Both the position numbers and the translations under genes were made by a program. A stretch of 64,000 nucleotides of DNA. It comes from Alphaproteobacteria bacterium. Its GTDB lineage: Bacteria; Pseudomonadota; Alphaproteobacteria; JAJFIK01. The notes beneath the pieces are model-generated. The model did not search any database. It had not been told where the DNA came from and was given only the letters and a program-made list of their open reading frames with translations. This document shows positions 1 through 64,000 of the stretch, piece after piece (positions within the stretch are counted from its first letter, which is position 1; every line of letters begins with the position of its first letter). The stretch covers positions 7,697 to 71,696 of the forward strand of contig JBHJGV010000015.1 of assembly GCA_050331455.1 (NCBI GenBank), given 5' to 3'.

Positions 1-594
1 CGTGCGGCGATCCAGGAATACATCCTGCGCTCCTGGAGCCTCGTGAAAATCGGCACCACCGCTGCCCAAAAGAAGCTGTTCTTCAATCTGCGGAAGATCA
101 AGGGCCAGCTTAAAGCCATCGATGACGGCGATCTTCATCCGGACACGGTGACGACCATCGCGGACAAGTTGGGCGTTTCCGAACAGGATGTGGTGTCCAT
201 GAACCGCCGCCTGGCGGCGCCGGATAACTCGCTCAACGCACCGCTGCGGGTGGATTCCGAAGGCGAGTGGCAGGATTGGCTGGTGGATGACGAGCCGAGT
301 CAGGAATCGCTGCTGGCCGAACGTGAGGAATATGACGAGCGGCGTGTGTTGCTGAGCGAAGCCTTGGAAACCCTCAATGACCGGGAGCGTCACATCCTCA
401 CCGAACGGCGCCTCAAGGAGGAGCCCTCCACCCTTGAGGACCTGTCCCAGGTTTACAGCATCAGCCGGGAGCGCGTGCGCCAGATTGAAGTCCGGGCCTT
501 CGAAAAGCTCCAAAAAGCCATGAAGAATGCCTTGAAGGACAAGCGCATCGCCACACTCGGCACCACCGGTGCGGAGGCTGCCGAAGCCCTCTGA
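1..594 (+). CDS. rpoH: RNA polymerase sigma-32 factor RpoH (5'-truncated by window edge)
   Basis: Frame-1 translation from nt 1 reads IQEYILRSWSLVKIGTT...; region 4.2 HTH (LEDLSQVYSISRERVRQIEVRAFEKL) and the RpoH box region are present. Stop codon at 592-594. Confidence 0.9.
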   Translation, partial: RAAIQEYILRSWSLVKIGTTAAQKKLFFNLRKIKGQLKAIDDGDLHPDTVTTIADKLGVSEQDVVSMNRRLAAPDNSLNAPLRVDSEGEWQDWLVDDEPSQESLLAEREEYDERRVLLSEALETLNDRERHILTERRLKEEPSTLEDLSQVYSISRERVRQIEVRAFEKLQKAMKNALKDKRIATLGTTGAEAAEAL

Positions 595-625
595 TCCGCA
601 CTTTTCGCTGTGTACGGACCCCAGA

Positions 626-656
626 CGCCGCCCGGCCAACCGGGCGGCTTTTTTTA
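626..656 (+). terminator. Rho-independent terminator downstream of rpoH
   Basis: GC stem gccgcccgg / ccgggcggc with loop ccaa, followed by a run of T (648-656). Confidence 0.85.
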
Positions 657-699
657 TCCGTCGCTGCGCAGGCCTTCGCCGGTATTTTGAACGCCGCGG

Positions 700-734
700 A
701 AAAAAAGGCCGGGACCCCGTTTCGGACCCCGGCC
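700..734 (-). terminator. Candidate intrinsic terminator for the convergent helicase gene (minus strand)
   Basis: On the minus strand, the GC-rich hairpin ggccggg...cccggcc is followed by 7 T (A-run 700-706 on the plus strand). It lies about 30 nt after the helicase stop at 765. Confidence 0.65.
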
Positions 735-764
735 TTGGATGAAGAAACGCCCAAATCCAGGGGC

Positions 765-2333
765 TTAGCCCCGGGCGGAAATGCCGAGCATGCGATTGAG
801 TCCCGTCTCCGGCGCCTCGGTCGGGACGAAGCCGTCCGCCTTGGGCCGGGACCCGTTCGAACCGCCCCGGCCATGATCGGAGCCGCCGGTGCGCCGCGGT
901 GCGGATTTTCCTTGGGCCTTCCGGTCGAGCCCGCTGCCCTTGGCTTGCGCGCCGCGCCCGGTGTCCCGGCGCTCGCCGGACCGGCCCGCCTTGCGCGGAT
1001 CCGCAGAGCGCGGCTGGGACGGGCGGGCCTGACCAGTCCGGGGTCCGGACGAACCGGATCCACCCGGTTTCGCACCGGACGACCGGGAACGGTTGCCCCG
1101 CGAACCGGCCGGCGGACCATCCCGCCGCGGTGAAGACGCAGGCGGCATCTCCGGCGCCGGCTTGCCGTCGCTGGCCAGGCGCGCCCCGATCAGCCGCTCG
1201 ATATCCCGGAGCAAGGACCGCTCCTCCGGATCGCACAGGGAGACCGCCGCACCGCTGCGTCCGGCCCGTGCCGTCCGTCCGATCCGGTGCACATAGGCCT
1301 CCGGCACATTGGGGAGTTCGTAGTTGAAGACATGGGACACGTCGTCGATGTCGATGCCCCGGGCTGCGATATCCGTCGCCACCAGGATGGAGACCTTGCC
1401 CTCGCGAAAAGCATCGAGGATCCGCGTACGTTGGTTCTGGCTCTTGTTGCCGTGGATGGCGCCAGAATTGAACCCGGATTTTTCCAGATTTCGGCTGACC
1501 CGATCCGCACCGCGCTTGGTCTTGGTAAAGACGATAGCCCGGTCGATGGTCGTGTCGGACAGCAGATCCGTCAGCTTGGCCATCTTTTCCGACCGGTCGA
1601 GATGGATAACGCTCTGGTCGATCCTCTCCACGGGCCGGCTCTGGGGCGAGACCGAGACTTCAGCGGGCTCGGTCAGAAACTCATCGGCCAGCTTGCGGAT
1701 CGGCGGCGGCATGGTGGCCGACAGGAGGACGGTCTGACGATCCTTGGGCAGACGGCCCATGATCCGGCGGATGGCCGGGAAAAATCCGAGGTCGAACATT
1801 TGGTCCGCCTCGTCGAGCACAACCGCTTTGGTCTGGCCGAGGCTGATTGCGCCGGTCGTCATGTGGTCGAGCAACCGGCCCGGCGTCGCGACAAGGATGT
1901 CCACGCCCCCTGCAAGGGCCTTGATCTGGGGACCGGGCCGGGCGCCGCCGACCACCACGGCCACGCGGAGCTTCGTATTGCGCCCGAGCGTCTTGACCGA
2001 ATCCGCGATCTGGGCCGCCAGTTCCCGGGTCGGCGCCAGAATAAGCGCTCCACAGGTTTTCGGCGCACGCTGGAGCGTGCCGCGGACATGGGCGTCGAGG
2101 AGGGGCAGCACAAACGCCGCCGTCTTGCCGGTGCCCGTTTGGGCAATGCCGACCACATCCTGTCCGCCGAGCAGTTTGGGAATGACGCCGGCCTGGATGG
2201 GCGTGGGCGTCGTGAAGCCTTCGTCCGATACGGCGCGAAGGAGATCCTCGGCGAGGCCGAGGGAAGAGAAATCGGTCAAATGGGACCTTTCGCACCTCAA
2301 GGCCCGGGGATCGCATCCACGGGCGGAGGTCAA
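765..2333 (-). CDS. rhlE: DEAD-box ATP-dependent RNA helicase (RhlE-like) with Arg/Gly/Ser-rich C-terminal tail
   Basis: Q-motif region TPTPIQ, motif I AQTGTGKT, DEAD motif VLDEADQM, SAT, HRIGRTAR. About 140 aa of RG/SG-rich basic tail at the C-terminus. The track start is a TTG; an internal TTG near 2278, preceded by AAAGG, is the more probable start (protein would begin MTDFSSLGL). Confidence 0.9.
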   Translation of the reverse strand: MTSARGCDPRALRCERSHLTDFSSLGLAEDLLRAVSDEGFTTPTPIQAGVIPKLLGGQDVVGIAQTGTGKTAAFVLPLLDAHVRGTLQRAPKTCGALILAPTRELAAQIADSVKTLGRNTKLRVAVVVGGARPGPQIKALAGGVDILVATPGRLLDHMTTGAISLGQTKAVVLDEADQMFDLGFFPAIRRIMGRLPKDRQTVLLSATMPPPIRKLADEFLTEPAEVSVSPQSRPVERIDQSVIHLDRSEKMAKLTDLLSDTTIDRAIVFTKTKRGADRVSRNLEKSGFNSGAIHGNKSQNQRTRILDAFREGKVSILVATDIAARGIDIDDVSHVFNYELPNVPEAYVHRIGRTARAGRSGAAVSLCDPEERSLLRDIERLIGARLASDGKPAPEMPPASSPRRDGPPAGSRGNRSRSSGAKPGGSGSSGPRTGQARPSQPRSADPRKAGRSGERRDTGRGAQAKGSGLDRKAQGKSAPRRTGGSDHGRGGSNGSRPKADGFVPTEAPETGLNRMLGISARG

Positions 2334-2629
2334 TCGTGTTTGTGTGGGGGAGCTTGCGCGGAAAAGCCGCCGAATTCAGGGACTTGGGCCTCTAAGGCGA
2401 CCGGCGCACAAATGCATCGGGCGGAGGCAAAAGCAGCCGCCGGCGCTTGAAGCGTCGTCCACGCGCGGTGCTCATGTGACCTAAACAGCACGATAATTGG
2501 TAAAAAGCAAATGAAGCCGGCCTTGCCACGCTGAAGGCCCAGATCGAGGACGACCCGGGGGCACCGCAGACCCCGCCCTCGGCGTAAGGCCAGGGCTGCA
2601 CCGTTTGGAAAAATCCCCGGTCCTCGGAC

Positions 2630-3922
2630 TCACCGTCCGAAAGGATCACGCACCAGGATCGTGTCCTCCCGTTCCGGCGATGTGGACAGCAGAGACACGG
2701 GGCACTCGATCAGTTCCTCCACAAAGCGCACATACTTCACCGCCTGGGCCGGAAGATCAGCCCAGGACCGGGCGCCCCGGGTCGTGGCCTGCCAGCCCTC
2801 CAGGGTCTGATAGACCGGCTCGACCTTGGCCTGAGCCGCCTGCCCGGAGGGGAAGAAATCGATGATCTGCCCGTCGAGGCGATATTTCGTGCACACATTG
2901 ATGGTCTCGAACCCGTCCAGGACGTCGAGCTTGGTCAGGGCGATCCCGTCGATGCCGCCGGTGCGGATGGCCTGGCGCACCAACACCGCATCGAACCAGC
3001 CGCAGCGGCGCGAGCGCCCCGTGACCGTGCCGAACTCGCGGCCCCGCTCGCCCAGCAGCCGGCCCGTCTCGTCGGTCAGTTCCGTCGGAAAGGGCCCCTC
3101 CCCCACCCGCGTGGTGTAGGCCTTGGTGATGCCGAGGACATAGTCGATGCTTCCAGGCCCGACACCGCTGCCCGTCGCCGCCTGACCCGCCACGGTGTTG
3201 GATGAGGTGACGAACGGATAGGTGCCGTGGTCCACGTCGAGCATGATGCCCTGGGCCCCTTCGAACAGGATCCGCCGGCCCACCCGGGCGGACAGCTCCA
3301 GCCGGCGCCAGACACAGTCCGTATAGGGCAGAATGCGCGGCGCGACGTCGAGCAGGGAGGCGATCAGGCCCTCCGCCTCCACCTCGTCCCGGCCCATGCC
3401 CCGGCGCAGGGCATTGTGATAGACCAGCAGACCCTCGACCCGGTCGCGGACCGTGGCCTCGTCGGCCAGGTCCACAACGCGCAGGGCGCGGCGGCCCACC
3501 TTGTCCTCATAGGCCGGCCCGATGCCGCGCTGGGTCGTCCCGATACGGACCGTCGTATTGCCGGCTTCGCGCAACTGGTCCATTTCCCAATGGACGGGCA
3601 GGATCAGCACCGCGTTCTCCGCCAGCACCAGATTATCCGGACCCACCTGAACGCCCATGGCCTGAAGCCGCTCGACTTCCTCGGCGAAGGCCCATGGATT
3701 GATGACGACACCATTGCCGATGACGGACAGTTTGCCGGAGCGCACGATGCCCGAGGGCAGCAGGTTGAGCTTGTAGGTCTGATCGCCGATCACCAGCGTA
3801 TGGCCGGCATTGTGCCCGCCCTGGAAGCGCACCACCACATCGGCCCGCTCCGACAGCCAGTCCACGATCTTGCCTTTGCCCTCATCACCCCATTGGGCGC
3901 CCACGACAGCCACATTGGACAT
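2630..3922 (-). CDS. purA: Adenylosuccinate synthetase
   Basis: N-terminus [21 protein letters not shown] with GTP-binding P-loop, GGHNAGHT motif. Full length of about 430 aa with an ATG start. Confidence 0.95.
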
Positions 3923-4079
3923 GTTCGACCCTTTTTCCTTGTCACTCTTTCAACGGGCTTGATCCCCGGGCGGACAGACCTCCCGGACTGCACAAGGCCC
4001 TGACGTCCCAAACGCATGAGGGGCGGTTCCCGAAGAACCGCCCCTCACGGCGTGTCGATGCACTTTGATCCGAGCGGGA

Positions 4080-5657
4080 TCAGAAGGTCAATGCGCGGGC
4101 ACTGCGCACCAGCGGCAACCCGCGCAGGCGGTCAAGCACATCAGCGCTCACAGGCTGATCAACCTCCAGAAGGGCCAGGGCATCGCCGCCCGGCTCCCGC
4201 CGGCCCAGGGTAAAGCCGCCGATATTCACGCCCGCCTCACCCAGGGTAATGCCCATGGAGCCGATGAATCCCGGCTTGTCCTCATTGGTGGTCATCAGCA
4301 TATGCCGGCCGATACCCGCCTCGATAGGCATGCCTTCCACCTGGATCAGACGGTGCTGACCGCTGGAAAAGATGGTCCCGGCCACGCTGTGGCTGTCCGT
4401 CTCGGTTTCCACCTGGATGCGCACATAGGTCTCATAGACGCCGCGCTGTTCCCGCAGCACCTCCGACAGCTTCAGGCCCCGTTCCTTCGCGATCACAGGC
4501 GCGGACACCATATTCACGTCCGCGAGGCGCGGGCGCAGCACCCCGGCAAGACCCGCCGAGGTGAGCGCCTTGACATTCATGGACGCCACATCGCCTTCAT
4601 ATTCGATCTGCACACCGCGGATCGGCGTGTCGCAGAGTTGGCCGACGAACAGGCCCAATTGCTGCGCCAAAGTCACGAAGGGCTTCAGGATCGGCGCCTC
4701 TTCCGCCGAAATCGACGGCATATTGATCGCATTGGTCACGGCCCCCGTCAGCAGATAATCCGACATCTGCTCGGCCACCTGGAGGGCCACTTTTTCCTGG
4801 GCCTCCATGGTCGAGGCGCCAAGATGGGGCGTCGCGATCAGCTTTTCATGGCCGAACAGGGGATGGGTCTTGGCCGGCTCCTCGGCAAAAACGTCAAGGG
4901 CGGCACCGGCCAGGTGGCCACTGTCGAGGGCCTCCTTCAGGGCCGCTTCGTCCACCAGTCCGCCGCGGGCGCAGTTTACGAGGCGCGCACCGGGACGCAT
5001 CTTCTTGATGGCGTCGGCACTGACGATATTGCGCGTCTCCTCCGTCATCGGAACATGGATGGTCACGATGTCGGAGCGCTGAAGAAGCGTGTCGAGGGTG
5101 ACTTTCTCCACACCGATCTCGCGTGCCCGATCCTCCGACAGGAACGGATCATAGGCAATGACCTTCATCTTAAGGCCCTGGGCGCGGTTGGCGACAATGC
5201 TGCCGATATTGCCGCAACCAATGACGCCAAGCGTCTTCCCGGTTAATTCCGTGCCCATGAACCGGGATTTTTCCCATTTGCCGGCATGGGTCGACTCATT
5301 GGCCTGCGGAATTTGGCGTACGAGGGCCATCATCATCGCGATGGCATGTTCTGCGGTCGTCACCGAATTGCCGAAGGGCGTGTTCATCACGACAATGCCT
5401 GCGGCCGTCGCGGACGGCAGATCGATATTGTCGACGCCGATTCCGGCGCGGCCGATGACCTTCAGGTTTTTCGCCTCGGCGATCACGTCCGGTGTGGCCT
5501 TGGTGTTGGAACGCACGGCGAGACCGTCATAGTCGCCGATAATCTGGAGCAGATCCTCCTTAGGCAGACCGGGCTTGAAATCGGCCTCGATACCGCGGCT
5601 GCGGAAGATTTCAACAGCCGCTTCGCTGAGCTTGTCGGAGATCAGGACTTTAGGCAT
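4080..5657 (-). CDS. serA: D-3-phosphoglycerate dehydrogenase (with C-terminal ACT domain)
   Basis: MPKVLISDKLSEAAVEIFRSRGIEADF..., Rossmann motif GVIGCGNIGSIVA, catalytic His/Arg region, about 525 aa including the ASB and ACT regions. Confidence 0.93.
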   Translation of the reverse strand: MPKVLISDKLSEAAVEIFRSRGIEADFKPGLPKEDLLQIIGDYDGLAVRSNTKATPDVIAEAKNLKVIGRAGIGVDNIDLPSATAAGIVVMNTPFGNSVTTAEHAIAMMMALVRQIPQANESTHAGKWEKSRFMGTELTGKTLGVIGCGNIGSIVANRAQGLKMKVIAYDPFLSEDRAREIGVEKVTLDTLLQRSDIVTIHVPMTEETRNIVSADAIKKMRPGARLVNCARGGLVDEAALKEALDSGHLAGAALDVFAEEPAKTHPLFGHEKLIATPHLGASTMEAQEKVALQVAEQMSDYLLTGAVTNAINMPSISAEEAPILKPFVTLAQQLGLFVGQLCDTPIRGVQIEYEGDVASMNVKALTSAGLAGVLRPRLADVNMVSAPVIAKERGLKLSEVLREQRGVYETYVRIQVETETDSHSVAGTIFSSGQHRLIQVEGMPIEAGIGRHMLMTTNEDKPGFIGSMGITLGEAGVNIGGFTLGRREPGGDALALLEVDQPVSADVLDRLRGLPLVRSARALTF

Positions 5658-5729
5658 GGAAAAGGGTTCCTCGAAGGCCGGTCACCGGAGTGTGGCCGTT
5701 GAAAGAGCGGACTTGAAGGGCAAGGATAA

Positions 5730-6915
5730 TCAGGCGGCGGCGCGCTGTTCCTCGCGGGCCGTGGCATAGGCCCAATCGAGCCAAGGCAGGAGAGCGACGA
5801 GATCCGAGGCCTCCACCGTGGCGCCGCACCAGATGCGCAGTCCCGATGGTGCGTCCCGGTAGCTCTCGATATCGAATGCCACCGCCTCACCTTCCAGCAA
5901 GGCGCCCAGACGCTTGACCAGGGCCTTGCGGCCATCGCCATCGAGATCCAGAAAGGCCGGATCGACGATCTTGAGGCAGACGGAGGTGTTGGACCGGGTG
6001 GCCGGATCATCCGCCAGGAAATCGATCCAGTCCCGCGACTCCACGAACCGTTCCATGACGGCCAGATTGGCATCGGCCCGGGCCCTCAGACCGGCGAGAC
6101 CGCCCACACCCTGGGACCAGCGCAGGGCATCGAGATAATCCTCGACACACAGAAGGGATGGCGTGTTGATCGTCTCGCCCTTGAAAATCCCTTCGATGAG
6201 TTTGCCGCCCTTGGTCAGACGGAAGATTTTCGGCAAGGGACGGTCAGGCGTGAAACGCTCCAGGCGCTCAACGGCGCGCGGGCCGAGGATCAACATCCCA
6301 TGGGCCGCTTCGCCGCCCAGAACTTTCTGCCAGGAATACGTGACCACATCGAGCTTTGGCCAGTCGAGATCCTGGGCGAAAGCCGCGGAGGTCGCATCGC
6401 AAATGGTCAGGCCTGCGCGATCGGCCTTGATCCAGTCCGCATTCGGAACCCGCACACCGGAGGTCGTTCCGTTCCAGGTGAAGACGACATCGCGATCCGT
6501 GTCGATGGACGCGAGATCTGGGAGCTGTCCGTAATCGGCCTCGATCACGCGGCAATCAGCCAATTTCAGCTGTTTGACCGCATCGGTGACCCATCCGGCC
6601 CCGAACGATTCCCAGGCAACCACATCGACACCCCGGGCGCCGAGCATGGTCCACATGGCCATTTCCACAGCCCCCGTATCGGAGGCGGGGACGATGCCAA
6701 TCCGATAATCATCCGGAATTTCAAGGATTTGTCGCGTGAGAGCGATCGCTTCGGCGAGCTTCGCCTTTCCGACCTTGGAGCGATGGGAGCGTCCCAAAGC
6801 AGCATCGGAGAGATCTTCGACAGTCCATCCGGGGCGCTTTGCGCAGGGACCGGAGGAGAAATGCGCCCGATCGGGACGCGTAACCGGCTTGGCCGGGATC
6901 GTCTGACTTTCCATA
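5730..6915 (-). CDS. serC: Phosphoserine aminotransferase (alphaproteobacterial or archaeal-type SerC)
   Basis: Strong similarity to rhizobial SerC ([17 protein letters not shown]..., [26 protein letters not shown]). The track ORF extends to 6983, but the conserved N-terminus starts at [10 protein letters not shown] (about 6913-6915). Confidence 0.9.
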
Positions 6916-7224
6916 AGTCTATTCCTTCCAGAATAGAAGCACTCCGTTGGGGGAGCGTGGCCCACGGAAGATATACGTCCCACACCGCTACGCCGTCAAG
7001 CAGCCAAGGGCGGACACCAAAACCAAAGCGGCCCGTGACGATGGTCACAGAGCCGTTAAGGAGGCGCAAAGCCCATGCCCTCCCGTCTCATTCCCGTCCC
7101 CTGCCCTGTCTTGGGCCCCAGTCCCTTCGGATAGGACTGTTCAAGGACGTCAGGGGGATGAAAATAGCAGCATGCCAAGCCACCCAGACCACCCGCCACC
7201 CCGCACGCACCGGAAGAGGCCGTC

Positions 7225-8373
7225 ATGACTGAACTTCTCGAATGCCAAAGACATCTCTTCGACCTGCCGCCCGGGGTCACCTATTTGAACTGCGCCTACA
7301 TGTCCCCGTCCCTGAAAACGGTCACCGCCGCGGGAGAACGCGGGGCACGGATCAAGGCCCATCCCTGGCGGATCGAGCCCAGGGATTTCTTCGCCGGCGC
7401 CGATGCGGCCCGAACCCTGTTCGCAGGTCTGATCGGAGCTGGTACGGACGATATCGCCATCGTGCCGTCGGCTAGTTACGGCATCGCATCGGCGGCAGCC
7501 AATCTTCCGCTGGCGGAGGGGCAGACCATCGTTCTGCTGGAGGAACAGTTTCCCTCCAATGTTTTCCAGTGGCGGCGCCGGGCCGACGAGGCCAGGGCAC
7601 GGATTGTCACCGTGGCCCGGCCGCATGCCGGTGACGGGTCGTGGAGCGAGGCAGTCCTCGCCGCCATCGGCGAGGATACGGCTGTCGTGGCCCTGCCCCA
7701 TTGCCACTGGACCGATGGCGCCCTGATGGACCTTGCCGCCATTTCCCGCCGGTGCCGGACGGTCGGGGCCGCCCTCGTCCTCGACCTGTCCCAGTCCCTC
7801 GGAGCCCTGCCGATCGGGATCGGTACGGTGGATGCGGACTTTCTGGTCACCCCCTGCTACAAATGGCTGCTTGGGCCCTACAGCCTGGGATTTCTCTATG
7901 TCGCACCGCGCCACCAGAACGGCATTCCCCTGGAGGAGACGTGGATCGGCCGTCAAGGGGCGGAGGATTTCGCCCGGCTGACCGCCTATACCGAGACCTG
8001 GGACACCGGCGCCCGCCGCTTCGACATGGGCGCCCGGGCCCATTTTCACCTCTTGCCCATGGCCTGCGCAGCGCTCGCGCAGATCGGCGACTGGCAGATC
8101 CCGCGCATCGCGGCAACCCTTGGCCGCATGACCGGCGAGATTGCCGACCGGGCCCAGGCCCTCGGCCTCGCCGTGCCGCCGGAGGCCGAACGCGCACCCC
8201 ATTTCATCGGCCTGCGCTTTCCCGGTGGCATGCCGGAGGGCTTGCTTGGCAGATTGAAAGAACGAGACATCTATGTCAGCGCCCGGGGGGACGCGCTCCG
8301 CGTCACGCCCCACCTTTATAACGGCACGGAGGATATCGACGTGTTGTTTTCCAGCCTCAAGGAGCTGATGTGA
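7225..8373 (+). CDS. Class V aminotransferase-fold PLP-dependent enzyme (function unassigned)
   Basis: Fold-type I/class V signatures (YLNCAYMSP near the N-terminus, PLP-lysine context TPCYKWLLGPYSLGFLY). Divergent from serC. Its stop overlaps the start of the downstream EamA gene. Confidence 0.75.
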   Translation: MTELLECQRHLFDLPPGVTYLNCAYMSPSLKTVTAAGERGARIKAHPWRIEPRDFFAGADAARTLFAGLIGAGTDDIAIVPSASYGIASAAANLPLAEGQTIVLLEEQFPSNVFQWRRRADEARARIVTVARPHAGDGSWSEAVLAAIGEDTAVVALPHCHWTDGALMDLAAISRRCRTVGAALVLDLSQSLGALPIGIGTVDADFLVTPCYKWLLGPYSLGFLYVAPRHQNGIPLEETWIGRQGAEDFARLTAYTETWDTGARRFDMGARAHFHLLPMACAALAQIGDWQIPRIAATLGRMTGEIADRAQALGLAVPPEAERAPHFIGLRFPGGMPEGLLGRLKERDIYVSARGDALRVTPHLYNGTEDIDVLFSSLKELM

Positions 8374-9272
8374 CCGAACACTCTTCCCGCGATGGGGGCG
8401 CATGGGGGCTGCTGGCCATCCTTGTCTGCCTTTACGGCTCCGCATTCTTGTTGATCAAGATCACGGTGGAGACGATCTCGCCCGTTTCTGCCGTGGCCAT
8501 CCGTATCGTGACGGCCACCGCCGTGCTGCTGGTCGCATGCCTTGTGATGGGGCGGCGCCTGCCGCCGCTCCGGGGCCTGCGCCATTGGGGCATGCTCGCC
8601 ATTCTCGGCATCACCGGCTCCGTGGCGCCTTTCATTCTCATCTCATGGGGCCAGCAGACCGTGCCGTCCAGCCTTGCGGGCATTCTCATGGCCATCATGC
8701 CCCTGACGACCATGGTGCTCGCCGCGGCCCTGGTGCCCGGCGAAGCGATCACGCCGCGCCGGCTGGCGGGCTTCACCATGGGCTTTTTCGGCCTGGTCAT
8801 CCTGTTCGGGCCCACGGCCCTCGGCCTCGCGGGCCGGGTGGGGGTGCTGGCGCAACTGGCGATCCTTTCCGGCGCCTGCTTCTATGCGCTTAACGCGGTC
8901 CTGTCGAAACACCGACCGCCGATGGATGCGCTCACGGCCGCCACAGCCATTCATCTGTGCGCGTCGTTCATGATCGTGCCCCTGGCCTTCCTCGTCGAAG
9001 ATCCGATGACCTTGGAACCGAGCCAGGCGTCCCTCGCCGCGGTGACGACTCTCGGCGTCCTCTGCAGCGCCTTTGCCACCCTTGTGCTGTTGCGCCTGAT
9101 CGACCGGGCAGGACCGAGCTTTACGGCACAGATCAACTACCTGATCCCGCTCTGGGCGACCGGTCTCGGTATCATCCTGCTGGGGGAAAATCCGGGCATG
9201 GAAGCATTGCCAGCCCTGATCCTGATCCTCGGCGGCATTGCCGTGGCCCAGGATCGGCGGAAGGCGGGTTGA
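8370..9272 (+). CDS. EamA/DMT-family transporter
   Basis: Ten predicted TM helices with two EamA repeats. Overlaps the stop of the upstream aminotransferase by 4 nt (ATGA-type coupling). Confidence 0.85.
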   Translation: MTEHSSRDGGAWGLLAILVCLYGSAFLLIKITVETISPVSAVAIRIVTATAVLLVACLVMGRRLPPLRGLRHWGMLAILGITGSVAPFILISWGQQTVPSSLAGILMAIMPLTTMVLAAALVPGEAITPRRLAGFTMGFFGLVILFGPTALGLAGRVGVLAQLAILSGACFYALNAVLSKHRPPMDALTAATAIHLCASFMIVPLAFLVEDPMTLEPSQASLAAVTTLGVLCSAFATLVLLRLIDRAGPSFTAQINYLIPLWATGLGIILLGENPGMEALPALILILGGIAVAQDRRKAG

Positions 9273-9323
9273 GCCTTCCGCCCCGGCCTGATCGGAACCG
9301 CCAAGGGCGGGCCATGGCGCCGA

Positions 9324-9845
9324 TCACAAATGGGCGATCTCTTTGAGCCCGACATTTTCGGCCCGAATGCGGATGAACAGAACGCCCGCATGGGCGATGG
9401 ACACAAGCACTGCAAGCCCCGTCAGCCCAAGGGCGAGCGGAACGGTGGCGATCTCGGCCACCACCAGCCAGTAATTCGGGTGCTTGATGAATTTATAGGG
9501 CCCGCGTGCCACCAGCGGCTCGTCCAGAATGATGATCCGCGTGGTCCAGCGCGAGCCCAGGCTGGCCAGGATCCAGATCCGAAAGACCTGGAGCAGCGCA
9601 TAGACAACAACCCAGAGCGCCACGAGACCCTGGTTCCACCCGAAAATCCACATCAGCACCAGCCAGGTGGCATGGAAGCCAACCATCAGCGGGTAATGAT
9701 CGGCGCCGATCTCCCGGGCGCCTTTGGCGAGGAGTCGTTCCGTGTTGTGCTTGGCAATGCGAAGCTCGATCAGACGCTGGGCCGTGACCACGGATAAAAG
9801 GGCGAGACCCCATCCCGCGGGCCCCTGGAACACCGTTTCCAGCAT
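9324..9845 (-). CDS. ICMT/PEMT-family membrane methyltransferase (SrsB/BpsB-like candidate O-methyltransferase)
   Basis: 173-aa polytopic protein with the C-terminal ICMT-family region (RIWILASLGSRWTTRIIILDEPLVARGPYKFIKHPNYW). Located 21 nt downstream of the type III PKS on the same strand. Confidence 0.8.
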   Translation of the reverse strand: MLETVFQGPAGWGLALLSVVTAQRLIELRIAKHNTERLLAKGAREIGADHYPLMVGFHATWLVLMWIFGWNQGLVALWVVVYALLQVFRIWILASLGSRWTTRIIILDEPLVARGPYKFIKHPNYWLVVAEIATVPLALGLTGLAVLVSIAHAGVLFIRIRAENVGLKEIAHL

Positions 9846-9866
9846 GATGCCGTTCTCCCGAAATGA

Positions 9867-11159
9867 TCAGCCGTCAAACGACAGGGGAATCATGGAAGCC
9901 GTGAAGCCCGGGCCCAGGCCCGTGAGCAGCACGCGGCCCCGAGGCCCCGTCCGGCGGAAGCGGTCCAGGACGAACAAAACGGTGGGTGCGGACATATTCC
10001 CAAAATCCTCGATCACACCCCGCTCGTGGTCGAGGGCGCCCGCTTCGAGGCCCATTGTGGCCTCGATGGCCTCAAGCACCTTGATGCCGCCGGGGTGACA
10101 GACATAGCGGGTGATGTCCTCGCGGGTCAGATCCATCCGTTCCAGGCAGAAATCCACTGCGCCGGCGAACTCGCCGGTCACGAAGGGGGGGATGGAGCGG
10201 TCGAAAATCACGCCGAAACCGGTGGGATCCACGTCCCAGCCCATGATGTTCAGGCTATCGGTCCAGATATGCTGGACACCCGCGCCGAGCCGAGGCGCGC
10301 CGGTTGTCCCATTGCCGCCGTTCGTGCCGTTCACCGGGCCGCCCGGCATGTGGCTCGACAGCACGGCGGCAGCCGCCCCGTCGCCGAACAGAACCGTGGC
10401 GATGATGTCCGCCTTGCGGAGCTGGTCGTCCCGGAAGGCCAGGGTGCAGGTCTCAACACACACGAGAAGCACCGTGCTGCCGGGGCTTGCGGCCGCCAGG
10501 CGCTGGGCGATGGCAAGGCCGCTGACCCCGCCGGCACAGCCCAGGCCGAACACCGGCACACGCAGGATATCGTGGCGAAAACCCATGGTGCCGAAGGCCC
10601 GGGCTTCCAGAGTCGGCGTCGCAATTCCGGTCGAGGAAACGGTGACCACCACATCGACATCGGCTGCGGCGAGACCGGCCTCCGCGAGGGCGTTGGTCGC
10701 CGCCTCGACAAAGAGGGCCGTGGCCCCCTCCAGATACCGGGCCGTGCGCTCGGGCCAGTCCTGGGATGTCTGGAACCATTCCAGCGGGCAGACCGAGTAG
10801 CGCGTCTTCACACCGGACGACGTGAAGGTTCGGGCGAGGCGCTGGAAGTCCGGAAAGCGGGGACCGAGGATGCGGCCGGCGATCACCTCGACCACGTCCT
10901 GCTCCAGGACATGGGGCGGCACGGCCGTGCCGAGGCCGGCGAGGCGCACATCGGCCAGCGGGGCGTCCAGGGGCGCAGGAAAAGGGGCCGCGAGGGGGGC
11001 CGCGGCCGCCTCAGCGGCGGTGGAGCCGGTGCGCAGGGCCATCGGCGATGCAGGTGTCGAATTTTGAGGCATAGACTTCCGTTCTCTCGGTCTGGTGGAC
11101 TTGGCTTGTGCCGGCTCCGCCCTCCGTCCCGCATTGGGCCATCGCCGTCGTTTGGTCAC
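9867..11159 (-). CDS. Type III polyketide synthase (chalcone/stilbene-synthase superfamily)
   Basis: Active-site Cys context GLGCAGG, C-terminal GFGPGFTASM and catalytic His/Asn regions. N-terminal Ala/Pro-rich extension; the true start could be an internal Met (MPQNSTP or MALRTGS). Confidence 0.9.
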   Translation of the reverse strand: MTKRRRWPNAGRRAEPAQAKSTRPRERKSMPQNSTPASPMALRTGSTAAEAAAAPLAAPFPAPLDAPLADVRLAGLGTAVPPHVLEQDVVEVIAGRILGPRFPDFQRLARTFTSSGVKTRYSVCPLEWFQTSQDWPERTARYLEGATALFVEAATNALAEAGLAAADVDVVVTVSSTGIATPTLEARAFGTMGFRHDILRVPVFGLGCAGGVSGLAIAQRLAAASPGSTVLLVCVETCTLAFRDDQLRKADIIATVLFGDGAAAAVLSSHMPGGPVNGTNGGNGTTGAPRLGAGVQHIWTDSLNIMGWDVDPTGFGVIFDRSIPPFVTGEFAGAVDFCLERMDLTREDITRYVCHPGGIKVLEAIEATMGLEAGALDHERGVIEDFGNMSAPTVLFVLDRFRRTGPRGRVLLTGLGPGFTASMIPLSFDG

Positions 11160-11260
11160 ATTAGGGGGTTGCGCCCCGGCTGCCGACCCTGGATCTGCAG
11201 TCGCTTTGCACTGCGAGATGCGGAACAGCCTTTGCGCGCGTTATCTCGCCGCCGTCTCCG

Positions 11261-11320
11261 CACGGGTTGGGCCGGCACGGGCTGGGCCGGCACGGGGTGG
11301 GCCAGCACGGGTTGGGGACG
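11261..11320. repeat. 15-bp tandem repeat, four copies (cacgggNtgggccgg), in the MMPL-PKS intergenic region
   Basis: Read directly: cacgggttgggccgg / cacgggctgggccgg / cacggggtgggccag / cacgggttggggacg, head to tail. Confidence 0.9.
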
Positions 11321-11333
11321 TCTTCTCCTCCGG

Positions 11334-13757
11334 TCAAGGCAGACGCCCCGGCGCACCCTTGTGGAACCGCAGGGCAAGGATCGCCGGCAAGGCCACAAGG
11401 CAGGTCACAAGCGCAATGCCGATCGTGGCAATGGCGAACAGGGCGAAGGTCGCGATCCCGGGCGACCAGCTCAGCAGGGCCGGCGCCAGGCCGAGCATCA
11501 ATACCAGACTGGTGAGCACAAGAACCGGGCCCACGTCCCGCATGGTCTTTGCGAGGCAGGTCCGCGGCGCCCGGCCTGCGCAGCGCTGGGCCCAGAACCC
11601 ATTCATCATATGCACCGTATCATCGACCGCGATGCCGAGGGCGATTGTCATCGCCAGGGCACTCGCCAATTGCAAGGGCCAATCGAACACATAAAGCAGA
11701 CCGCCCACTGCCAGCACCGGCAGAATGTTCGGCACAATGGTCAGCAGCGACACTTCAAAGGAGCGGAAGCCGAGCCCGACCAGCAGGGACGTGCCCAGGG
11801 CCGCGATCACCAAGGAAATCCCGAGCCTTCGAATGATCTCCTCGCTCACCCGGGAGGCCAGAACCACAATGCCGGTGGCCTGACCCGTCAGGTCCGCCTC
11901 GAGTTCCTCGCCGGCGATGGCCTCGATGCGGGCGGCGACGTCCGCCAGATTGGTCTTGTCCGTCTCCGCCACCCGAACCACCAGGGCGAGGGTGCTGCCG
12001 TCCCTGGACAGCAACAAACCTTTGAGGCCCTGGGGAGCGTGGTTAAACACCGTCTCGAGGCGCGGCGCGGAGACCGTCCTCCCCGTATCCGAGAGCCAGG
12101 AAACGATGGTCCAGGCGGAGTAGACCGGTCGGCCCAGGTCTGCCTCGACCGCCTTGTGCACACTGCGCAGCTTGAGCAGCGGCGCGAGATCGAAATTCTC
12201 TGCATTCACGGGGATCGGCAAAGGCATATGGAGCGTGTGGGCCCCGCCCAACTCTTCCTCCAACCGCTGCATGAGGGCGAAGGTTTCGGAATCATCCGGC
12301 ACTTCTTCGAGATAGGTGTAGCTCGGCGAGACCTGGCTATAGGCGAGGCCCGCGGCGACAGTAAAGGCGACGATCACCACCGTGATGACCAGGCGATAGC
12401 CATAAAGCGTGCGGGTCAGCGCGACGGCGGCGGCTTCGATGCCCTTGGCGATCCAGCCCGTGCCACGGAAGGTCGGCCGGGGACGCCACCCCAGATGCAG
12501 GGCCACCCACACCGAGGCCGGGAAGAAAACCATCGCCGAGATGAACACGCCGGCCACGGATGCCGCTCCGATCAAACCGAACTCGACCACGGCCCGGGAG
12601 CCGGAAAAGACCAGCGACAGGAAAGCGACCACGGTGGTCATGCTGGCGAGGCTGCAGGCCGGGCCGATGAAACCGATCGTTTTGGCAATGGCCTTGAAAT
12701 CGTAATTCGCAGCGAAAAGATCGCGCCGCGCCGCATAGACCAGGTGCATATTGGCGGCAAATGCGAGAGCGAGCACCAGCAATGGCAGATCGTTGAGCAG
12801 GACCGTCATGGGAATGTCGAGCCAGCCAAAGGCGCCATACACCATAACGATGCTGAGCATGGGCATCACGGCCACGATCACCGCATCCACCAGGACCCCG
12901 AGCAGGGCCACGCCCAGCAGAAACCCGATACTCAAACCGCCACCGAGCAGCAGCGGATGCTCCTCGATCAGGTGGCGCACGATTTCCGCCCGCACGATAG
13001 GAAGACCACTGAGCATCGCGGTCATGCCGTCGGGCAGACTGGCGATCAAGGGCGCCAGATCCTGTTCGATCGCCCGGGCCTCTTCCAGCCGCTCGCCCTT
13101 TTCCGGGAGCGCGAGCACCAGGGTGGCCGTCTCGAAATCGGGGCTGAGGAGCCGCCCGCCTTCGTTGAGGGGATGGAGGGAGAGCGCCTCGGCGCTCAGT
13201 GCCATATCGGGCTTGTTGGGTTCGGCCGTGGCAGGCTCACCCTCGGTGTGGCTCAAGGCCTGTTCGAGGGCCGCCGCTTCGAATTCGGCATTGTCGAAAA
13301 TATCGTCTTCGAAATCTTCCGGCTCCGGATCGCCCGCCGAGGTTTCCAGGCGATCGAGACTGACAATCGAAACCACATCCCCGACGGACGGCAGGGCCTC
13401 GACGGCGTGGATCAGACCCTGGAGCGCCAGCCAGTGGTCCTGCCGTTTGAAATCCCCGTCGAGCACGAGGATTGCGGCATCCGAGCCGTCCACAAACTGT
13501 CCGCGGAACTGATCGTAGGTCTGGTAGGCCGTGCTGCTCGGCGACTGGAAAATGCTGGTCAGGTTATCGGCGAAGCGGGTCTTGGTCGCCCCAAAAACCG
13601 CAAAGGCCAACACAAGGGCGATCACGGAGAGCATGACGCGGGGCTTCGCGACGGCAAACAGGCCGATGCGTTCGAGGCCGAAACCGATTGAGCCCACGCC
13701 GGTCCTCCAAAACTGCAGGCAGCACGTCCCGGATCGGTCCGGCGCATGCGAAACCAC
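11334..13757 (-). CDS. MMPL/RND-superfamily transporter (HpnN/MmpL-like lipid exporter)
   Basis: About 807 aa with 12 TM helices in two 6-TM bundles, each preceded by a large periplasmic loop (MMPL architecture). First gene of the minus-strand operon with the PKS and methyltransferase. Confidence 0.85.
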   Translation of the reverse strand: MVSHAPDRSGTCCLQFWRTGVGSIGFGLERIGLFAVAKPRVMLSVIALVLAFAVFGATKTRFADNLTSIFQSPSSTAYQTYDQFRGQFVDGSDAAILVLDGDFKRQDHWLALQGLIHAVEALPSVGDVVSIVSLDRLETSAGDPEPEDFEDDIFDNAEFEAAALEQALSHTEGEPATAEPNKPDMALSAEALSLHPLNEGGRLLSPDFETATLVLALPEKGERLEEARAIEQDLAPLIASLPDGMTAMLSGLPIVRAEIVRHLIEEHPLLLGGGLSIGFLLGVALLGVLVDAVIVAVMPMLSIVMVYGAFGWLDIPMTVLLNDLPLLVLALAFAANMHLVYAARRDLFAANYDFKAIAKTIGFIGPACSLASMTTVVAFLSLVFSGSRAVVEFGLIGAASVAGVFISAMVFFPASVWVALHLGWRPRPTFRGTGWIAKGIEAAAVALTRTLYGYRLVITVVIVAFTVAAGLAYSQVSPSYTYLEEVPDDSETFALMQRLEEELGGAHTLHMPLPIPVNAENFDLAPLLKLRSVHKAVEADLGRPVYSAWTIVSWLSDTGRTVSAPRLETVFNHAPQGLKGLLLSRDGSTLALVVRVAETDKTNLADVAARIEAIAGEELEADLTGQATGIVVLASRVSEEIIRRLGISLVIAALGTSLLVGLGFRSFEVSLLTIVPNILPVLAVGGLLYVFDWPLQLASALAMTIALGIAVDDTVHMMNGFWAQRCAGRAPRTCLAKTMRDVGPVLVLTSLVLMLGLAPALLSWSPGIATFALFAIATIGIALVTCLVALPAILALRFHKGAPGRLP

Positions 13758-14215
13758 TGAAACACAAGTCTGTTCAGCGCGCAGACCGCCTAGCGCTGCG
13801 CGTCGCCCCCGAACCGACTTCCCTTGCCCCTCGTCTTATCCTTTCGCTCCCGACAGCGGCAAGCCTTACCGGAGCAGTCATGGTTGAATGACGGGGAAAT
13901 GGGGCGCCCGGGAGACAAAAACGCTCACGGGTCGATCACGATGGGCCAATGATACTCGCCCAGCCCCCCGCCCCGTGCCTTGATCCTGGTCAGGGCCAAC
14001 ACGCCATCCGTGAAGACCCGCAACCACACACCACTATGGGGCACTGAGGTCAAGACCGTGCCATCGGGGCACCCGGTCGGCCAAGCATTGGGCCGCGCGG
14101 CATTGGGGTCGTGCAAGCGGAGTGTTCATGGCATCGTTTGAAATGGCGGCCGGGCTGACCCGGCTGTCCGTATCGGAAAGAGCCCGCCGACGGGCCAATG
14201 GCGAGGGAGGGCCGG

Positions 14216-16009
14216 ATGAAAAAGGTCATTCGGATCGGTGGCGCGAGCGGGTATTGGGGCGAGTCCGCCATGGCCACGCCCCAGCTTCTGGCCTCTGGCG
14301 ATCTCGATTATCTCGTTTTCGACTATCTGGCCGAGATCACCATGTCGATCATGGCCCGGGCGCGCGCCAAGGATCCGGCCCAGGGCTATGCCAGCGATTT
14401 CATCCGTGTGGTGCTGAAAGACAATCTCCACGACATTGCCCGCCAGGGCGTGCGCGTCATCTCCAATGCCGGGGGTGTCAATCCGGAGGCCTGCGCCGCC
14501 GCGGCGCGCGCGCTCATCCGCGAGACCGGGCTCGACCTGAAGGTCGCCGTGGTGACCGGCGACGATCTGACAAGCCATGCCGCCGGCTTTGCCGAGGCCG
14601 GGGTGGCGGAGATGTTTTCGGGGGAGCATTTTCCCGATGCGAAGCGCGTGGCCAGCATCAATGCTTATCTGGGCGCTTTTCCCATTGCCGAGGCGCTCGG
14701 CCGCGGCGCCGACATCGTGATCACCGGCCGCTGTGTCGATAGCGCCGTGACCCTCGGCGCCTGCATCCACGAATTCGGGTGGCAGGCGGACGATTGGGAC
14801 CGGCTCGCCGCGGGCACCCTGGCCGGCCATTTGATCGAATGCGGGCCGCAGGTCACCGGCGGCAATTTCACAGATTGGGAACAGGTCGCCGCCACGATCC
14901 AGGATATCGGCTATCCCATCGCCGAAATCGACAGCGTGGGCGTCACGACCGTCACCAAGCCCGAGGGCACAGGCGGACTGGTTTCCCCAGGCACGGTCGC
15001 AGAACAGATGCTCTATGAAATCGGCGATCCCCAGGCCTATATCGTGCCCGATGTGGTGTGTGACTTCTCCGGCGTCCGCTTCACGCAAGTCGCTCCCGAC
15101 CGGGTCCGGGTGGAGGGCGCCAAGGGCACCCCGGCGACGGACAACTACAAGGCCTGCGCCACCGTCGCCGACGGCTTTCGCGGCGGCACGGTCATGACCT
15201 TCTACGGCATCGATGCGGACGCGAAGGCCCGTGCCTTTGCCGAAGCGGCCGTCGCCCGGGCGCGCAAGACCCTGCGCACCCTGAATATTGGTGACTTCCG
15301 CGAAATCAGTATCGAAGTGATCGGGGCGGAAAGTCAGTACGGCGCCGGCCGCCGCATCGACGGGGCCCGCGAAGTCGCCGTCAAGATCGCCGCCAAACAT
15401 GACGAACAGAAAGGGGTCGGCGTTCTCCTGCGGGAGATCAGCGGCCTCGGTCTCGCCACGCCGCCGGGCCTCTCCGGGTTCCAGGGCGGCCGGCCAAGCC
15501 CGTCACCCGTAGTACGGCTGTTTTCCTTCCTGGTGCCCAAGGCGGCCGTTCCCATCACTCTGAATACGGACGGGGACACCGTCGGCCTGCCAATCCCCAA
15601 GAGCATGCCGGCCCGGACAAGTGCGATCGCGCGGCCTGAAAACCCCGACCGGCCGGATTTCGGCGGCACACCCATCACGGTGCCGCTGATCCGTCTCGCC
15701 TGGGGCCGCAGCGGCGACAAGGGGGACCACGCCAATGTGGGCATCATTGCGCGCAATCCGGACTATCTTCCCTTTATCTGGGCAGCCCTGACGGAAGAGG
15801 TAGTGGCCGGGGTGTTTGCCCATTTCGATCCGGCCCGGGTCGAGCGGTTCTACCTGCCGGGCCCGCCGGCGATCAATTTCATGATCCATGAGGTGCTCGG
15901 CGGCGGAGGAATGGCCAGCCTGCGGAACGATCCCCAAGGCAAGGGCTATGCCCAGATTCTGCTCGATTATCCGATTCCCGTCCCGGCGCGCCTCGCCGGC
16001 CAAGTCTAA
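14216..16009 (+). CDS. AtuA-like protein (DUF1446 fused to C-terminal DUF4387)
   Basis: MKKVIRIGGASGYWGE... N-terminus typical of acyclic-terpene-utilisation AtuA family; length of about 600 aa matches full-length AtuA. Start chosen at MKKVIRIGG rather than the track's upstream Met. Confidence 0.75.
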   Translation: MKKVIRIGGASGYWGESAMATPQLLASGDLDYLVFDYLAEITMSIMARARAKDPAQGYASDFIRVVLKDNLHDIARQGVRVISNAGGVNPEACAAAARALIRETGLDLKVAVVTGDDLTSHAAGFAEAGVAEMFSGEHFPDAKRVASINAYLGAFPIAEALGRGADIVITGRCVDSAVTLGACIHEFGWQADDWDRLAAGTLAGHLIECGPQVTGGNFTDWEQVAATIQDIGYPIAEIDSVGVTTVTKPEGTGGLVSPGTVAEQMLYEIGDPQAYIVPDVVCDFSGVRFTQVAPDRVRVEGAKGTPATDNYKACATVADGFRGGTVMTFYGIDADAKARAFAEAAVARARKTLRTLNIGDFREISIEVIGAESQYGAGRRIDGAREVAVKIAAKHDEQKGVGVLLREISGLGLATPPGLSGFQGGRPSPSPVVRLFSFLVPKAAVPITLNTDGDTVGLPIPKSMPARTSAIARPENPDRPDFGGTPITVPLIRLAWGRSGDKGDHANVGIIARNPDYLPFIWAALTEEVVAGVFAHFDPARVERFYLPGPPAINFMIHEVLGGGGMASLRNDPQGKGYAQILLDYPIPVPARLAGQV

Positions 16010-16021
16010 GAGCGAGGCCCC

Positions 16022-18016
16022 ATGGGAGACCTCAACACCATCCTGATCGCCAATCGCGGGGAAATCGCTGTTCGGATCATCCGAACCGTGAGGACCATGG
16101 GCCGCCGCGCCGTCGCCGTCTACTCGCAGGCCGATGCAGGCGCGCCCCATGTGGTGCTGGCGGACGATGCCGTCCTGATCGGTCCCGCCCCCGTGAGCGA
16201 AAGCTATCTAGACCCGGACCGCATTCTGGAGGCGGCCCGCGCCACCGGTGCCGACGCGGTCCATCCGGGCTACGGCTTCCTGTCCGAAAACGCCGGCTTC
16301 GCCGCCGCCTGTGTGGAGGCAGGCCTGACCTTCATCGGCCCTTCCCCCGAAGCCATTGCCGCCATGGGCAACAAGGCCGATGCCAAACGTCGCATGATCG
16401 CCGCCGGGGTCCCGTGCGTGCCGGGCTATGGGGGCGAGGACCAGAGCACGCGCAGCCTGATCGACGCAGGACGCGCGATCGGCTTTCCGTTGATGGTCAA
16501 GGCCGCGGCCGGTGGCGGCGGTCGGGGGATGCGCCTCGTCCTTGTGCCGGATGCCCTGCCGGACGCCCTCGCCCTGGCCCGCTCCGAAGCCGAGAATGCC
16601 TTCGGCTCGGACGAATTGATCCTGGAGCGTGCCATCGTCCGCCCCCGCCATGTGGAATTTCAGGTGTTCGGCGATTCCCATGGCAGCGTGGTCCATATGG
16701 GTGAACGGGACTGTTCCGTGCAAAGACGCCACCAGAAAGTGATCGAGGAAGCCCCCTGCCCCGTCCTCACCCCCGATCTGCGGGCCCGGATGGGCGAGGC
16801 CGCCGTCACCGCCGCAAGAGCCATCGGCTATGAGGGGGCAGGCACGGTGGAATTCCTCCTCGGCGAAGACGGCGCGTTCTACTTCCTGGAAATGAACACG
16901 CGGCTGCAAGTGGAGCACCCCGTGACGGAGCTGGTCACGGGCCTCGACCTGGTCGCGTTGCAGATCCATGTGGCCGAAGGCCGCCCCCTTGGCCTGCGCC
17001 AGGAGGACGTGACGATGGACGGCCATGCCATCGAAGCCCGTCTTTATGCGGAGGACCCGGCTCAGACCTTCCTGCCCGCCACCGGTACGATCGCCCTGTG
17101 GCAACCGGCCGCCGGTGAGGGCGTTCGGGTGGATACGGGTATTGCTTCGGGCCAGGTGGTGTCGCCCTTCTACGATCCCATGATCGCCAAGGTGATGGCC
17201 CATGGGCCGACCCGGGACGTCGCCCGTCGGCGCCTTGCGGCCGCGCTGAAGGAAACGGCCTTGTTCGGCCTGCGGACCAATCGCGGGTTCCTAATCGACT
17301 GCCTGGAGCGGGAAGCCTTCGCCCGGGGGGCCGCCACGACGGCCTTCATCGCCGAGGAATTCGGTGCCGAGGCCCTCGCCGGCCCGACCCCGGACCTGTC
17401 CCAGGCCGCCATGGCGGGCGTCATTGACTATACGCGTCGGCACGAGGCGGCCGCAGCCAAGAGCCGGACGCCGGTAGGCGCGCTCAAAGATTGGATCAGC
17501 GCGGACACCATCGGCTTTCCCTATCGCGCCCGCGTGGGCGACATGGAGGTGGATCTCACGATCATGCCCCTCGGCGCCGACCGTTACCGGGTGCACGGCC
17601 ATAGCGGAACGCTGGAGGTTGGCATCGAACGGATCGCCCCGCCCCACGCCCGATTGCAGGTCGAGGGACGGCGCCGCCAGGTCCTTTTCCTGGCCCCATC
17701 AGACACGGATCTGCACCTCCAGGACGGATCGGCGAGCTTCGTGTTCCACAATACCCTGGCCGATGAGACGGGGGCCGAAGACGCTGCCGGTGGAGGCCGG
17801 ATCACGGCCCCCATGCATGGCCGGATTGTCGAGATTTTCGTCGAAGCGGGTCAAACCGTGGTGCCCGGCGACCGCCTCGCCATCCTGGAAGCCATGAAGA
17901 TGCAGCACGAGATCCTCGCCGAGGCCGGTGGCACCGTGGCCCTCATCCATGCTGAGGCGGGAGCCCAAGTCGCGGCCAACGCCATGTTGTTCGACATCGA
18001 GGTCGCATCGCCATGA
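16022..18016 (+). CDS. Biotin carboxylase-BCCP fusion (acyl-CoA carboxylase alpha subunit)
   Basis: ATP-grasp biotin-carboxylase domain (IANRGEIAVRIIRT, GYGFLSEN, catalytic core) plus a C-terminal biotinyl domain carrying EAMKMQHE. Confidence 0.92.
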   Translation: MGDLNTILIANRGEIAVRIIRTVRTMGRRAVAVYSQADAGAPHVVLADDAVLIGPAPVSESYLDPDRILEAARATGADAVHPGYGFLSENAGFAAACVEAGLTFIGPSPEAIAAMGNKADAKRRMIAAGVPCVPGYGGEDQSTRSLIDAGRAIGFPLMVKAAAGGGGRGMRLVLVPDALPDALALARSEAENAFGSDELILERAIVRPRHVEFQVFGDSHGSVVHMGERDCSVQRRHQKVIEEAPCPVLTPDLRARMGEAAVTAARAIGYEGAGTVEFLLGEDGAFYFLEMNTRLQVEHPVTELVTGLDLVALQIHVAEGRPLGLRQEDVTMDGHAIEARLYAEDPAQTFLPATGTIALWQPAAGEGVRVDTGIASGQVVSPFYDPMIAKVMAHGPTRDVARRRLAAALKETALFGLRTNRGFLIDCLEREAFARGAATTAFIAEEFGAEALAGPTPDLSQAAMAGVIDYTRRHEAAAAKSRTPVGALKDWISADTIGFPYRARVGDMEVDLTIMPLGADRYRVHGHSGTLEVGIERIAPPHARLQVEGRRRQVLFLAPSDTDLHLQDGSASFVFHNTLADETGAEDAAGGGRITAPMHGRIVEIFVEAGQTVVPGDRLAILEAMKMQHEILAEAGGTVALIHAEAGAQVAANAMLFDIEVASP

Positions 18017-18071
18017 GACAGGCCCGATCTTCCGATCCACACTGATAAAGACCACCATCCGGGAGGATATC

Positions 18072-19229
18072 ATGCACTCACCCATCTGCGACATGTTCGG
18101 GATCGATTTCCCCCTCGTCGCCTTCAGCCATTGCCGCAACGTGGTCACGGAAGTGTCCAAGGCCGGCGGCCTGGGCGTGCTGGGCGCCGGTGGCATCTCG
18201 CCCGAAGCCTTGGATATGGAACTGAAATGGGTCGATGAGAATATCGACGGGCGCCCTTACGGTGTGGATCTGCTGATCCCCTCCAAATCGGCCCTCGGCA
18301 GTTCGACGCCGTCCGTCGAGCAGGTCCTCGGCATGATCCCGGAGGAGCACAAGAAGTTCGCCGCCCGCATTCTGGAAGGCCATGGTATCGACACAGACGA
18401 TCTGACGGATGACGACCGCAAGAAATTCGGCGGCGGGATCGGTCAGAACATTCAGGAAGACGGCGCCAAGCGTCTGCTCGATGTGGCCTTTTCCTACCCC
18501 ATCAAGTTCATCGTCAACGCCCTCGGCGTGCCGCCCCAGATCATGCTGGACATGGCCCGGGAGCACGGCGTGAAAACCGGCGCCCTGGTCGGCGCCAAGG
18601 AACACGCCATCAAGCAGGTCCAGGCCGGGGTGGATGTACTGGTCGTGTCCGGCACGGAAGGCGGCGGCCATTGCGGGAGCGTGTCCACCATGGTCCTGAT
18701 CCCCGAAGTGCACATGGCCATCCAGCCCCATGGCGACACGCCGATCCTCGCCGCGGGCGGCATCGTCACCGGACGTCAGATGGCCGCCTGCATGGCCATG
18801 GGCGCGGCCGGGGCCTGGACCGCCTCCATGTGGCTGACGACGGCCGAAGCCGAGACCCTGCCCGCCGTGAAGGACAAGATGGTGGCCGCGAGCTCCGCCG
18901 ACACGGTCCGCTCCAAGAGCCGCACCGGAAAATTCTCCCGGCAACTGCGCTCTCCCTGGACGGATGCCTGGGAGAGCGAAGGCAGCCCCGACCCCCTGCC
19001 CATGCCGCTCCAGTCCATGGTCAGCGAACCCGCCCTTGCCAAGATCGACAAGCTGGCCGATGGCGGCCACCGGGGCGCAAAGGAGCTCGCGACCTATTGG
19101 GTCGGCCAGGGCGTTGGCATGATGAACAGTCAGCAGTCCGTCCGCTCCGTGATGGTCGAGTTCATGGAAGATTTCCTAGCGGCCTATGACCGCCTGCACG
19201 GCTATCTCAAGGTGGAGCGCAGCCAATGA
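18072..19229 (+). CDS. Nitronate monooxygenase (NMO / 2-nitropropane dioxygenase) family FMN oxidoreductase
   Basis: MHSPICDMFGIDFPLVAFSH... and TIM-barrel FMN-binding glycine-rich motifs (VVSGTEGGGH). Start re-set to an internal ATG. Confidence 0.8.
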   Translation: MHSPICDMFGIDFPLVAFSHCRNVVTEVSKAGGLGVLGAGGISPEALDMELKWVDENIDGRPYGVDLLIPSKSALGSSTPSVEQVLGMIPEEHKKFAARILEGHGIDTDDLTDDDRKKFGGGIGQNIQEDGAKRLLDVAFSYPIKFIVNALGVPPQIMLDMAREHGVKTGALVGAKEHAIKQVQAGVDVLVVSGTEGGGHCGSVSTMVLIPEVHMAIQPHGDTPILAAGGIVTGRQMAACMAMGAAGAWTASMWLTTAEAETLPAVKDKMVAASSADTVRSKSRTGKFSRQLRSPWTDAWESEGSPDPLPMPLQSMVSEPALAKIDKLADGGHRGAKELATYWVGQGVGMMNSQQSVRSVMVEFMEDFLAAYDRLHGYLKVERSQ

Positions 19230-20026
19230 TGCAGCAGGCCATTGATTTCAAGGAGGAGAGCGACGCCCTGCGCACGCTGTTGGAGCCCCTTCCCGACGCT
19301 GACTTTCGTCAGCCCACCCAGTTCAAAGGCTGGACCATCGACGATGTGGTGGGCCACTTGCATATGTGGAACTGGGCGGCCGACACATCCTTGAAGGATG
19401 CGGATGGTTTCCAGGCCTTCTACGCCGACGTGGCCCGGGAACTGGAGGCCGGCGGCACCCTGCGCAGTTTCGAGACCCGTTGGCTCCAGGGCCTGTCGGG
19501 ACGGGCCCTGTTCGACACTTGGGCGGCCTATTACCCCGACATGGCAGCGCGATTTGCCGAAGCCGACCCCAAAGCCCGCGTCAAATGGGCGGGGCCGGAC
19601 ATGAGCGTGCGCTCCAGCATCACGGCGCGCCTGATGGAAACCTGGGCCCATGGGCAGGAGGTCTACGATTCCCTCGGCGTCGAGCGGGCCGATTCCGACC
19701 GCATCCGGAACATCGCCCATCTGGGCATGAACACATTCGGCTGGACCTTCATGGTCCGTGGCCTGGAGATCCCGGCGGATATACCCTATGTCCGCTTGAC
19801 TGCTCCGTCCGGCGATGTGTGGGAATGGAATGCACCCCAGGCGGAGAACAAGGTTGAGGGGAGCGCAACGGAGTTCTGCCAGGTCGTCACCCAGGTGCGC
19901 AACATCGCGGATACGCAGCTCCAGGTCACAGGCGAGACCGCCACCCGGTGGATGGCCATGGCCCAGTGCTTCGCCGGCCCGCCCGAGACACCGCCTGCGC
20001 CCGGTACGCGCTTTCGCAGAATGTAA
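19226..20026 (+). CDS. TIGR03084 / maleylpyruvate-isomerase-N-domain (DinB_2-like) family protein
   Basis: About 266 aa with an N-terminal DinB/MDMPI-like region (WTIDDVVGHLHMWNWAA). Overlaps the NMO stop by 4 nt (coupled). Confidence 0.6.
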   Translation: MMQQAIDFKEESDALRTLLEPLPDADFRQPTQFKGWTIDDVVGHLHMWNWAADTSLKDADGFQAFYADVARELEAGGTLRSFETRWLQGLSGRALFDTWAAYYPDMAARFAEADPKARVKWAGPDMSVRSSITARLMETWAHGQEVYDSLGVERADSDRIRNIAHLGMNTFGWTFMVRGLEIPADIPYVRLTAPSGDVWEWNAPQAENKVEGSATEFCQVVTQVRNIADTQLQVTGETATRWMAMAQCFAGPPETPPAPGTRFRRM

Positions 20027-20060
20027 GGACCGCTCGGGCACGGGTCCTCTTGCCTCGTCC

Positions 20061-20096
20061 GTGCCCGTGCCCGTGCCCGTGCCCGTGCCCGTGCCC
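20061..20096. repeat. Hexanucleotide microsatellite (GTGCCC)x6
   Basis: Six perfect GTGCCC units read directly, 35 nt after the TIGR03084 stop and about 110 nt before the GGDEF-EAL start. Followed by the hairpin ggtgtcgg-tttgcccc-cgacac. Confidence 0.95.
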
Positions 20097-20206
20097 ATGA
20101 CAGGTGTCGGTTTGCCCCCGACACACAAATGGGAAGCAACACTTCGTTATGCTGATACGTGCAGACTGATCGTCAGAGTTAGACTTGCCCCCTGGATCAG
20201 TGGCCC

Positions 20207-22519
20207 ATGCAACCCATTCCCCAAAAACGGGTTCAATCACGACTGACCTGGATTAACGGGTTATTCATTTTATCCGGCCTCGCCGCATTCATCGGATTTC
20301 ATCAGATCGTTAACGGCGCAACGCTGCACAAGCATAATTTTTATCATGTGAAACACATCCACCAACTGAGCAAGCGCATCGAGACCCTGGACGATGGGAA
20401 GCCCGTGCCGACCGACATGTTCCGGGACATCGTCTTGAACATCCGCGCCCAACCTCTGACCTGCATCGCCATTATCGGGCCGATCGAAGCCTTTGCCATG
20501 CGGCTTGCGGGAACGGGACGAGCGATTGAGCTGTGCCGGGATGATATCCGCCTGGCCAACGAGACACTGGCGCTCATCGACGCGTATGGCAGGGGCGACC
20601 TGACGGTCGAGGGGTTTCGTGCCAACCTCCGGACCGCAGCCGATGAGTTTCTCGAAAAATCCATTGCCTTCGAGCCGCTCATCGACCGGAGCGTCGACCT
20701 CGTCGCGGCTACGGTCATGGTGCTGCTCGTGGTCAAGAGTCTCGGCATCGCGCTGGTCGGCGTGTTCCTCTCCAACGGGATCGGACGAAGCTATCGCCTG
20801 CTGGAGGAGACCAAGGAAGCGCTCATCATCAGCGAGAATCGCTACAACCGGGCGATCAACGGATCCTCGGATGGGATCTGGGATTGGGACCTGAGAACGG
20901 ATCACGTTTTTTATTCCGAACAGAACTTTCTGCTTCTGGGCGAGGATCCGAACTCCCATGCAGAGTTCTTTCTCTGGTGGGAAGAACGGGTGGATCCGGA
21001 GCATTGCAAGCGAGTCAAATCGGCCCTGCAACGGCATTTCGAGACCGGCGCGGACTATGACGAGACCTATCGGATCCGCCACGCGGATGGCCATTGGTGC
21101 TGGTGGCGATCGCGCGGGCAAGCCCTTCGAGACCCGGACGGAACACCGGTGCGGATGATGGGCACGAACAGCGACGTCACGGCGCTCGTCAAGGCCCAAC
21201 TCGCCGCGGAAGCCGCCCGGCGCGCGGTGCACCACGAGGCCACCCACGATGCCCTGACCGGGCTGCCCAATCGGCGACATCTCTCTTGCGTTCTCGAAGA
21301 CTATGATCGGCGGCCCGAACCGACCCCGCTCGCCATTGCCCATCTCGACCTCGACCGGTTCAAGGAGATCAATGACACGCTCGGACATGAAGCAGGGGAC
21401 CAGGTGCTGGTCCATTGCGCGAAGATCTTGCGGGCGTTCGTCAAAGACGGCGAGATTGCCGCGCGCATCGGCGGCGACGAATTCGTCATCGTGTTTCCCG
21501 ATGCCCCGGACGATCCGGTCCTCGTCGACCGGCTGAATGCGTTGACCGCGCGGCTCAGGGAACCCATTGCCCATGAGGGCAAGGAGTGCCGCATCGGCGC
21601 CAGCGTCGGGCTCGCCACTTCGTCCCTGGATCACGGATCGCCCAATGAACTTCTCCAATGGTCCGATCTCGCCCTCTACAAGGCCAAGGACCATCGGGGC
21701 GGTTGCGTCCTCTTCGACGCGGCCCTCAAGGCCGAGGTGGAAGACAAGAAACAGATCGCAGCCGATCTGACCACGGCTCTTTTGCGGGGTGAGTTTTTCG
21801 CCGTATACGAACCGCAGTTCGCCGCCGGCACCCATGACCTCATCGGTGTCGAGGCCCTGGCCCGCTGGAATCACCCCTCGCGCGGTGTCCTGGCCCCGGC
21901 CCATTTCCTCGATGTGGCCGACGACATGGGTGTAACGGCCGAGATCGACGATGCCATTCTCCAAAGGGCCCTCAAGGACCTCGATCGGCTTACGGACGAA
22001 GACGTGGTCATCCCGAAAGTGTCCCTCAACGTCTCCGCCCGCCGCCTACGCGACCCGAAGCTGTTGTCCCGGCTGCCGGACATGGGCGATCGCCCCTATT
22101 CGGTGACGTTCGAGCTGCTGGAGACCGTCTTTCTCGACCGTATCGATCCGACGACAGCGGACAATCTTCTCGAAATTAAACGCCGGGGCTTCGGCGTCGA
22201 AATCGATGATTTCGGGACGGGGCACGCCTCCGTGACCAGCGTCATGCGGGTGCGGCCGCGGCAGATCAAGATCGACCGGTCCCTGGTGGCACCTATCGTT
22301 GACAGTCTGGACCAACGCCAGATCGTCAAGTCGATCATCACCATCGGTCACGCCTTGAAGATCAGTGTCCTCGCGGAAGGCGTCGAGACCATGGCCCATG
22401 CGGCCATCCTGTCGGATCTGGGATGCGACGCGCTTCAGGGCCATGCCTTTTCCCGGCCGGTCCGTCCAGAGGCGCTGGCGTCCCTCATCGCGGACCGGCA
22501 TCGGACCCGGGTGGCCTAG
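20207..22519 (+). CDS. Sensor diguanylate cyclase/phosphodiesterase (2TM periplasmic sensor-PAS-GGDEF-EAL)
   Basis: Two TM segments flank a periplasmic domain of about 150 aa, followed by a PAS domain. GGDEF motif RIGGDEFVIVF. EAL domain (EALARW, ELLETVF, DDFGTG, KIDRS). Confidence 0.92.
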   Translation: MQPIPQKRVQSRLTWINGLFILSGLAAFIGFHQIVNGATLHKHNFYHVKHIHQLSKRIETLDDGKPVPTDMFRDIVLNIRAQPLTCIAIIGPIEAFAMRLAGTGRAIELCRDDIRLANETLALIDAYGRGDLTVEGFRANLRTAADEFLEKSIAFEPLIDRSVDLVAATVMVLLVVKSLGIALVGVFLSNGIGRSYRLLEETKEALIISENRYNRAINGSSDGIWDWDLRTDHVFYSEQNFLLLGEDPNSHAEFFLWWEERVDPEHCKRVKSALQRHFETGADYDETYRIRHADGHWCWWRSRGQALRDPDGTPVRMMGTNSDVTALVKAQLAAEAARRAVHHEATHDALTGLPNRRHLSCVLEDYDRRPEPTPLAIAHLDLDRFKEINDTLGHEAGDQVLVHCAKILRAFVKDGEIAARIGGDEFVIVFPDAPDDPVLVDRLNALTARLREPIAHEGKECRIGASVGLATSSLDHGSPNELLQWSDLALYKAKDHRGGCVLFDAALKAEVEDKKQIAADLTTALLRGEFFAVYEPQFAAGTHDLIGVEALARWNHPSRGVLAPAHFLDVADDMGVTAEIDDAILQRALKDLDRLTDEDVVIPKVSLNVSARRLRDPKLLSRLPDMGDRPYSVTFELLETVFLDRIDPTTADNLLEIKRRGFGVEIDDFGTGHASVTSVMRVRPRQIKIDRSLVAPIVDSLDQRQIVKSIITIGHALKISVLAEGVETMAHAAILSDLGCDALQGHAFSRPVRPEALASLIADRHRTRVA

Positions 22520-22920
22520 CCGTCCGGTTTCGTCTTTTTCCGGACCTTCTTTTTGCGTATGCCGGAGCGCAGGGCCGCATCCAGCGCATCCATGGCCCAT
22601 TGCTTGAGGGCGCCGGGCTCCTCCAAAAGATCGTCCGGACAGCGATAATAGGACATGACACCGCGCTTGCCGTCCTTTCCCTCATAGGTGAAGGGCTGCA
22701 TGCCGGCCTCTTCGAAGGCCGCGCGATTGCCGTCATCCACTTTCAGATACAGGGTCTCGTCAGCAATGAGCGCGAACATGACCGGGCCGTCGGCGAGATC
22801 CGCATAGACGCCCGCGCCGCCGAACATGGACCGGATGCGCACGGGGCCCAAGGGTGTGAGGATGTCTTCGATAAAGGCTTTGTATCCCGCACTGACGGCC
22901 ATCGGGCAGCCTCCCTTCAA
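22516..22920 (-). CDS. TfoX/Sxy N-terminal-domain protein
   Basis: SMFGGAGVYADLADGPVMFALIADETLYLKVDD... matches TfoX_N. Basic lysine-rich C-terminus. Convergent with the GGDEF-EAL gene, overlapping it by 4 nt. Confidence 0.75.
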   Translation of the reverse strand: MKGGCPMAVSAGYKAFIEDILTPLGPVRIRSMFGGAGVYADLADGPVMFALIADETLYLKVDDGNRAAFEEAGMQPFTYEGKDGKRGVMSYYRCPDDLLEEPGALKQWAMDALDAALRSGIRKKKVRKKTKPDG

Positions 22921-23585
22921 CGGGCCTGATCGAGACCCATCTGCCAGAAGCCCGCTTCGAGACGGGTTGCCTGGGCGAAGGTTCGGGCAAGGGCCGGGAA
23001 ACGGGCCTCGGTCAGGCGCTCACGCGCCAGACGGTCGAGTTGTCCTTGCGCCTTTTCGGAGACCTCCGCATAGGCAGAACACGAATATTCCTCGATCCAC
23101 ACCCAATAGGGATTGTCGTCCCGCTTCGTGGACGGATCGCCGGCGAGGCGCCGGCCGATCTCCCCGTAGCCGACCACGCAGGGCGACAGGGCGACAAGCA
23201 GATCAAGCAGGTCGCCGGCGAGCCCCCGTTCCAGGACAAACCGGGTGTAGGCCATGGTGGCCGGCGCCTCCGGCGTCGCCTCCATATCCGCAAGGCTGAG
23301 ACCCCAGCCTTCGCACAGTTTTACATGCAGGTTCATTTCCACGTCGAGAATGGCCGAGAGAGAGCCGGCCGCCAGGCGCATATCCTCAAGCCTGTCCGCC
23401 TTGAACACGGCAAGCCCATAGGCCCGGATGAAATGAATGAGAAACAGATAATCCTGGGTGAGATAATGGCGGAACGCCGCCTGGGGCAGGCTGCCATCGG
23501 CGAGGCCGGCCACGAAGGCGTGGCGTGTGTAAGCCTGCCACTCGTCCTGTGCCGCCTCTTTCAGCCGGTCGAACAGGCCGGTCAT
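22917..23585 (-). CDS. TenA/thiaminase-II (heme-oxygenase-like fold) family protein
   Basis: TenA_C-type sequence (YTRHAFVAGLADGSLPQAAFRHYLTQDYLFLIHF, CVVGYGEIG). Confidence 0.75.
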   Translation of the reverse strand: MTGLFDRLKEAAQDEWQAYTRHAFVAGLADGSLPQAAFRHYLTQDYLFLIHFIRAYGLAVFKADRLEDMRLAAGSLSAILDVEMNLHVKLCEGWGLSLADMEATPEAPATMAYTRFVLERGLAGDLLDLLVALSPCVVGYGEIGRRLAGDPSTKRDDNPYWVWIEEYSCSAYAEVSEKAQGQLDRLARERLTEARFPALARTFAQATRLEAGFWQMGLDQAR

Positions 23586-23992
23586 CAGGCGCCGGCGGGT
23601 TCGGACGCCGTTTCCGGCAGCATTTCCGCCGGGCGCAGATTGACGCTTTCGCCGCAGCCGCAGGCGTCTACCTGATTGGGATTCTCGAACACGAACTGGG
23701 CCGAGAGCTTGTCCACCCGGTAGTCCATGACCGTGCCGATCAGAAACAGCACGGCCTTTGAGTCGATGAACACCGTGACGCCCTTATCCTCAACGACCTC
23801 GTCCAGGGGGCCCCGCTCGGTCACGTAATCGAGCGTGTAGGACATGCCCGCGCAGCCCGCATTTTTCAGGCCGATCTTCAGACCGAGGATCTCCTGGTCG
23901 GAGCCTGCGACGATGTCCCGAATCCGGCCGGCGGCAGCCTCGGTGATCGTGAGGGCCTGGGGCCGGGGGCGGCGGGGTTTGTCAGCGCTCAT
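23585..23992 (-). CDS. sufA: Fe-S cluster assembly A-type carrier (SufA/IscA/ErpA family)
   Basis: HesB motifs including C-terminal CGCGESV. The conserved start is MSADKPRRPRP...; the track ORF carries a spurious N-terminal extension. Confidence 0.88.
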   Translation of the reverse strand: MSADKPRRPRPQALTITEAAAGRIRDIVAGSDQEILGLKIGLKNAGCAGMSYTLDYVTERGPLDEVVEDKGVTVFIDSKAVLFLIGTVMDYRVDKLSAQFVFENPNQVDACGCGESVNLRPAEMLPETASEPAGA

Positions 23993-24075
23993 CGCGATCC
24001 TTCCTTTCGGCGGGCTGCCCGGGCGGGTTGCTTGGGCATGCTCCCCGGCCGTGCCAACCGAACCGTGTTTCGTGG

Positions 24076-24402
24076 TCAAAACATGTTGAGGGCGAGCCGC
24101 GCCTCTTCGGACATGCGCGAGGGATCCCAAGGTGGATCGAAGGTGAGATTGATCTTCACCTTTTTGACGCCGTCGACCTGGCTCACCGCATCCTCGACCC
24201 ATCCGGGCATTTCGCCGGCCACCGGACAGCCCGGCGCGGTCAGCGTCATGTCGATCTCGATATCCATCTCGTCGGACACGTCGATCTTATAGATGAGCCC
24301 GAGTTCATAGATATCGACCGGAATTTCCGGATCATAAACGGTCTTGAGCTGGTCGATAAGCTGGCCGGTCAATTGGTCCAGCGTTTCCTGGGAAAGCGCC
24401 AT
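24076..24402 (-). CDS. sufT: SUF-system Fe-S assembly protein, DUF59 (SufT/MIP18 family)
   Basis: 108 aa. YDPEIPVDIYELGLIY and TAPGCPVAGEM are hallmark DUF59 motifs. Confidence 0.88.
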   Translation of the reverse strand: MALSQETLDQLTGQLIDQLKTVYDPEIPVDIYELGLIYKIDVSDEMDIEIDMTLTAPGCPVAGEMPGWVEDAVSQVDGVKKVKINLTFDPPWDPSRMSEEARLALNMF

Positions 24403-24428
24403 GGCGTTCCGCTCCTCATGCCATGCCC

Positions 24429-25670
24429 TTAGGACAACATATCCTTGGCCTTTTCCAAAGCCTTGATAAACGCATCCACCTCGTCATGGGTGTTGTAAAC
24501 ACCGAAAGAGGCACGCACGGAGGCGTTTACCCCGTAACGCTCCATAAGCGGCTGGCAGCAATGGTGCCCCGCCCGTACGGCCACGCCGGACCGGTCGATG
24601 ATGGTGCTGATGTCGTGGGCATGGGCGCCCTCGATCACGAAGGTGCAAATGGACCCCTTGTCCGCCTGACGCCCCAGGATGCGCACCCCGTCCAGGGCCT
24701 CGAGCTGCTCCATGGCGTAGACCATCAGCGCATGCTCATGGGCCGCGATGGCCTCCCGGCCCAGGCCGGTCATGTAGTCGATGGCCGCATGGAGGGCCGC
24801 GGCCTCCGTGATCTGCGGCGTGCCGGCTTCGAATTTCGTCGGCGGCTCGCCATAGGTCACCGCGTCGAAATGGACCTCGCGGATCATTTCACCGCCGCCG
24901 CGATAGGGACGCATGGCGCTCAAGCGGTCGAACCGGCCGTAAAGCACGCCGATTCCGGACGGTCCGTACAGTTTATGACCCGTACAGACATAAAAATCGC
25001 AGCCCAGGGCCTGAACATCCACAGGCAGATGAACGGCCCCCTGGCTGCCGTCGACCAGCACGGGGATACCGTGCTGATGGGCCACCTTCACCACATCGGC
25101 GATGGGCACCACGGTGCCCAGCACATTGGACATGTGGGTCAGGGCAATCATCTTCGTCCGCGGCGTGATGAGTTTGACGAATTCATCGAACAGGAAAGCC
25201 CCGTCCTCATCCACGGGCGCCCATTTGATGACCGCCCCGCGCCGTCCCCGGAAGAAATGCCAGGGCACGATGTTTGAATGGTGTTCCATCTGGGAGAGGA
25301 TGATCTCATCCCCTTCCCCGATGTGATCCTCGCCATAGCTCGACGCCACGATGTTGATGGCATCGGTGGCATTCAGCGTGAATATGATTTCCCGCTCGTC
25401 CGCAGCATTCAGGAACCGGGCCATGGCGCCGCGCGCCGCCTCATAGCGTTCCGTGGCCAGATTGCTCAGGAAATGCAGGCCGCGATGGACATTGGAATAT
25501 TCCTCTTCCATCGACCGGGTCATGGCATCAATGACCACCTGGGGCTTCTGGGCCGAGGCGGCATTGTCGAGATAGACCAGCGGCTTGCCGTGGACTTGGC
25601 GCGACAGGATCGGAAAATCCGCGCGGACCGCGTCAATGTCGAGGGGTGGTGAGGTGTCTGTGTCGGGCAT
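24429..25670 (-). CDS. sufS: Cysteine desulfurase SufS
   Basis: Group II cysteine desulfurase motifs (LDNAASAQKP, HHSNIVPW, PLP-lysine TGHKLYGPSGIG, catalytic Cys region). Start set at MPDTDTSPP, 4 nt from the sufD stop. Confidence 0.93.
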   Translation of the reverse strand: MPDTDTSPPLDIDAVRADFPILSRQVHGKPLVYLDNAASAQKPQVVIDAMTRSMEEEYSNVHRGLHFLSNLATERYEAARGAMARFLNAADEREIIFTLNATDAINIVASSYGEDHIGEGDEIILSQMEHHSNIVPWHFFRGRRGAVIKWAPVDEDGAFLFDEFVKLITPRTKMIALTHMSNVLGTVVPIADVVKVAHQHGIPVLVDGSQGAVHLPVDVQALGCDFYVCTGHKLYGPSGIGVLYGRFDRLSAMRPYRGGGEMIREVHFDAVTYGEPPTKFEAGTPQITEAAALHAAIDYMTGLGREAIAAHEHALMVYAMEQLEALDGVRILGRQADKGSICTFVIEGAHAHDISTIIDRSGVAVRAGHHCCQPLMERYGVNASVRASFGVYNTHDEVDAFIKALEKAKDMLS

Positions 25671-25674
25671 GGCC

Positions 25675-27072
25675 TCAGGCTGCATCGGTGTCTCCCAGTC
25701 CGTCATCGAACAGACCGGCTTCGGCGGCGGCGACGGCATCCCGGTTGGTGACCAGCCATTGGTCCACGTGGGCGCCGAGGGCGTCGCGGATGGCCTCGTC
25801 GGCGATTTCGTCCAACACTTCACCCACAAAGGCACGGATCAGCAACGCTTTGGCGTCCGCCTCCGGAATGCCCCGGGCGCGCAGGTAAAAGATGGACTCG
25901 GCATCGAGTTCACCCACCGTGGCCCCATGCGAGCACTTGACGTCATCGGCGAAAATTTCAAGTTCGGGCTTGGTGTCCGCTTCGGCGCCCGCGTTCAGAA
26001 GCAGGGCCTGGCTGAGCTGATATCCGTCCGTGCGCTGGGCGTCCTGGCGCACGATGATCTTGCCTTGGAAGACCCCGCGGGCCCGGTCTGCCAGCACATT
26101 CTTGAAGGTCTCATGGCTTTCGCAGTCGGGCAGGGCATGGTCGATCACCGTGGTATTGTCACAGTGCTGACGGCCCACCAGCATGGAAGCACCCGAGGCC
26201 CGGGCGAAGGCATGGGTGCCATCGAAGCGGATGTGAACCTCGTTGCGGGTCACGGCGCCGCCGGTCGTCACCGCGAACCCCTCATAACGCGCCCGCTCCT
26301 TTACGGCGACGAAGGTGCCGCCCACATGGACGCCCTCGCCGCGATCGGCCAGTGCCTTGACATGCAGCAGGTCAGCCTCTTGCGCCAATCGAATATCCGT
26401 GCCGACTGTCGCCATGCGGGCACCGGTCTCAAGGCCCAGGTGGCTCTCCAGCAAACGGGCCCGGGCCCCCGCCTCCACCACCACCAGATTGCGCATATGG
26501 GCCGCCGTCTCCGCCGCCGCCGAGGAGGCCACAAACACCAGATGGATCGGGCGGTCCAACGCAACGCCTTCGGCGATGCGGACCGCGGCGCCGTCCCGCG
26601 ACAGGGCGAGATTAAGGCCGTAAACGGGATGCTGCCCCGGGGTCACCACGCCGCCAATATGGCCTTCGAGCCAGGGCTGACCCTCATCCATGGCTCGGGC
26701 AAGGGACGTCACGGTCACACCGCCCGGCAGACCGTCCAGATCGGAGGCGTCGGCCTGGAAAAGACCGTCGACGAAGACCAGACGCACCGCTTCGAGGGCC
26801 GCGAAAGGGTCCTGGCCCTCCGCCGCCTCGACCGCGGCCCGGGAGGGCGCGGCGCCGAGGGGCAGAGGACGGGACAGGCGGGCCTTGAGATCCGTGTATT
26901 TCCATTCCTCGACCCGCTTATGGGGCAGACCGCGGGCCTTGAGGGCGGCAATCCCCTTTTCGCGCAGATCGGTCAGCCAGGGCAGGGATGCCCCCGGCAG
27001 GCTTTCCTTGGCCGCGTCATAATCGGCGATGAACCGGGTCTCGACGTCGCCGAGGGGGGTTGGCAAAGACAT
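25675..27072 (-). CDS. sufD: Fe-S cluster assembly protein SufD
   Basis: About 465 aa of SufB/SufD beta-helix family lacking the SufB Cys motifs. Sits between sufC and sufS. Confidence 0.9.
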   Translation of the reverse strand: MSLPTPLGDVETRFIADYDAAKESLPGASLPWLTDLREKGIAALKARGLPHKRVEEWKYTDLKARLSRPLPLGAAPSRAAVEAAEGQDPFAALEAVRLVFVDGLFQADASDLDGLPGGVTVTSLARAMDEGQPWLEGHIGGVVTPGQHPVYGLNLALSRDGAAVRIAEGVALDRPIHLVFVASSAAAETAAHMRNLVVVEAGARARLLESHLGLETGARMATVGTDIRLAQEADLLHVKALADRGEGVHVGGTFVAVKERARYEGFAVTTGGAVTRNEVHIRFDGTHAFARASGASMLVGRQHCDNTTVIDHALPDCESHETFKNVLADRARGVFQGKIIVRQDAQRTDGYQLSQALLLNAGAEADTKPELEIFADDVKCSHGATVGELDAESIFYLRARGIPEADAKALLIRAFVGEVLDEIADEAIRDALGAHVDQWLVTNRDAVAAAEAGLFDDGLGDTDAA

Positions 27073-27128
27073 GGGTCGTGCTCCTGATCCTGAAGATGTG
27101 TCCTGGACTGACGATGGATCGGACCCGT

Positions 27129-27878
27129 TTACGCCGCGCTGGCGATGAGGTTCTCGTATCCGACCGTTTCCAGTTCCTCGGCCAGTTCCTTGCCGCCGGA
27201 GCGCACGATCCGCCCCGCGGCCAGCACATGGACATGGTCCGGGACGATATAAGTCAGCAGACGCTGGTAGTGGGTGATGATCAGCATGGAGCGCGAGGGA
27301 TCGCGCAGGCTGTTGACCCCTTCCGACACGAGCTTCAGGGCATCGATGTCGAGACCGGAATCCGTCTCGTCGAGAATGGCGAAGGACGGCTCCAGCAGGG
27401 CCATCTGGAGGATTTCGTTGCGCTTTTTCTCGCCGCCGGAGAAGCCGACATTGAGCGGGCGCTTCAACATGGCATCGTCGATCTTCAGGGAACGGGCCTT
27501 TTCCCGCGCCAGTTTTAGAAAATCGACCGCCGACAGCTCTTCCTCGCCCCGGGCCTTGCGTTGGGCGTTCAGGGCGGTGCGCAGAAAGATCATGGTCGCG
27601 ACGCCGGGAATCTCCAGCGGATACTGGAAGGCCAGAAACACGCCGGCAGCGGCGCGTTCGTCCGGTTCCATGTCGAACAGGTCCTGGCCCTTATAGCGGA
27701 CGGAGCCCTGCGTGATCTCGTACCCGTCCTTGCCGGCCAGCACGTAGGACAGGGTACTCTTGCCCGAGCCGTTCGGCCCCATGATGGCATGGATTTCTCC
27801 ATCGCCGATGGTCAGATTGAGCCCCCGGAGAATTTCCTTTTCCTCCACACGGACATGAAGATCGCGAATTTCGAGCAT
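27129..27878 (-). CDS. sufC: Fe-S cluster assembly ATPase SufC
   Basis: ABC ATPase with Walker A GPNGSGKST, signature FSGGEKKR and Walker B LAILDETDSGLD. Confidence 0.95.
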   Translation of the reverse strand: MLEIRDLHVRVEEKEILRGLNLTIGDGEIHAIMGPNGSGKSTLSYVLAGKDGYEITQGSVRYKGQDLFDMEPDERAAAGVFLAFQYPLEIPGVATMIFLRTALNAQRKARGEEELSAVDFLKLAREKARSLKIDDAMLKRPLNVGFSGGEKKRNEILQMALLEPSFAILDETDSGLDIDALKLVSEGVNSLRDPSRSMLIITHYQRLLTYIVPDHVHVLAAGRIVRSGGKELAEELETVGYENLIASAA

Positions 27879-27929
27879 GAGCGGATCACTTTCCCTTTAT
27901 AATCTTCCATCGGAGCAGCGGCATACGGA

Positions 27930-29390
27930 TCAACCGACGCTGCCCTCGAGCGAGATGCCCACCAGCTTTTGGGCCTCCACCGCGAATTCCATGGGGAGCT
28001 GCTGAAGCACCTCCCGCGCGAAGCCGTTGACGATCAGGGCCAGGGCCTCTTCCTCGTCAATACCCCGTTGCAGACAATAAAAAAGCTGGTCATCGCTGAT
28101 CTTGGACGTTGTCGCTTCGTGTTCGATCTGGGCACCCGGATTGCGGCTCTCGATATAAGGTACGGTATGGGCCCCGCACCGGTCGCCGATCAGCAGCGAG
28201 TCGCATTGGGTGAAGTTCCGGGCGTTGGCCGCCTTTGGATGCACACTGACGAGCCCGCGATAGGTATTCTGGGCCCGGCCCGCGGAAATGCCCTTGGAGA
28301 TGATCCGGGATCGGGTGTTACGGCCCAGATGAATCATCTTTGTACCGGTATCCGCCTGCTGCATATTGTTCGTGATGGCAATGGAATAAAATTCCCCAAC
28401 CGAATTGTCGCCCTGCAGCACACAGCTTGGATATTTCCAGGTGATCGCCGAACCTGTTTCGACCTGGGTCCAGGAAATCTTGGAGTTGTGACCGCGGCAG
28501 GCCCCGCGCTTGGTCACGAAATTGTAGATGCCGCCCTTGCCGTCCTCATCACCCGGATACCAGTTCTGGACCGTCGAATATTTGATTTCCGCATCGTCCA
28601 GGGTGACAAGCTCCACCACGGCCGCGTGGAGCTGATGCTCATCGCGCATGGGCGCCGTACAGCCCTCCAGATAGCTGACATAGGAGCCCTTGTCAGCGAT
28701 GATCAGGGTGCGCTCGAACTGGCCCGTCTCCGCATCATTGATCCGGAAATAGGTGGACAGTTCCATGGGGCAGCGTACGCCGGGTGGGATGTACACGAAT
28801 GACCCGTCCGTGAACACCGCACTGTTCAGCGTGGCGAAATAATTGTCCGTGATGGGCACCACGGACCCGAGATATTTTCGCACCAGCTCCGGATAGGTCT
28901 GCACCGCCTCGGATATGGAACAGAAGATGACGCCCGCCTCGGCGAGCTTGGCCTTGAAGGTTGTCGCCACAGACACGCTGTCGAACACCGCATCCACGGC
29001 CACACCCGCCAGGCGCTCCTGTTCCGCCAGCGGAATGCCAAGTTTTTCGTAAGTCCGCAGCAACTCCGGATCCACCTCATCGAGGCTTTTTGGCCCGTCT
29101 TCCTTGGATTTGGGCGCGGAATAGTAATAGGCGTCCTGGTAGTCAATCGGCGGATAGCCAATTTTGGCCCAGTTGGGCTCGGCCAGGGACTGCCACCGCT
29201 CGAAAGCCTTCAGGCGCCATTCGAGCAGCCAGTCCGGCTCGTTCTTCTTGGCGGAAATGAAGCGGATGACGTCGGTATTCAGACCCTTGGGAGCCCGTTC
29301 CGTATCGATCTGCGTCGTAAACCCATATTTGTAGCGCTCGCCGAGCTTTTGAACTTCGTCAACCGTGTCCTGGACAGGAGCCATGGACAT
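27930..29390 (-). CDS. sufB: Fe-S cluster assembly scaffold SufB
   Basis: About 486 aa with highly conserved SufB core ([24 protein letters not shown]...). Confidence 0.95.
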
Positions 29391-29396
29391 CCTCCT

Positions 29397-30596
29397 TTAT
29401 GAAACTGCTTGAACAGGGCGCCGATCCCCGCCGGCGGGGGCACCGTCGCCCACCGTCCGCCGCGCCCGCCACCGCTGATAGTGATCCGTCCACGCCGCAA
29501 GGCAACGGCTCAGGTCGTCTTCCCGACTTGCCCAACCCAGGGAGAGGCGTATGGCACTGTTTGACAGGTCGTCCGCCTGGCCCATGGCGGCAAGGACCGC
29601 GCTTCGCGCCACTTTGCCACTGGAACACGCCGCCCCGGAACTCACGGACACACCGGCGAGGTCGAGGGCCATGACCTGGGTTTCGCCCGTGAGCCCCGGC
29701 ACGGCAAAACACGTGGTGTTCGCCAGCCGCGGCGCCCGGGCGCCAAAAATGACGGCCTCGGGAGCGGCCGCCTTCAGCCCGGCCTCGAAACGATCCCGCC
29801 AGTCCGCCAGCGGATGATCATCCGACGCCGCGGCGTCCAGGGCCGCCGCCAGACCGGCAATCGCCGGAACATTTTCCGTACCCGACCGCCGACCCAGTTC
29901 CTGGCCGCCCCCGTCGATGACGGGGCTCAACGCCAGACCGGGCCGTGCGTACAGGACCCCGACGCCTGGCGCACCCCCCAGCTTATGACCTGAAAGGGTG
30001 AGGAGATCCACCCCGAGGGCATCGACATCGACCGGGATCCGCCCCACGGTCTGGACCGCATCCGTGTGCACCAGACCGTCCGTATGGGTTTTCACCCTTT
30101 GAACGATTTCCTGAAGGGGCGACAGGACGCCGGTCTCGTTGTTGGCGTGCATGACCGAAACGAGGGGCCGATGCCCCTGCGCAGCGCAGGCCTTTAAAAG
30201 CTGATCGAGATGATCGAGATCGGCCAGACCGTCGGGCCCGACCCGCAGGCTGTGCATCGGCACGTCAAGCCGTGACGCGGGGGCCCGGACGGCATCATGC
30301 TCCGTTGCCCCGATGATCAGCCTATCGACAAGTCCGGCCCGCACGGGTCCCGCAAGGGCCAGACCGTTGGCCTCGGTCCCGCCGCTGGCGAAGATCAGCG
30401 TTTCCGGCGCAGCATTGAGACGGGCGCCGATCCGTGCCCGGCTCCGCTCCACGAGGCCCCGCGCCCGGCGGCCGATGCTGTGGACCGAAGACGGGTTGCC
30501 ACCCTGGAGAAGAGCATCGCGCAGGGCATCGATGACGACGGGACGGACCGGTGACGTGGCGTTGTAATCGAGATAGATCCGGTCACCCTCCATCAA
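29397..30596 (-). CDS. NifS/IscS-like class V cysteine desulfurase (first structural gene of the alphaproteobacterial suf operon)
   Basis: IYLDYNATSP, PLP-lysine LSGHKLGGAPGVG, SSGAACSSG active-site Cys loop. Confidence 0.9.
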   Translation of the reverse strand: MMEGDRIYLDYNATSPVRPVVIDALRDALLQGGNPSSVHSIGRRARGLVERSRARIGARLNAAPETLIFASGGTEANGLALAGPVRAGLVDRLIIGATEHDAVRAPASRLDVPMHSLRVGPDGLADLDHLDQLLKACAAQGHRPLVSVMHANNETGVLSPLQEIVQRVKTHTDGLVHTDAVQTVGRIPVDVDALGVDLLTLSGHKLGGAPGVGVLYARPGLALSPVIDGGGQELGRRSGTENVPAIAGLAAALDAAASDDHPLADWRDRFEAGLKAAAPEAVIFGARAPRLANTTCFAVPGLTGETQVMALDLAGVSVSSGAACSSGKVARSAVLAAMGQADDLSNSAIRLSLGWASREDDLSRCLAAWTDHYQRWRARRTVGDGAPAGGDRRPVQAVS

Positions 30597-30599
30597 GCG

Positions 30600-31049
30600 T
30601 CACTCCGCTGCCAATCCGGGATCCGTACTGCGCCCCAGGACACGCCGGTGCACGACGTCGCTGAGCGAGACGGAACTCAAAAAGATGTGGATCTGCCGGG
30701 TCAGTTCTTCCCACAGATCGTGGGTGATGCAACGCGCGCCGGTGCCCGTGCAGCCGGCCGCCGTCGCCGGATCGCAGCGGGTCGCCTTGATCGGTTCGTC
30801 CACGGCCAGAATGATGTCAGACACCCGTGTGTCCTCCGCATCATGGGCCAAGCGATACCCGCCACCGGGACCCCGAACGCTGACCACGAGGCCGTGCCGC
30901 CGCAACTTGGCGAACAACTGCTCCAGATAGGACAGCGAAATCCCTTGGCGCTGGGCAATGTCGGCCAGGGCAACCGGGCGTTCACCCCCGGTCTTTGCCA
31001 GATCCGCCATGGCCATAACCGCATACCGTCCGCGTGTGCTCAATTTCAC
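30600..31049 (-). CDS. iscR: Rrf2-family Fe-S-responsive transcriptional regulator (IscR-like)
   Basis: N-terminal wHTH MKLSTRGRYAVMAMADLA... and a Cys cluster with His (CDPATAAGCTGTGARCITHD) typical of cluster-ligating Rrf2 regulators. Lies directly upstream of the suf genes. Confidence 0.88.
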   Translation of the reverse strand: MKLSTRGRYAVMAMADLAKTGGERPVALADIAQRQGISLSYLEQLFAKLRRHGLVVSVRGPGGGYRLAHDAEDTRVSDIILAVDEPIKATRCDPATAAGCTGTGARCITHDLWEELTRQIHIFLSSVSLSDVVHRRVLGRSTDPGLAAE

Positions 31050-31297
31050 TGCCCAAGATCCTTGTTGTCAGACCCCGGCCCGATCCCTTTGACAGCGCGC
31101 CCCTTGGAGCCAATCCCCGGACCGAAGACCAGCGTGTTTCGCGCTGCTTGCCTTTTGTCGCCACCTTCATGGTAAAGACGCCTATGCGTCACCACTCCCG
31201 TGCGATGTCGGCAGGACCAGAGGTAATTACCCAAGCCCGAAGGTCAAGTTTTATCGCCTCACTATAGATTAGCGAACCCGGGGCGCTGCGCCATCCA

Positions 31298-31312
31298 TAT
31301 AGGAAAGTCCTA
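31298..31312. promoter_or_regulatory. Perfect 6-3-6 palindrome ATAGGAAAGTCCTAT in the divergent iscR-suf / hydrolase promoter region
   Basis: Read directly within the relatively AT-rich divergent intergenic region. It is a candidate dimeric regulator operator; no regulator has been assigned to it. Confidence 0.3.
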
Positions 31313-31378
31313 TCACTCCAATAAGGCTTTCCCCTCCAGACCCGGACGGGGTCCCAGGGAACCGACAGGATCAACGCC

Positions 31379-32047
31379 ATGCCAGAACTCATCATCGCAG
31401 GACCGGGCGGGCGGCTCGAAGCCCGCTACCAGCACGCCGAAACGCCCCAGGGGGCGATCGCCTTGATCCTGCACCCCCACCCCCTCTACGGCGGCAGCAT
31501 GAACAACCGCGTGGTCTATGACCTGTTCTACGCCTTCCACCGGCGCAACTTTTCCGTGATGCGGTTCAATTTTCGCGGGGTCGGGCGCAGCCAGGGGGAA
31601 TTCGACAGCGGGATCGGCGAGCTGTCCGATGCGGCGGCGGCCCTCGACTGGCTGCAGACCTACAACCCCAATGCCCGCAAGTGCTGGATCGCCGGATTTT
31701 CCTTCGGCGCCTGGATCGCCATGCAGCTTCTGATGCGCCGGCCGGAAATCACGGGCTTCATCTCGGTCGCCCCGCCCGCGAACATGTTCGACTTCAGCTT
31801 TCTCGCCCCCTGCCCTGCCTCGGGCCTCATCATCAACGGTACCGACGACCAGGTGGTGCCGCCGGCCGATGTGGAAAAGCTCGCCGAACGGCTGAAAGCG
31901 CAAAAGGGCATCACCATCGACCACCAGACGGTGCCCGGCGCGAACCACTTTTTCGAAAAGAACCTCGACACCCTGATCGGGTCCGTGGAGGACTATGTGG
32001 ATCGGCGCCTGGAGGACATGGCCGCGGCAGCGCCCGCGCCGGAATGA
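31379..32047 (+). CDS. Alpha/beta-fold hydrolase (serine hydrolase, GFSFG nucleophile elbow)
   Basis: GxSxG motif AGFSFGAW, HPHPLYGG region. About 222 aa. Confidence 0.75.
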   Translation: MPELIIAGPGGRLEARYQHAETPQGAIALILHPHPLYGGSMNNRVVYDLFYAFHRRNFSVMRFNFRGVGRSQGEFDSGIGELSDAAAALDWLQTYNPNARKCWIAGFSFGAWIAMQLLMRRPEITGFISVAPPANMFDFSFLAPCPASGLIINGTDDQVVPPADVEKLAERLKAQKGITIDHQTVPGANHFFEKNLDTLIGSVEDYVDRRLEDMAAAAPAPE

Positions 32048-32077
32048 TGCCACGAACGGTTCGGGCCTAACACTCCG

Positions 32078-33235
32078 TCAGGGAACGAACACCTCGCCGC
32101 CGGGGCACGGGGCCGGCACGCCCGTTGTCTCCGGCAGGCTGAGGGGCAGCCCCCGCAGGGCCCGCACTGCCAGATAGGCAAAGGCCTGGGCCTCGATGTC
32201 GTCGCCCCGCCAGCCCATGGCCTCGGCCGCAACGACCCGGCCCGGCAGCCGCGCTTCGAGTGCCTCCATGACGGCCGCATTCTTCCGCCCACCCCCGCAG
32301 ATCACCCAGAGCAGCGGCACGGCAGGCAGATGGTCCGCCCCCCGACGGATGGCCTCCGCCGTAAAGGCCGTCAGGGTCGCCGCCCCGTCTTCCGGAGCCA
32401 GGCCCGCCACGGCATCGTAGCCGAAGTCCAGCCGGTCGAGGGATTTGGGCGGCGGGCGGTCGAACCAGTCCCGATCGAGCATCCGGGCCAGGACGGCTTC
32501 GTCCACGCGGCCGGAGCGGGCAAGCTGTCCGTCCTCGTCCATGTCCGCCCCCGTGATCGCCCGCACCCAATCGTCGATGGGCGCGTTGCCGGGGCCGGTG
32601 TCGAAGGCCGCGACCCGGCCGTCGGTGCCGATCCAGGTGATGTTGGAGACCCCGCCGATATTCACGACGACCATGGGCTCGGGCAGACCGGCCTTGACCG
32701 CCAGCGCCCGGTGATAGAGCGGCGCGAGGGGGGCGCCCTGGCCCCCGGCGGCCAGGTCCGCCTGGCGGAATGCGCCCACGACGGTGCGGCCAAGCGCCCG
32801 GGCGAGGCCCGCCCCGTCGCCGAGCTGGACGGTCCAGCCCTCTTCGGGCCGGTGCAGCACCGTCTGCCCGTGAAAGCCGATCACGCTGATATCCTCAAGG
32901 GCCGGATGATGCTCCCGGGCAAAGGCGCGGATGGCCTCCTCATGGGCGCGGGTGACGGCGCTTCCAGCCGCCTCCCAGAGGGCGCGGGTCGCTGGATCCG
33001 GCCGCTCACCCTTGGGAATGCAGGCCCCGGCTGCCACGGCCTCGCGCAGCACCGCGCGCACCTCCGGCGCAAAGGCGGCGCTGTCGACGGGGCCGAAGGC
33101 ATCGACCGTCAGACCGTCAGTGGTGATGACCGCGAGGTCGATCCCATCCATGGACGTGCCGCTCATCAGGCCCAGGGCGCGCACAGGCCCCGTGCCCCGC
33201 CCGATATCGGCTGTTCCCGTGAGCACCTCGATCAT
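32078..33235 (-). CDS. anmK: Anhydro-N-acetylmuramic acid kinase
   Basis: N-terminus [17 protein letters not shown] characteristic of AnmK. About 385 aa. Confidence 0.9.
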
Positions 33236-33355
33236 GGCAGTCTCCTGATCCGTCTACACTGTGCCGGGCCCTGTAAGGCCGGCCCGTTCCGGGGAGCCGG
33301 CGGGCGTAAGCCCAAACGCGGTCCCCTCAGAGTGCCCCAATTCCGGAGATCCGTC

Positions 33356-34612
33356 ATGAGCGCCTCTTCATCCGACCTCCTGCACGTCCTGAAGACCCGC
33401 GGGTTCATCCAGGACCTGACCGATGAGGAGGGTATCGTCGAGGCGTTAAAGGAGGGTCCCGTTTCCGGCTATATCGGCTTCGACCTTACGGGCCGCAGCC
33501 TCCATGTGGGCAGCCTCGTCCAGATCATGATCCTGCGCTGGATGCAGCGCTGCGGACACCGGCCCATCGTGCTGATGGGCGGGGGCACGACGCGCATCGG
33601 CGATCCATCGGGCAAGGACGAATCCCGGCCCCTGCTCGACGAGGCCTCGATCCGCGCAAATATGGCAGGCATCCGGAAGGTTTTCGACACGTTCCTGACC
33701 TTCGGCGAGGGCCCCTCGGACGCGGTCATGCTGGACAATTATGACTGGCTGAAGGACCTCAACTATATCGGCTTCCTGAGGGATTACGGGCCCCATTTCA
33801 CGGTCAACCGCATGCTGACCTTCGACAGCGTGAAGCTGCGCCTTGAGCGGGAACAGCCCCTGACCTTCCTCGAATTCAACTACATGCTGTTCCAGGCCTA
33901 TGATTTTCTGGAGCTGTATCGCCGGGAGACCTGCCGCATCCAGTTCGGCGGCTCGGACCAGTGGGGTAACATCATCAACGGTATCGAGCTCGGCCGCCGG
34001 ATCGAGGGGGCCCAGCTTTTCGGCATCACGACCCCGCTGGTGACGACGGCGGACGGCAAGAAAATGGGCAAGACCGCCGCCGGGGCCGTCTGGCTCGATG
34101 GGGACATGCTCTCGCCCTATGACTACTGGCAATTCTGGCGCAATACGGCAGACGCCGATGTGGGCCGGTTCCTGCGTCTGTTCACGGAAATTCCGCTCCG
34201 GGACGTCGCCGAGATGGAGGCCCTGGAAGGCGCGGAGGTGAACGAGGCCAAGAAAATCCTGGCGACCGCTGCCACGGCCATGATCCACGGGCACGAAGAG
34301 GCCGACAAGGCCTGGCGCACGGCCTCGGAGACGTTTGCCGGCAGCGGCGTGTCCGCCGATCTGCCCACGGTGGAGGTGCCCTCGGCGGATCTGTCGGCCG
34401 GCATCCAGGCCTATGCCCTGTTCCACCGGGCCGGCCTCAGCGCATCGGGCAGCGAGGCCCGCCGGCTCATCAAAGGCAGCGGCGCCCGGGTGAACGACGC
34501 GCCCATTGAGGACGACACGAAAATGATCGGCCTCGCGGATGTGACCGGCGACGGCGTGATCAAACTGTCGGCCGGAAAGAAAAAGCACGTGCTGATCAAG
34601 CCCGCACCGTGA
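33356..34612 (+). CDS. tyrS: Tyrosine--tRNA ligase
   Basis: [14 protein letters not shown] (HIGH-type), KMGKT (KMSKS-type) and a C-terminal S4 domain. Only the last 418 codons of the 760-aa track ORF are tyrS. Confidence 0.93.
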
Positions 34613-34644
34613 CCGGTGGCCCAAAGAAGCAAGACAGGCCCCAG

Positions 34645-34680
34645 CGCCGCGCGTGAGACCCTGGGCCGCGCGTGAGACCC
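34645..34680. repeat. 16-bp direct repeat (gccgcgcgtgagaccc) x2 separated by 3 bp, immediately downstream of tyrS
   Basis: Read directly at the boundary of the lower-GC islet. Confidence 0.8.
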
Positions 34681-34714
34681 GGAGAGGACGCCATGGGCAA
34701 AACACATTCACGAT

Positions 34715-34921
34715 GTGACCGGCCGCGTGGTGTCGATCATCGGCGGCAGCTTGGGCTTGGGCCGGGACTTGGACGCCTCCCATATGCGGGCTTGGGACAC
34801 CCTTGCGTTGGCGCGTGGGGGACAGCCGGACGAGATCACCGCCGCCGCCCTTTACTGCGTCCGCGACCACGCCGGCGACACCACCGGCGCGCTCCTGCGG
34901 ATTGACGGCCGCTCACAGTGA
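34715..34921 (+). pseudogene. Short-chain dehydrogenase/reductase C-terminal remnant (gene fragment)
   Basis: The 68-aa ORF ends in GGQPDEITAAALYCVRDHAGDTTGALLRIDG, which is the conserved C-terminal SDR segment. No upstream Rossmann portion exists in any frame. Confidence 0.5.
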
Positions 34922-35020
34922 GGCAAACCGCCGGCAATCACGCCGGGAGCCGCAAGAGCAATCGGTTTTCGTGCTCCGCAGGGCAGGACCGGCCCACCCC
35001 ACGGATCATCCGATTAAGGA

Positions 35021-35392
35021 TCAGTGATGGTGTTCCGCTGCGTCGGCTTCGGCCTTGGTGCGGTGGACGGTGCCCTTGGCGTGTTCCGCCGGCGCATAAA
35101 CCGTGAAGAGCTTAAGGGGCACCGATCCCGTATTGATGAAATTGTGCTCGGCGCCGGCCGGCACCACGAACAGGCTGCCCTCGCCGATGGGCGCCTTTTC
35201 GCCCTCGATCACGGCCTCTCCCTCGCCGTCGATGAAGACGAGGATCTGGTCGAGGTCGTGCACTTCCATGCCGATGTCCTGGCCGGGCTCCACACTCATG
35301 ATCACCACCTGGCTGTAGCGGTTGGTGATCAGTTCCCGGCGAAAATCCGTGCCCTGCTTCGCCAGTGCGATAATGTTCTGGATGTGATCCAT
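35021..35392 (-). CDS. Cupin-domain protein
   Basis: 123 aa with cupin beta-barrel motifs (GMEVHDLDQILVFIDGEGEAVIEG, PAGAEHNFINTG). Lower GC than its surroundings. Confidence 0.7.
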   Translation of the reverse strand: MDHIQNIIALAKQGTDFRRELITNRYSQVVIMSVEPGQDIGMEVHDLDQILVFIDGEGEAVIEGEKAPIGEGSLFVVPAGAEHNFINTGSVPLKLFTVYAPAEHAKGTVHRTKAEADAAEHHH

Positions 35393-35439
35393 GCTCCGTC
35401 TCCTTGTACCCTATGGAACCGGCGGACGGACACGCACCT

Positions 35440-36381
35440 TTAGGAGCGGGCCCGGCTGAAATCGATCCCCAGATAGTTCTGCGGTCCGGGGATGAAAATC
35501 TTCTGCCAGAAATTCTTGCGCTTGAAGGGCATGCTCGCCACCGTCAGCACCGAGTGTATCTTCTGATAGGGCGTCATGGTGGAGGCGCGAATGGCCGCAA
35601 TATAGTTCTTCACCATTTCCACCTGGGCGATGGACCTCACGGGCGACTTGCTGTCGATCCACTTGTTTTTCTGCACCCGGCTTTGGAAGAAACTCATTTT
35701 CGGGTGCACGCGCTTGTTGAACAGATCCTCCTGAATTTGTTTCCACTTGCCGACAATCGCCGATTCCGCGAGCAGGACCTTGTCGGCGCCGTAATAGCTG
35801 CGCTGCAGCTCCGAGGTCTCCAGGAAGGTCCGGCGGAACAGGCCGAAGACCTGAAGGCACCAGCACACGTCCAGCAGCACGCTCTTGAAGCGCAGATCGG
35901 CCCGCTTCTGCTCGGCGATCCGCGCCCCGTCCTCGCCCATGAACCGGTTGCCATGCCGGTCTTCATATTCGTTCTTCGCGGCATCGTAGATGAGCCGGTT
36001 GCCCTCCATGTCGAGCATGTTGAGCCGGGTATAGGACAGAACCACGTCCGGATCGTTGTCGAGGGCCTCCACGCAGCGCTCGAGCCAGGTCGGCTCGTAA
36101 TAGTCGTCATGGGCATGCCAGGCGAAATACTGGCCCGTGGACTCGTGGAAGGTCTTGTTGAAGTTCGGCGAGGCACCCAGATTTTCCGGATTGCGTATAT
36201 ACCGGATGCGCGGATCACGCGCGGCAAAGCTCTCGCAGATCTCCTGCGTGTCGTCCGTGGACGCATTATCGCAGATGACCACTTCGAAATCCGTATAGGT
36301 CTGGGCCAGGATCGCTTCGAGGGCCGATCCCACATAGTTCGAGCCGTTATAGACGGGCAGTCCGATGGAAACTTTAGGCAT
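35440..36381 (-). CDS. Family 2 glycosyltransferase
   Basis: N-terminal GT-A motifs: SIGLPVYNGSNYVGSALEAILAQTY, DFEVVICDNASTD, DxD-like HDDY. GC is about 57-58% against about 67% in the neighbouring core genes. Confidence 0.85.
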   Translation of the reverse strand: MPKVSIGLPVYNGSNYVGSALEAILAQTYTDFEVVICDNASTDDTQEICESFAARDPRIRYIRNPENLGASPNFNKTFHESTGQYFAWHAHDDYYEPTWLERCVEALDNDPDVVLSYTRLNMLDMEGNRLIYDAAKNEYEDRHGNRFMGEDGARIAEQKRADLRFKSVLLDVCWCLQVFGLFRRTFLETSELQRSYYGADKVLLAESAIVGKWKQIQEDLFNKRVHPKMSFFQSRVQKNKWIDSKSPVRSIAQVEMVKNYIAAIRASTMTPYQKIHSVLTVASMPFKRKNFWQKIFIPGPQNYLGIDFSRARS

Positions 36382-36482
36382 CCGTGTCCCCGTATGTCAT
36401 GGGTGGAAGGGCGCGCCTCAGCCGCCTGCTCGGCCCGTGTCTTTGCAGGAATGCCATGGCAAATCAACCGAGGGCGCGCAGA

Positions 36483-38654
36483 TCAGCGGGCCCCGGGCCG
36501 GTAGCGGGCCGTGTGGCCGTCAAGGATGTCTGCCCGATCGAGCTTGACGGGCCGCATGTCCTCGGCGGCGAACAACGGCGTCTGGTCGGCGTAATGGGGC
36601 GATGTGGCATCCAAGGTCGCGCTGCCATAGGGGTGGACGGACCGGGCGGAAACGGTGCCGTCCTCGTCCCACTCCACGAAGATGACCAGCGTGTCACCGG
36701 CCGCGATATAGAGCCGCCCGTCATCCTGGATCCGCGCCGGATAGGCCGCCCGCAGGATGTCCGGACCGCCGGACAGGGGCAGGTCGATGGTGCCGCGCTT
36801 GATGCGGTTGACCGCGCCCCAGGACGGATCGAAGCGTCCGTGATGCTGCTCCAGCCACGCCACCGCTTCTCGGAACGCGTCCGCCGGCGCAGGCGCCGGG
36901 CGTCCGGTCAGCGGCTCGGTGACCGCATAGAGGGTGGACAGGACACCGAGGGCCGCATGGGTGCTGTCCTTGTTGGTCTGGAAATCCCAGTCGGCCAGGT
37001 GACGGGCCGCGGCGGCGAGGTCCGGCTCGCCCGACCAGTCCTCGGCAAGGATGGCCCGGACCGTGCGCACCGCGGTCGAGCCTTCCGCAAACCCCTTGTC
37101 ATATTTGACGGCGCTGAGGGCCGGCCCGTTCAGGACCGTATCCGGTGTCACGAGTTCCTGGATGCGCAGGCTGCGATTGGTCTCGCCCGTCTGCAGACCC
37201 ATGGTGGCGGAGAAATCCTCCGGCTTTAGATTATCCGGCCCGTCCGTGGCGGAAAAGGGCGTGTTGTTGGCGTTGAAGACGAAGCCGGAGACCGGGTCGA
37301 ACAGTTTCGGCACCGCATCGAAGGGTTTGAAGCCCTGCCAGATCAGGTCGGAGCGATCGCCGGGCAGATCCTTGGTCCAATCCCAACCCTCAAGACGATC
37401 CGGAAACAGACCGTTATGAAGATACCCGACGGCGCCGGTCTTGTCCGCATAGATATAGTTTATGCTCGGAAAGGCTTGGCGTGCCATGGCCTGAAGCCAT
37501 TCTGCACGGGTTGAGGCCTTGTTGATCCCCAAATACTGGTCGAGCTGGCGCGCCTCGCCCATACCCGCGTAGCGTACGGCAAAGGCGCCCTTGTCGGTCT
37601 CGATCACCGGGCCATGCCGGCTGCGTTTGACGGGACGCGTGGCCGTGAAGGCGAAGGGACCGAACAGGCGGATCTCGATGGTCGCGTCTTGCACCTCATA
37701 ATCGAGCCACTGGCCATCGAGCCTGTACTGATCATCCCGCTTCGGATCGGTGACGAGCGCATAGACATCCACAAGGTCCGGCCGGTTCACCGTGGCCGCC
37801 CAGCCCAGATCCCTGTTGAAGCCGTGGAGAATGAGGGGCGTGCCCGGAAAGAGGCCGCCATAAATGTCGAGCCCTTCCTTGCTCACCAAATGCGCCTCAT
37901 ACCAGGCCACGGGACCATCCAGGGGCTGGTGGGAATTGACCACGAGATGGGTCTTGCCATCCGTGGAGCGGTCCGAAGAGAGGGCGAAGGCGTTCGAACC
38001 TTCCGGGGCCATGTCCGTGGGCTGCACGGTCAGGCTGGAGCCGTCCGTGCCCGGCGCCCGGGCCAGTTCGCGGGCTCCCTGGCCGGTGAACAAGGACACA
38101 AAGACACCGTCGAGGCCATAGAACAGGGGCGTGCGCAACACGAATCCCGAAATCAGGTCTTCCGCCGTGAAGGGCAGCAGGCCACGCCAGGTCTCATCGA
38201 GATGATCGGCCGCATAGAGATTGAGCCCATCCGCATAGGCCCGGGCGATCGCCTTTGCGTCCTCACTCAAAACCTCTCCGCTCGGCCCGTCGGCGAGGCC
38301 TTTGAGCGCCGTCTCGCGCACCTGGAGCAGGGCGACAAGATAATCCGTCGCCGCCGCATCGACGCCTTTGTAGCGGGCGAGCACGCCGCGGGTCGCCGCC
38401 ACCGAGTCCTGAATGGTCTGGAAATCATCTTCGGCATGGGCATAGGCGAGGCCGAACACCGTGTCCCGGTCCCGCTCGCCAAAAACATGGGGAATGCCCC
38501 ACGCGTCCCGGATGATCTCGACATCATAAGCCTTGGCCGCCTCGCGATAGGGCGCGGGATCGGGATGGGCTGGCAGGGGTGACCACAAATAGACGCCGGC
38601 ACACACCAGCACGATGGCGACCAAACCCGCCACACCCGTCAAAATCCGCCTCAT
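36483..38654 (-). CDS. Penicillin-amidase/acylase family Ntn-hydrolase (possible acyl-homoserine-lactone acylase)
   Basis: N-terminal signal/TM (MRRILTGVAGLVAIVLV), processing-site nucleophile GSNAFALS and conserved beta-subunit regions. Start moved to MRRIL. Confidence 0.85.
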   Translation of the reverse strand: MRRILTGVAGLVAIVLVCAGVYLWSPLPAHPDPAPYREAAKAYDVEIIRDAWGIPHVFGERDRDTVFGLAYAHAEDDFQTIQDSVAATRGVLARYKGVDAAATDYLVALLQVRETALKGLADGPSGEVLSEDAKAIARAYADGLNLYAADHLDETWRGLLPFTAEDLISGFVLRTPLFYGLDGVFVSLFTGQGARELARAPGTDGSSLTVQPTDMAPEGSNAFALSSDRSTDGKTHLVVNSHQPLDGPVAWYEAHLVSKEGLDIYGGLFPGTPLILHGFNRDLGWAATVNRPDLVDVYALVTDPKRDDQYRLDGQWLDYEVQDATIEIRLFGPFAFTATRPVKRSRHGPVIETDKGAFAVRYAGMGEARQLDQYLGINKASTRAEWLQAMARQAFPSINYIYADKTGAVGYLHNGLFPDRLEGWDWTKDLPGDRSDLIWQGFKPFDAVPKLFDPVSGFVFNANNTPFSATDGPDNLKPEDFSATMGLQTGETNRSLRIQELVTPDTVLNGPALSAVKYDKGFAEGSTAVRTVRAILAEDWSGEPDLAAAARHLADWDFQTNKDSTHAALGVLSTLYAVTEPLTGRPAPAPADAFREAVAWLEQHHGRFDPSWGAVNRIKRGTIDLPLSGGPDILRAAYPARIQDDGRLYIAAGDTLVIFVEWDEDGTVSARSVHPYGSATLDATSPHYADQTPLFAAEDMRPVKLDRADILDGHTARYRPGAR

Positions 38655-38810
38655 CGCTGTCCCTCCCTGATCCCCATAGGTCTTGTGCATGCGCTCGATG
38701 CGGTTTGGGGAGCCATGCTCGGGCGCCGGATTGACCAAGCGCTGCGCCCGTCCTAAACCCCAAGACTAAGATAATGCACGACACGCCAAGAGGGCCAACG
38801 GACAAAAGGC

Positions 38811-39428
38811 ATGGTCAATACACTGTTAGAAAACAATCGCCGCTGGGCCAAAGATCGGGTGGACCAGGATCCCCAATTTTTCGACCGGCTCGTTGAGGTC
38901 CAGACCCCGCGCTATCTGTGGATCGGCTGTTCCGACAGCCGCGTGCCGGCGAATGTGATCGTGGGCCTGGAGCCCGGGGCGATCTTCGTCCATCGCAATG
39001 TGGCGAATATCGTCCACCCGACCGACCTGAACTGCCTCACGGTGCTGCAATATGCGGTCGATGTGCTGAAGGTGAACCAGATCCTGGTCTGCGGCCATTA
39101 TGGCTGCGGCGGCATCCAGGCGGCCCTCAACGATATCCGCGACGGAATGCTGCCCTATTGGCTGCGGCCCGTGCGCGATGTCATGGACCGCCATGTGGCC
39201 GATCTGCGGCGCCTGGAAGGGCAGGCCCGGCTCAACCGGCTGTGCGAACTCAATGTGGAGACACAGGTGCGCCAGGTGGCCGAAACGCCCATCTTGCAGG
39301 ACGCCTGGGCACGCGGACAGGACGTGGAAGTCCATGGCCTCGTCTACGACCTCCATGACGGTTTGTTGCGCAAGCTGGATTGCAGTTGGACGCCCCGCTC
39401 CGTCGCCGCTGCCGCCCGGGAGGGTTGA
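38811..39428 (+). CDS. Beta-class carbonic anhydrase
   Basis: Zinc ligand motifs CSDSRV and HYGCGG. Confidence 0.92.
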   Translation: MVNTLLENNRRWAKDRVDQDPQFFDRLVEVQTPRYLWIGCSDSRVPANVIVGLEPGAIFVHRNVANIVHPTDLNCLTVLQYAVDVLKVNQILVCGHYGCGGIQAALNDIRDGMLPYWLRPVRDVMDRHVADLRRLEGQARLNRLCELNVETQVRQVAETPILQDAWARGQDVEVHGLVYDLHDGLLRKLDCSWTPRSVAAAAREG

Positions 39429-39516
39429 GCCCCTTCGGCCAACCCATTCCCGCCCAAACCTGTCCGCCCGCCAGACCTGGCCGCTTGCCAGACTTGGCCG
39501 CCCAAAGGAGCCTCCC

Positions 39517-40944
39517 ATGACCCAACCCGCCACCCGCAGCGCCGCTGCACGCCGCTCCGATGACCTGTCACGGGTGCTTGATGCCGCCGATGCGGGCCTC
39601 GAGGCGAGCCTTGACCGGCTGTTCCAGCTCATGCGGATCGAAAGCGTGTCCACAGATCCGGCCTTTGCGCCGAAGGTGCGGGACGCGGCGGACTGGCTGG
39701 CGGCGGAACTGGGCGCCCTGGGCTTCACGGCCGAGGTGCGCCCGACCCGGGGTCACCCCATGGTGCTGGCCCGGTGGACGGGCAAGGGCGCCGAACCGCG
39801 TCCACGCGTCCTGTTCTACGGTCACTACGATGTTCAGCCCGCGGACCCCGTCGAGCTGTGGGAGGCGCCGGCTTTCGAACCGCGCCTGGTCAAGGGTCCG
39901 GACGGGCAGCAGATCGTCGGTCGCGGTGCGTCCGACGACAAGGGTCAGCTCATGACCTTTATTGAGGCCTGCCGGGCCTGGATTTCTACGACAGGGGATC
40001 TGCCCGTCGACGTAACCATCCTGCTGGAGGGGGAGGAAGAGACCGGCAGCCCCAGCCTTGAGCCCTTTTTGGATGAAGCACAAAATGATCTGCAGGCGGA
40101 TGTCGCCCTGGTCTGCGACACGGCCATGTGGGACCTCGACACACCGGCCGTGACGACCAGCTTGCGCGGCATGGTGGTCGACGAAGTAACCGTCACGGGC
40201 CCATCGCGGGATCTCCATTCCGGCTTTTTCGGCGGCGCAGCGCGCAATCCCATCCATGTCCTTTCCCGGATCATCGGCGATCTTCATGGGGCGGATGGCC
40301 GCATCCAGATCCCCGGATTTTATGATGGGGTCGAGGACCTGCCGTCTGAGCTTAAGGCCCAGTGGGACGGGCTCGGCCGTACGGACGCGGATATGCTGTC
40401 GGATATCGGCCTTAACGTCTGCGCCGGAGAAGCGGGGCGCAGCGCGCTGGAGATGACCTGGGCGCGGCCCGCCTGCGACGTGAACGGCATCTGGGGCGGC
40501 TACACCGCGGAAGGCAGCAAGACCGTGATCCCGGCCGAAGCATCCGCGAAAGTCTCCTTCCGCCTCGTCGGTCAGCAGGATCCCCAGGCGATCCGGCAGG
40601 CCTTTCGTGCCTTCGTTGAGGCGCGTCTGCCGGCGGACTGCGAGGCCCGCTTCAAGGCCTACGGAGCCAATCCGGCCCTGTCGCTCGCCACGGACAGCGA
40701 GCCCCTGCGCCGTAGCCTGGGCGCCCTGCAGGACGAATATGGCAAACCGGCCGTGACCATCGGCTGCGGCGGCTCCATCCCCATTGTCGGCTCTTTCAAG
40801 ACAATGCTCGGGCTCGACAGCCTGATGGTCGGCTTCGCCCTCGAAAACGACCGGATCCATAGCCCTAACGAGAAGTACGAACTCAAGAGCTTCCACAAGG
40901 GCATCCGCTCCTGGACCCGCATCCTGGAAGCCCTGGCCGGGTAA
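39517..40944 (+). CDS. M20-family peptidase (dipeptidase / ArgE-DapE-ACY1 superfamily)
   Basis: M20 catalytic and dimerisation domains (HYDVQPAD, GRGASDDKG, EGEEETGS). True start MTQPATRS at 39517; the upstream part of the track ORF overlaps the carbonic anhydrase in another frame. Confidence 0.88.
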   Translation: MTQPATRSAAARRSDDLSRVLDAADAGLEASLDRLFQLMRIESVSTDPAFAPKVRDAADWLAAELGALGFTAEVRPTRGHPMVLARWTGKGAEPRPRVLFYGHYDVQPADPVELWEAPAFEPRLVKGPDGQQIVGRGASDDKGQLMTFIEACRAWISTTGDLPVDVTILLEGEEETGSPSLEPFLDEAQNDLQADVALVCDTAMWDLDTPAVTTSLRGMVVDEVTVTGPSRDLHSGFFGGAARNPIHVLSRIIGDLHGADGRIQIPGFYDGVEDLPSELKAQWDGLGRTDADMLSDIGLNVCAGEAGRSALEMTWARPACDVNGIWGGYTAEGSKTVIPAEASAKVSFRLVGQQDPQAIRQAFRAFVEARLPADCEARFKAYGANPALSLATDSEPLRRSLGALQDEYGKPAVTIGCGGSIPIVGSFKTMLGLDSLMVGFALENDRIHSPNEKYELKSFHKGIRSWTRILEALAG

Positions 40945-40979
40945 GCCGCCCTGGGCAGGCCCCTTGGCCAGCGAACGAC

Positions 40980-42095
40980 ATGATGAGCGCCTCCCAAACC
41001 CTCGATATCTTCATCGCGGCGCCTCCGGGGCTCGAGCCGGTTCTGCGTGAGGAGGCAGTGGAGGCGGGGTTCGGCGATGCGCAGGGTGTTCCGGGCGGCA
41101 TTACGATCAAAGGGGATTGGCCGGCGGTGTGGCGAGCCAATCTGATGCTGCGGGGGGCGTCCCGCGTGCTCGTCCGTGTGGGAGCGTTTCCGGCCCAGCA
41201 TCTGGCGCAGCTCGACAAGCGGGCGCGGCGCCTGCCCTGGGCCGACCTGCTTGCAAGAGATATCCCGATCTCGGTGGAAGCGGTCTGCAAAGGCTCGCGG
41301 ATCTATCATTCCGGCGCGGCCGCCGAGCGGGTCGCCAAGGCCGCCACCGCCATCGCCGGAGCACGCACCGGCCCCGAAGCGCCGCTGAAGCTCCTCGTCC
41401 GCATCCAGAACAATCAGTGCACCATCAGTCTCGATACGTCCGGCGACCTGCTGCACAAGCGCGGCTTCAAGCAGGCCGTGGGCCCCGCCCCGCTGCGTGA
41501 AACCCTGGCGGCGCTCCTCCTACGGATGTGCGGCTATCGGGGCACCGAGCCCGTCATGGACCCCATGTGCGGCTCCGGCACGTTCATTCTGGAAGCCGCC
41601 GACATGGCCCTCGGCCTTCATCCCGGCCGTGCGAGGACCTTTGCCTTCGAAAAGCTGCCGAGTTTCGATGCGGCCGCTTGGGACGCCCTTAAAAGCGCGG
41701 TGCCGAGGACGCCGCCGGCGTTCCGCTTGACCGGATCGGACCGGGACCGGGGCGCTGTCACCATGGCCCGGGCCAACGCCGCCCGCGCCGGCCTCACCGC
41801 GATCACCGCGTTCTATCAGCACACGGTGAGCGACCTACCGCGTCCGGATGGCCCGCCCGGCCTTGTCGTGGTCAACCCCCCCTATGGCGCGCGCCTGGGC
41901 GATGCAAACGCCCTGAAGGCGCTTTATGCAGCCCTGGGACGCACCCTGAAGGAACGGTTTGCCGGATGGCGCATCGGGCTCATCACCAGCGAGCCGGCCC
42001 TCGCCAAGGCGACTGCCCTGCCCTTCCGCGTCCCCGGCCCGCCCGTGCCCCATGGCGATCTGCGCATTCGCCTGTACCAGACCGGCCCTTTGTAA
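40980..42095 (+). CDS. THUMP-domain class I SAM-dependent RNA methyltransferase (RlmL/COG0116-like)
   Basis: N-terminal THUMP region, SAM motif MDPMCGSGTFILEAA and NPPYG catalytic motif. Confidence 0.82.
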   Translation: MMSASQTLDIFIAAPPGLEPVLREEAVEAGFGDAQGVPGGITIKGDWPAVWRANLMLRGASRVLVRVGAFPAQHLAQLDKRARRLPWADLLARDIPISVEAVCKGSRIYHSGAAAERVAKAATAIAGARTGPEAPLKLLVRIQNNQCTISLDTSGDLLHKRGFKQAVGPAPLRETLAALLLRMCGYRGTEPVMDPMCGSGTFILEAADMALGLHPGRARTFAFEKLPSFDAAAWDALKSAVPRTPPAFRLTGSDRDRGAVTMARANAARAGLTAITAFYQHTVSDLPRPDGPPGLVVVNPPYGARLGDANALKALYAALGRTLKERFAGWRIGLITSEPALAKATALPFRVPGPPVPHGDLRIRLYQTGPL

Positions 42096-42220
42096 AGATC
42101 CGCAAAACAGTGCTGCCCGGACAGGCGCTAGGGGCAAAAAAAAGCAAAAGTAAAAAAGGGTTGAACGGGTTGCCGGGCTGGTGTTTTCTGCGCGGCCCTC
42201 GCCAAATCTGGGAGAACCCC

Positions 42221-44152
42221 ATGCTGCGCACGCTCTTCACTCCCGTCGAGCCGCCCCGCTGGTTGCGCTTTTATGAACGATTCATTCCGGCCGATCCGCC
42301 GCGGGAGCATGATCCTTCCACCATGCCGGAGCATTTCACTGATCTGAAGCCGGCGGACGATCTGCCCGAAACGCCGGCCGGATTTGCCTTGTTCGTGATC
42401 CGAAACCATTTCGCTGGCAGGATCCTGCTGCTTTATGCCGCCGTCATCCTGGCCATCACGGCGGAGAGCTTTACCCCATATGCCCTGAACGGCCTTGTCG
42501 ACAGTCTCGGCCTTGTCGCCGAAGGCGACGATGGGGCCAGCGGCACGGCCCTGACCTGGTTCCTGGTCCTGGGCGGACTGTGGCTTGCCACCGATTTTTT
42601 CTTCCGGACCTATGATGCCCTCGACATCTATCTGTCGCCGCGCATGAGGGCCCTGAGCCAGAAATATCTGTTTCGCTATCTGCTGGGCCATGCCCCGCGC
42701 TATTTCCAGGACAATTTCGCCGGCCGGCTTGCCCAGAAGGTCCACAGCGCGGCCCAGGCCATCAATGCCCTCACCTGGCTGATCGTCCGGGAGCTGACTC
42801 AGGTTCTGGTACTCCTGTCGGTCAGTCTGGTGCTGCTGACCCTGGAAACGCCTCTTCTCGCGGTCGTTCTGGCGGTCTGGACGGTGATCTATCTGTTCCT
42901 GGCGGCCTTCCTTGCCCGCCATTGCAGCGTGCTGTCAAAGGATCTGGCGAACCGGAAATCGTCCCTGTCGGGCAAGATCGTCGATTCCATCGGCAACAAT
43001 GACGTGGTGCGCGCCTTCGCCGGTTCCCGCCATGAGCGCAGCTATGTCAGCCATTACTGGATGCGGGAGATGGTTGGCTCCATGACCTTCCGCTGGTACC
43101 TGACCATCATGCGGGGCACCCAGAGCATTGCCATGTGGGTGCTGAATATCGCCCTGATCGGCCTGTCGATCCGCGAAGTCCTGCTGGGCGCCATGTCCAT
43201 CGGCGCCTTTACCATGGTTTTCGTGCTGGTCACCCTGATCAGCCGGGCCCTGCGCCAGATCTCCTTCCAGATCCTCGATTTCTTCGAATATTACGGCAAT
43301 CTGGCGGAGTCCCTCGAAGTGATCAACGAGCCCCAGGAAATCAGGGAAAAACCAGGCGCGAAGCCGCTGCGCGTGACCGAGGGCGCCATCCGGTTCGAGA
43401 ATGTCGGTTTTGCCCACCGGGACGGCACGCCGGTGTTCCGCAATCTGAATCTCGACATCGCACCGGGCGAGAAGGTTGGTCTCGTCGGCCGGTCGGGCGC
43501 CGGCAAGAGCACGCTCGTCAAACTGTTGCGCCGCCAGTTCGATCCCCAGCAGGGCCGTATCCTGATTGACGGCCAGGACGTGCGGGATGTGACCTGGGAT
43601 TCCGTCAATGAGGCCGTGGCCGAAGTGCCCCAGGTGCCGGGCATCTTCCACCGCTCCATCCGCGACAATATCCGCTATGCCCAGCCCGACGCGGACATGG
43701 CCACCGTGGAGCATGCCGCCCATCTATCCCATGCGGATGAATTCATCACCCGGCGGCGCACGTCCTACGACACGATGGTCGGCGAGCAGGGCATCAAGCT
43801 GTCCGGCGGGGAGCGTCAGCGGGTGGCCATCGCCCGGGCCTTCATGAAGGATGCCCGCATTCTTGTGCTGGATGAGGCAACATCCGCCCTCGATTCGGAG
43901 GCGGAACAGATGATCCAACAAGCCCTGTTCAACCTGATGCAGGGGCGCACCGTCATCGCCATCGCCCATCGCCTGTCCACGATCACCGGCCTTGACCGGA
44001 TCATCCTGCTGGAGCACGGCGAGATCATCGAGCAGGGCAGCCATGAGGACCTGGTGGCCCGGGGCGGCGCCTATGCGCATCTGTGGAGCATCCAGGCCGG
44101 CGGCTTTGTGGGCATGGAGGACGAGGGCGGCACGCTCGGCGGCGCGGCATAG
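42221..44152 (+). CDS. ABC transporter, fused permease/ATPase (type I exporter, MsbA-like)
   Basis: Six-TM domain followed by an NBD with Walker A GRSGAGKST, signature LSGGERQRVAIARA and Walker B ILVLDEATSALD. Start at MLRTLF (42221). Confidence 0.92.
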   Translation: MLRTLFTPVEPPRWLRFYERFIPADPPREHDPSTMPEHFTDLKPADDLPETPAGFALFVIRNHFAGRILLLYAAVILAITAESFTPYALNGLVDSLGLVAEGDDGASGTALTWFLVLGGLWLATDFFFRTYDALDIYLSPRMRALSQKYLFRYLLGHAPRYFQDNFAGRLAQKVHSAAQAINALTWLIVRELTQVLVLLSVSLVLLTLETPLLAVVLAVWTVIYLFLAAFLARHCSVLSKDLANRKSSLSGKIVDSIGNNDVVRAFAGSRHERSYVSHYWMREMVGSMTFRWYLTIMRGTQSIAMWVLNIALIGLSIREVLLGAMSIGAFTMVFVLVTLISRALRQISFQILDFFEYYGNLAESLEVINEPQEIREKPGAKPLRVTEGAIRFENVGFAHRDGTPVFRNLNLDIAPGEKVGLVGRSGAGKSTLVKLLRRQFDPQQGRILIDGQDVRDVTWDSVNEAVAEVPQVPGIFHRSIRDNIRYAQPDADMATVEHAAHLSHADEFITRRRTSYDTMVGEQGIKLSGGERQRVAIARAFMKDARILVLDEATSALDSEAEQMIQQALFNLMQGRTVIAIAHRLSTITGLDRIILLEHGEIIEQGSHEDLVARGGAYAHLWSIQAGGFVGMEDEGGTLGGAA

Positions 44153-44200
44153 GGGCCAGCAACAACGCCGACGCATGATCCGTGCAGGACGTCGAGGACG

Positions 44201-44620
44201 TCAGGCCGCGTCTGCAGCGGCGTCCTCTATGGCTTCCATTTCCGCATCAGACAGGCCGAAATGGTGGCCGATCTCATGGATGAGCACATGGGTGACAAGG
44301 CCCCCGAGGGTCTCCTCCCCTTCCGCCCACAGATCGAGGATCGGTCGGCGGAACAGGAACACCATGTCCGGCGTCCCACCACTGTCCTGGACGCTTTTCT
44401 GGGTCAGGTCGACACCGTGGTAAAGGCCCAGAAGGTCATAAGGGCTTTCCAGGTCCATGTCATTGATCGTGTCCTCGCCGGGAAAATCCTCGACCTGGAT
44501 CACAAGATTGCCGCACCGTTCCCGGAAGGCTTTCGGCAGGGTCAGGAACATTTCCTCGGCCAGATCTTCCATATCGCTGAGATCCGGCGCCAGCCATTCG
44601 CGCCATCCACGCTCACTCAT
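44201..44620 (-). CDS. Small zincin-like metallopeptidase-family protein (HEIGHHFG motif)
   Basis: HExxH motif LIHEIGHHFG. About 140 aa from MSERGWREW. Confidence 0.7.
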   Translation of the reverse strand: MSERGWREWLAPDLSDMEDLAEEMFLTLPKAFRERCGNLVIQVEDFPGEDTINDMDLESPYDLLGLYHGVDLTQKSVQDSGGTPDMVFLFRRPILDLWAEGEETLGGLVTHVLIHEIGHHFGLSDAEMEAIEDAAADAA

Positions 44621-44748
44621 TACACACTCCATAAGACCGCCGGCCCGACCGGGGATCACCCCAACCGTCGCGCCGCATAGCACCCTTGGCGTCGCCGGGC
44701 AAAGGCTCTATGTCCGAGCCGTCACTTAATGGTGAAAAGGACGGATCC

Positions 44749-45036
44749 ATGGCAACGAAACTGACCGACGCCGAACGCGCGGATGTTCTGGCAGGGCTTG
44801 ACGGCTGGACCCCCGTGGACGGGCGGGACGCCATCAAGAAGACCTTTACGTTCAAGAACTTCAACGAGGCCTTCGGCTTCATGACCCGCATCGCGATGGT
44901 GGCCGAGAAAATGGACCACCATCCCGAATGGTTCAATGTCTACAAGACCGTCGAGGTGACCCTGTCGACCCATGACGTGGGCGGCTTGAGCGAACTCGAC
45001 ATCAAGATGGCCAAGGCCATGGACGCCATGGCCTGA
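44749..45036 (+). CDS. phhB: Pterin-4a-carbinolamine dehydratase
   Basis: About 95 aa with the PCD/DCoH signature [22 protein letters not shown]. Confidence 0.9.
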
Positions 45037-45051
45037 CCGGGGCGGACGCGC

Positions 45052-45837
45052 TCAACGCGGTGCCATGCGGATGGCACCGTCGAGGCGGATGCTTTCGCCG
45101 TTCAGCATGCCGTTTTCGCAGATATGGCGGGCGAGCTGGGCGTATTCGTGGGGCTCGCCGAGGCGGGCCGGGAACGGCACCTGGGCGCCGAGGGCCTGTT
45201 TCACATGGTCCGGCGCGCCCTGGAGCAGGGGCGTGTTGAACAGCCCCGGCAGGATTGTGTTCACTCGGATGCCCTCCCGGCTGAGGTCCCGCGCGATGGG
45301 CAGGGTCATGCCCACAATGCCGCCCTTGGAGGCCGAATAGGCCGCCTGGCCGATCTGGCCGTCCTGGGCCGCGACGGAGGCGGTGTTGACCACAACACCG
45401 CGTTCGCCGTCCGCGGTGACCGGATCGAGGGTCAGCATGCCGGCGGTCGCGTGGGCGATGCAGCGGAAGGTCCCGAGCAGGTTCACCTGGATGACGAAAT
45501 TGAACTGGTCCAGCGGGTGGGGTTTGATCTCACCGGATTTCTTGTCCCGGGACGCGGTCTTCACGGCGATGCCGATGCCGGCGCAGTTGATCAGGATCCG
45601 CTCCTGTCCCAGGGCGGCACGGGACTTTTCAAAGCCGGCCACGACACTGTCGTCCTCGGCCACATTGACCTTGCAGAACACACCGCCCAATTCTCTTGCA
45701 ACGGCTTCGCCCTTTTCCTCGTTGAGGTCGAACAGGGCCACACGAACGCCCCTGCTGGCGAGTTCGCGGGCCGTCGCCTCGCCGAGGCCCGAAGCGCCTC
45801 CCGTAATGACGGCGGTGATAGAGGTGCTGAGATCCAT
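45052..45837 (-). CDS. SDR-family oxidoreductase (3-hydroxyacyl-CoA dehydrogenase type-2-like)
   Basis: TGGASGLG cofactor motif, NCAG, catalytic YSASKGG. Convergent with phhB with a 15-nt gap. Confidence 0.88.
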   Translation of the reverse strand: MDLSTSITAVITGGASGLGEATARELASRGVRVALFDLNEEKGEAVARELGGVFCKVNVAEDDSVVAGFEKSRAALGQERILINCAGIGIAVKTASRDKKSGEIKPHPLDQFNFVIQVNLLGTFRCIAHATAGMLTLDPVTADGERGVVVNTASVAAQDGQIGQAAYSASKGGIVGMTLPIARDLSREGIRVNTILPGLFNTPLLQGAPDHVKQALGAQVPFPARLGEPHEYAQLARHICENGMLNGESIRLDGAIRMAPR

Positions 45838-45899
45838 GACGTGTCCCTTTCAAGTGTACGGCCGTTATTCTTTCGCCCCCCGCCCCGCCGCATGCGGCG

Positions 45900-46379
45900 A
45901 TGGGGGCCAGACATCAGAGATTTATCATGGGCAGGTCTGAAGAAAATGGCGAGGGGGGCTCTGCGGATCGTCCGCGGCTCGGGGACCTGACGGACCCGCG
46001 GGTCAACCTGCCCGCCACGGTGGAGCGGAACGAGAGAATCGTGCGGAACGGGTTTTGGACCAAGCTGCGCCGGCTGATGGGGCGTATTCCCTTCGCGGAG
46101 GATCTGGTGGCGGCCTATGTTTGCGCCTTCGATCCGGCCACGTCCTGGCGCGTCAAGGCGATCCTGCTGACGGCACTGGCCTATTTCGTCCTACCCATCG
46201 ATTTCCTGCCCGACATCATCCCCGGCCTCGGCTTTACCGACGATGCAGCCGTTCTGGCCACCGCCTTGAAGATGGGCGCGGACGCCATCACGCCCGCCCA
46301 CCGGTCAAGGGCCCGCGAGATGCTCGGACGCGGCCCGGACGGCGACGACCGGGGGATGGGGGACCAGGCCGTTAGGTGA
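45900..46379 (+). CDS. DUF1232 (YkvA-family) membrane protein
   Basis: PIDFLPDIIPGLGFTDDAAV matches the DUF1232 core. Confidence 0.7.
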   Translation: MGARHQRFIMGRSEENGEGGSADRPRLGDLTDPRVNLPATVERNERIVRNGFWTKLRRLMGRIPFAEDLVAAYVCAFDPATSWRVKAILLTALAYFVLPIDFLPDIIPGLGFTDDAAVLATALKMGADAITPAHRSRAREMLGRGPDGDDRGMGDQAVR

Positions 46380-46435
46380 GGCGCCGTGCGGGGCCAAGGA
46401 TGCACCGGCGCAAGCCACAGCGTGGCAGGGGATCC

Positions 46436-47446
46436 CTACCCCTTCGCCCGCGCCTCGCGGATGGTGATGTAGAGGGTGGAGGCGACGATGATCAGGGCGC
46501 CGGTGATGGTCCAGATGTCCGGGACATTGGCGAACAGGAAGAAACCGAACACGGCGGCAAACAGGATCCGCGTGTAATCGAGGGGCGCCAGTGCCGTGGC
46601 ATCGGCCATGGAATAGGCCCGGATAAAGCAGTTATGGGCCACGACGCCCACCCCCCCCATCACGACGATCAGGACCGCCTCGCTCCAGGTGGGTGTCGTC
46701 CATAGAAAAAAGGTCGGGATCGCTGTCAGGACCGATCCGATGATCGCCGAATAGAGCAGCAGCGAAAGTGCACTGTCCGTACGCGACAGCACCTTCACGC
46801 AGGTGACGCCGAGCGCGAGGGACGCTGCGCCGCCGAGCCCAACCAGGGCCGCCGGCTCGAAACTGCCGGTCGGCCGCATGACAATCAGTACACCGACAAA
46901 ACCCACAAGGGTTGCGATGAGCCGGCGCGGCCCCACCACCTCCGACAGAATGAGCATGGCGAGCGGCACCACGAACAGGGCGCGCGAGAAACTGATGGTC
47001 GTCGCATCGGCCAGGGGCAAATTGGCGATGGCGTAGAAATTGCCCATCATGGCGCAGGATCCGGCGATCCCCCGGACCAGATGCAGGCCCGGCCGTATGG
47101 TGTGAAAACCGGCGAGCCCCGATTTCCACAGCACGAAGGGAAGGATGAAGACAAATCCGAGCACGGATCGGAAAAAAGCGACTTCGAGTGGGTGGAGCCG
47201 GTTGCCCAGGAATTTCACCAGCACCTGCATCACGGTAAAAAGAAAGGCCGATGCCAGAAGCCACAGGGCGCCCTGGGACGTGGGCGAAAGGCCCGCCCAG
47301 AACCCGCTGGCGCGCCCACCGAGACCGAGCGCCCGCGATATCCCATGGGCCTCGGGCACCGCTGCTTCAACATGGTGCGGATGGTCCGCCTGGGTCGTTT
47401 TCTCGTCCCTCATCCTTTGCCCCGCCGGGCGGGGCACTCCTTTCAT
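46436..47446 (-). CDS. EamA/DMT-family transporter (second copy in the window)
   Basis: Ten TM helices with two EamA repeats. Confidence 0.85.
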   Translation of the reverse strand: MKGVPRPAGQRMRDEKTTQADHPHHVEAAVPEAHGISRALGLGGRASGFWAGLSPTSQGALWLLASAFLFTVMQVLVKFLGNRLHPLEVAFFRSVLGFVFILPFVLWKSGLAGFHTIRPGLHLVRGIAGSCAMMGNFYAIANLPLADATTISFSRALFVVPLAMLILSEVVGPRRLIATLVGFVGVLIVMRPTGSFEPAALVGLGGAASLALGVTCVKVLSRTDSALSLLLYSAIIGSVLTAIPTFFLWTTPTWSEAVLIVVMGGVGVVAHNCFIRAYSMADATALAPLDYTRILFAAVFGFFLFANVPDIWTITGALIIVASTLYITIREARAKG

Positions 47447-47510
47447 CTTTTGCCCGTCCGCTTTGCCGGCGATATCCGCAGAACCGGCCCCGTGGACACT
47501 GCCGCCCGTC

Positions 47511-48482
47511 CTACTCGGACACCTTCTTCATCAAAGACTGGAACGCGAAGGTCACGATCTGGTCCCCATTGATGAACGCCGCCCACGCCTCGTTGTAGTC
47601 GGCCATCAGGTCCATGGCCTTGATCTCTTCGAGCGACTTTCCCTTGCGCGCCTCGGCCATCACGCGGGTGCGCACGGTGTCAAGGACAGCGCGGGCGCGG
47701 GCAAGCGCTGCTTTGTCCGCCAGCGGACCGTGGCCGGGGATGATCTTGGTGTCCGGACCAGCCATGGCCAGAACCATATCATGGGCCGCGATCATGCCGT
47801 TGATGTTGCCGCCGGAGGACAGATCGATGAACGGATAAAAGCCGTTGAAGAACGTGTCGCCCATATGAATGACGTCGGCATCGGGGAAATGGATGATCGT
47901 ATCGCCGTCCGTATGTGCCGAGGGCACATGCACAAGGCGGATCGTCTGACCATTCAGGTAAACAGTCATGTCTTCAGAATAGGTGATCACCGGAAGAGCT
48001 CGCGGCGGCGCCGGCGGCACATTGCGGCCATAGGCTTCGATCAGAGTGCCCGCCGCCATCCGGGAGCGGACATTATCGTGGGCGACCAGGGCGGCGCCGG
48101 CACCGGCCATGTTCTCGTTGCCGCCCGTGTGGTCGAAATGCCAGTGAGTGTTGGCCACATACCGCAGCGGACCATCGTCGAGCTTTGCCACGGCCGCGAG
48201 GATCTTCTCGGACAAAGGCGCATACTGATCATCGATCATGAACACGCCGTCCGGGCCGGTCAGCACGCCGATATTGCCGCCCTGGCCCGTGAGCATGTGG
48301 ATGCCGCCGGTCAGCGCCTGGGACTTGATCTGGACAGCGGCGAAGCGGTCCTGCTGGGCGGCGGCTTCCTCCGCCTTCGCCTCCTCGGCCATCCGGTGGG
48401 CAGCGGCCGGCGCCGCGCAGGTGAGGGCGATGATGATACCGGCGAGGCATGGGCCGAACATGGTCCCTGAATGCATGGCCAT
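47511..48482 (-). CDS. Secreted MBL-fold metallo-hydrolase
   Basis: Signal peptide (MAMHSGTMFGPCLAGIIIALTCAAPAAA). HxHxDH motif THWHFDHTGG. Confidence 0.85.
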   Translation of the reverse strand: MAMHSGTMFGPCLAGIIIALTCAAPAAAHRMAEEAKAEEAAAQQDRFAAVQIKSQALTGGIHMLTGQGGNIGVLTGPDGVFMIDDQYAPLSEKILAAVAKLDDGPLRYVANTHWHFDHTGGNENMAGAGAALVAHDNVRSRMAAGTLIEAYGRNVPPAPPRALPVITYSEDMTVYLNGQTIRLVHVPSAHTDGDTIIHFPDADVIHMGDTFFNGFYPFIDLSSGGNINGMIAAHDMVLAMAGPDTKIIPGHGPLADKAALARARAVLDTVRTRVMAEARKGKSLEEIKAMDLMADYNEAWAAFINGDQIVTFAFQSLMKKVSE

Positions 48483-48544
48483 TCTCCTTGTCTGGTCTGG
48501 TCCCCTGCGAACGGGAACGCAGGCGCGAGAGGGGCGCCGGTCGG

Positions 48545-49786
48545 TCAGCGGATCCAAGCGCCGGAGTCGTTGCTTCGGAAACCGAGAACGGAATAGGCGG
48601 AGTCCACGAGGCTCTGCCCCCGGCTGTTCAACAACTGGCCTTGGCCCATCTGGTTCATGATGTATCCGAAAGCAAGGCCTGCGGAGGGATCCGCAAAGCC
48701 GATCGAACCGCCGGCGCCGCCATGGCCGAAGGCATTCTCACCGATGATAAGGCTCGGGGCCGGCGGATCCGTGAGGCGCCGGTTGTCGATGCTGCGCATC
48801 ACCCCGCCGCCGAAGCGCATGGGCAGACGCAGGGTCGCATCCTCATGGCTGGCATTAGAGACCTGGGCCAGGCGCGCCAGATAATCCGGCCCCAGAAGGC
48901 TGACCCCGCCTCCGGTCCCGCCCAGGCTGAGCGGCATGTAGAAGCGGGCCAGCGAGCGCGCATCGGCGACGCCGTTGGCCGAACCGATCTCCACGGCCCG
49001 GTATTCGCGCTTGTTCGGGTTGAAGCCGCCGTCATTCAGGAAAAACAGGGCCGAGATGGATTGTCGGTCCTGGAGCGCCCGCATGAAGCCCGTGGCCGGC
49101 GCATCGGGATCGAGCCGGGGCCGGAGCACCCGAGCCACCCGGTCCTCCACGGCTTCGGGCAGGCCGATCCAGAAATCGAGACCGAGGGGCGCGGCAATAT
49201 CCTCGGCGAAAATGCGGCCTGCCATGCGCCCGTCGGCCCGCCGGATCATTTCCCCCACGGTCCAGGCATAGGTGAGACCGTGATAGGAACTACGGGTTCC
49301 GGGCTCAAAAAAGGGCGCCTCGGCGGCGATCCGGCCCGTGGCATAGTCCCAGTCCAGGAAACCGCCGTCCTTCACGGGCTCGCGCAGGGCCGGGACGCCG
49401 GCGGTGTGGTCGAGCATCATGCGGGTCGTGGTGCGCTCTTTTCCGTGCACGCCATAGTCGGGCCACAGATCCGTGACCGGCGCGTCGAGGTCGAGCTTTC
49501 CCTGCTCCGCCAGGCGGTGGGCGATCACGGCCAACACCGCCTTGGTGCAGGAAAAGATGTTCACCACAGTGTCCTGGGCCCAGGGCCGCTCCGCCTTGGG
49601 GTCGGCGCTGCCACCCCACAGATCGGCCACGACCTCGCCCTCATGGATTACGCAAAGAGCGGCACCGACTTCGCCATGGGCCTCGAAATTGCGCACGAAG
49701 GTCTCGAACACAGGGCGGAAGGCAGGCGCCACATAGCCCGCCACCTCGCCTTTGGGCACGCTTGCCTGGACGCTGACCAGGGTCAT
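48545..49786 (-). CDS. Class C beta-lactamase-related serine hydrolase (EstB-like)
   Basis: SxxK motif FSCTK, YxN and beta-lactamase-fold regions. Start set at MTLVSV; its ATG overlaps the upstream stop as ATGA. Confidence 0.82.
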   Translation of the reverse strand: MTLVSVQASVPKGEVAGYVAPAFRPVFETFVRNFEAHGEVGAALCVIHEGEVVADLWGGSADPKAERPWAQDTVVNIFSCTKAVLAVIAHRLAEQGKLDLDAPVTDLWPDYGVHGKERTTTRMMLDHTAGVPALREPVKDGGFLDWDYATGRIAAEAPFFEPGTRSSYHGLTYAWTVGEMIRRADGRMAGRIFAEDIAAPLGLDFWIGLPEAVEDRVARVLRPRLDPDAPATGFMRALQDRQSISALFFLNDGGFNPNKREYRAVEIGSANGVADARSLARFYMPLSLGGTGGGVSLLGPDYLARLAQVSNASHEDATLRLPMRFGGGVMRSIDNRRLTDPPAPSLIIGENAFGHGGAGGSIGFADPSAGLAFGYIMNQMGQGQLLNSRGQSLVDSAYSVLGFRSNDSGAWIR

Positions 49787-50790
49787 TCCTTGGCAACCTC
49801 GAGAACGACCTTGCCCTGGGCCCGGCGCTCCATCAGCTCGTTCAGGGCATCGGCATAGTTCTCGAAGGGGTGTACGGAGGACACATGCGGCTTGATCTTG
49901 CCCTCTGCATACCACCGCATCAGCTCCGCCACATGCTCCTTGTTGCGGGCCGGATCCCGGGAAACGAAGGCGCCCCAGAACACGCCCACGATCTGGCAAC
50001 TCTTCAGCAGGGTGAGGTTCAGCGGAATGCGCGGAATATCGCCGGCGGCAAAGCCGATCACCAGGAAGCGCCCGTCCCAGTTGGTGGCCCGGATCGCCGG
50101 CTCGGCATAGGAGCCCCCGACCGGGTCATAGACCACATCGGCGCCCTTGTCGCCGGTGGCGGCCTTGATCTGCTCGGACAGGGTCTTCTGCTGGCCTTTG
50201 TCGAGAATACCGGAGGGGTAAAGGATGCCCTCATCGGCGCCATGGGCCCGGCAGGTGGCAAGCTTGTCCTCCGAAGAGGCCGCAGCGATCACCCGCGCGC
50301 CCATCACCTTGCCGAGTTCGACGGCCGCAAGACCCACGCCGCCGGCCGCGCCGAGCACCAGGAGATTCTCCCCCGGCTGGATCTTGGCCCGGTCCTTCAG
50401 GGCGTAATGGGAGGTGCCGTAGGTGAGGATGAAGGCCGAGGCCTCGGTCATGGGCATGACATCCGGAATGGGGATCGCCGACGTTTCCTTCACGACGACC
50501 TTCTCGGCAAATCCGCCCCAGCCCGTGGAGCCGATCACCCGGTCACCGGGCTTCACGCGTGTCACGCCGGGGCCCACGGCGGAGACCACGCCCGCCACCT
50601 CGCCGCCGGGGGAAAAGGGCAGCTCCGGCTTGAACTGATACTTGTTCTGAATGATCAAAATATCGGGAAAATTGACCCCGCACGCCTTGACGTCGAGCGC
50701 CACTTCGCCCTCGCCGGGGTTGGGCGCCGCGACCTCTTCGATCACGAGGGATTCGGGACGTCCGTATTCCTTGCAAAGCACTGCCCGCAT
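49783..50790 (-). CDS. NADPH:quinone oxidoreductase / zinc-type MDR alcohol dehydrogenase family
   Basis: MRAVLCKEYGRPESL..., GroES-like fold, Rossmann LGAAGGVGLAAV. Confidence 0.88.
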   Translation of the reverse strand: MRAVLCKEYGRPESLVIEEVAAPNPGEGEVALDVKACGVNFPDILIIQNKYQFKPELPFSPGGEVAGVVSAVGPGVTRVKPGDRVIGSTGWGGFAEKVVVKETSAIPIPDVMPMTEASAFILTYGTSHYALKDRAKIQPGENLLVLGAAGGVGLAAVELGKVMGARVIAAASSEDKLATCRAHGADEGILYPSGILDKGQQKTLSEQIKAATGDKGADVVYDPVGGSYAEPAIRATNWDGRFLVIGFAAGDIPRIPLNLTLLKSCQIVGVFWGAFVSRDPARNKEHVAELMRWYAEGKIKPHVSSVHPFENYADALNELMERRAQGKVVLEVAKE

Positions 50791-50891
50791 GGGCTTTTCC
50801 TCCTCAAGATGCCGTGTCTTCAAAGGCGCGCGCGCCCTTTTCCCGCAGTCTGGCACGGGCCGCGGCGTCAGGGCCAGGGGCTTGAGGGCTC

Positions 50892-51950
50892 TCACACGCC
50901 CGGACCGTCACGGCGAACCCGGGCCCGGTGGTGCCCGGCCGCGGCGTCTTGCTCCGAACCGCCAGAGGTCCCGCCGTCCGGCATGGGAAGACCGAAGGCT
51001 TCACAAATCACTTCACGCATCTGCATCACGCTGCGCCGGCCAATGGCGATGGCCTCCGCGGCTTTGTCGAATTGCAGGACGCCGATATGGGCAAGGGGCG
51101 GGTTCAGCATGACGTCGGGCGGCTCGCCCACGGCGCGGGATTTGGTGATGCGGTCGCTCATGATGGCGAGCGCATTGTTGATCACCTCAAGGCGCTGGGG
51201 ACCCCGGTCGCCGGGGTCGAGCATGGAACGCATGAAGCGTCCGGCCGATCGTTTTGTGTTGGGCGGCAAGCGGTTGGCGAGATCGTCGAGCCAGGTCCAG
51301 GGCATAGAATCGTCGGGCACGGTATCGGCCGGGTCAATTCCCAAAGGGGGCGTCAGGGATTGGGCCCGAAATACATCGGCGTTCAGATTAACCGCCAGCA
51401 CGAGATCCGCCTCGTCCGCCTGGGCGAGGGAGACCGGTACGGGATTGACCAGGGCCCCGTCGGCGAGCCAACGCCCGCGCAGGCGTACGGGCTGCACCAG
51501 GCCGGGAATGGCGGTTGTGGCGCAGATGGACGGGGCAAGCGGGCCATCGCGCAGCCAGATCTCCCGGCCCCGCGTGATATCCGTGGCCACGACGCCGAAG
51601 GGCATGGGCAGATCCTCGATGCCGGCCTCGCCGAGAAGATCCGCATACAAACGGGCGAGATTCTGGCCGGCGATGAACCCGCCGCCGCCCAGATTGACGT
51701 CGAAATACCGGATGATCTTGAAGGTATCGAGGCTGAGCGCGAATTGCTTGAGCGCATCGAGCCGGCCAGCGGCGTAGGCGGCCCCGACCAGGGCTCCGAT
51801 CGAGCAGCCGGCGATGACGTCCGGCTTGAAACCGAGGTCGCGCAGGGCCTCGATCACGCCGATATGGGCCCAGCCCCGGGCGGCGCCGCTGCCAAGAACG
51901 AGACCCAGCCGGCAGGTCCTCGGCCGGCGCAGCACGGTGTCATCTGTCAT
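50892..51950 (-). CDS. Patatin-like phospholipase (RssA-like)
   Basis: GSGAARGWAHIGV (GxGxxG) and the GCSIGA serine lipase motif. Start at MTDDTVL; the longer track ORF is a run-through. Confidence 0.85.
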   Translation of the reverse strand: MTDDTVLRRPRTCRLGLVLGSGAARGWAHIGVIEALRDLGFKPDVIAGCSIGALVGAAYAAGRLDALKQFALSLDTFKIIRYFDVNLGGGGFIAGQNLARLYADLLGEAGIEDLPMPFGVVATDITRGREIWLRDGPLAPSICATTAIPGLVQPVRLRGRWLADGALVNPVPVSLAQADEADLVLAVNLNADVFRAQSLTPPLGIDPADTVPDDSMPWTWLDDLANRLPPNTKRSAGRFMRSMLDPGDRGPQRLEVINNALAIMSDRITKSRAVGEPPDVMLNPPLAHIGVLQFDKAAEAIAIGRRSVMQMREVICEAFGLPMPDGGTSGGSEQDAAAGHHRARVRRDGPGV

Positions 51951-52018
51951 CGGATCAATCGCTTCAAATGGGCAGAATACAAAGGTGAAGGCCAATGCGC
52001 GGGCACCGGCATGGCCGA

Positions 52019-53053
52019 TCACGGAGCAGATAGGGCCGCGAATGCGTCGGAAACCGGGCGCATCCGTCCGGTATCGAGGCCGCGCCAATTGCGCAGCACC
52101 GGCCGATGGGCCGATTGAATGCCGGCACAGGCCGGGTCGAGCACGCCCAGGCGGACCAGGATCTCGCAGATCGCGCTCTGGGCGGCCCGGGTCGCGCCAT
52201 CGTCGATCTTGAGGACAACACCGAGGCCAAGCTCCACCATAAAGGCCGAATAGACGCCTTCCGCACCGGTCTTGGTGACGAACCGGCCCTTGCCGGCCGC
52301 GATCAGGGCCGTGTCGAGGCCGCCGAGCCCCGACAGCATCACCGGATGGGCCGCCTGGGCGGCGAACTGGCGCTCCAGCGCCTGCGCCCGGCCGGCGCTC
52401 ACGCCGCGGCGGGCGGCGCATCGGGCGACGCCGAGGCCGAAGGCGCGCAAAGGCATTCCGAGATTGGGCGCGGAACAGCCGTCGACCGCCACGGCGAGGG
52501 CGTGGGGATCCTGATCGCACAGATCCGCAATGGTGGCCGTGATCCGTTTCTGCAACGGATGGCCCGCCTCCGTATACCCCCAAAGGGACAGATCCAGATG
52601 ACGGGCGAGGGTCAGGAACCCGGCATGTTTGCCGGAGCAGTTATTGTGGAGCTGGGTGGGTTTTCGCCGGCGCCTGTGAAGGCGGGCCAGTTCCGCCGGG
52701 TCGAGGGGCTCCTGGGCCCCGCAGGCCAAGGCCGCCTCAGGCAGTCGCAAGCGCTTGAGCCATGCCCTGACGGTGCCCACATGGAGATCGGCGCCCCAGT
52801 GAGAGGCCGCGGCTATGGCGAGTTCAGCGTCCGTCAGAGCGGCCCCATCGGCGGCCCCGCTCTCGATGAGATCGAGGGACTGGAAAATCTTGTAGGCTGA
52901 TCGCGGAAACATCGGGCGGTCGATATCACCCGCTGCAGCAAGCACCTGCCCTTCACTGTCCATGACGGCATAGCTGCCCCGATGCACGCTTTCGATCAGA
53001 CCGTCCCGCCAGACCTCGACCAGGGGTGGATTTGACATGGACCGCATCTCCAT
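52019..53053 (-). CDS. Asparaginase-family protein (Rhizobium-etli-type L-asparaginase II, PF06089)
   Basis: SAYKIFQSLDL, NNCSGKHAGFL and TKTGAEGVY motifs of the PF06089 family. Confidence 0.8.
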   Translation of the reverse strand: MEMRSMSNPPLVEVWRDGLIESVHRGSYAVMDSEGQVLAAAGDIDRPMFPRSAYKIFQSLDLIESGAADGAALTDAELAIAAASHWGADLHVGTVRAWLKRLRLPEAALACGAQEPLDPAELARLHRRRRKPTQLHNNCSGKHAGFLTLARHLDLSLWGYTEAGHPLQKRITATIADLCDQDPHALAVAVDGCSAPNLGMPLRAFGLGVARCAARRGVSAGRAQALERQFAAQAAHPVMLSGLGGLDTALIAAGKGRFVTKTGAEGVYSAFMVELGLGVVLKIDDGATRAAQSAICEILVRLGVLDPACAGIQSAHRPVLRNWRGLDTGRMRPVSDAFAALSAP

Positions 53054-53118
53054 GAACCGTGTCGCCCCTGGTCCGGGACCTGGTAGACCCCGCGGGCTCC
53101 CCGGTCCGGCTCATCCCT

Positions 53119-53745
53119 ATGCAGTGGACTTTGAAAAGGAATTCGGGCGTGCGCGGCTATTTTGGCATCGGCGTGGAGGGTATCAGCAAGGCTTTTAATG
53201 TCGGCAATCTTTTCAGGACCGCCCATGCCTTCGGCGCCAGTTTCGTCTTTTCCGTCGATGCCCATTTCAAGGCCCGCGAGGCCGCGAAAGCCGACACATC
53301 CGACGCCATGCGCGGCCACATCCCGTATTACGAGTGGGACCGGGTGGTGGATATGGCCCTGCCGAAGGGCTGCGCGCTGGTTGCCGTCGAACTGCTGGAT
53401 GATGCGGTAAGCCTTCCGAGCTTCCGCCACCCCAACGCCGCCGCCTATGTGCTTGGACGGGAGCGCGGCAATGTGTCGGACGTGATGCTGGATCGTGCCG
53501 ATCACGTCATCCGCATACCGACCCGGTTTTGCGTCAATGTGGGCATCGCCGGCGCGATCGTCATGTATGATCGGCTGGTGAGCCAGGGACGCAATGCCCC
53601 CCGCCCGTTGATGCCCGGGGGCCCGCACGACCATGGGCCTGCCCTTCACGGGTCACAGGTACAGAGCCATCTCATCAATGAGCGGATCCGGCGCGACAAT
53701 GCATCCGCTGAGCCAGGGGTTATTGACCCAGCGCCCGCTGAATGA
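53119..53745 (+). CDS. SpoU/TrmH-family RNA 2'-O-methyltransferase
   Basis: SPOUT knot motifs (YVLGRERGNVS, IRIPTRFCVNVGIAGAIVMYD). Confidence 0.8.
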   Translation: MQWTLKRNSGVRGYFGIGVEGISKAFNVGNLFRTAHAFGASFVFSVDAHFKAREAAKADTSDAMRGHIPYYEWDRVVDMALPKGCALVAVELLDDAVSLPSFRHPNAAAYVLGRERGNVSDVMLDRADHVIRIPTRFCVNVGIAGAIVMYDRLVSQGRNAPRPLMPGGPHDHGPALHGSQVQSHLINERIRRDNASAEPGVIDPAPAE

Positions 53746-54406
53746 CACCCATGACGCCAGTGAGTTGAACCGGTGCCGTTGTCACGGACAGAGCGAGACA
53801 CGTACCGTCTTCCTCCGCGACGGGCCGGTGGGTCAGGTCAGGCGAGCCCATGGCGATATCGCCGGGACCGTAGCGGCCGACCTCGTCACGGAACGCTCCC
53901 TTCAGAACGAGGGTGCACTCCTGCCCGCGATGGGTATGGCGTGGTGCCGATGCGCCCGGTTGCAAGCGGAAGATATGAATATCCGGCCCATCCAAATCAC
54001 CGCACAGGTCTAAGATATGGAGGCCTTTCGCGGTCTTCTTCCAACCCTGCTGTTGGAATGCCTCACGGGCTATTCCTTTGAGCGCTTCAGGCAAATCGTC
54101 GAGATCGGGATCGGAGGGTGCCCCAAAATCGATAGGCGCATCCTCGCCCGCTGCCATATCCGCAAAGGCGGGCAGCACGCCCTCAAGCTGCGCCATGACC
54201 CGCGCCGCCAAGCCGTCGGAGAGGTCAACCGGATCCGCGGCGTCGAGCATCGCGCCGCCGATGGCATCGTAAGTGTCGAGGTCCTTGCGGCACTGCGGAC
54301 AAAGCGCAGCATGCGTCTCGATGACCAGGGACAAGGCGGGATCCAGTGCCCCGGTCGCAAAGGCGAGGAGCATCTCGGGATCGGGATGGTGCAGGGGCTG
54401 TGTCAT
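53720..54406 (-). CDS. chrR: Anti-sigma-E factor ChrR (zinc-binding, cupin C-terminal domain)
   Basis: N-terminal zinc anti-sigma motif (ETHAALCPQC) and C-terminal cupin with a His/Cys cluster. Lies immediately downstream of rpoE. Confidence 0.85.
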   Translation of the reverse strand: MTQPLHHPDPEMLLAFATGALDPALSLVIETHAALCPQCRKDLDTYDAIGGAMLDAADPVDLSDGLAARVMAQLEGVLPAFADMAAGEDAPIDFGAPSDPDLDDLPEALKGIAREAFQQQGWKKTAKGLHILDLCGDLDGPDIHIFRLQPGASAPRHTHRGQECTLVLKGAFRDEVGRYGPGDIAMGSPDLTHRPVAEEDGTCLALSVTTAPVQLTGVMGVIQRALGQ

Positions 54407-54494
54407 GGATTACAAACTAACGCTCTCATCAGGGTGGGGTAGGGTGGCACCTCATGACACAGTATTTTTTTCAATAGATCGTTCGTCCAGGTGG

Positions 54495-55028
54495 TCAGAC
54501 GTCGCCGTCCAACGAATGTTTCAAGCGCGAGAACGCAAGACGCAACCTGGACTTGACGGTACCGAGCGCAATACCCGTATGCTTGGCGATATCGCGGTGT
54601 GACAATCCGTTGAAAAAGGCGAGATACAAAAGATCGCGCTGTTCTTTCGGCAGGACCGTGATGGCCGCGTGCAACCGCTCTTGGCGCTGGCCTGCCAGCA
54701 CCGCATCGTCCGGCGCTGGTTCCGGATCCGGGACGAACATGGGGTCCTCGGGGTCGAACGCCGGATTACGCTCCCGCCGCAAAATGTCGATTCGCCGGTT
54801 GCGGGCGATTGTGAACAGCCAAGTGGAGGCCGACGCTTGGCGCCGGTCGAACTGTTCCGCCTTCCGCCAGACCGTCAGCATGACGTCCTGGACGATCTCT
54901 TCCGCCGACGCGCTGTCCGACCCGAGATTGATGAGGTAGCCCTTCAGGCGCGGCGCGAAATAGTCGAAGATCGAGGAGAAGGCAGCGCGGCTCCGCTCCC
55001 GCGCCACCGCTTCCAGCCAGTCGGCCAT
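54495..55028 (-). CDS. rpoE: ECF sigma factor RpoE (sigma-24; RpoE-ChrR singlet-oxygen stress pair)
   Basis: Region 2 (FDYFAPRLKGYL, DVMLTVWRKAEQFD) and region 4 (LSHRDIAKHTGIALGTVKSRLRLA). Start is uncertain: MADWLEAV is used here, and the track ORF extends to 55139. Confidence 0.85.
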   Translation of the reverse strand: MADWLEAVARERSRAAFSSIFDYFAPRLKGYLINLGSDSASAEEIVQDVMLTVWRKAEQFDRRQASASTWLFTIARNRRIDILRRERNPAFDPEDPMFVPDPEPAPDDAVLAGQRQERLHAAITVLPKEQRDLLYLAFFNGLSHRDIAKHTGIALGTVKSRLRLAFSRLKHSLDGDV

Positions 55029-55709
55029 CTGCTCCCGCGTAATTTTTTTCGTAATGTTGGATTCCGGTCGGCTCACGGTGTGATGCAACGTTATGGGGAG
55101 GGGCCAAAACCACCCCACTGTTACAGCACGGGCTTCCAATGTAAATCACACCCGAAAGGCCTGGGAGGGCCGCCTTGCAGGCCGCGACGCTTGGTGGACA
55201 CGCGCTACAGTAGCGCATGGGTAAGGGTGGCATATGGGACAGCGGGTGGGCTCTACCGATGCCTTGGGCCGTGTTGGGGCATGGTCGGACCGGCGCGCGC
55301 GCCAACCGGCGGATCACTGAGCCGCTCCGATACTGTTTTTTCGGCGTGAATATATAAAGCCGGCCCTTGGCCTTGCCCCCGCCGAGCGGTTCATCCACAT
55401 CTGGCATCATCAAGGGGTCACCGGCGCCGCTTGGTGGTCAGGAATGCAAAAGGGGGCTTGCACAGGATTCCGGGCAGCGCAACACGACCAGCCCGATCGC
55501 CGGCGGGGTCGTCCAGTGACCGTTTGCCCTTTTGTCGGCCCGAACCGCCGGGCATGATTTTCCGGTGGTTCGCCCGGCGAATCGATCGGCCTGGTTCAAT
55601 CGGACCGGTCCCACGCATCCGGCCCCGGTATGCGACCCGTATCGGACGATCGAACGCGGCGAGCCATGAGGACCTGCAACCCTCGACAGCCCAGGACGAA
55701 CAAGAGCCA

Positions 55710-56309
55710 ATGATGATTTCCAGCTTGACCATCCGACTTTTCCGTCCCCTGGACCCCCGCGGCATCCCCGCTGCCGCCCTCGTATTGGGGGTCCTGTGTG
55801 CCCTCGCCACGCTGGTGCCGCCGACCCCGGCCCGGGCCCAGGATGCCCCCAAGGTTCTCGGCACCTACAAAGCGTGGACCGCTTATCAGTCCCAAGAGAA
55901 CGGCGAGACCTTGTGTTTCATCGTGTCCGACCCCACCGAAAAGCGCCTGTCGCGCACCGGACGCAATCGGGGCGATGTGCATTTCCTGCTGTCCCATTGG
56001 CCGAGCAAGGAGATTTTCGGCCAACCCAGCGTGATCATCGGCTACCCGTTCGCGCGCAACAGTGAACCGTCGGTGCGCATCGGGTCAGACCAGTTCGAGA
56101 TGGTTCTCGATCCGGAGAACAAGGACATTTACGAGGAACGCGCCTGGGCGCCGGACGCGGACACTGAAGAGCGGCTGATCTCGGCCATGCGCCGCGGGAC
56201 GACCATGGTCGTCACGGGCCGCTCGTCCAGCGGGACGATTTCCACGGACACGTATTCGCTGCTGGGTTTCACCGCGGCGCTCAAGCGAATCGACGAGCAA
56301 TGCCGATAA
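55710..56309 (+). CDS. Invasion-associated locus B (IalB) family periplasmic protein
   Basis: Signal peptide followed by the IalB-type domain. Start at MMISSL. Confidence 0.65.
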
Positions 56310-57556
56310 CGCCGTCGTCCCCGGGTGCCGGGCCGGTTCAGCCCGGGACCGACGGCGGGGGCGGCGTCACGCCGCTCACCTTCCGAGGACGCATCGATCC
56401 CGCGCCGATCGACCCACGCGCTGGCGCGCCTGCCGCGCCCGGAAAACGCAATCTCATTGGCCTGGGCCGTGAGGCCCTGATGGCGGCCTTGGGCGATCTT
56501 GATATCCCGGACACGCAGCGGGCCATGAGGGTCCGCCAAGTCTGGAACTGGCTTTACGTGCGCGGCGCCGCGGACTTCGAGCGCATGTCCAACCTGTCAA
56601 AGGGACTGCGCCAGGCGTTGGACGACCGGTTCGAAATCAAGCGCCCCGAAGTCGTCGATGCCCAGATCTCCCAGGACGGCACCCGCAAATGGCTTTTGAG
56701 AAGCGCCCCCGGCGTGGAGGTCGAGACCGTCTTTATCCCCGATGATGACCGCGGAACCTTGTGCGTCTCGAGCCAGGTGGGATGCACCCTGACCTGCCGT
56801 TTCTGCCACACCGGCACCCAGCCTCTTGTGCGCAATCTGACGTCCACGGAAATTCTCGGACAGGTGCTCGTGGCTCGTGATGCCTTGGGGGAGTGGCCGG
56901 ATGAAGGGGGCAAACCGGCGACCGAACGGGCCATGACGAATATCGTCATGATGGGAATGGGCGAGCCCCTCTATAATTTCGATGCGGTCAAGGAATCCCT
57001 GCTGATCGCTTCGGACAATGAGGGAATTTCGCTTTCCAAGCGGCGGATCACCCTGTCCACGGCCGGTGTGGTGCCCCTGATCCCCCGAGCCGGCGCTGAG
57101 ATCGGCGTGATGCTGGCCATCTCGCTCCATGCGGTGCGTGACGACCTGCGCAACGAGATCGTGCCGCTGAACAAGAAATATCCCATTGCCGAGCTTCTCG
57201 ACGCGTGCCGCGCCTATCCGGGCCTGTCCAATGCCAAGCGCATCACGTTCGAGTATGTGATGCTGCGCGACATGAATGATTCGGATGCGGATGCGCGGGA
57301 TCTGGTGCGCTTGATCGCCGGCATCCCGGCCAAGATCAATCTCATTCCGTTCAACCCCTGGCCCGGATCCCCCTATGAATGCTCCGACTGGGAACGGATC
57401 GAACGGTTTGCCGATATCGTGAACCGGGCGGGCTATGCGAGCCCGGTGCGCACGCCGCGCGGGCGGGACATTCTCGCCGCCTGTGGACAGCTCAAATCGG
57501 AAAGCCGGAAACTGCGCGCTTCTGAAAGACGGGCTCGCGAGGGCCATGGCGCCTGA
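56300..57556 (+). CDS. rlmN: 23S rRNA/tRNA adenine-C2 methyltransferase RlmN (radical SAM)
   Basis: Radical-SAM motif CxxxCxxC ([12 protein letters not shown]), conserved GMGEPL and the C-terminal Cys. Confidence 0.93.
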
Positions 57557-58031
57557 CGTCTCCCTTCCGGCTGGCCTCGCGCTCGAGCCGGCCCGGAGCG
57601 CGGACTTTGAGGCCCTGTTCACCCTGATCGATGAGAGCTTCGCGCCGCTTCTTGGGCCCGCCGGCCAGTGGGACAGGGCCCGTGAACGTCGGATGTTTCG
57701 TCGCAGCTTCACGCCTGGACGAGATCTTGTGCTGCGCGCCTGCGGGCAGGATGGATCGGTCGCGGGGCTCTGGAGCGTCGCCGGGATCCCCGGCGGGCGC
57801 GTCCTGCTTTACGCGGTTTTGGCTCCGCAATGGCGCAATCGCGGCATCGGCTCCCGGTTGCTGGCGGCGCTGACGGGCGAGGCCGACGCGAATGGCATCC
57901 CTCTAGAGTTGACTGTGCATCGACTCAATCGCGCCAGTGCACTCTACGAACGCGTTGGCTTTCGTGCTGTTTTGGAGACAGACACAAAACTGAGAATGCG
58001 TTATTCTCCCAGTTTGAGACAGTGGGCTTAA
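57546..58031 (+). CDS. GNAT-family N-acetyltransferase
   Basis: Acetyl-CoA-binding motif [14 protein letters not shown] overlaps the rlmN stop. Confidence 0.7.
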
Positions 58032-58048
58032 CGGCGGTTTTGTGCGCA

Positions 58049-59545
58049 ATGCAGTGGTTCGACTCGCCATATGGGTCGCTGGGAGTCGTTCCCCGGCACC
58101 AGACCCAGGCCATTGCGCCTCTCGGAGCATATCCGCAGGGGCCCTATCCCCCTGCGCCACACCCGCAAATGGCCTACCAAATGGCTGTGGCCGGCGGGGA
58201 CCACTCGCTGTTTTACGGCCCCAATGGTCAGCCCTATGTGGCGCAGGCCTATGCCGGGTCCCCGCACCAAACGGACTACCCGCCCCACACTTACACGGCA
58301 GGTCCGCCCCATGCGGTCGGTCAGGGCCCTGTCGCGGAGCCCAACTACAACCCCTATGCGTTCTATCCGGATGGGAGCCAAGGCACCCAGCCCCAACCCC
58401 AACTGATGCCGATGCCGATGCCGATGCCGACGCAACAGCATCCGGCCCATTGGGGCCAGGCCTATTCCGATCCGGACTATGCGGGCGGTGGAGGCCATCA
58501 CGCCGGCACCATGCACCAGGGTTACGCCCAACATCCTTCATCGGCCCAGAACGCACCCTATCGGGGCGATCGGCAGGGATTCGGCCAGGAACAGATGGTC
58601 CAGAACCCCTATGGTCAGGTCGTCTACGCGGCGGATGGTGCCCATCACCAGGGCGTTGCCCAAGGCGGTCAGCCCTATCGCCAGGACCACGATCCCCATA
58701 GTGCGGGCAACGGCTACGGTTCTTACGCCCAAGGGCCCTACCCGCCGGGACAGCAGCCAACCTATCCCCCTGGCCAATATCCGAGCGGCCAATATCCCCC
58801 GCAGCCGGGTCAGTATCCCCCGCAAGGCGGCTACCCTCCAGGCTATGGCCATCCGGGCTATCCGCCCCAACATCCTGGTCCGGGCGGCTATCCGCCAATG
58901 CCGCCCGGAGGTGGTATGCAGTATCCGGACCAGAATGGATTCCTGCGCTGGATTTTTGCCTATTTCTGGGGCTGCGCCGGAGCTCTGCCCATCGTGATGA
59001 TCGGCTTTTTCCTATCCTTCAGCGCGATGGACCGGTTCAACAGCTTTGCCTCGGCCGTCATGATCATGATGATGCTCTCGCCGGTGTTCCTGGCGGCGAC
59101 CATGGCCGCCGGAGCCGTACCGACCATCGCCGCCCATTTCACGCTCCAGGGGATCCGGCGCATGGACGGCGCGAGCTACAGCGTCGCCGGCCTCATAGCC
59201 TGGGGTATTTTCGGGTTTTTCGGGTCGGTCTTCGCGTGGCTGTCGGTCAATGGCGCCCGCAGTTCGCGTTACAGCTCCGGTGACAGCGATGTCAGCATGC
59301 TTGGCCTGACGGTCACGGCCGGCCTGTCCGGGGCATTGGTGCTGTTCATCGTTTGGCTCATCCGGGTTCGGCCCATGATGTATGGCGGGATGTTGCCCGG
59401 ACGCACCCCGCCGGGACCACCGCCCGGCCCCCCTCCGGGACCGCCGCCCGCCCCCCCGCCGGAGCCGGCGCAACCCTCGTCGAACAAGAAGCCGGATCAG
59501 CCGAAACGCCCCGGTCCTTACGAAAGCCAGTATCCGTTCCTTTGA
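58049..59545 (+). CDS. Pro/Gln/Tyr/Gly-rich low-complexity protein with four C-terminal TM helices and a PPGP-repeat tail
   Basis: About 300 aa of compositionally biased sequence (YPPGQYPSGQYPPQPGQYPPQGGYPPGYGHPGYPP, PMPMPMP), then four hydrophobic helices and PPGPPPGPPPGPPPAPPP. GC3-rich and continuous, so it is likely a real gene. Confidence 0.6.
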   Translation: MQWFDSPYGSLGVVPRHQTQAIAPLGAYPQGPYPPAPHPQMAYQMAVAGGDHSLFYGPNGQPYVAQAYAGSPHQTDYPPHTYTAGPPHAVGQGPVAEPNYNPYAFYPDGSQGTQPQPQLMPMPMPMPTQQHPAHWGQAYSDPDYAGGGGHHAGTMHQGYAQHPSSAQNAPYRGDRQGFGQEQMVQNPYGQVVYAADGAHHQGVAQGGQPYRQDHDPHSAGNGYGSYAQGPYPPGQQPTYPPGQYPSGQYPPQPGQYPPQGGYPPGYGHPGYPPQHPGPGGYPPMPPGGGMQYPDQNGFLRWIFAYFWGCAGALPIVMIGFFLSFSAMDRFNSFASAVMIMMMLSPVFLAATMAAGAVPTIAAHFTLQGIRRMDGASYSVAGLIAWGIFGFFGSVFAWLSVNGARSSRYSSGDSDVSMLGLTVTAGLSGALVLFIVWLIRVRPMMYGGMLPGRTPPGPPPGPPPGPPPAPPPEPAQPSSNKKPDQPKRPGPYESQYPFL

Positions 59546-59638
59546 ACGGTCCGCATCCGGCGCTCCGCCCCATGACGCAATGCGCAATGCAACGCGTTTC
59601 GCAGGCGCACGCCACGATCCCTGCCCGGAAGCCCCGCC

Positions 59639-60874
59639 ATGTCCCCTTCGACCGAAAACAAGCCTCGCAAAGTGGTGCTCGCCTATTCCGGCGGTCTGGA
59701 CACCTCGATCATTCTGAAATGGCTGCAGACGACCTATGGCTGCGAAGTGGTCACCTTCACCGCCGATCTGGGTCAGGGGGAGGAATTGGAGCCGGCGCGG
59801 CGCAAGGCCGAAATGATGGGCGTCTCCCAGATCTTCGTGGAGGATCTGCGGGAGACCTTTGTCCGGGACTATGTGTTCCCGATGTTCCGCGCCAACACGG
59901 TCTATGAGGGTGTCTATCTGCTGGGTACCGCGATCGCCCGCCCCCTGATCGCAAAACGCCAAATTGAGATCGCCGCCGCCATGGGCGCTGACGCTGTCTG
60001 CCACGGCGCCACCGGCAAAGGGAATGACCAGGTCCGTTTCGAGCTCGGCTATTACGCGCTCAACCCTTCGATTCGCGTGATCGCCCCCTGGCGGGACTGG
60101 GACCTGACCTCCCGGGCGCGGCTGATCGAATTCGCCGAGGCCCACCAGATCCCCATCGCGAAGGACAAGCGCGGCGAGGCGCCGTTCTCGATCGACGCCA
60201 ATCTTCTGCACACTTCATCGGAGGGCAAGGTGCTGGAAGACCCGGGCAGCCCCGCGCCGGATTTCGTCTTTCAGCGGACGGTGGCGCCCGAAGAAGCCCC
60301 GGACACGCCTGAAGAGATCACCATCGGCTTCGAGGCCGGCGACGCGGTCAGCATCGACGGCGCCCCCTTGTCGCCGGCAACACTGCTCACCCGGCTCAAC
60401 GAGATCGGTGGGCGCAACGGAGTGGGACGCCTCGACCTGGTGGAGAACCGGTTCGTGGGTATGAAATCCCGGGGCATTTATGAGACGCCGGGCGGGACAG
60501 TGCTGCTCGCAGCCCACCGGGCCATGGAGTCACTCACCCTCGACCGGGGCGCCGCGCATCTGAAGGATGAGTTGATGCCGCGCTATGCGGAGCTGATTTA
60601 CAATGGCCTGTGGTTCTCGCCAGAGCGAGAAATGCTCCAGGCCTTGATCGATGAGAGCCAGACCCATGTCACCGGCGACGTGACCTTGCGGCTCTACAAG
60701 GGCTCGGTCCAGGTCATGGGCCGCCGGTCGCCGGCCTCTCTCTATTCGGAGGCCCATGTCACCTTCGAAGAAGACGCGGTCTACGACCAGGCCGATGCCA
60801 CGGGTTTCATCAGGCTGAACGCGCTGCGTCTGCGTCTGCTTGCGGAGCGGAACCGTCGCCTGACCCGGTCCTGA
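59639..60874 (+). CDS. argG: Argininosuccinate synthase
   Basis: [10 protein letters not shown]-loop and full-length type I ArgG. Confidence 0.95.
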
Positions 60875-60907
60875 TCAGGCGCCCACTCTGCCCCGGACAG
60901 CCTCGGC

Positions 60908-62254
60908 TCAGACCGCCCCGCCTTTGAGCGTCTTACCGTCGACGGCCGTGCCTTGGACTGTCTGGGGCATGGTCTCCGGCGCCGGATGATCCGCGCCCAG
61001 ATCTCTTGCCGGGCTGACCCACAGGAAATACAGGAAGCTGATCAAATGGCGCAGGGGGAACCAACCCGCTGCGATCATGATGGCCATCACGGGCGAGACC
61101 TGGGGCAGCAAAGCGAAAAGCCCGGCCACGGCCAGCGCGGCCCAGATATTCGCCTTGAGCACATGCATTGTGTCCGCATGGCGGTTCAGGATCACGGCAT
61201 GGGTGTAGATGCTGTTGGCGAGCGCGAGCCCGTAACTCGGCAGGATCACCATGGCCACGCCGAAGGCCTCCCAGGGCATCGGCGTCAGCTTCAAGGGGAA
61301 CACCGCCACATAGAGCGCCGCGGCAATACCGAGGCCGGACATGGTGCCGAAGGCAATCACCAGCATCAGGCTGCGCACCGTGGGCAGCTTCTCCACAAAG
61401 CGGGAGAAGAAAATATAATAACCCGGCTTGATCAGATTCAGGATCAACCGGCCCGTTGAAAAGCCCAGGGAATAAAGGCCCACAAAGGCCGGCCCGGTGA
61501 TCTGAGCTAGGATCAGCTTGTCCACATGCAGCAGGGAATGGGGCACAAGCTGACTGAGGCTCGCCATGACCGCATCGCGCAGATCGTGGAGCCGGAACTG
61601 GCGTATCGCCGTTCCGAAATTGGCAACAAAGCCGAACTCCCGGATCACCCAGAAAAAGGCGACGAAGCCAACCAGGGACGACAGGCCCACAAAAATATAG
61701 GTGGCAAATTCGATGTCCCCCGTGGTGCGGATCGCGAGGACGAAGGCGGCAAAGCCGCCGCCATAGGCCGCCAGATTGATCCAAAAACTGGTCCGGAAAC
61801 GCTTGAGCGCCTGGTTGACGGACACAAACAGGTTTCCCGGAAATTTCAGGGCCGCGAAAACACCGAGCAGGCCGAAATAGGAAATGGCCGACGGGTCCCG
61901 GAAAACGGCGAAATGGATGAGGACGAAGACCAGAGTACCCGCCAGAGTGATCACGACCCGGGCCGTGAACAGGGCGATCATCGCCAGGGTGTCCCGTGCG
62001 ACGACCTTCTGCACGTAAACGGTTCCCATTTCGAACAGGGACAGAACGCCGAACATGCCCAGCACGGCGGTCATGATTCGGAAAACCCCCGCGTCCTCCG
62101 CCGTGTTGAAGGCGAAGAGATAGAGGATCACGACATAATTCACGATGCCCGGCAGCGCATTGCCCATCATGGAGTAAGGCGCGCTTTTGAAGACGAAGCG
62201 AAGCATGCCGCGGCGTTTTCCAGACCGGTCGGCCGGGGAGGTCAAAGCTGTCAC
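60908..62254 (-). CDS. Polysaccharide biosynthesis / oligosaccharide flippase (Wzx, MOP superfamily) membrane protein
   Basis: About 448 aa with 12-14 TM helices and flippase-like topology. GC is lower (about 59-60%). Confidence 0.7.
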   Translation of the reverse strand: MTALTSPADRSGKRRGMLRFVFKSAPYSMMGNALPGIVNYVVILYLFAFNTAEDAGVFRIMTAVLGMFGVLSLFEMGTVYVQKVVARDTLAMIALFTARVVITLAGTLVFVLIHFAVFRDPSAISYFGLLGVFAALKFPGNLFVSVNQALKRFRTSFWINLAAYGGGFAAFVLAIRTTGDIEFATYIFVGLSSLVGFVAFFWVIREFGFVANFGTAIRQFRLHDLRDAVMASLSQLVPHSLLHVDKLILAQITGPAFVGLYSLGFSTGRLILNLIKPGYYIFFSRFVEKLPTVRSLMLVIAFGTMSGLGIAAALYVAVFPLKLTPMPWEAFGVAMVILPSYGLALANSIYTHAVILNRHADTMHVLKANIWAALAVAGLFALLPQVSPVMAIMIAAGWFPLRHLISFLYFLWVSPARDLGADHPAPETMPQTVQGTAVDGKTLKGGAV

Positions 62255-62280
62255 GGGACGCTCCGTTCGTTACACATAGG

Positions 62281-62314
62281 CAGGGTCGTCATTGGGGCAG
62301 GGTCGTCATTGGGA
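62281..62314. repeat. 17-bp tandem direct repeat (cagggtcgtcattgggg x2) in the flippase/sulfotransferase divergent promoter region
   Basis: Read directly, 27 nt upstream of the flippase start codon. Confidence 0.85.
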
Positions 62315-62741
62315 TAGAGCGGGAAAATCCGGGCATCGACGGGGGATGGTTTGAGTGCGCAACCCGGGTGCCTGCACCATGCTTTGCCCTCTCGATGCCC
62401 CCCAGTCTTATAGTCGGGATAGGAGCGCCTGTCTGGCCAGGAATGCAAGGGCGCCGTCATAGGGCGATCCCAACAGGGCGATCCCGCGGACGGGCCTCGT
62501 GACGTATTCCTGGCGGCTGTTCCGTGGCGGCCGCGGCCGGCCTTGCGGAATTGCAATTGGACAGGATCCGGCGTTGTGGTCGATAGCCTGGCGTGGTGTC
62601 GTGATCAACGGACGGGGCAGGGTGGCTCCGGTTGATGACCAGGACCCGTTGGGTTAAGAGCACGAATGCTGCGTTGCGAAAGGAACCGGGGCCGACCGAG
62701 CCCGCGGTCAGTCCCGACCGAAGGCACGTGAAGGAAAGTGA

Positions 62742-63614
62742 ATGATGACGTCTGCGCCAGGAAAGACCGTCGCCGACCCCCGGGTCGTCTACATCCTCGG
62801 CAGCGGCCATTGCGGTTCAACCCTGCTTCATTTGCTGATGAACGCCCATCCGGAGCTGTGCGGGACCGGCGAGTTGACCTTCCTGACCAAGATGAAAAAG
62901 CGTGCAATGGAAGAAGGGCCGGACGTCAAGGAACTCGAAGCGGTCCGATCCGAATTCTGGCAGTCGGTGTTCGAACGGTTCCAGGCCGAGAGCGACGTTG
63001 CCCTCGAGGAACTCAGCCTGCGCGAGTTCATTAACAGTCCTATGGCGGATTATATACGGGGCAGCGGACGGTATCCCGCCTGGCGCGCGATGCATCTCGC
63101 CCTTTTCCGGGCCCTCGGAGAGGTGTCCGGCAGGGAATGGGTGATCGATTCCTCCAAGACGGCGGGACGCTGTCTCCAGCTTCACGGTGTGCTGGGCGAC
63201 CGGATGCGGGTCATTCACCTCGTGCGGGATCGGCGGGGCGTGTTCAGTTCCTATTTGAAAAAATACGGTGTGGGCTATGGACTGCGCAGTTCCATCCTGG
63301 TGCCGATCTATTGCTATCTCGCCCAGACCATCCTGCGCAAAGTGACGCTCCGCGTGCGCTATGAAGATCTGGTGCGCAATCCCGAAGCGACGCTGCGCAC
63401 GATCTGCCGCTTCCTTGGCATCGACTATAGCGCCCAGATGCTGGATTTCCGGTCGGTGCCCGATTACAGCGTCAACGGCAACCGAATGCGCTTTTCCTCC
63501 AGCAGCGAAATCGTCCTTGACGAGAAATGGCGCCGCACGCTTTCCAAGCGGAACAAGGCGATCTTCACGGTGTTCGGCGGCTGGCTGAACTGGCTGGAGG
63601 GCTATACCTCCTGA
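62742..63614 (+). CDS. Sulfotransferase-family protein
   Basis: 5'-PSB-like P-loop YILGSGHCGSTLL and 3'-PB-like IHLVRDRRGV. Good RBS AAGGAAAG. GC about 58-59%. Confidence 0.75.
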   Translation: MMTSAPGKTVADPRVVYILGSGHCGSTLLHLLMNAHPELCGTGELTFLTKMKKRAMEEGPDVKELEAVRSEFWQSVFERFQAESDVALEELSLREFINSPMADYIRGSGRYPAWRAMHLALFRALGEVSGREWVIDSSKTAGRCLQLHGVLGDRMRVIHLVRDRRGVFSSYLKKYGVGYGLRSSILVPIYCYLAQTILRKVTLRVRYEDLVRNPEATLRTICRFLGIDYSAQMLDFRSVPDYSVNGNRMRFSSSSEIVLDEKWRRTLSKRNKAIFTVFGGWLNWLEGYTS

Positions 63615-64000
63615 CCGTCCCCGGGCATGGTGTTTGGGAGCGGCGCCAGGGATGTGATCGTCGGGGCCTCGCCGCACAAGGGACACGCAGGATCCGGCGG
63701 CAGGCGCACCATCCGGCTGGTCGTCGACAGAAAATCCTGAATGAGCAGGCGGCCGGCGAGGCCGTCGCCGATCCCCAGCAGTTCCTTGATCACCTCGATG
63801 GCCTGAAGCGTCCCCATGGCGCCGGCGACGGCACCCAGAATGCCGACCTCCGAGCACATATCCGTATCCGGATTGTCCGGCGCCCGCGGCACGAAGCAGC
63901 GGTAGCAGGGATAGATGCGCCGTCCGCCGGGGCGCTCAAAGGCTTTGTAGGTCGCAAGCTGTCCGTCGAAGCGCGCCACGGCGGCGGACACGAGGGGCCG
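63602..64000 (-). CDS. ThiF/MoeB-family adenylyltransferase (C-terminal part; gene continues beyond window)
   Basis: The C-terminal segment (GILGAVAGAMGTLQAIEVIKELLG, Cys pairs CYRC...CPLC) matches the MoeB/ThiF C-terminus. Confidence 0.75.
   Translation of the reverse strand, partial: RPLVSAAVARFDGQLATYKAFERPGGRRIYPCYRCFVPRAPDNPDTDMCSEVGILGAVAGAMGTLQAIEVIKELLGIGDGLAGRLLIQDFLSTTSRMVRLPPDPACPLCGEAPTITSLAPLPNTMPGDGQEV

Follow-up and report, generated by a model that had tools for sequence, protein, structure and literature searches.

The stretch of DNA that was analysed, referred to here as the window, is 64 kb long and comes from an alphaproteobacterial MAG. Its minus strand carries, in this order, the genes for an RND-superfamily transporter, a type III polyketide synthase (PKS) and an ICMT-family methyltransferase (Table 1). 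A preliminary description of this DNA had presented the three genes as co-directional, and they were found as three open reading frames of the same orientation whose products match the corresponding Pfam families above cutoff.

Table 1. Features of the RND-PKS-methyltransferase locus (window coordinates)
Feature	Position	Strand	Evidence
RND-superfamily lipid-type transporter (MMPL/HAE3/HpnN-like), 787 aa	11334..13697	-	Pfam, predicted model, Foldseek
RND-PKS spacer, 261 bp	11073..11333	-	gene starts/stops, repeat search
Type III polyketide synthase, 401 aa	9867..11072	-	Pfam, alignment
Polytopic ICMT-family SAM-dependent methyltransferase, 173 aa	9324..9845	-	Pfam, motif, synteny
Divergent intergenic region, RND gene / AtuA-family gene (presumed promoter region)	13698..14215	.	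neighbouring genes

The RND gene was assigned a GTG start at 13697, preceded by GGAGGA, which gives the same 787-aa protein as the NCBI call. The PKS gene was assigned an ATG start at 11072, preceded by GGAAG, and this choice is favoured by the N-terminus MPQNSTPASP, which is also kept in homologue P0002. Both preferred starts give proteins shorter than the maximal open reading frames. The GC3 of the three genes is 0.78-0.83. An antisense open reading frame of 1221 aa on the plus strand (10026-13691) was judged to be spurious because its GC3 is lower than its GC1 and it has no Pfam match.

The gaps between the genes had been described as short, which holds for the 21 bp between the PKS stop and the methyltransferase start but not for the 261 bp between the RND and PKS genes (174 bp with maximal open reading frames). 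The corresponding RND-PKS gap in relatives is -14 to 149 bp, so the spacer in the window is expanded by comparison, and a 15-bp unit is tandemly repeated within it (3.8 copies, 11260-11316). Inside this spacer neither terminator-like nor sigma-70-like sites were found, nor was there an Rfam match. The spacer could carry a promoter of its own, and because of it co-transcription of the RND gene with the PKS-ICMT pair is only putative in this window. The intergenic region upstream of the RND gene is presumed to be the promoter region of the cluster. The two nearest relatives carry a TetR gene here; it is absent from the window, and a tblastn search of the whole window with the TetR protein of lineage L004 revealed no remnant.

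The PKS matched Chal_sti_synt_N with 82.5 bits and Chal_sti_synt_C with 47.6 bits (cutoff 27 each). Its Cys-His-Asn triad, singled out for checking in the preliminary description, is intact (C169/H316/N349 in P0001 numbering, C179/H326/N359 in the 401-aa protein), lies within the motifs GLGCAGG, CHPGG and GNMSAPT, and is invariant in an 18-sequence alignment. It also aligns with the triad of Mycobacterium tuberculosis Pks11 (PDB 4JAO), the closest solved relative, which aligned with the PKS end to end at 176 bits. The Ala/Pro-rich N-terminal extension pointed out earlier is real and comprises some 40 residues N-terminal to the conserved VRLxGLGTAVPP core, but it is low-complexity and unconserved even among the closest homologues. 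A Gly/Asn-rich loop insertion is common only to the window PKS and its closest homologue. The enzyme is related to DpgA (3,5-dihydroxyphenylacetyl-CoA synthase, NF042429) but was rejected as a member of that family, at 164 bits against a cutoff of 425.

The methyltransferase matched the Pfam family ICMT (PF04140) with 75.5 bits (cutoff 24) and PEMT with 28 bits, and it has the hydrophobic segments of a polytopic membrane protein. Its GPYKFIKHPNY sequence, a GPYxxxKHPNY motif, aligns with the GIYKNIRHPMY region of Ma-ICMT (4A2N). An identity as a true protein-S-isoprenylcysteine O-methyltransferase (NF040696) was rejected, at 19 bits against a cutoff of 160. The methyltransferase had been proposed as a conserved partner of the PKS, and in 79 of 80 related alphaproteobacterial loci its gene does come next after the PKS gene in the same orientation; the pair is a widespread alphaproteobacterial module. 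A dedicated MMPL transporter gene upstream of such a pair had been noted as no part of the SrsA/SrsB and BpsA/BpsB models. A window-type RND gene was found upstream of the pair in 1 of the 80 loci. To have a transporter beside the pair is nothing unusual in Alphaproteobacteria, as 42 loci are flanked by an MFS or RND gene. MFS genes of 14-TM size adjoin the pair in 32 loci (30 after the ICMT gene and 2 divergent upstream), and a distantly related MMPL-type RND follows the ICMT gene in nine. In 34 of the 80 loci no transporter gene lies beside the pair, so the PKS-ICMT module does not require export.

The best Pfam match of the RND protein was Sterol-sensing (44 bits), followed by Patched (42 bits) and MMPL (36 bits, cutoff 20.5). 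Among NCBIfam models it scored best against HAE3 (TIGR00921), at 137 bits and thus below the cutoff of 352, and it was rejected both as HpnN (TIGR03480, 37.5 bits against 752) and as MMPL/actII (TIGR00833, 35.6 bits against 875). It falls below all of these subfamily cutoffs and represents a separate clade. A tripartite HAE1-type (AcrB-like) pump was likewise rejected, the protein having 787 aa compared with about 1000 aa for such a permease, and its matches to AcrB-like chains were weak and limited to the TM region. An AlphaFold model (pLDDT 85, pTM 0.82) predicts 12 TM helices and two periplasmic (porter) domains. The top PDB matches of this model in Foldseek were MmpL4 and MmpL5 (TM 0.71-0.77, E 1e-19 to 1e-20), after which came MmpL3, HpnN and NPC1, and the predicted fold is closer to the lipid-transporting MmpL4/5, MmpL3 and HpnN than to AcrB-type pumps. 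No adaptor (MFP) or outer-membrane factor/channel gene was found in the neighbourhood of the cluster, and no MmpS-like partner for the RND was identified. The TM4 motif reads FAANMH in the window protein and FADSMH in relatives, with Asp replaced by Ala. This position is A, S, T or N in all 15 window-type RND sequences, whereas nearly all RND relatives outside the clade have kept the Asp. Its loss casts doubt on ordinary proton-driven pumping.

The window-type RND clade is small, with about 11-15 sequence clusters found among billions of proteins, and, within this sample, is restricted to Alphaproteobacteria. Genomic context could be read for eight lineages (the window, also designated L003, and L004, L006, L007, L087, L089, L091 and L093). 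In all eight the RND gene lies directly upstream of the PKS gene, and the genes flanking the two are unrelated from lineage to lineage; in L091 and L093 the RND stop and PKS start codons overlap. The preliminary description had allowed that the transporter might be conserved elsewhere without a PKS. Instead, every RND with at least 36% identity to the window protein and a readable context was found to be followed directly by a PKS(-ICMT) pair, and in the PKS tree the synthases from the window-type loci group as a single clade. Among more distant RND relatives (21-29% identity), 79 of 80 metagenome loci lacked a linked PKS, which makes the association a property of the clade and not random.

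Strictly co-inherited as they are, the three genes most probably serve to synthesize a long-chain phenolic or pyrone lipid, methylate it and export it. Synteny and predicted folds support the earlier model of synthesis of the SrsA/SrsB or BpsA/BpsB kind followed by export, which withstood each of the three refutation tests proposed with it, and we lean moderately towards a three-gene module in which the PKS would synthesize a phenolic lipid, the ICMT-family enzyme would O-methylate it and the RND would remove it from the inner membrane. The domain identities, the intact triad, the RND fold class and the strict co-inheritance are established by the analysis; the substrate, product, transport direction and energy coupling of this module we infer. 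The PKS would be primed with a long-chain fatty acyl group, extend it by a few malonyl (or methylmalonyl) units and cyclise it, giving an alkylpyrone and/or alkylresorcinol, a ring hydroxyl of which may then be O-methylated in the inner membrane by the ICMT-like integral membrane enzyme with SAM. The RND would act in MmpL/HpnN-like fashion, with neither an adaptor nor an outer-membrane channel as partner, extracting this lipid in its methylated form from the inner membrane and passing it on towards the periplasm, the outer membrane or the exterior. The PKS and ICMT-like pairs BpsA/BpsB and DquA/DquB make alkylpyrones or alkylresorcinols, which BpsB O-methylates (PMC9827899), and RpsA, an alphaproteobacterial type III PKS, uses C6-C20 acyl-CoA starters (PMC6274091). 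The different transporters in the equivalent operon position of other PKS-ICMT clades give independent support to the export step.

The same biosynthesis could also supply a diffusible signal or antimicrobial, secreted by the RND as an efflux or self-protection pump, and not an envelope lipid. MFS transporters replace the RND in sister clades, the pair in L091 is flanked by both an RND and an MFS gene, and an extracellular role has been read from the RND and MFS genes of type III PKS clusters in cyanobacteria (PMC8086630). We nevertheless regard this as unlikely, as the RND fold matches lipid-handling MmpL/HpnN proteins and not AcrB-type drug pumps, and the products of Pks11/BpsA-like enzymes are very hydrophobic. 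Moreover, since no adaptor or channel gene lies nearby, passage across the outer membrane would be left unexplained.

It is improbable that the product is a redox-active electron carrier of the alkyl-quinone type which the RND positions in the membrane without exporting it. Such a role has been suggested for what mycobacterial type III PKSs produce, the nearest solved homologue of the window PKS is Pks11, and in L089 a FAD_binding_3 monooxygenase gene just upstream of the RND gene recalls SrsC; however, no hydroxylase or monooxygenase homologue was found anywhere in the window, or beside the cluster in L003, L004, L006, L007 and L087. We give an equally small chance to the RND being a lipid-binding, sensing or scaffolding protein that, in the manner of sterol-sensing domains, organises or regulates the PKS-ICMT pathway. 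The clade-specific loss of the TM4 Asp, which non-PKS-linked relatives and downstream-type RNDs both retain, is in keeping with such a role, as is the Sterol-sensing domain, and not MMPL, being the best Pfam match. Yet the TM10 motif AVDDTVH and both conserved histidines are kept, the high-confidence prediction is of a full transporter architecture, and the functionally equivalent place in other clades is taken by genuine transporters. Finally, the long spacer and the atu-like genes just upstream of the RND gene in the window, L004 and L006 could make the RND a mere neighbour serving, for example, that divergent acyl/terpenoid-CoA gene cluster, a very remote prospect that appears largely refuted by synteny, as L007, L087, L089, L091 and L093 lack atu genes and keep the RND-PKS adjacency, and more distant RNDs are unlinked to PKS genes.

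Returning to the synthesis, methylation and export of an envelope lipid, we suggest more tentatively that this small RND lineage may have co-evolved exclusively with PKS-ICMT, its proton-relay site rewired by the loss of the TM4 Asp, as a dedicated inner-to-outer-membrane carrier of methylated alkylpyrone/alkylresorcinol lipids. If so, the RND would be the polyketide-lipid counterpart of HpnN for hopanoids and MmpL3 for mycolates, and the interchange of MFS and RND partners seen in sister clades would indicate that Alphaproteobacteria in general export phenolic lipids as part of their envelope.

Among characterized transporters, MmpL4, MmpL5 and MmpL3 of mycobacteria and the Burkholderia hopanoid transporter HpnN are single-component RND transporters of lipids or lipophiles whose genes lie beside those for biosynthesis of their cargo. 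The resemblance to them extends to the predicted fold (TM-scores 0.64-0.77 for these four proteins) but not to the sequence, with 12-16% identity, NCBIfam scores below cutoff and no TM4 Asp in the window RND. The known mycobacterial MmpL-PKS couplings, to which the locus had been likened in the preliminary description, involve type I PKSs. Pks11 is a long-chain acyl-primed alkylpyrone synthase with the same triad as the window PKS, to which it is moderately similar, the latter having the additional N-terminal tail and loop insertion. Type III PKS clusters of cyanobacteria provide a precedent for encoding RND and MFS transporters; they contain cytochrome b5 and hybrid type I/III PKS accessories, and no ICMT partner has been reported (PMC8086630). 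In Proteobacteria, RpsA of Rhodospirillum centenum and ArsABCD of Azotobacter vinelandii represent type III PKSs whose products are long-chain alkylpyrones or alkylresorcinols (PMC6274091, PMC8776678), those of ArsB/ArsC being cyst lipids (PMC8776678). The association with cyst or resting-cell formation, which the preliminary description mentioned for relatives, is speculative for the window organism. Unlike the window genes, the ars PKSs are coupled to a dedicated type I FAS, with no ICMT or RND.

SrsABC of Streptomyces griseus and, in cyanobacteria and Planctomycetota, the hidABC-type methyltransferase-oxidoreductase-PKS operons share the combination of a type III PKS with a methyltransferase, which yields alkylresorcinol-derived lipids (PMC10896814, PMC8086630). 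They differ from the window in having no RND and in including a hydroxylase or oxidoreductase (SrsC/HidB), which is absent from the window and present among its relatives only in L089. In BpsA/BpsB of Bacillus subtilis and DquA/DquB of Sporomusaceae, as in the window, the PKS is followed by a small polytopic ICMT-family methyltransferase, and the window enzyme was likened to SrsB, BpsB and DquB by family and gene order. Those loci belong to spore-forming Firmicutes/Negativicutes and consist of two genes with no transporter described as part of them, whereas the window is alphaproteobacterial and adds an RND. As judged from its gene content, the window cluster is a new putative variant of the SrsAB/BpsAB-type phenolic-lipid module, with an RND transporter added.

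The preliminary description had placed three co-directional genes at 9324-13757, and all three were found there, on the minus strand. Codon-position GC supported each of them as coding. The most likely start of the RND gene is GTG 13697 behind a GGAGGA Shine-Dalgarno sequence, in agreement with the 787-aa NCBI call, and that of the PKS gene is ATG 11072 behind GGAAG, its N-terminus MPQNSTPASP being kept in the homologous protein P0002. With these start codons the PKS-ICMT gap is 21 bp and the RND-PKS gap is 261 bp, so the short gaps originally described hold for the former and not for the latter. The RND-PKS spacer is expanded to this length by a 15-bp tandem repeat (plus-strand consensus GCACGGGTTGGGCCG, 3.8 copies, 90% matches), which has no other copy within the window and is not present in the corresponding spacers of the two nearest relatives, L004 and L006. 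A scan of 9000-14400 revealed no sigma-70-like promoters and no intrinsic terminator in the RND-PKS spacer, terminator-like matches all lying inside coding sequence, and an Rfam scan of the same region gave nothing meaningful (a single match at E = 0.95). A 1221-aa plus-strand open reading frame antisense to RND and PKS was rejected as a high-GC artefact, as its GC3 was lower than its GC1 and it had no Pfam match. Upstream of the RND gene lies a divergent atu-like cluster, in which the carboxyltransferase and enoyl-CoA hydratase genes that L006 has between AtuA and the biotin carboxylase/BCCP gene are not found at that position. A TetR-family gene separates AtuA from the RND gene in L004 and L006; no remnant of this type was detected in the window, including 13698-14215.

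Features of the window cluster and of the loci of its relatives
Locus	Feature	Coordinates	Strand	Evidence or remark
Window	RND gene	11334-13697	minus	Pfam MMPL 36 bits, Sterol-sensing 44 bits, Patched 42 bits
Window	Type III PKS gene	9867-11072	minus	Pfam Chal_sti_synt_N 82.5 bits, Chal_sti_synt_C 47.6 bits
Window	Methyltransferase gene	9324-9845	minus	Pfam ICMT family 75.5 bits
Window	15-bp tandem repeat	11260-11316		RND-PKS spacer
Window	Acidic RND loop, residues 128-165	~13203-13316	minus	EPEDFEDDIFDNAEFEAA...
Window	Rejected antisense ORF	10026-13691	plus	
Window	atu-like cluster	14198-18016	plus	AtuA, then biotin carboxylase/BCCP protein
L004	TetR-family gene	6325-6975		
L006	TetR-family gene	6565-7212		
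L006	atu-like cluster	102-6428		Carboxyltransferase and enoyl-CoA hydratase genes between AtuA and biotin carboxylase/BCCP
L086	PKS region without ICMT homologue	8001-9029 and downstream		Rhizobium chutanense
L030	MFS gene after ICMT	9544-11097		
L075	MFS gene after ICMT	9544-11085		
L014, L016, L020, L021, L025, L032, L036, L038, L054	PKS, ICMT, MMPL-type RND, DUF1579-like, in this order	~9550-12300 each		
L089	FAD_binding_3 monooxygenase gene	5549-6718		Upstream of RND, SrsC-like position
L091	TauD dioxygenase gene	5996-6889		Upstream
L091	Extra MFS gene	11138-12370		Downstream
L087	AMP-binding ligase gene	11058-12746		Convergent

The Cys-His-Asn triad of the PKS was invariant across an 18-sequence alignment, and the best solved relative of this enzyme, over a full-length alignment (176 bits), was M. 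tuberculosis Pks11, a long-chain alkylpyrone synthase. The Ala/Pro-rich N-terminal extension noted earlier is real and about 40 residues long, but it is of low complexity and is not conserved. A Gly/Asn-rich loop insertion was common only to an 88%-identical homologue in the 18-sequence alignment. The GPYxxxKHPNY region of the methyltransferase aligns with Ma-ICMT; a true prenylcysteine methyltransferase, which had been considered, does not fit, as the NCBIfam score of 19 bits is below the cutoff of 160.

Species-representative genomes were scanned and provided 80 alphaproteobacterial loci with 52-65% PKS identity, which are best matches rather than a random sample and include Devosia, Rhodobacterales, Bradyrhizobium, Rhizobium and Caulobacteraceae. 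Genes in the relatives' loci were called with a GC3 heuristic backed by tblastn. In 79 of the 80 loci the gene directly downstream of the PKS, in the same orientation, encodes an ICMT homologue. The PKS-ICMT pair is thus a conserved module that occurs widely, and it is of the same kind as BpsA/BpsB and DquA/DquB (PMC9827899). The one locus that has no ICMT homologue after the PKS is from Rhizobium chutanense.

Close relatives of the window RND are few: 11 clusters at no less than 36% identity were found among 5.8 billion proteins, and a search of 1.84 billion 50%-identity clusters returned 8 representatives at 40% identity or more versus 461 at E<=1e-30. It had been asked whether this gene is conserved elsewhere without a PKS, but it lies immediately upstream of a PKS in all eight readable window-type lineages (window/L003, L004, L006, L007, L087, L089, L091 and L093). 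In L093 the contig ends within the gene downstream of the RND, and the N-terminus of that gene bears the PKS signature VRLLGLGTATPPH. The flanking genes are wholly different among L007, L087, L089, L091 and L093, in two of which (L091 and L093) the RND stop codon overlaps the next start codon, and the PKSs of these loci formed one clade in a neighbour-joining (NJ) tree calculated without support values. The RND proteins P0127 and P0128 come from contigs with the same lengths as those of the PKS matches P0008 and P0009, which implies the same arrangement. No PKS was found near the RND relative P0132 (26% identity), and of 80 RND relatives from metagenomes (21-29% identity) 79 likewise had none nearby; the linkage to a PKS is therefore specific to the window-type clade. 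Accessory genes differ from one window-type cluster to another: there are a monooxygenase gene in L089, a TauD dioxygenase gene and an extra MFS gene in L091, and an AMP-binding ligase gene in L087; no homologues of the monooxygenase, dioxygenase or ligase were found in the window.

The window-type RND occurs upstream of the PKS in only one of the 80 loci. An MFS gene (approximately 515 aa, Pfam MFS_1) directly follows ICMT in 30 and is divergently upstream in 2 more, while in nine Rhodobacterales/Hyphomicrobiales loci ICMT is directly followed by an MMPL-type RND that is distantly related to that of the window (26-32% identity). This downstream-type RND is always followed by a secreted protein of about 170 aa with a signal peptide and a weak DUF1579 match, which could be a periplasmic lipid-binding partner. 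A transporter was absent in 34 loci, and 4 were too short to judge. MFS genes after ICMT belong to the Bradyrhizobium/Rhizobium/Caulobacter-type clade of the module, e.g. in L030 and L075. Transporter type tracked PKS phylogeny (NJ tree without support values). A first NJ tree that made the upstream- and downstream-type RNDs sisters was discarded, as its outgroup sample was biased. With representatives from an exhaustive search they formed separate deep clades, other RNDs being closer to the window type than the downstream type is and the branching order not being fixed (NJ, without support values). These clades and the MFS indicate that different transporter lineages came to adjoin the same biosynthetic pair, the strongest indirect argument that the product is transported.

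NCBIfam placed the window RND nearest to HAE3 (TIGR00921, 137 bits), under all curated cutoffs, and a sequence-only search of the PDB gave merely weak AcrB-type TM matches, so that its placement needed structure prediction and Foldseek. An AlphaFold model built from a 17-sequence alignment (pLDDT 85, pTM 0.82) had as its only disordered part an acidic loop in the first periplasmic domain (pLDDT <50), which is poorly conserved among homologues. Against the PDB this model matched mycobacterial MmpL4/MmpL5 first (TM 0.71-0.77), followed by MmpL3, HpnN and NPC1-type proteins, with AcrB-type pumps lower. Because of this ranking, and because no adaptor or outer-membrane-factor gene was found near the gene, the window RND, despite falling below curated subfamily thresholds, is predicted to work as single-component lipid RNDs do.

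In alignment A4 of RND proteins the TM4 Asp of the motif F-[AS]-D-x-[ML]-H was replaced by A, S, T or N in 15 of 15 window-type RNDs (FAANMH at residues 313-318 of the window protein), which retain His318 and the TM10 AVDDTVH (689-696), i.e. the Asp pair and both His residues. The TM4 Asp is kept by the downstream-type RND and by nearly all relatives outside the window-type clade. Its loss points to altered proton coupling or to a role other than pumping, and prompts the alternative that this RND would bind lipid without transporting it.

The analysis showed directly the family of each protein, the intact triad, the fold class of the RND and the conserved gene order; substrate, product, transport direction and energy coupling are inferred. 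The PKS would be primed by a long-chain acyl starter to give an alkylpyrone or alkylresorcinol, which would be O-methylated in the membrane by the ICMT-like enzyme, and the RND would extract the methylated lipid and relocate it towards the outer membrane or the exterior. The product might instead be a diffusible, secreted compound. It might also be a quinone-type electron carrier, for which L089 does carry a hydroxylase-type gene, but no hydroxylase was found in the window. That the RND is merely a neighbour of PKS-ICMT is contradicted by the synteny.

Bacterial phenolic lipids are alkylresorcinols, alkylpyrones and their methyl ethers, and they change the properties of the envelope in cysts of Azotobacter, in Streptomyces and in Bacillus. 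To our knowledge, it is not known how a diderm cell brings these insoluble lipids to their final site. An RND inherited strictly with the biosynthetic pair is a testable candidate for this transport, and the three genes together make up a minimal cassette for tests of heterologous production and secretion. The module occurs with three transporter solutions: an RND encoded upstream, another RND encoded downstream and accompanied by a DUF1579-like protein, or an MFS protein. This suggests a recurrent need for export.

Earlier work has noted or characterised type III PKSs of Alphaproteobacteria, namely RpsA (PMC6274091) and those from a mining of Acetobacteraceae (PMC8776678), and transporter genes have been remarked on in cyanobacterial type III PKS clusters (PMC8086630). 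In the open-access literature searched, we found no description of an alphaproteobacterial module in which a type III PKS and an ICMT have an MmpL/HpnN-like RND of their own. Transporter genes are commonly linked to members of the PKS-ICMT family, and the biosynthetic core is standard, being of the known kind seen in BpsAB, DquAB and SrsAB.

Follow-up and report, generated by a model that had tools for sequence, protein, structure and literature searches.

Does a long open frame in GC-rich DNA, with a strikingly biased translation, encode a protein at all, and if so what might that protein do? The question is raised by a 498-codon open reading frame (ORF) in the window, that is, the whole 64,000-nt stretch of alphaproteobacterial DNA that was analysed. 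Its predicted product joins a proline-, glycine-, glutamine- and tyrosine-rich N-terminal arm to four hydrophobic helices and a proline-rich tail. The features discussed below are collected in Table 1.

Table 1. Positions of features in the window. TM helix boundaries are those of the AlphaFold model; residue numbers refer to the 498-aa protein.
Feature	Residues	Position	Strand	Remarks
GNAT acetyltransferase gene		57546..58031	+	directly upstream, 17-nt spacer; Pfam Acetyltransf_1/7/10
Complete CDS, 498 aa + stop	1-498	58049..59545	+	ATG to TGA; codon-position GC; same ATG is the called start in L003
Low-complexity N-arm	1-294	58049..58930	+	P/G/Q/Y/A/H-rich composition; predicted disordered and cytoplasmic
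Conserved N-terminal peptide MQWFDSPYGSLG..PRHQT.AIA.LG..PQGP	1-36	58049..58156	+	comparison with L001
Second conserved N-arm island DHSLFYGPNGQPYVAQ	51-66	58199..58246	+	15/16 residues identical in L001, synonymous third-position changes
Hexanucleotide tandem repeat, ATGCCG x4, encoding MPMPMPMP		58405..58430	+	Tandem Repeats Finder: (GATGCC), period 6, 4.3 copies, 100% match
Two copies of a 21-nt unit, anchored by TATCCCCCGCA, encoding (Y)PPQPGQ heptads		58793..58834	+	copy number polymorphic
TM helix 1	295-324	58931..59020	+	most conserved face of the family: R300 W301 .. A304 Y305 .. G308 C309 .. A312. P314 .... G319
TM helix 2	333-369	59045..59155	+	G355..P358-T359 at cytoplasmic end
TM helix 3	374-407	59168..59269	+	S376 Y377 ... 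G381 ... W385 ... G389
TM helix 4	417-446	59297..59386	+	G428 invariant
C-arm, cytoplasmic (predicted)	447-498	59387..59542	+	PPGP tract, basic K/R-Pro patch NKKPDQPKRPG, terminal tip; pLDDT 44-75
C-terminal motif PGPYESQYPFL-COOH		59510..59542	+	conserved in family

Coding evidence for the reading frame

The DNA at this locus is 65% GC and the 498-aa ORF is overlapped on the other strand by ORFs of 331 and 399 aa, so length alone is no proof of a gene. The 498-aa frame was singled out because of its codon-position GC and its conservation across genomes. GC by codon position is 0.68/0.54/0.73 in this frame, which resembles the neighbouring genes; third-position GC, 0.73 overall, rises to 0.82 in the transmembrane (TM) part, compared with 0.54–0.61 in the overlapping antisense ORFs. 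An in-frame TTG at 58040 is an alternative start that would add 3 aa. A promoter and terminator scan around the gene gave nothing above chance.

Two related loci are informative. Over the TM domain, comparison of the window with the orthologue at L001 gives 69 identical, 36 synonymous and 54 non-synonymous codons, with differences distributed 39/25/74 over the three codon positions. Over a shared 8362 nt, the near-identical genome L003 differs from the window only by one 21-nt in-frame indel and 2 mismatches. A chance open frame in GC-rich DNA would be in keeping with the long spurious antisense ORFs at the locus, and with the antisense ORFs that the gene caller placed in the homologous region of L001. 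However, the miscalls in L001 are explained by a run of N within a repeat, and a chance frame accounts for neither the codon-position GC nor the excess of third-position substitutions, the in-frame indel, or the orthologues with conserved motifs at syntenic positions among 8 other sequence types. Codon-position GC, the exhaustive profile search described below and the third-position bias together refute this explanation, whose probability we place next to zero. They indicate that the ORF is a genuine protein-coding gene and not a GC artefact. The first-pass annotation had described a real protein of unannotated function and had named frame conservation in relatives as a check; the frame is kept in both L001 and L003, so a GC-artefact ORF is not supported.

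A small family with a four-helix membrane core

Word-indexed homology searching recovered only 1–3 relatives, and an exhaustive hmmsearch over 1.84 billion representative proteins was needed for the rest. It returned 8 true matches, with E from 4.5e-96 to 8e-4, all from uncultured Alphaproteobacteria. The family thus defined comprises nine sequence types (the window protein, P0001–P0007 and P0009), and by these searches it is small, fast-evolving, without a name and confined to uncultured alphaproteobacterial assemblies. Its signature is a TM domain of about 147 aa and four helices, with R-W-x-x-A-Y-x-x-G-C in TM1, P-T at the end of TM2 and S-Y-x-x-x-G-x-x-x-W in TM3, all of which the window protein carries. 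A DNA pattern built from the TM1, TM2 and TM3 motifs matches 12 of the 15 fetched loci. A scan of genome contigs returned only the metagenome-assembled genome already known, two scans of metagenome contigs (one with peptide patterns, one with the motif-based DNA pattern) found no relatives, and a cluster look-up gave no names for any member.

Domain databases were equally unrewarding. The suggested Pfam check of the TM region (RDD, TM2 and DUF families) matched nothing, either there or with the full protein, at E<=1; the protein is functionally unannotated. Across all nine members, Pfam at E<=10 gave no more than isolated matches to individual members, the best being Claudin_3 at E=0.055. NCBIfam had no match for the full protein, its TM region or any family member, and neither did the PHROGs and PADLOC models, which cover phage and defence membrane effectors.

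The four-helix prediction itself was borne out. Hydrophobic segments lie at about 301–328, 330–364, 377–400 and 414–444, and AlphaFold, run on the nine-sequence alignment, returned four helices with a pLDDT of 82.8 and a pTM of 0.75. G308, C309, G319, P358, Y377, G381, W385 and G428 are invariant in the family. Alignment and model together indicate that the conserved core is a compact four-helix TM bundle, in which conserved residues line a single face of TM1 and TM3. The family profile matched no PDB sequence at E<=10. Foldseek with the confident TM model listed 38 PDB matches, all at E>0.9, and against BFVD gave nothing below E=1.6. A likeness to FtsX, the best Foldseek match (E 0.95, TM-score 0.47), was rejected as generic four-helix resemblance.

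Lysine and arginine totals over the nine members are 10 before TM1, 18 in loop 2–3 and 30 after TM4, compared with 5 in loop 1–2 and 9 in loop 3–4. By the positive-inside rule, the sole basis for the topology, both termini and therefore both arms would lie in the cytoplasm. This bears on half of an earlier proposal that the protein is a polar organiser or envelope spacer. Proline-rich linkers can span the periplasm, TonB being an example, and a general resemblance to them is all that speaks for arms outside the cytoplasmic membrane that would bridge the envelope or act as its spacers. That arrangement is very improbable: the positive-inside count places the N-terminus, loop 2–3 and the C-terminus in the cytoplasm, and the 498-aa protein has no N-terminal hydrophobic signal segment with which to export a 294-aa N-terminal domain.

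Arms, repeats and the terminal peptide

The N-arm is unusual in composition. Residues 1–289 contain 19.4% P, 16.6% G, 13.1% Q, 10.4% Y, 9.3% A and 6.2% H; P, G, Q and Y together make up 59.5%, as against 19.7% in the four neighbouring proteins, and all other plausible ORFs in the window stay at 28% or below. Enrichment in Y, Q and H is not a by-product of GC bias, because the codons for these residues contain A or T. There are 31 tyrosines in the arm, at a median spacing of 7 residues, and 12 acidic residues in 289. AlphaFold gives it a pLDDT of 30–48 and no secondary structure, with residues 1–292 disordered in the full-length model. The peptides singled out in the first-pass annotation (YPPGQYPSGQYPPQPGQYPPQ, PMPMPMP and HQGYAQHP) are all found in the protein, and its description of a compositionally biased, predicted disordered region holds. 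The term ‘prion-like’ does not: at 19% Pro and with little Asn, the region departs from Q/N amyloid-type composition.

Nor is the large N-terminal domain, presented earlier as the headline feature, conserved in the family. It is absent from four of the eight relatives (P0004, P0005, P0006 and P0009) and reduced to 15 aa in P0007. The low-complexity domain is N-terminal in the window protein and three relatives and forms a C-terminal arm in two others, the remaining three having short arms. The C-arms of P0005 and P0007 (157 and 170 aa) have a P/A/G/Y/Q/H flavour like that of the N-arm of the window protein.

Length variation in the domain has a visible source. The 21-nt unit is present in three copies in L003, where the extra GCCGGGTCAGTATCCCCCGCA adds PQPGQYP, and at the same place in the N-arm L001 has a different repeat, (AHHAQ)n. 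Codon-level repeats had been reported before, correctly, although ATGCCG occurs four times and not three. A further repeat, of 24-nt period and 2.4 copies (Tandem Repeats Finder), lies within the C-arm at 59406–59462. These comparisons indicate that the length of the low-complexity domain changes by in-frame slippage of repeat units.

Parts of the N-arm behave differently. Over residues 1–36, comparison with L001 gives 18 identical, 10 synonymous and 8 non-synonymous codons, with differences by position of 6/2/16, and F-[DE]-S-x-YG recurs at the N-terminus of P0002. Codon comparison thus indicates that the two islands, residues 1–36 and 51–66, are under purifying selection.

These observations pull in two directions for the idea that the four-helix bundle does all the work, for example as a small channel, a subunit of a transporter or a membrane regulator, with arms that are largely neutral products of slippage, tolerated as they are disordered and cytoplasmic. 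The absence of the N-arm from four relatives and its mere 15 aa in P0007, the copy-number polymorphism between near-identical genomes, the different repeat in L001 and the invariant G, C, P, Y and W inside the helices are all what this account would predict. It sits less well with the two selected islands, with the way in which one unusual Y/P/Q/G/H composition turns up at either end of the protein but, by the predicted topology, never outside the cytoplasm, and with a C-terminal tip that is kept across tails that cannot otherwise be aligned. On balance we consider a bundle-only function rather unlikely, if a serious contender.

The tail (residues 449–498) is 44% Pro and includes PPGPPPGPPPGPPPAPPP, as the proposed PPGP-repeat tail would have it. 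Family tails range from 49 to 170 aa, and eight of the nine members nevertheless end in P-F-[L/F/I/S], the window protein in YPFL; the exception is P0009, the most distant member. The consensus is [A/P]-[Y/F]-[D/E/Q]-x-x-[Y/V/T/M]-P-F-[L/F/I/S]-COOH. The full-length model gives the tip (491–498) a pLDDT below 50, with no confident docking onto the protein's own bundle. Q-[Y/V]-P-F-[L/S] in the window protein, P0002 and P0004 fits a beta-clamp-binding pattern (Q-L-[S/D]-L-F or Q-x-x-Phi-Phi), in which a conserved Gln precedes hydrophobic residues at pentapeptide positions 2, 4 and 5; P0001, P0003, P0005, P0006 and P0007 have N, D, P or H in place of the Gln. Two candidate mimicries were dropped: that of the FtsZ C-terminal peptide (I-P-x-F-L), as the register is off by one residue, and that of the SSB tip, as ESQYPFL has one acidic residue and a Leu after the Phe, in a protein with no OB-fold domain.

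Accessible non-polar C-terminal tails are recognised by FtsH and ClpXP. The tip could be read as a degron or processing signal instead of a docking peptide: a cytoplasmic AAA+ protease or FtsH would recognise the non-polar C-terminus, and the protein would be a membrane factor regulated by proteolysis. Such a signal would be expected to look as the tip does, non-polar, conserved and placed at the very end of a flexible tail. Yet the motif, with about 10 residues, two aromatic anchors and a conserved Pro, is more specific than known C-terminal degrons, and no protease gene is linked in any family context. We regard this role as improbable.

Candidate roles and known counterparts

The reading that we find best, and adopt only tentatively, is that of a membrane tether from which disordered arms would extend into the cytoplasm, together with a docking peptide at the terminus. 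The four-helix bundle would anchor the protein in the inner membrane and might bind something at its cytoplasmic face. The tyrosine-studded arm would provide multivalent weak contacts or act as an entropic spacer, with selection acting on its composition and compartment and not on its sequence or position. The proline-rich tail would present a C-terminal short linear motif to dock a soluble partner, for which the co-encoded GNAT acetyltransferase is the sole candidate that the data suggest.

The GNAT gene lies directly upstream on the same strand in all nine contexts for which flanking DNA was available, including two loci (L005 and L015) in which the downstream gene differs. The usual block reads IalB-like / rlmN / GNAT / X / argG, X being the four-TM family member. 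These genomes share 83–93% identity in ArgG and keep the entire 10-kb block in synteny; the linkage may therefore reflect no more than vertical inheritance of an operon within a narrow clade. A search by GNAT neighbour, intended to follow the synteny into sister clades, returned the same clade only. Two small hairpins at the 3' end of the GNAT gene were considered as regulatory RNA and rejected, as the structures are not kept in other loci.

Besides inheritance of the operon, several points count against a tether. An N-arm that half of the family can dispense with and that mutates by slippage may be largely neutral, P0009 does without the P-F tip, and the invariant intramembrane Gly, Cys, Pro and Trp would equally fit a transport, channel or cofactor role of the bundle. 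The cytoplasmic placement of the arms, moreover, stands or falls with the positive-inside rule.

The other half of the earlier proposal was a polar organiser, or condensate scaffold, like PopZ, SpmX or PodJ, in which a membrane-anchored Tyr/Pro/Gln-rich arm would self-associate and concentrate clients at the pole or at a membrane patch. The predicted disordered arm does look like a sticker-and-spacer sequence, with its tyrosines in a P/G/Q matrix. The Caulobacter polar organisers SpmX and PopZ are likewise alphaproteobacterial proteins with proline-rich disordered regions, and SpmX exemplifies the membrane-anchored disordered scaffolds known in this class (PMC5347347, PMC8849385). It combines a proline-rich intermediate domain with TM segments (PMC5347347), and SpmX condensates have been reported (PMC8849385). 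In detail, however, the resemblance fades. SpmX has an N-terminal lysozyme-like (muramidase) domain, a Pro-rich region and two C-terminal TM segments, whereas the window protein has four TM helices and no muramidase match in Pfam. PopZ is a soluble, acidic protein that combines an N-terminal client-binding helix with a conserved oligomerisation domain (Pfam DUF2497) at its C-terminus, unlike the window protein with its four TM helices, its sparsely acidic N-arm and no Pfam match. Pfam and NCBIfam reveal no PopZ- or SpmX-type domain, and the arm is lacking in half of the family. The proposal of a polar organiser is thus unsupported, and we regard such a role as improbable, if somewhat less so than an envelope spacer.

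Two further parallels lie elsewhere. Bacterial SSB also joins a low-complexity P/G/Q linker to a brief conserved peptide at its terminus, which has an (I/V)-P-F core and Phe as its last residue. The tip of the window protein is not acidic and has one residue more after the Phe, and it belongs to an integral membrane protein without an OB fold. In SSB the C-terminal peptide (DDDIPF) docks many partners and the linker supports condensation (PMC7584906). The eukaryotic tetraspans synaptophysin and synaptogyrin, built on a MARVEL domain, share with the window protein four TM helices, cytosolic termini (predicted here) and a disordered tail with Tyr-containing Pro/Gly/Gln repeats; the synaptophysin tail mediates multivalent interaction with synapsin condensates (PMC11260120). 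The likeness is one of analogy only. The synaptophysin tail is acidic; that of the window protein is near-neutral, and the repeat arm is here at the N-terminus. MARVEL (PF01284) gave no Pfam match, and no synaptophysin-family or MARVEL chain is among the 38 listed PDB Foldseek matches. RDD (PF06271), TM2 (PF05154) and DUF families also combine small multi-TM cores with cytoplasmic extensions often rich in Pro, Gly, Tyr and Gln; they are set apart in that none of their Pfam or NCBIfam profiles matches any of the nine members at or near its gathering threshold, even in searches that allowed E<=10.

By analogy with these systems, a more elaborate and distinctly speculative design may be imagined. 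The tyrosine-studded P/Q/G arm of the tetraspan would form a two-dimensional condensate on the cytoplasmic membrane face, and the C-terminal Y-[D/E]-x-x-Phi-P-F-Phi peptide would recruit a soluble client, perhaps the co-encoded GNAT, as a bacterial counterpart of the synaptophysin-tail and SSB-tail principle. The arm would be usable on either terminus, because composition and compartment alone would matter, and slippage would tune valency between strains. That the whole of this is correct seems to us improbable. If the tether design is right, the family would be a natural experiment in what a low-complexity domain needs, composition, cytoplasmic side and anchor staying the same while the terminus switches and slippage alters the length, and it would help work on disordered regions tethered to bacterial membranes and on short docking motifs at protein termini. 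For practical purposes, the protein is one more uncharacterised membrane protein restricted to one clade of uncultured organisms, and nothing links it to a known pathway.

The repeats also set a trap for annotation. The (AHHAQ)n tract of L001 was long enough to break the assembly at that locus, where the annotated protein stops short at 214 aa and antisense ORFs took its place among the gene calls.

Coding status and composition of gene X

Gene X lies in DNA of 65% GC, where two antisense ORFs (331 and 399 aa) also run across it, so the length of its own ORF carries no weight. Three independent lines favour the + frame: codon-position GC, the substitution pattern and an in-frame indel. Codon-position GC is 0.68/0.54/0.73 over the whole gene and 0.54/0.49/0.82 over the transmembrane (TM) part, resembling that of neighbouring rlmN (0.65/0.50/0.77) and argG (0.65/0.45/0.81); in the antisense ORFs the pattern is inverted (GC3 0.54–0.61). 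Against the orthologue at locus L001 (MAG GCA_964449455.1), 69 codons of the TM domain are identical, 36 differ synonymously and 54 non-synonymously, and the differences at the three codon positions number 39/25/74. The first 36 codons show 10 synonymous and 8 non-synonymous changes (positions 6/2/16), and an island in the N-arm, DHSLFYGPNGxPYVAQ, is retained via synonymous changes; the conservation of the N-terminal codons places the translation start at or very near 58049. The near-identical genome L003 (GCA_964406365.1) differs over 8362 nt by just two mismatches and a 21-nt insertion in X, one unit of GCCGGGTCAGTATCCCCCGCA (PQPGQYP) present in three copies versus two in the window, which leaves the frame and the called ATG intact. 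These three lines exclude a chance ORF and, judged from its sequence, X is a real protein-coding gene. Frame conservation in relatives, on which the first-pass annotation had made the gene depend, thus held in both the L001 substitutions and the L003 indel.

Residues 1–289 are rich in P (19.4%), G (16.6%), Q (13.1%), Y (10.4%), A (9.3%) and H (6.2%), with four K/R and 12 D/E. P+G+Q+Y reaches 59.5% here, versus 19.7% in four neighbouring proteins and at most 28% in every other plausible ORF of the 64-kb window. Since the codons for Tyr, Gln and His contain A/T, their enrichment is not a by-product of GC pressure. The tail after the TM segments is 44% Pro and contains PPGPPPGPPPGPPPAPPP. The first-pass annotation had described a biased N-terminal region of about 300 aa, all of whose quoted peptides were found, followed by four hydrophobic helices and a PPGP tail, and this description is borne out. 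Its codon-level repeats were also recovered by Tandem Repeats Finder, but the ATGCCG units number four rather than three.

Coordinates of gene X, its internal features and the surrounding elements (window positions unless stated)
Feature	Position	Strand	Remark
Gene X	58049-59545	+	498 codons, ATG to TGA
Hydrophobic segments of X (n=4)	aa ~301-328, 330-364, 377-400, 414-444
(GATGCC)x4.3	58405-58430		Tandem Repeats Finder
24-nt period x2.4	59406-59462		Tandem Repeats Finder
GNAT gene 3' end, GTTTTGGAGACAGACACAAAACTGAGAATGCG	57970-58005
Opening of longest rlmN ORF	56300-56470	+	overlaps IalB-like gene by 10 nt
ECF sigma factor gene	54495-55139	-	region upstream to 53746
448-aa multi-TM protein	60908-62254	-	between argG and sulfotransferase gene (62742-63614)
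serC leader RF00517	6914-6967	-	49.3 bits; upstream of ORF 5730-6983
Broken X orthologue	6929-8645 of L001

A small and rare family

Neither the full protein nor its TM region matches a model in Pfam, NCBIfam, PHROGs or PADLOC, and the family profile finds no PDB sequence even at E<=10; X had been called functionally unannotated, and the Pfam check proposed for its TM region leaves it so. A word-indexed homology search returned one relative only. A TM-domain profile run exhaustively with hmmsearch against 1.84 billion representative proteins gave nine matches, eight of them genuine: P0001–P0007 (E from 4.5e-96 to 3e-13) and P0009 (8e-4). The ninth, P0008, is a repeat protein and was rejected as spurious. 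None of the eight has a name in the sources looked up. Records giving an organism list uncultured Alphaproteobacteria; several members derive from runs in the series SRR6462989-95, and the MAG record of L001/L004 carries the project tag SRP128890. A DNA pattern built from conserved family motifs matches 12/15 fetched loci and nothing in the JGI metagenome collection. With so few relatives and an empty JGI scan, the family is rare and clade-restricted; it is very small and previously undescribed. Identity to the window is 34–65% in the TM domain, 45–69% in the GNAT neighbour, 78–84% in RlmN and 83–93% in ArgG, and the X family is fast-evolving.

Membrane bundle, arms and terminal peptide

With the nine-sequence alignment, AlphaFold predicts a confident four-helix bundle (pLDDT 82.8, pTM 0.75). 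In the full-length model the bundle scores 85–96 and the tail 44–75, while residues 1–292 score 30–48 and are without secondary structure. Invariant columns are G308, C309, G319, P358, Y377, G381, W385 and G428. Conservation follows an i, i+4 pattern along TM1 (R300 W301, A304 Y305, G308 C309, A312) and TM3 (S376 Y377, G381, W385, G389), and P358-T359 is conserved at the end of TM2. Summed over nine members, K+R number 10 just before TM1, 30 just after TM4 and 18 in loop 2-3, versus 5 in loop 1-2 and 9 in loop 3-4. With these counts and no signal-peptide-like segment at the N-terminus, the positive-inside rule predicts N-in/C-in, and both arms, with the conserved P-T/S-Y end of the bundle, would be cytoplasmic. 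A low-complexity domain on either terminus would therefore occupy the same compartment. This topology counts against a periplasmic spacer, which is very improbable, and leaves the envelope-spacer half of the first-pass proposal unsupported.

The large N-terminal domain is the least conserved part of X. The window N-arm, counted to the FLRW anchor motif, measures 297 aa; that of P0003 has 200 aa and that of P0002 73 aa. It is absent from P0004, P0005, P0006 and P0009. P0005 and P0007 carry C-arms of 157 and 170 aa with the composition of the window N-arm. The Y/P/Q/G/H low-complexity domain is thus not fixed in position. L001 also has a low-complexity N-arm, split by an assembly gap (a run of N) in an (AHHAQ)n repeat. 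Its public call is a 214-aa fragment from MQYPDQN, with antisense ORFs (143 and 73 aa) called over the real N-arm; the repeat is responsible for this annotation artefact.

Ahead of the tip the tails are 49–170 aa long and unalignable. The extreme C-terminus is conserved in eight of nine members (YPFL, YPFF, VPFL, TPFF, VPFS, TPFL, MPFL, VPFI), often with an aromatic plus an acidic residue or Gln 5–8 positions earlier (GPYESQYPFL, QAYDPQVPFL, MPYDQQVPFS, QAYQDTPTPFL). The last eight residues score below 50 in the full-length model, so docking of the tip on its own bundle is not predicted.

The analysis establishes the gene, its family, the conserved bundle and tip, the positional mobility of the low-complexity domain and the polymorphism of the repeat; the mechanism is inferred from these. 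We tentatively favour an inner-membrane tether with a docking C-terminal motif and a multivalent or spacing arm. The bundle would anchor X in the inner membrane, perhaps with a conserved site close to the cytoplasm; the Pro-rich, polyproline-like tail would present a short linear motif for docking a soluble partner, and the Tyr-studded arm could give multivalent weak contacts or entropic spacing. That function lies in the bundle, the arms being neutral slippage products, is rather unlikely; the repeat-unit indel speaks for it, the conserved tip against it. The tip might act as a degron, which is improbable. A polar or condensate scaffold, as first proposed, is equally doubtful; a disordered arm would suit it, but PopZ and SpmX features are lacking. 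The defining features of MARVEL, SSB, RDD and TM2 proteins were likewise not found on checking X.

The general design, a membrane anchor with disordered arms and a terminal motif, is familiar. Its closest analogies, neither of them relatives, are the synaptophysin-family tetraspans and the bacterial SSB tail, in which a disordered P/G/Q linker is joined to a conserved partner-binding peptide at the C-terminus (PMC7584906). The beta-clamp-binding pentapeptide fits the tip partially, with Gln in only 3/9 members. A low-complexity domain that is independent of position and a terminal peptide that is conserved merit modest further study.

Genomic neighbourhood

A GNAT gene lies directly upstream on the same strand for every member with flanking DNA; the two genes are 17 nt apart in the window, and the extremes are a 14-nt overlap and a gap of about 160 nt. 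A larger block is common to the longer contigs and the window: asparaginase II, SpoU methylase, ChrR-like cupin plus ECF sigma factor (opposite strand), IalB-like protein, RlmN, GNAT, X and ArgG. GNAT-X is kept in loci L005 and L015 despite a different downstream gene (an unknown protein and rpmI, respectively). As the clade is narrow, the association is weak evidence for a functional link, and the GNAT neighbour is generic (best NCBIfam match rimI, 25.6 bits versus a cut-off of 86.4).

GTTTTGGAGACAGACACAAAACTGAGAATGCG encodes the 11-residue C-terminal motif of the GNAT protein in codons ending in A or T (with ACA, AAA, AGA, TTG), in a genome whose genes have GC3 of ~0.7–0.8. Across six loci with GNAT proteins only 45–69% identical, its synonymous sites are near-invariant, and two small inverted repeats within it do not persist as structures in other loci. 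It may be a nucleotide-level signal, for example an internal promoter, or serve translational coupling to the gene that follows.

The longest rlmN ORF opens with ~55 Pro/Gly/Ala-rich residues, called RlmN lengths in relatives run from 373 to 428 aa, and the true start may lie further downstream. The ECF sigma factor gene is divergent from the IalB-rlmN-GNAT-X block, and its partner in relatives is a ChrR-like Cupin_7 anti-sigma gene. The 448-aa protein, without a match in a Pfam scan, is a second uncharacterised membrane protein adjoining X; at its position, L001 and L003 have Pfam-negative genes of similar size (439 and 432 aa, respectively). The serC leader is the sole Rfam match at gathering threshold within the 64-kb window.

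Follow-up and report, generated by a model that had tools for sequence, protein, structure and literature searches.

A divergently transcribed Wzx-like membrane protein and sulfotransferase gene pair in an alphaproteobacterial genome and its possible role in surface-glycan sulfation

The gene pair and its inheritance

The 64-kb stretch of alphaproteobacterial DNA analysed here (the window) carries two back-to-back genes set in a housekeeping region close to the replication origin. The first encodes a 448-aa, flippase-like membrane protein on the minus strand (60908-62254), the second a 290-aa sulfotransferase on the plus strand (62742-63614), and the two are transcribed divergently across a 487-bp spacer (62255-62741), exactly as an earlier sequence-only reading of this DNA had placed them. 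Public annotation starts the membrane protein at ATG 62206, giving 432 aa. However, GTG 62254, and hence the 487-bp figure for the spacer, is probably right, because this codon aligns with a TTG start in the genome of a sister lineage, and because both a GGAG ribosome-binding site lying 6 nt before it (62261-62264, minus strand; kept in the sister genome) and the additional N-terminal residues of the longer form (DRSG.R.G) are conserved. Both candidate starts are preceded by a conserved GGAG. In the sulfotransferase gene it is the second ATG, at 62745, that aligns with the start in the sister genome.

The same divergent pair was found in a single sister MAG, GCA_964449455.1, where the two proteins are 74-76% identical in amino acid sequence to those of the window. 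Both genes are under purifying selection (dN/dS of 0.18 for the membrane-protein gene and 0.155 for the sulfotransferase gene). In both genomes the membrane-protein gene has argG and the sulfotransferase gene as its neighbours. On the argG side, the window and the sister MAG share a syntenic block that exceeds 10 kb and 10 genes, while on the other side synteny breaks immediately past the sulfotransferase gene, which stays beside the flippase gene.

The low GC content ascribed to both genes (about 59%) was close to the measured values of 60.3% and 60.0%, compared with 64.3% over the whole window and 63.9 +/- 2.7% across the genes it contains; this is a dip of only about 1.4 SD. Because GC3 is normal (0.79 and 0.77, vs a window mean of 0.78), the lower GC of both genes stems from amino-acid composition. 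For both genes dS relative to the sister is approximately 1.0, equal to that of the flanking housekeeping genes. A foreign origin or genomic island, which low GC might have implied, was therefore rejected: GC3 is typical, dS is that of the neighbours, and there are no mobility genes near the pair. The pair was inherited vertically together with its neighbouring genes.

Glycosyltransferase, Wzy, initiating transferase, export and PAPS-synthesis genes were absent from the 64-kb window and from 10 kb beyond it, save for one isolated GT2 gene. With the PAPS synthase of L025 as query, no PAPS-synthesis gene was matched in the window, L006 or L001. The GT2 gene (35440-36381, minus strand; PF00535 match, 117 bits) does lie about 25 kb from the pair, as had been reported, but the functional link once suggested between them was rejected on context, as the gene is flanked by penicillin amidase and cupin genes within a housekeeping stretch.

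The intergenic region

The spacer had been described as a repeat-bearing control region, and the 17-bp tandem direct repeat on which that description drew is real. A perfect 2x17-bp repeat, GGCAGGGTCGTCATTGG, lies upstream of the membrane-protein gene at 62279-62312, 25-58 nt from its start codon. Chance falls far short of explaining an exact tandem copy of 17 nt, which is a real duplication; three independent assemblies of the strain (L006, L007, and L008) all carry it, so that it is not an assembly artefact. No other copy occurs in the window at up to 3 mismatches. The sister genome has a single diverged copy only, and the tandem duplication is, on this comparison, lineage-specific. The 10-bp palindrome, AATTGCAATT, also exists, but it is located at 62549-62558, about 6 nt to the left of the position first estimated, and its occurrence is at chance level (1 match in the window vs 0.86 expected in shuffles, with at least one match in 58 of 100 shuffles). 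The sister sequence aligned to it differs. Both the duplication and the palindrome look incidental when the two genomes are compared. AGGGCGATCCC occurs twice at 62461-62485, with a 14-nt spacing, in a stretch missing from the sister genome, where the alignment has a gap.

Could the tandem repeat and the palindrome nevertheless be operator sites at which one regulator acts on both divergent genes? The two repeat units match exactly and lie close upstream of the flippase start, and a spacer of 487 bp is longer than is usual between bacterial genes. Against this, neither element is kept in the sister, although the proteins are so similar, the palindrome is at chance expectation, no further copy of either element occurs in the window, and no regulator gene was found beside the pair. 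We consider an operator role very improbable.

Compared with the 439-bp region of the sister, the spacer is mostly unconserved, and what the alignment shows to be kept is a single block together with the ribosome-binding region in front of the membrane-protein gene. A candidate promoter for the sulfotransferase gene, TTGATG-N17-TAAGAG (62632-62660, plus strand), lies in a region that takes in 62647-62672, the sole conserved spacer block by blastn; its hexamers and their spacing are identical in the sister, while the sequence between the hexamers has diverged. It was found by two-genome comparison and falls below the threshold of a consensus scan, and a simple scan of the spacer for the sigma-70 consensus returned 0 matches. 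No other candidate regulatory element shows any conservation, and this one may serve as a promoter. A short GC hairpin in the sulfotransferase leader (62689-62703), terminator-like on the minus strand, is faced in the sister genome by a different hairpin at the equivalent place (AAAAA GCCGG CCGAAA CCGGC); with two sequences only, it is a weak candidate. A hidden RNA or peptide in the spacer was rejected, since Rfam at E<=1 gave noise only (an archaeal snoRNA model, 18 bits vs 40) and comparing the two spacers in all six frames turned up no conserved peptide. The two-genome alignment of the spacer likewise disclosed no shared conserved regulatory element or other sign of co-regulation of the two genes.

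Family assignment of the two proteins

The membrane protein had been called a Wzx-like flippase of the MOP superfamily. Family homology and predicted fold agree with this, but the protein itself has no match of its own to Pfam (E<=0.1), Polysacc_synt included, or to NCBIfam. Its family is rare: an exhaustive search of 1.84 billion proteins, clustered at 50%, recovered 41 cluster representatives at E<=1e-3. Among 30 sampled family members, 12 matched Polysacc_synt_3 and 9 matched Polysacc_synt (E<=0.01). The membrane protein matches one relative, P0003 (PF01943), at E 5e-17, and the gene for this relative sits between those for a Bac_transf initiating transferase and a GT1, in a cluster that also has Wza and Wzy_C. 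Other loci of the family contain two GT4 genes and genes for GT2, Wzy_C, Poly_export, and UDP-glucose dehydrogenase. Location in a Wzx/Wzy-dependent cluster is thus seen for relatives, not for the window gene or its sister orthologue.

The Wzx/PST MOP fold has 12 transmembrane helices, and MurJ has 14. The AF2 model of the membrane protein (pLDDT 90.4) has 12 long helices, and its best fold matches in the PDB were the WzxE lipid III flippase at ranks 1-5 (E 4e-6, TM 0.64/0.67), followed by MurJ and MATE. These matches came from the fold search alone; the family profile found no match among PDB sequences. E. coli WzxE (PDB 9g9p), the best structural match, shares the 12-helix MOP fold with the model, but the window protein is only about 14-15% identical to WzxE. 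Compared with Wzx flippases generally, it has relatives that match Polysacc_synt or Polysacc_synt_3 and are encoded in clusters of the Wzx/Wzy type, but it reaches no Pfam or NCBIfam threshold, is a member of a rare clade, and is detached from glycosyltransferase and Wzy genes. Its assignment as a very divergent Wzx/PST-type member of the MOP superfamily holds only indirectly, by transitive homology and predicted fold. The conserved cationic residues R43, K230, R253, K260, and R386 are in line with the cationic lumen of Wzx proteins, which is used for anionic units (PMC3412221). A separate set of cationic residues, at positions 67, 71, 98, 121, 336, and 351, is present in the pair-type flippase and absent from the rest of its family.

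For the second gene, membership of the sulfotransferase family was borne out by profile, fold, and motifs. The protein matches Sulfotransfer_3 (PF13469) at 71.6 bits (cutoff 27) over profile positions 2-215 of 216, scores 28.9 bits with Sulfotransfer_1, and has 549 homologues. All of the top 50 PDB matches of its AF2 model (pLDDT 88.2) are sulfotransferases (best E 4e-9), among them the OLS/CurM ST domains and TPST1/2. On alignment, R162 of the 3′-phosphate-binding motif RDxRxxxxS, here HLVRDRRGVFSS, is invariant, and its R165 and S170 are nearly so; the invariant E44 falls opposite the Glu of PPEL in the CurM/OLS ST domains; and the 5′-PSB loop, GSGHCGSTLL, aligns to their SSPRSGSTLL, with G25, T27, and L28 invariant across the subfamily alignment and S26 nearly invariant. 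In this loop His23 replaces the usual Arg/Lys, and is itself nearly invariant across the subfamily. K139, in a DSSK motif, is an alternative to His23 as candidate stand-in for the loop Arg/Lys. The N-terminus, as read from the sequence, has no hydrophobic signal-like segment. Prediction of a PAPS-type sulfotransferase is solid on this combination of profile, fold, and motifs, and the enzyme is probably cytoplasmic.

With the TPST and CurM-OLS branch, the window enzyme shares its overall fold, a GxxGSTLL P-loop followed by the catalytic Glu, and the 3′-phosphate-binding RDxR...S. However, it has His for the Arg of PRSG(S/T)T and is only 16-25% identical, and while these enzymes act on tyrosine or beta-hydroxyacyl-ACP, the context of the window enzyme's relatives points to glycan acceptors. 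Its nearest relatives (30-39% identity) are all encoded in glycan clusters, and the five sampled loci of its closest subfamily (5/5) lie among glycosyltransferases and Wzx/Wzy/Wzz or ABC export genes, with a PAPS synthase gene 3 kb away in one of the five.

The earlier analogy with NodH-type host interaction found no support. The rhizobial enzymes NodH, NoeE, and LpsS exemplify alphaproteobacterial PAPS-dependent sulfation of surface or secreted glycoconjugates, and LpsS is a Stf0-family enzyme (PMC12445080). The window sulfotransferase scored 22.5 bits with the NoeE model (cutoff 500) and 13.6 bits with the Stf0 model (cutoff 22), and by these scores is not orthologous to NoeE or LpsS. No nod genes lie near the pair.

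A possible glycan modification and export module

A sulfated surface glycan is the most likely theme, as the sequence-only reading had hinted, because both proteins have relatives that are encoded in polysaccharide clusters. We lean, at slightly better than even confidence, towards the view that the pair is a small surface-glycan modification and export module for a sulfated polysaccharide unit. The soluble sulfotransferase, with PAPS as donor, would, in the cytoplasm, add sulfate to a sugar within an oligosaccharide unit linked to undecaprenyl pyrophosphate, the unit having been assembled by glycosyltransferases encoded elsewhere in the genome. The 12-helix Wzx-type flippase would then carry the anionic lipid-linked unit to the periplasmic face, where a Wzy polymerase, ligase, or export machinery, also encoded elsewhere, would complete the surface glycan. 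We infer the common substrate, the nature of the acceptor, and the order of sulfation before flipping, all three, and PAPS synthesis and the remainder of the pathway would have to be present in the genome.

Such a module would be an ordinary kind of system, and as such is plausible. In Synechocystis PCC 6803, the synechan xss genes form a Wzx-dependent sulfated exopolysaccharide cluster with sulfotransferases (PMC8205485), and the nodP2-smb21248 cluster on pSymB of S. meliloti has Wzx1, three sulfotransferases, and nodP2Q2 (PMC5498481). Like the window locus, both combine Wzx with one or more sulfotransferases, and the sulfation step is presumed to be cytoplasmic (PMC8205485; PMC5498481). However, these clusters span approximately 20-30 kb, with 8-13 glycosyltransferases, Wzy, and PCP/OPX, whereas the window locus consists of a flippase and one sulfotransferase, and it is without the PAPS-synthesis genes of the S. 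meliloti cluster. The comparison drawn with XssA/XssE and SMb21237/43/49 is one of gene content.

Several observations weigh against a glycan module. Pathway genes other than the isolated GT2 are missing nearby, and the pairing is confined to two related MAGs; with two genomes and a syntenic argG block, adjacency could be plain inheritance. Co-conservation of the two genes, which the sequence-only reading had set as a test, held only narrowly: the sister MAG keeps the pair, but 0 of 20 other flippase-family loci (12 from genomes, 8 from metagenomes) had a sulfotransferase gene by tblastn and family HMM, in a search that recovered its positive controls. These 20 loci led us to reject any general association between this flippase clade and sulfotransferases. 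The two genes might then be unrelated neighbours, the flippase serving an unsulfated polysaccharide and the sulfotransferase some other acceptor, held together by inherited gene order. Given more than 10 syntenic genes on the argG side, one more kept neighbour is unsurprising, the sampled sulfotransferase-family loci rely on other flippases or ABC exporters, and the spacer offers no shared regulatory element. Yet both families are tied to polysaccharide clusters, which makes their standing side by side in a housekeeping region an unlikely coincidence, and the sulfotransferase gene stayed with the flippase gene though synteny breaks directly beyond it. Mere adjacency is in our judgement unlikely, if not negligibly so.

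Further points against the module concern the enzyme and the spacer. Among solved structures, the nearest relatives of the sulfotransferase use acyl-ACP or protein tyrosine as acceptor rather than sugars; His takes the place of the canonical Arg/Lys in its 5′-PSB loop; and the spacer is without a sign of co-regulation. The pair could instead make a sulfated non-polysaccharide (a lipid, glycolipid, small metabolite, or peptide), which the MOP-fold protein would export or flip without Wzy-type polymerisation. The best solved sulfotransferase relatives, acyl-chain ST domains of CurM/OLS and tyrosylprotein sulfotransferases, would suit such substrates, as would a locus without a glycosyltransferase, a superfamily that includes drug and metabolite exporters (MATE is among the fold matches), and the cationic residues peculiar to the pair-type flippase. 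On the other hand, the membrane protein is closest in fold to WzxE, proteins related to it by sequence are of the Polysacc_synt type and encoded in EPS clusters, the nearest sulfotransferase relatives are all from glycan clusters, and no conserved small ORF for a peptide substrate exists in the spacer; we regard a non-polysaccharide substrate as distinctly unlikely. A bolder proposal is a self-contained two-gene unit outside any Wzy pathway, a new route for envelope sulfate esters, in which a His-type, TPST/CurM-like sulfotransferase may modify a small or membrane-anchored substrate other than a polysaccharide, for example a lipid, lipid-linked monosaccharide, or metabolite, and the highly divergent MOP transporter, having acquired extra cationic residues, may be its dedicated flippase or exporter. 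This we think decidedly improbable.

The pair does not overturn current understanding. The rare Wzx clade to which its membrane protein would belong is missed by Pfam and NCBIfam models and is consequently annotated as "hypothetical" by pipelines, and its sulfotransferase exemplifies a large subfamily in which G-S-G-H-C-G-S-T-L-L replaces the canonical P-R/K-S-G-T-T loop. Beyond cyanobacteria, rhizobia, and some marine bacteria, few bacterial sulfated surface glycans have been documented. If the glycan-module reading is true, an uncultured alphaproteobacterial lineage would join the known producers. Wzx proteins favour their cognate unit (PMC6436433), and a sulfotransferase adjoining its own flippase would be a minimal arrangement that fits a Wzx matched to the modified unit.

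The divergent genes and their products

The two divergently oriented ORFs lie 487 bp apart and encode a flippase-like membrane protein of 448 aa (60908..62254, minus strand) and a sulfotransferase of 290 aa (62742..63614, plus strand), in agreement with the sequence-only reading. In the public annotation the membrane protein begins at ATG 62206 (432 aa). We retained the longer ORF because GTG 62254 is matched by a TTG start in the alignment to the sister genome GCA_964449455.1, a GGAG precedes each of these starts, and DRSG.R.G is common to the added N-terminal residues in the two genomes. For the sulfotransferase gene, it is the second ATG (62745) that aligns with the sister's start. Both genes are lower in GC (60.3% and 60.0%) than window genes overall (63.9 +/- 2.7%), as had been noted, but their GC3 (0.79 and 0.77) matches the average for the window (0.78), and the dip therefore reflects amino-acid composition rather than foreign DNA. 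The sulfotransferase gene has a 13-bp 3' overlap (63602-63614) with a convergent ThiF-family gene, which is not at this position in the sister genome.

No Pfam or NCBIfam model matched the membrane protein, and a word-indexed search returned only the protein itself, its sister orthologue (73%) and one Polysacc_synt protein (26% identity, E 5e-17). Exhaustive HMMER searching of 1.84 billion representatives yielded 41 relatives at E<=1e-3, none above 37% identity; the clade is rare. Polysacc_synt_3 matched 12 of 30 aligned family members and Polysacc_synt 9 of 30, while the family profile found nothing among PDB sequences. The AF2 model (pLDDT 90.4, 12 long helices) has as its best fold match the lipid III flippase WzxE (E 4e-6, TM 0.64/0.67), with MurJ and MATE transporters ranking after it. 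The proposed assignment to the MOP superfamily as a Wzx-like flippase thus stands on transitive homology and fold, not on direct family membership. The pair-type flippases (n=2) share Lys/Arg/His at positions 67, 71, 98, 121, 336, and 351 (432-aa numbering), which are uncharged or acidic in 79-96% of the other 28 family members.

The 290-aa protein matched Sulfotransfer_3 (71.6 bits) and Sulfotransfer_1 (28.9 bits) in Pfam, and its AF2 model (pLDDT 88.2) matched sulfotransferases only: OLS/CurM ST domains and TPST1/2, then Stf1/Stf9, cytosolic SULTs, and heparan sulfate sulfotransferases. Among 549 homologues at E<=1e-3, only the sister MAG's protein (76%) exceeds 40% identity. An alignment with 21 homologues showed conservation of G-S-G-H-C-G-S-T-L-L, E44, D136/S138/K139, R162/R165/S170, YEDL, and GNRMR. 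The lack of PAPS-binding residues that would have refuted the assignment was not seen: the P-loop aligns with SSPRSGSTLL of solved structures, and E44 with the Glu of PPEL in CurM/OLS sulfotransferase domains. One caveat concerns the 5'-PSB loop (residues 20-29), which reads G-[SA]-G-H-[CS]-G-S-T-L-L throughout the subfamily, with His at the catalytic Arg/Lys position of characterised sulfotransferases; the conserved D-S-S-K motif might supply the missing cationic side chain. A signal-like hydrophobic segment is absent from the N-terminus, in keeping with PAPS use in the cytoplasm. By profile comparison, the enzyme is an orthologue of neither NoeE nor Stf0/LpsS. LpsS belongs to the Stf0 family (PMC12445080).

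The intergenic region

The spacer holds an exact tandem duplication of GGCAGGGTCGTCATTGG (62279-62312), found in three independent assemblies of the strain and with no further copy elsewhere in the window; the palindrome AATTGCAATT (62549-62558), occurring once in the window, about as often as in shuffled sequence (0.86 expected); and two copies of the short direct repeat AGGGCGATCCC (62461-62485). Alignment with the sister's 439-bp spacer revealed little conservation: the 17-mer occurs there only once and in diverged form, nothing resembles AATTGCAATT, and the stretch with AGGGCGATCCC is missing. The proposed control region with its repeats thus exists as sequence, but nothing supports a function for it. 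That the repeats serve as operators is very improbable, and recent duplication by slippage best explains the tandem repeat.

Shared with the sister are the flippase gene's start region with its GGAG, a block spanning 62647-62672, and, around this block, the hexamers TTGATG (62632-62637) and TAAGAG (62655-62660), separated by 17 nt of diverged sequence in both genomes. TTGATG-N17-TAAGAG is the pattern expected of a promoter and makes a candidate for the sulfotransferase gene; a consensus promoter scan of the intergenic region reported no site. A short GC hairpin (62689-62703) in the sulfotransferase leader, with a different hairpin at the equivalent sister position, is weak evidence. Neither an Rfam family nor a peptide conserved with the sister was found in the region.

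Genomic surroundings and relatives' loci

The window belongs to an Alphaproteobacteria MAG (GCA_964406365.1), in which the genes run argG, flippase, sulfotransferase, ThiF-family gene, LpxR, hypothetical, gyrB-recF-dnaN-dnaA. The last four genes (1-5843 of L006, the locus of the window's own genome that reaches past the window's right end) place the pair a few kb away, near the chromosomal replication origin region. Also in L006, the LpxR gene (lipid A 3'-O-deacylase family, PF09982; 6735-7748) lies within ~2-5 kb of the flippase, as it does in two other flippase-clade loci, L016 (4805-5911) and L018 (4674-5708). These two are apparently syntenic, leaving about two independent observations, and the proximity may reflect an LPS connection or coincidence.

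In the sister MAG the pair, likewise divergent, again adjoins argG, with different neighbours past the sulfotransferase (a DUF4142/DUF305 protein and acyl-CoA dehydrogenases). Identity between the two MAGs is 74-76% for the pair and 60-94% for flanking genes; the pair has a dS of ~1.0, against 0.94-1.29 in argG, rlmN, and the asparaginase gene, and dN/dS of the pair genes is 0.155 and 0.18. Both genes are therefore functional and have been inherited vertically together with their surroundings.

Pfam scans of ~45 further window ORFs found housekeeping and miscellaneous genes and no glycan gene besides a GT2 gene (35440-36381). This gene had been linked to the pair; it exists, but is isolated between penicillin amidase and cupin genes. 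The window contains no PAPS-synthesis genes. On the minus strand, a type III polyketide synthase (Chal_sti_synt, 9867-11159) adjoins an MMPL/sterol-sensing-domain RND-type transporter (11334-13757), which may form a phenolic-lipid synthesis and export locus. A PAS-GGDEF-EAL protein for c-di-GMP turnover, whose class is often associated with the control of exopolysaccharides, is encoded at 20207-22519 (plus strand), ~40 kb from the pair. A 571-aa ORF (57830-59545, plus strand; annotated as 505 aa) has no Pfam match. Its long N-terminal half is of low complexity and rich in Pro, Gln, Gly, and Tyr, and the protein also contains a hydrophobic segment and a tail of PPGP repeats; the sister counterpart has only 214 aa (60% identity over 215 aa), so the low-complexity half appears lineage-specific.

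Twelve genome and eight metagenome loci of the flippase clade, mostly Hyphomicrobiales (Methylobacterium, Bosea, Aureimonas, Pseudolabrys, Beijerinckiaceae), are canonical Wzx/Wzy clusters, with two GT4 genes, GT2, Wzy_C, Poly_export, UDP-glucose dehydrogenase, acyltransferase, and epimerase as conserved neighbours. Neither tblastn nor a family HMM that recovered all positive controls detected a sulfotransferase in any of the 20; the pair is conserved in the sister MAG but in none of these loci. All five sampled loci of the nearest sulfotransferase relatives (34-39% identity) are rich in glycosyltransferases and carry Wzx/Wzy/Wzz or an ABC exporter; several sulfotransferases are often present per locus, and in one locus a PAPS synthase lies at a distance of 3 kb. 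Both protein families, taken singly, are thus associated with polysaccharides, but their combination is specific to the two MAGs. That the two are unrelated neighbours, adjacent through inherited gene order, is unlikely: the absence of sulfotransferases from the 20 clade loci would suit it, and the shared polysaccharide association would not. The same association weighs against a MOP transporter exporting a sulfated product other than a polysaccharide, a reading that we consider slightly less probable again, even with OLS/CurM domains and MATE transporters among the fold matches.

A putative route to a sulfated glycan

In the general scheme of Wzx/Wzy pathways, the unit is modified on the cytoplasmic face. 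The most likely reading of the pair, which we favour by somewhat better than even chances, is sulfation of an Und-PP-linked unit and its flipping by the adjacent Wzx-type protein. The cytoplasmic sulfotransferase would sulfate a sugar unit that enzymes encoded elsewhere have built, and the flippase would translocate the resulting anionic unit. Known sulfated-polysaccharide clusters offer precedent (PMC8205485, PMC5498481), and the mechanism also agrees with the preference of Wzx proteins for their cognate unit and with their cationic lumen (PMC6436433, PMC3412221). Systems that pair a sulfotransferase with a Wzx flippase to make a sulfated glycan are of a known kind; what is new is the orphan two-gene arrangement, a rare Wzx clade undetected by current profile libraries, and the His-type PSB loop of the sulfotransferase.
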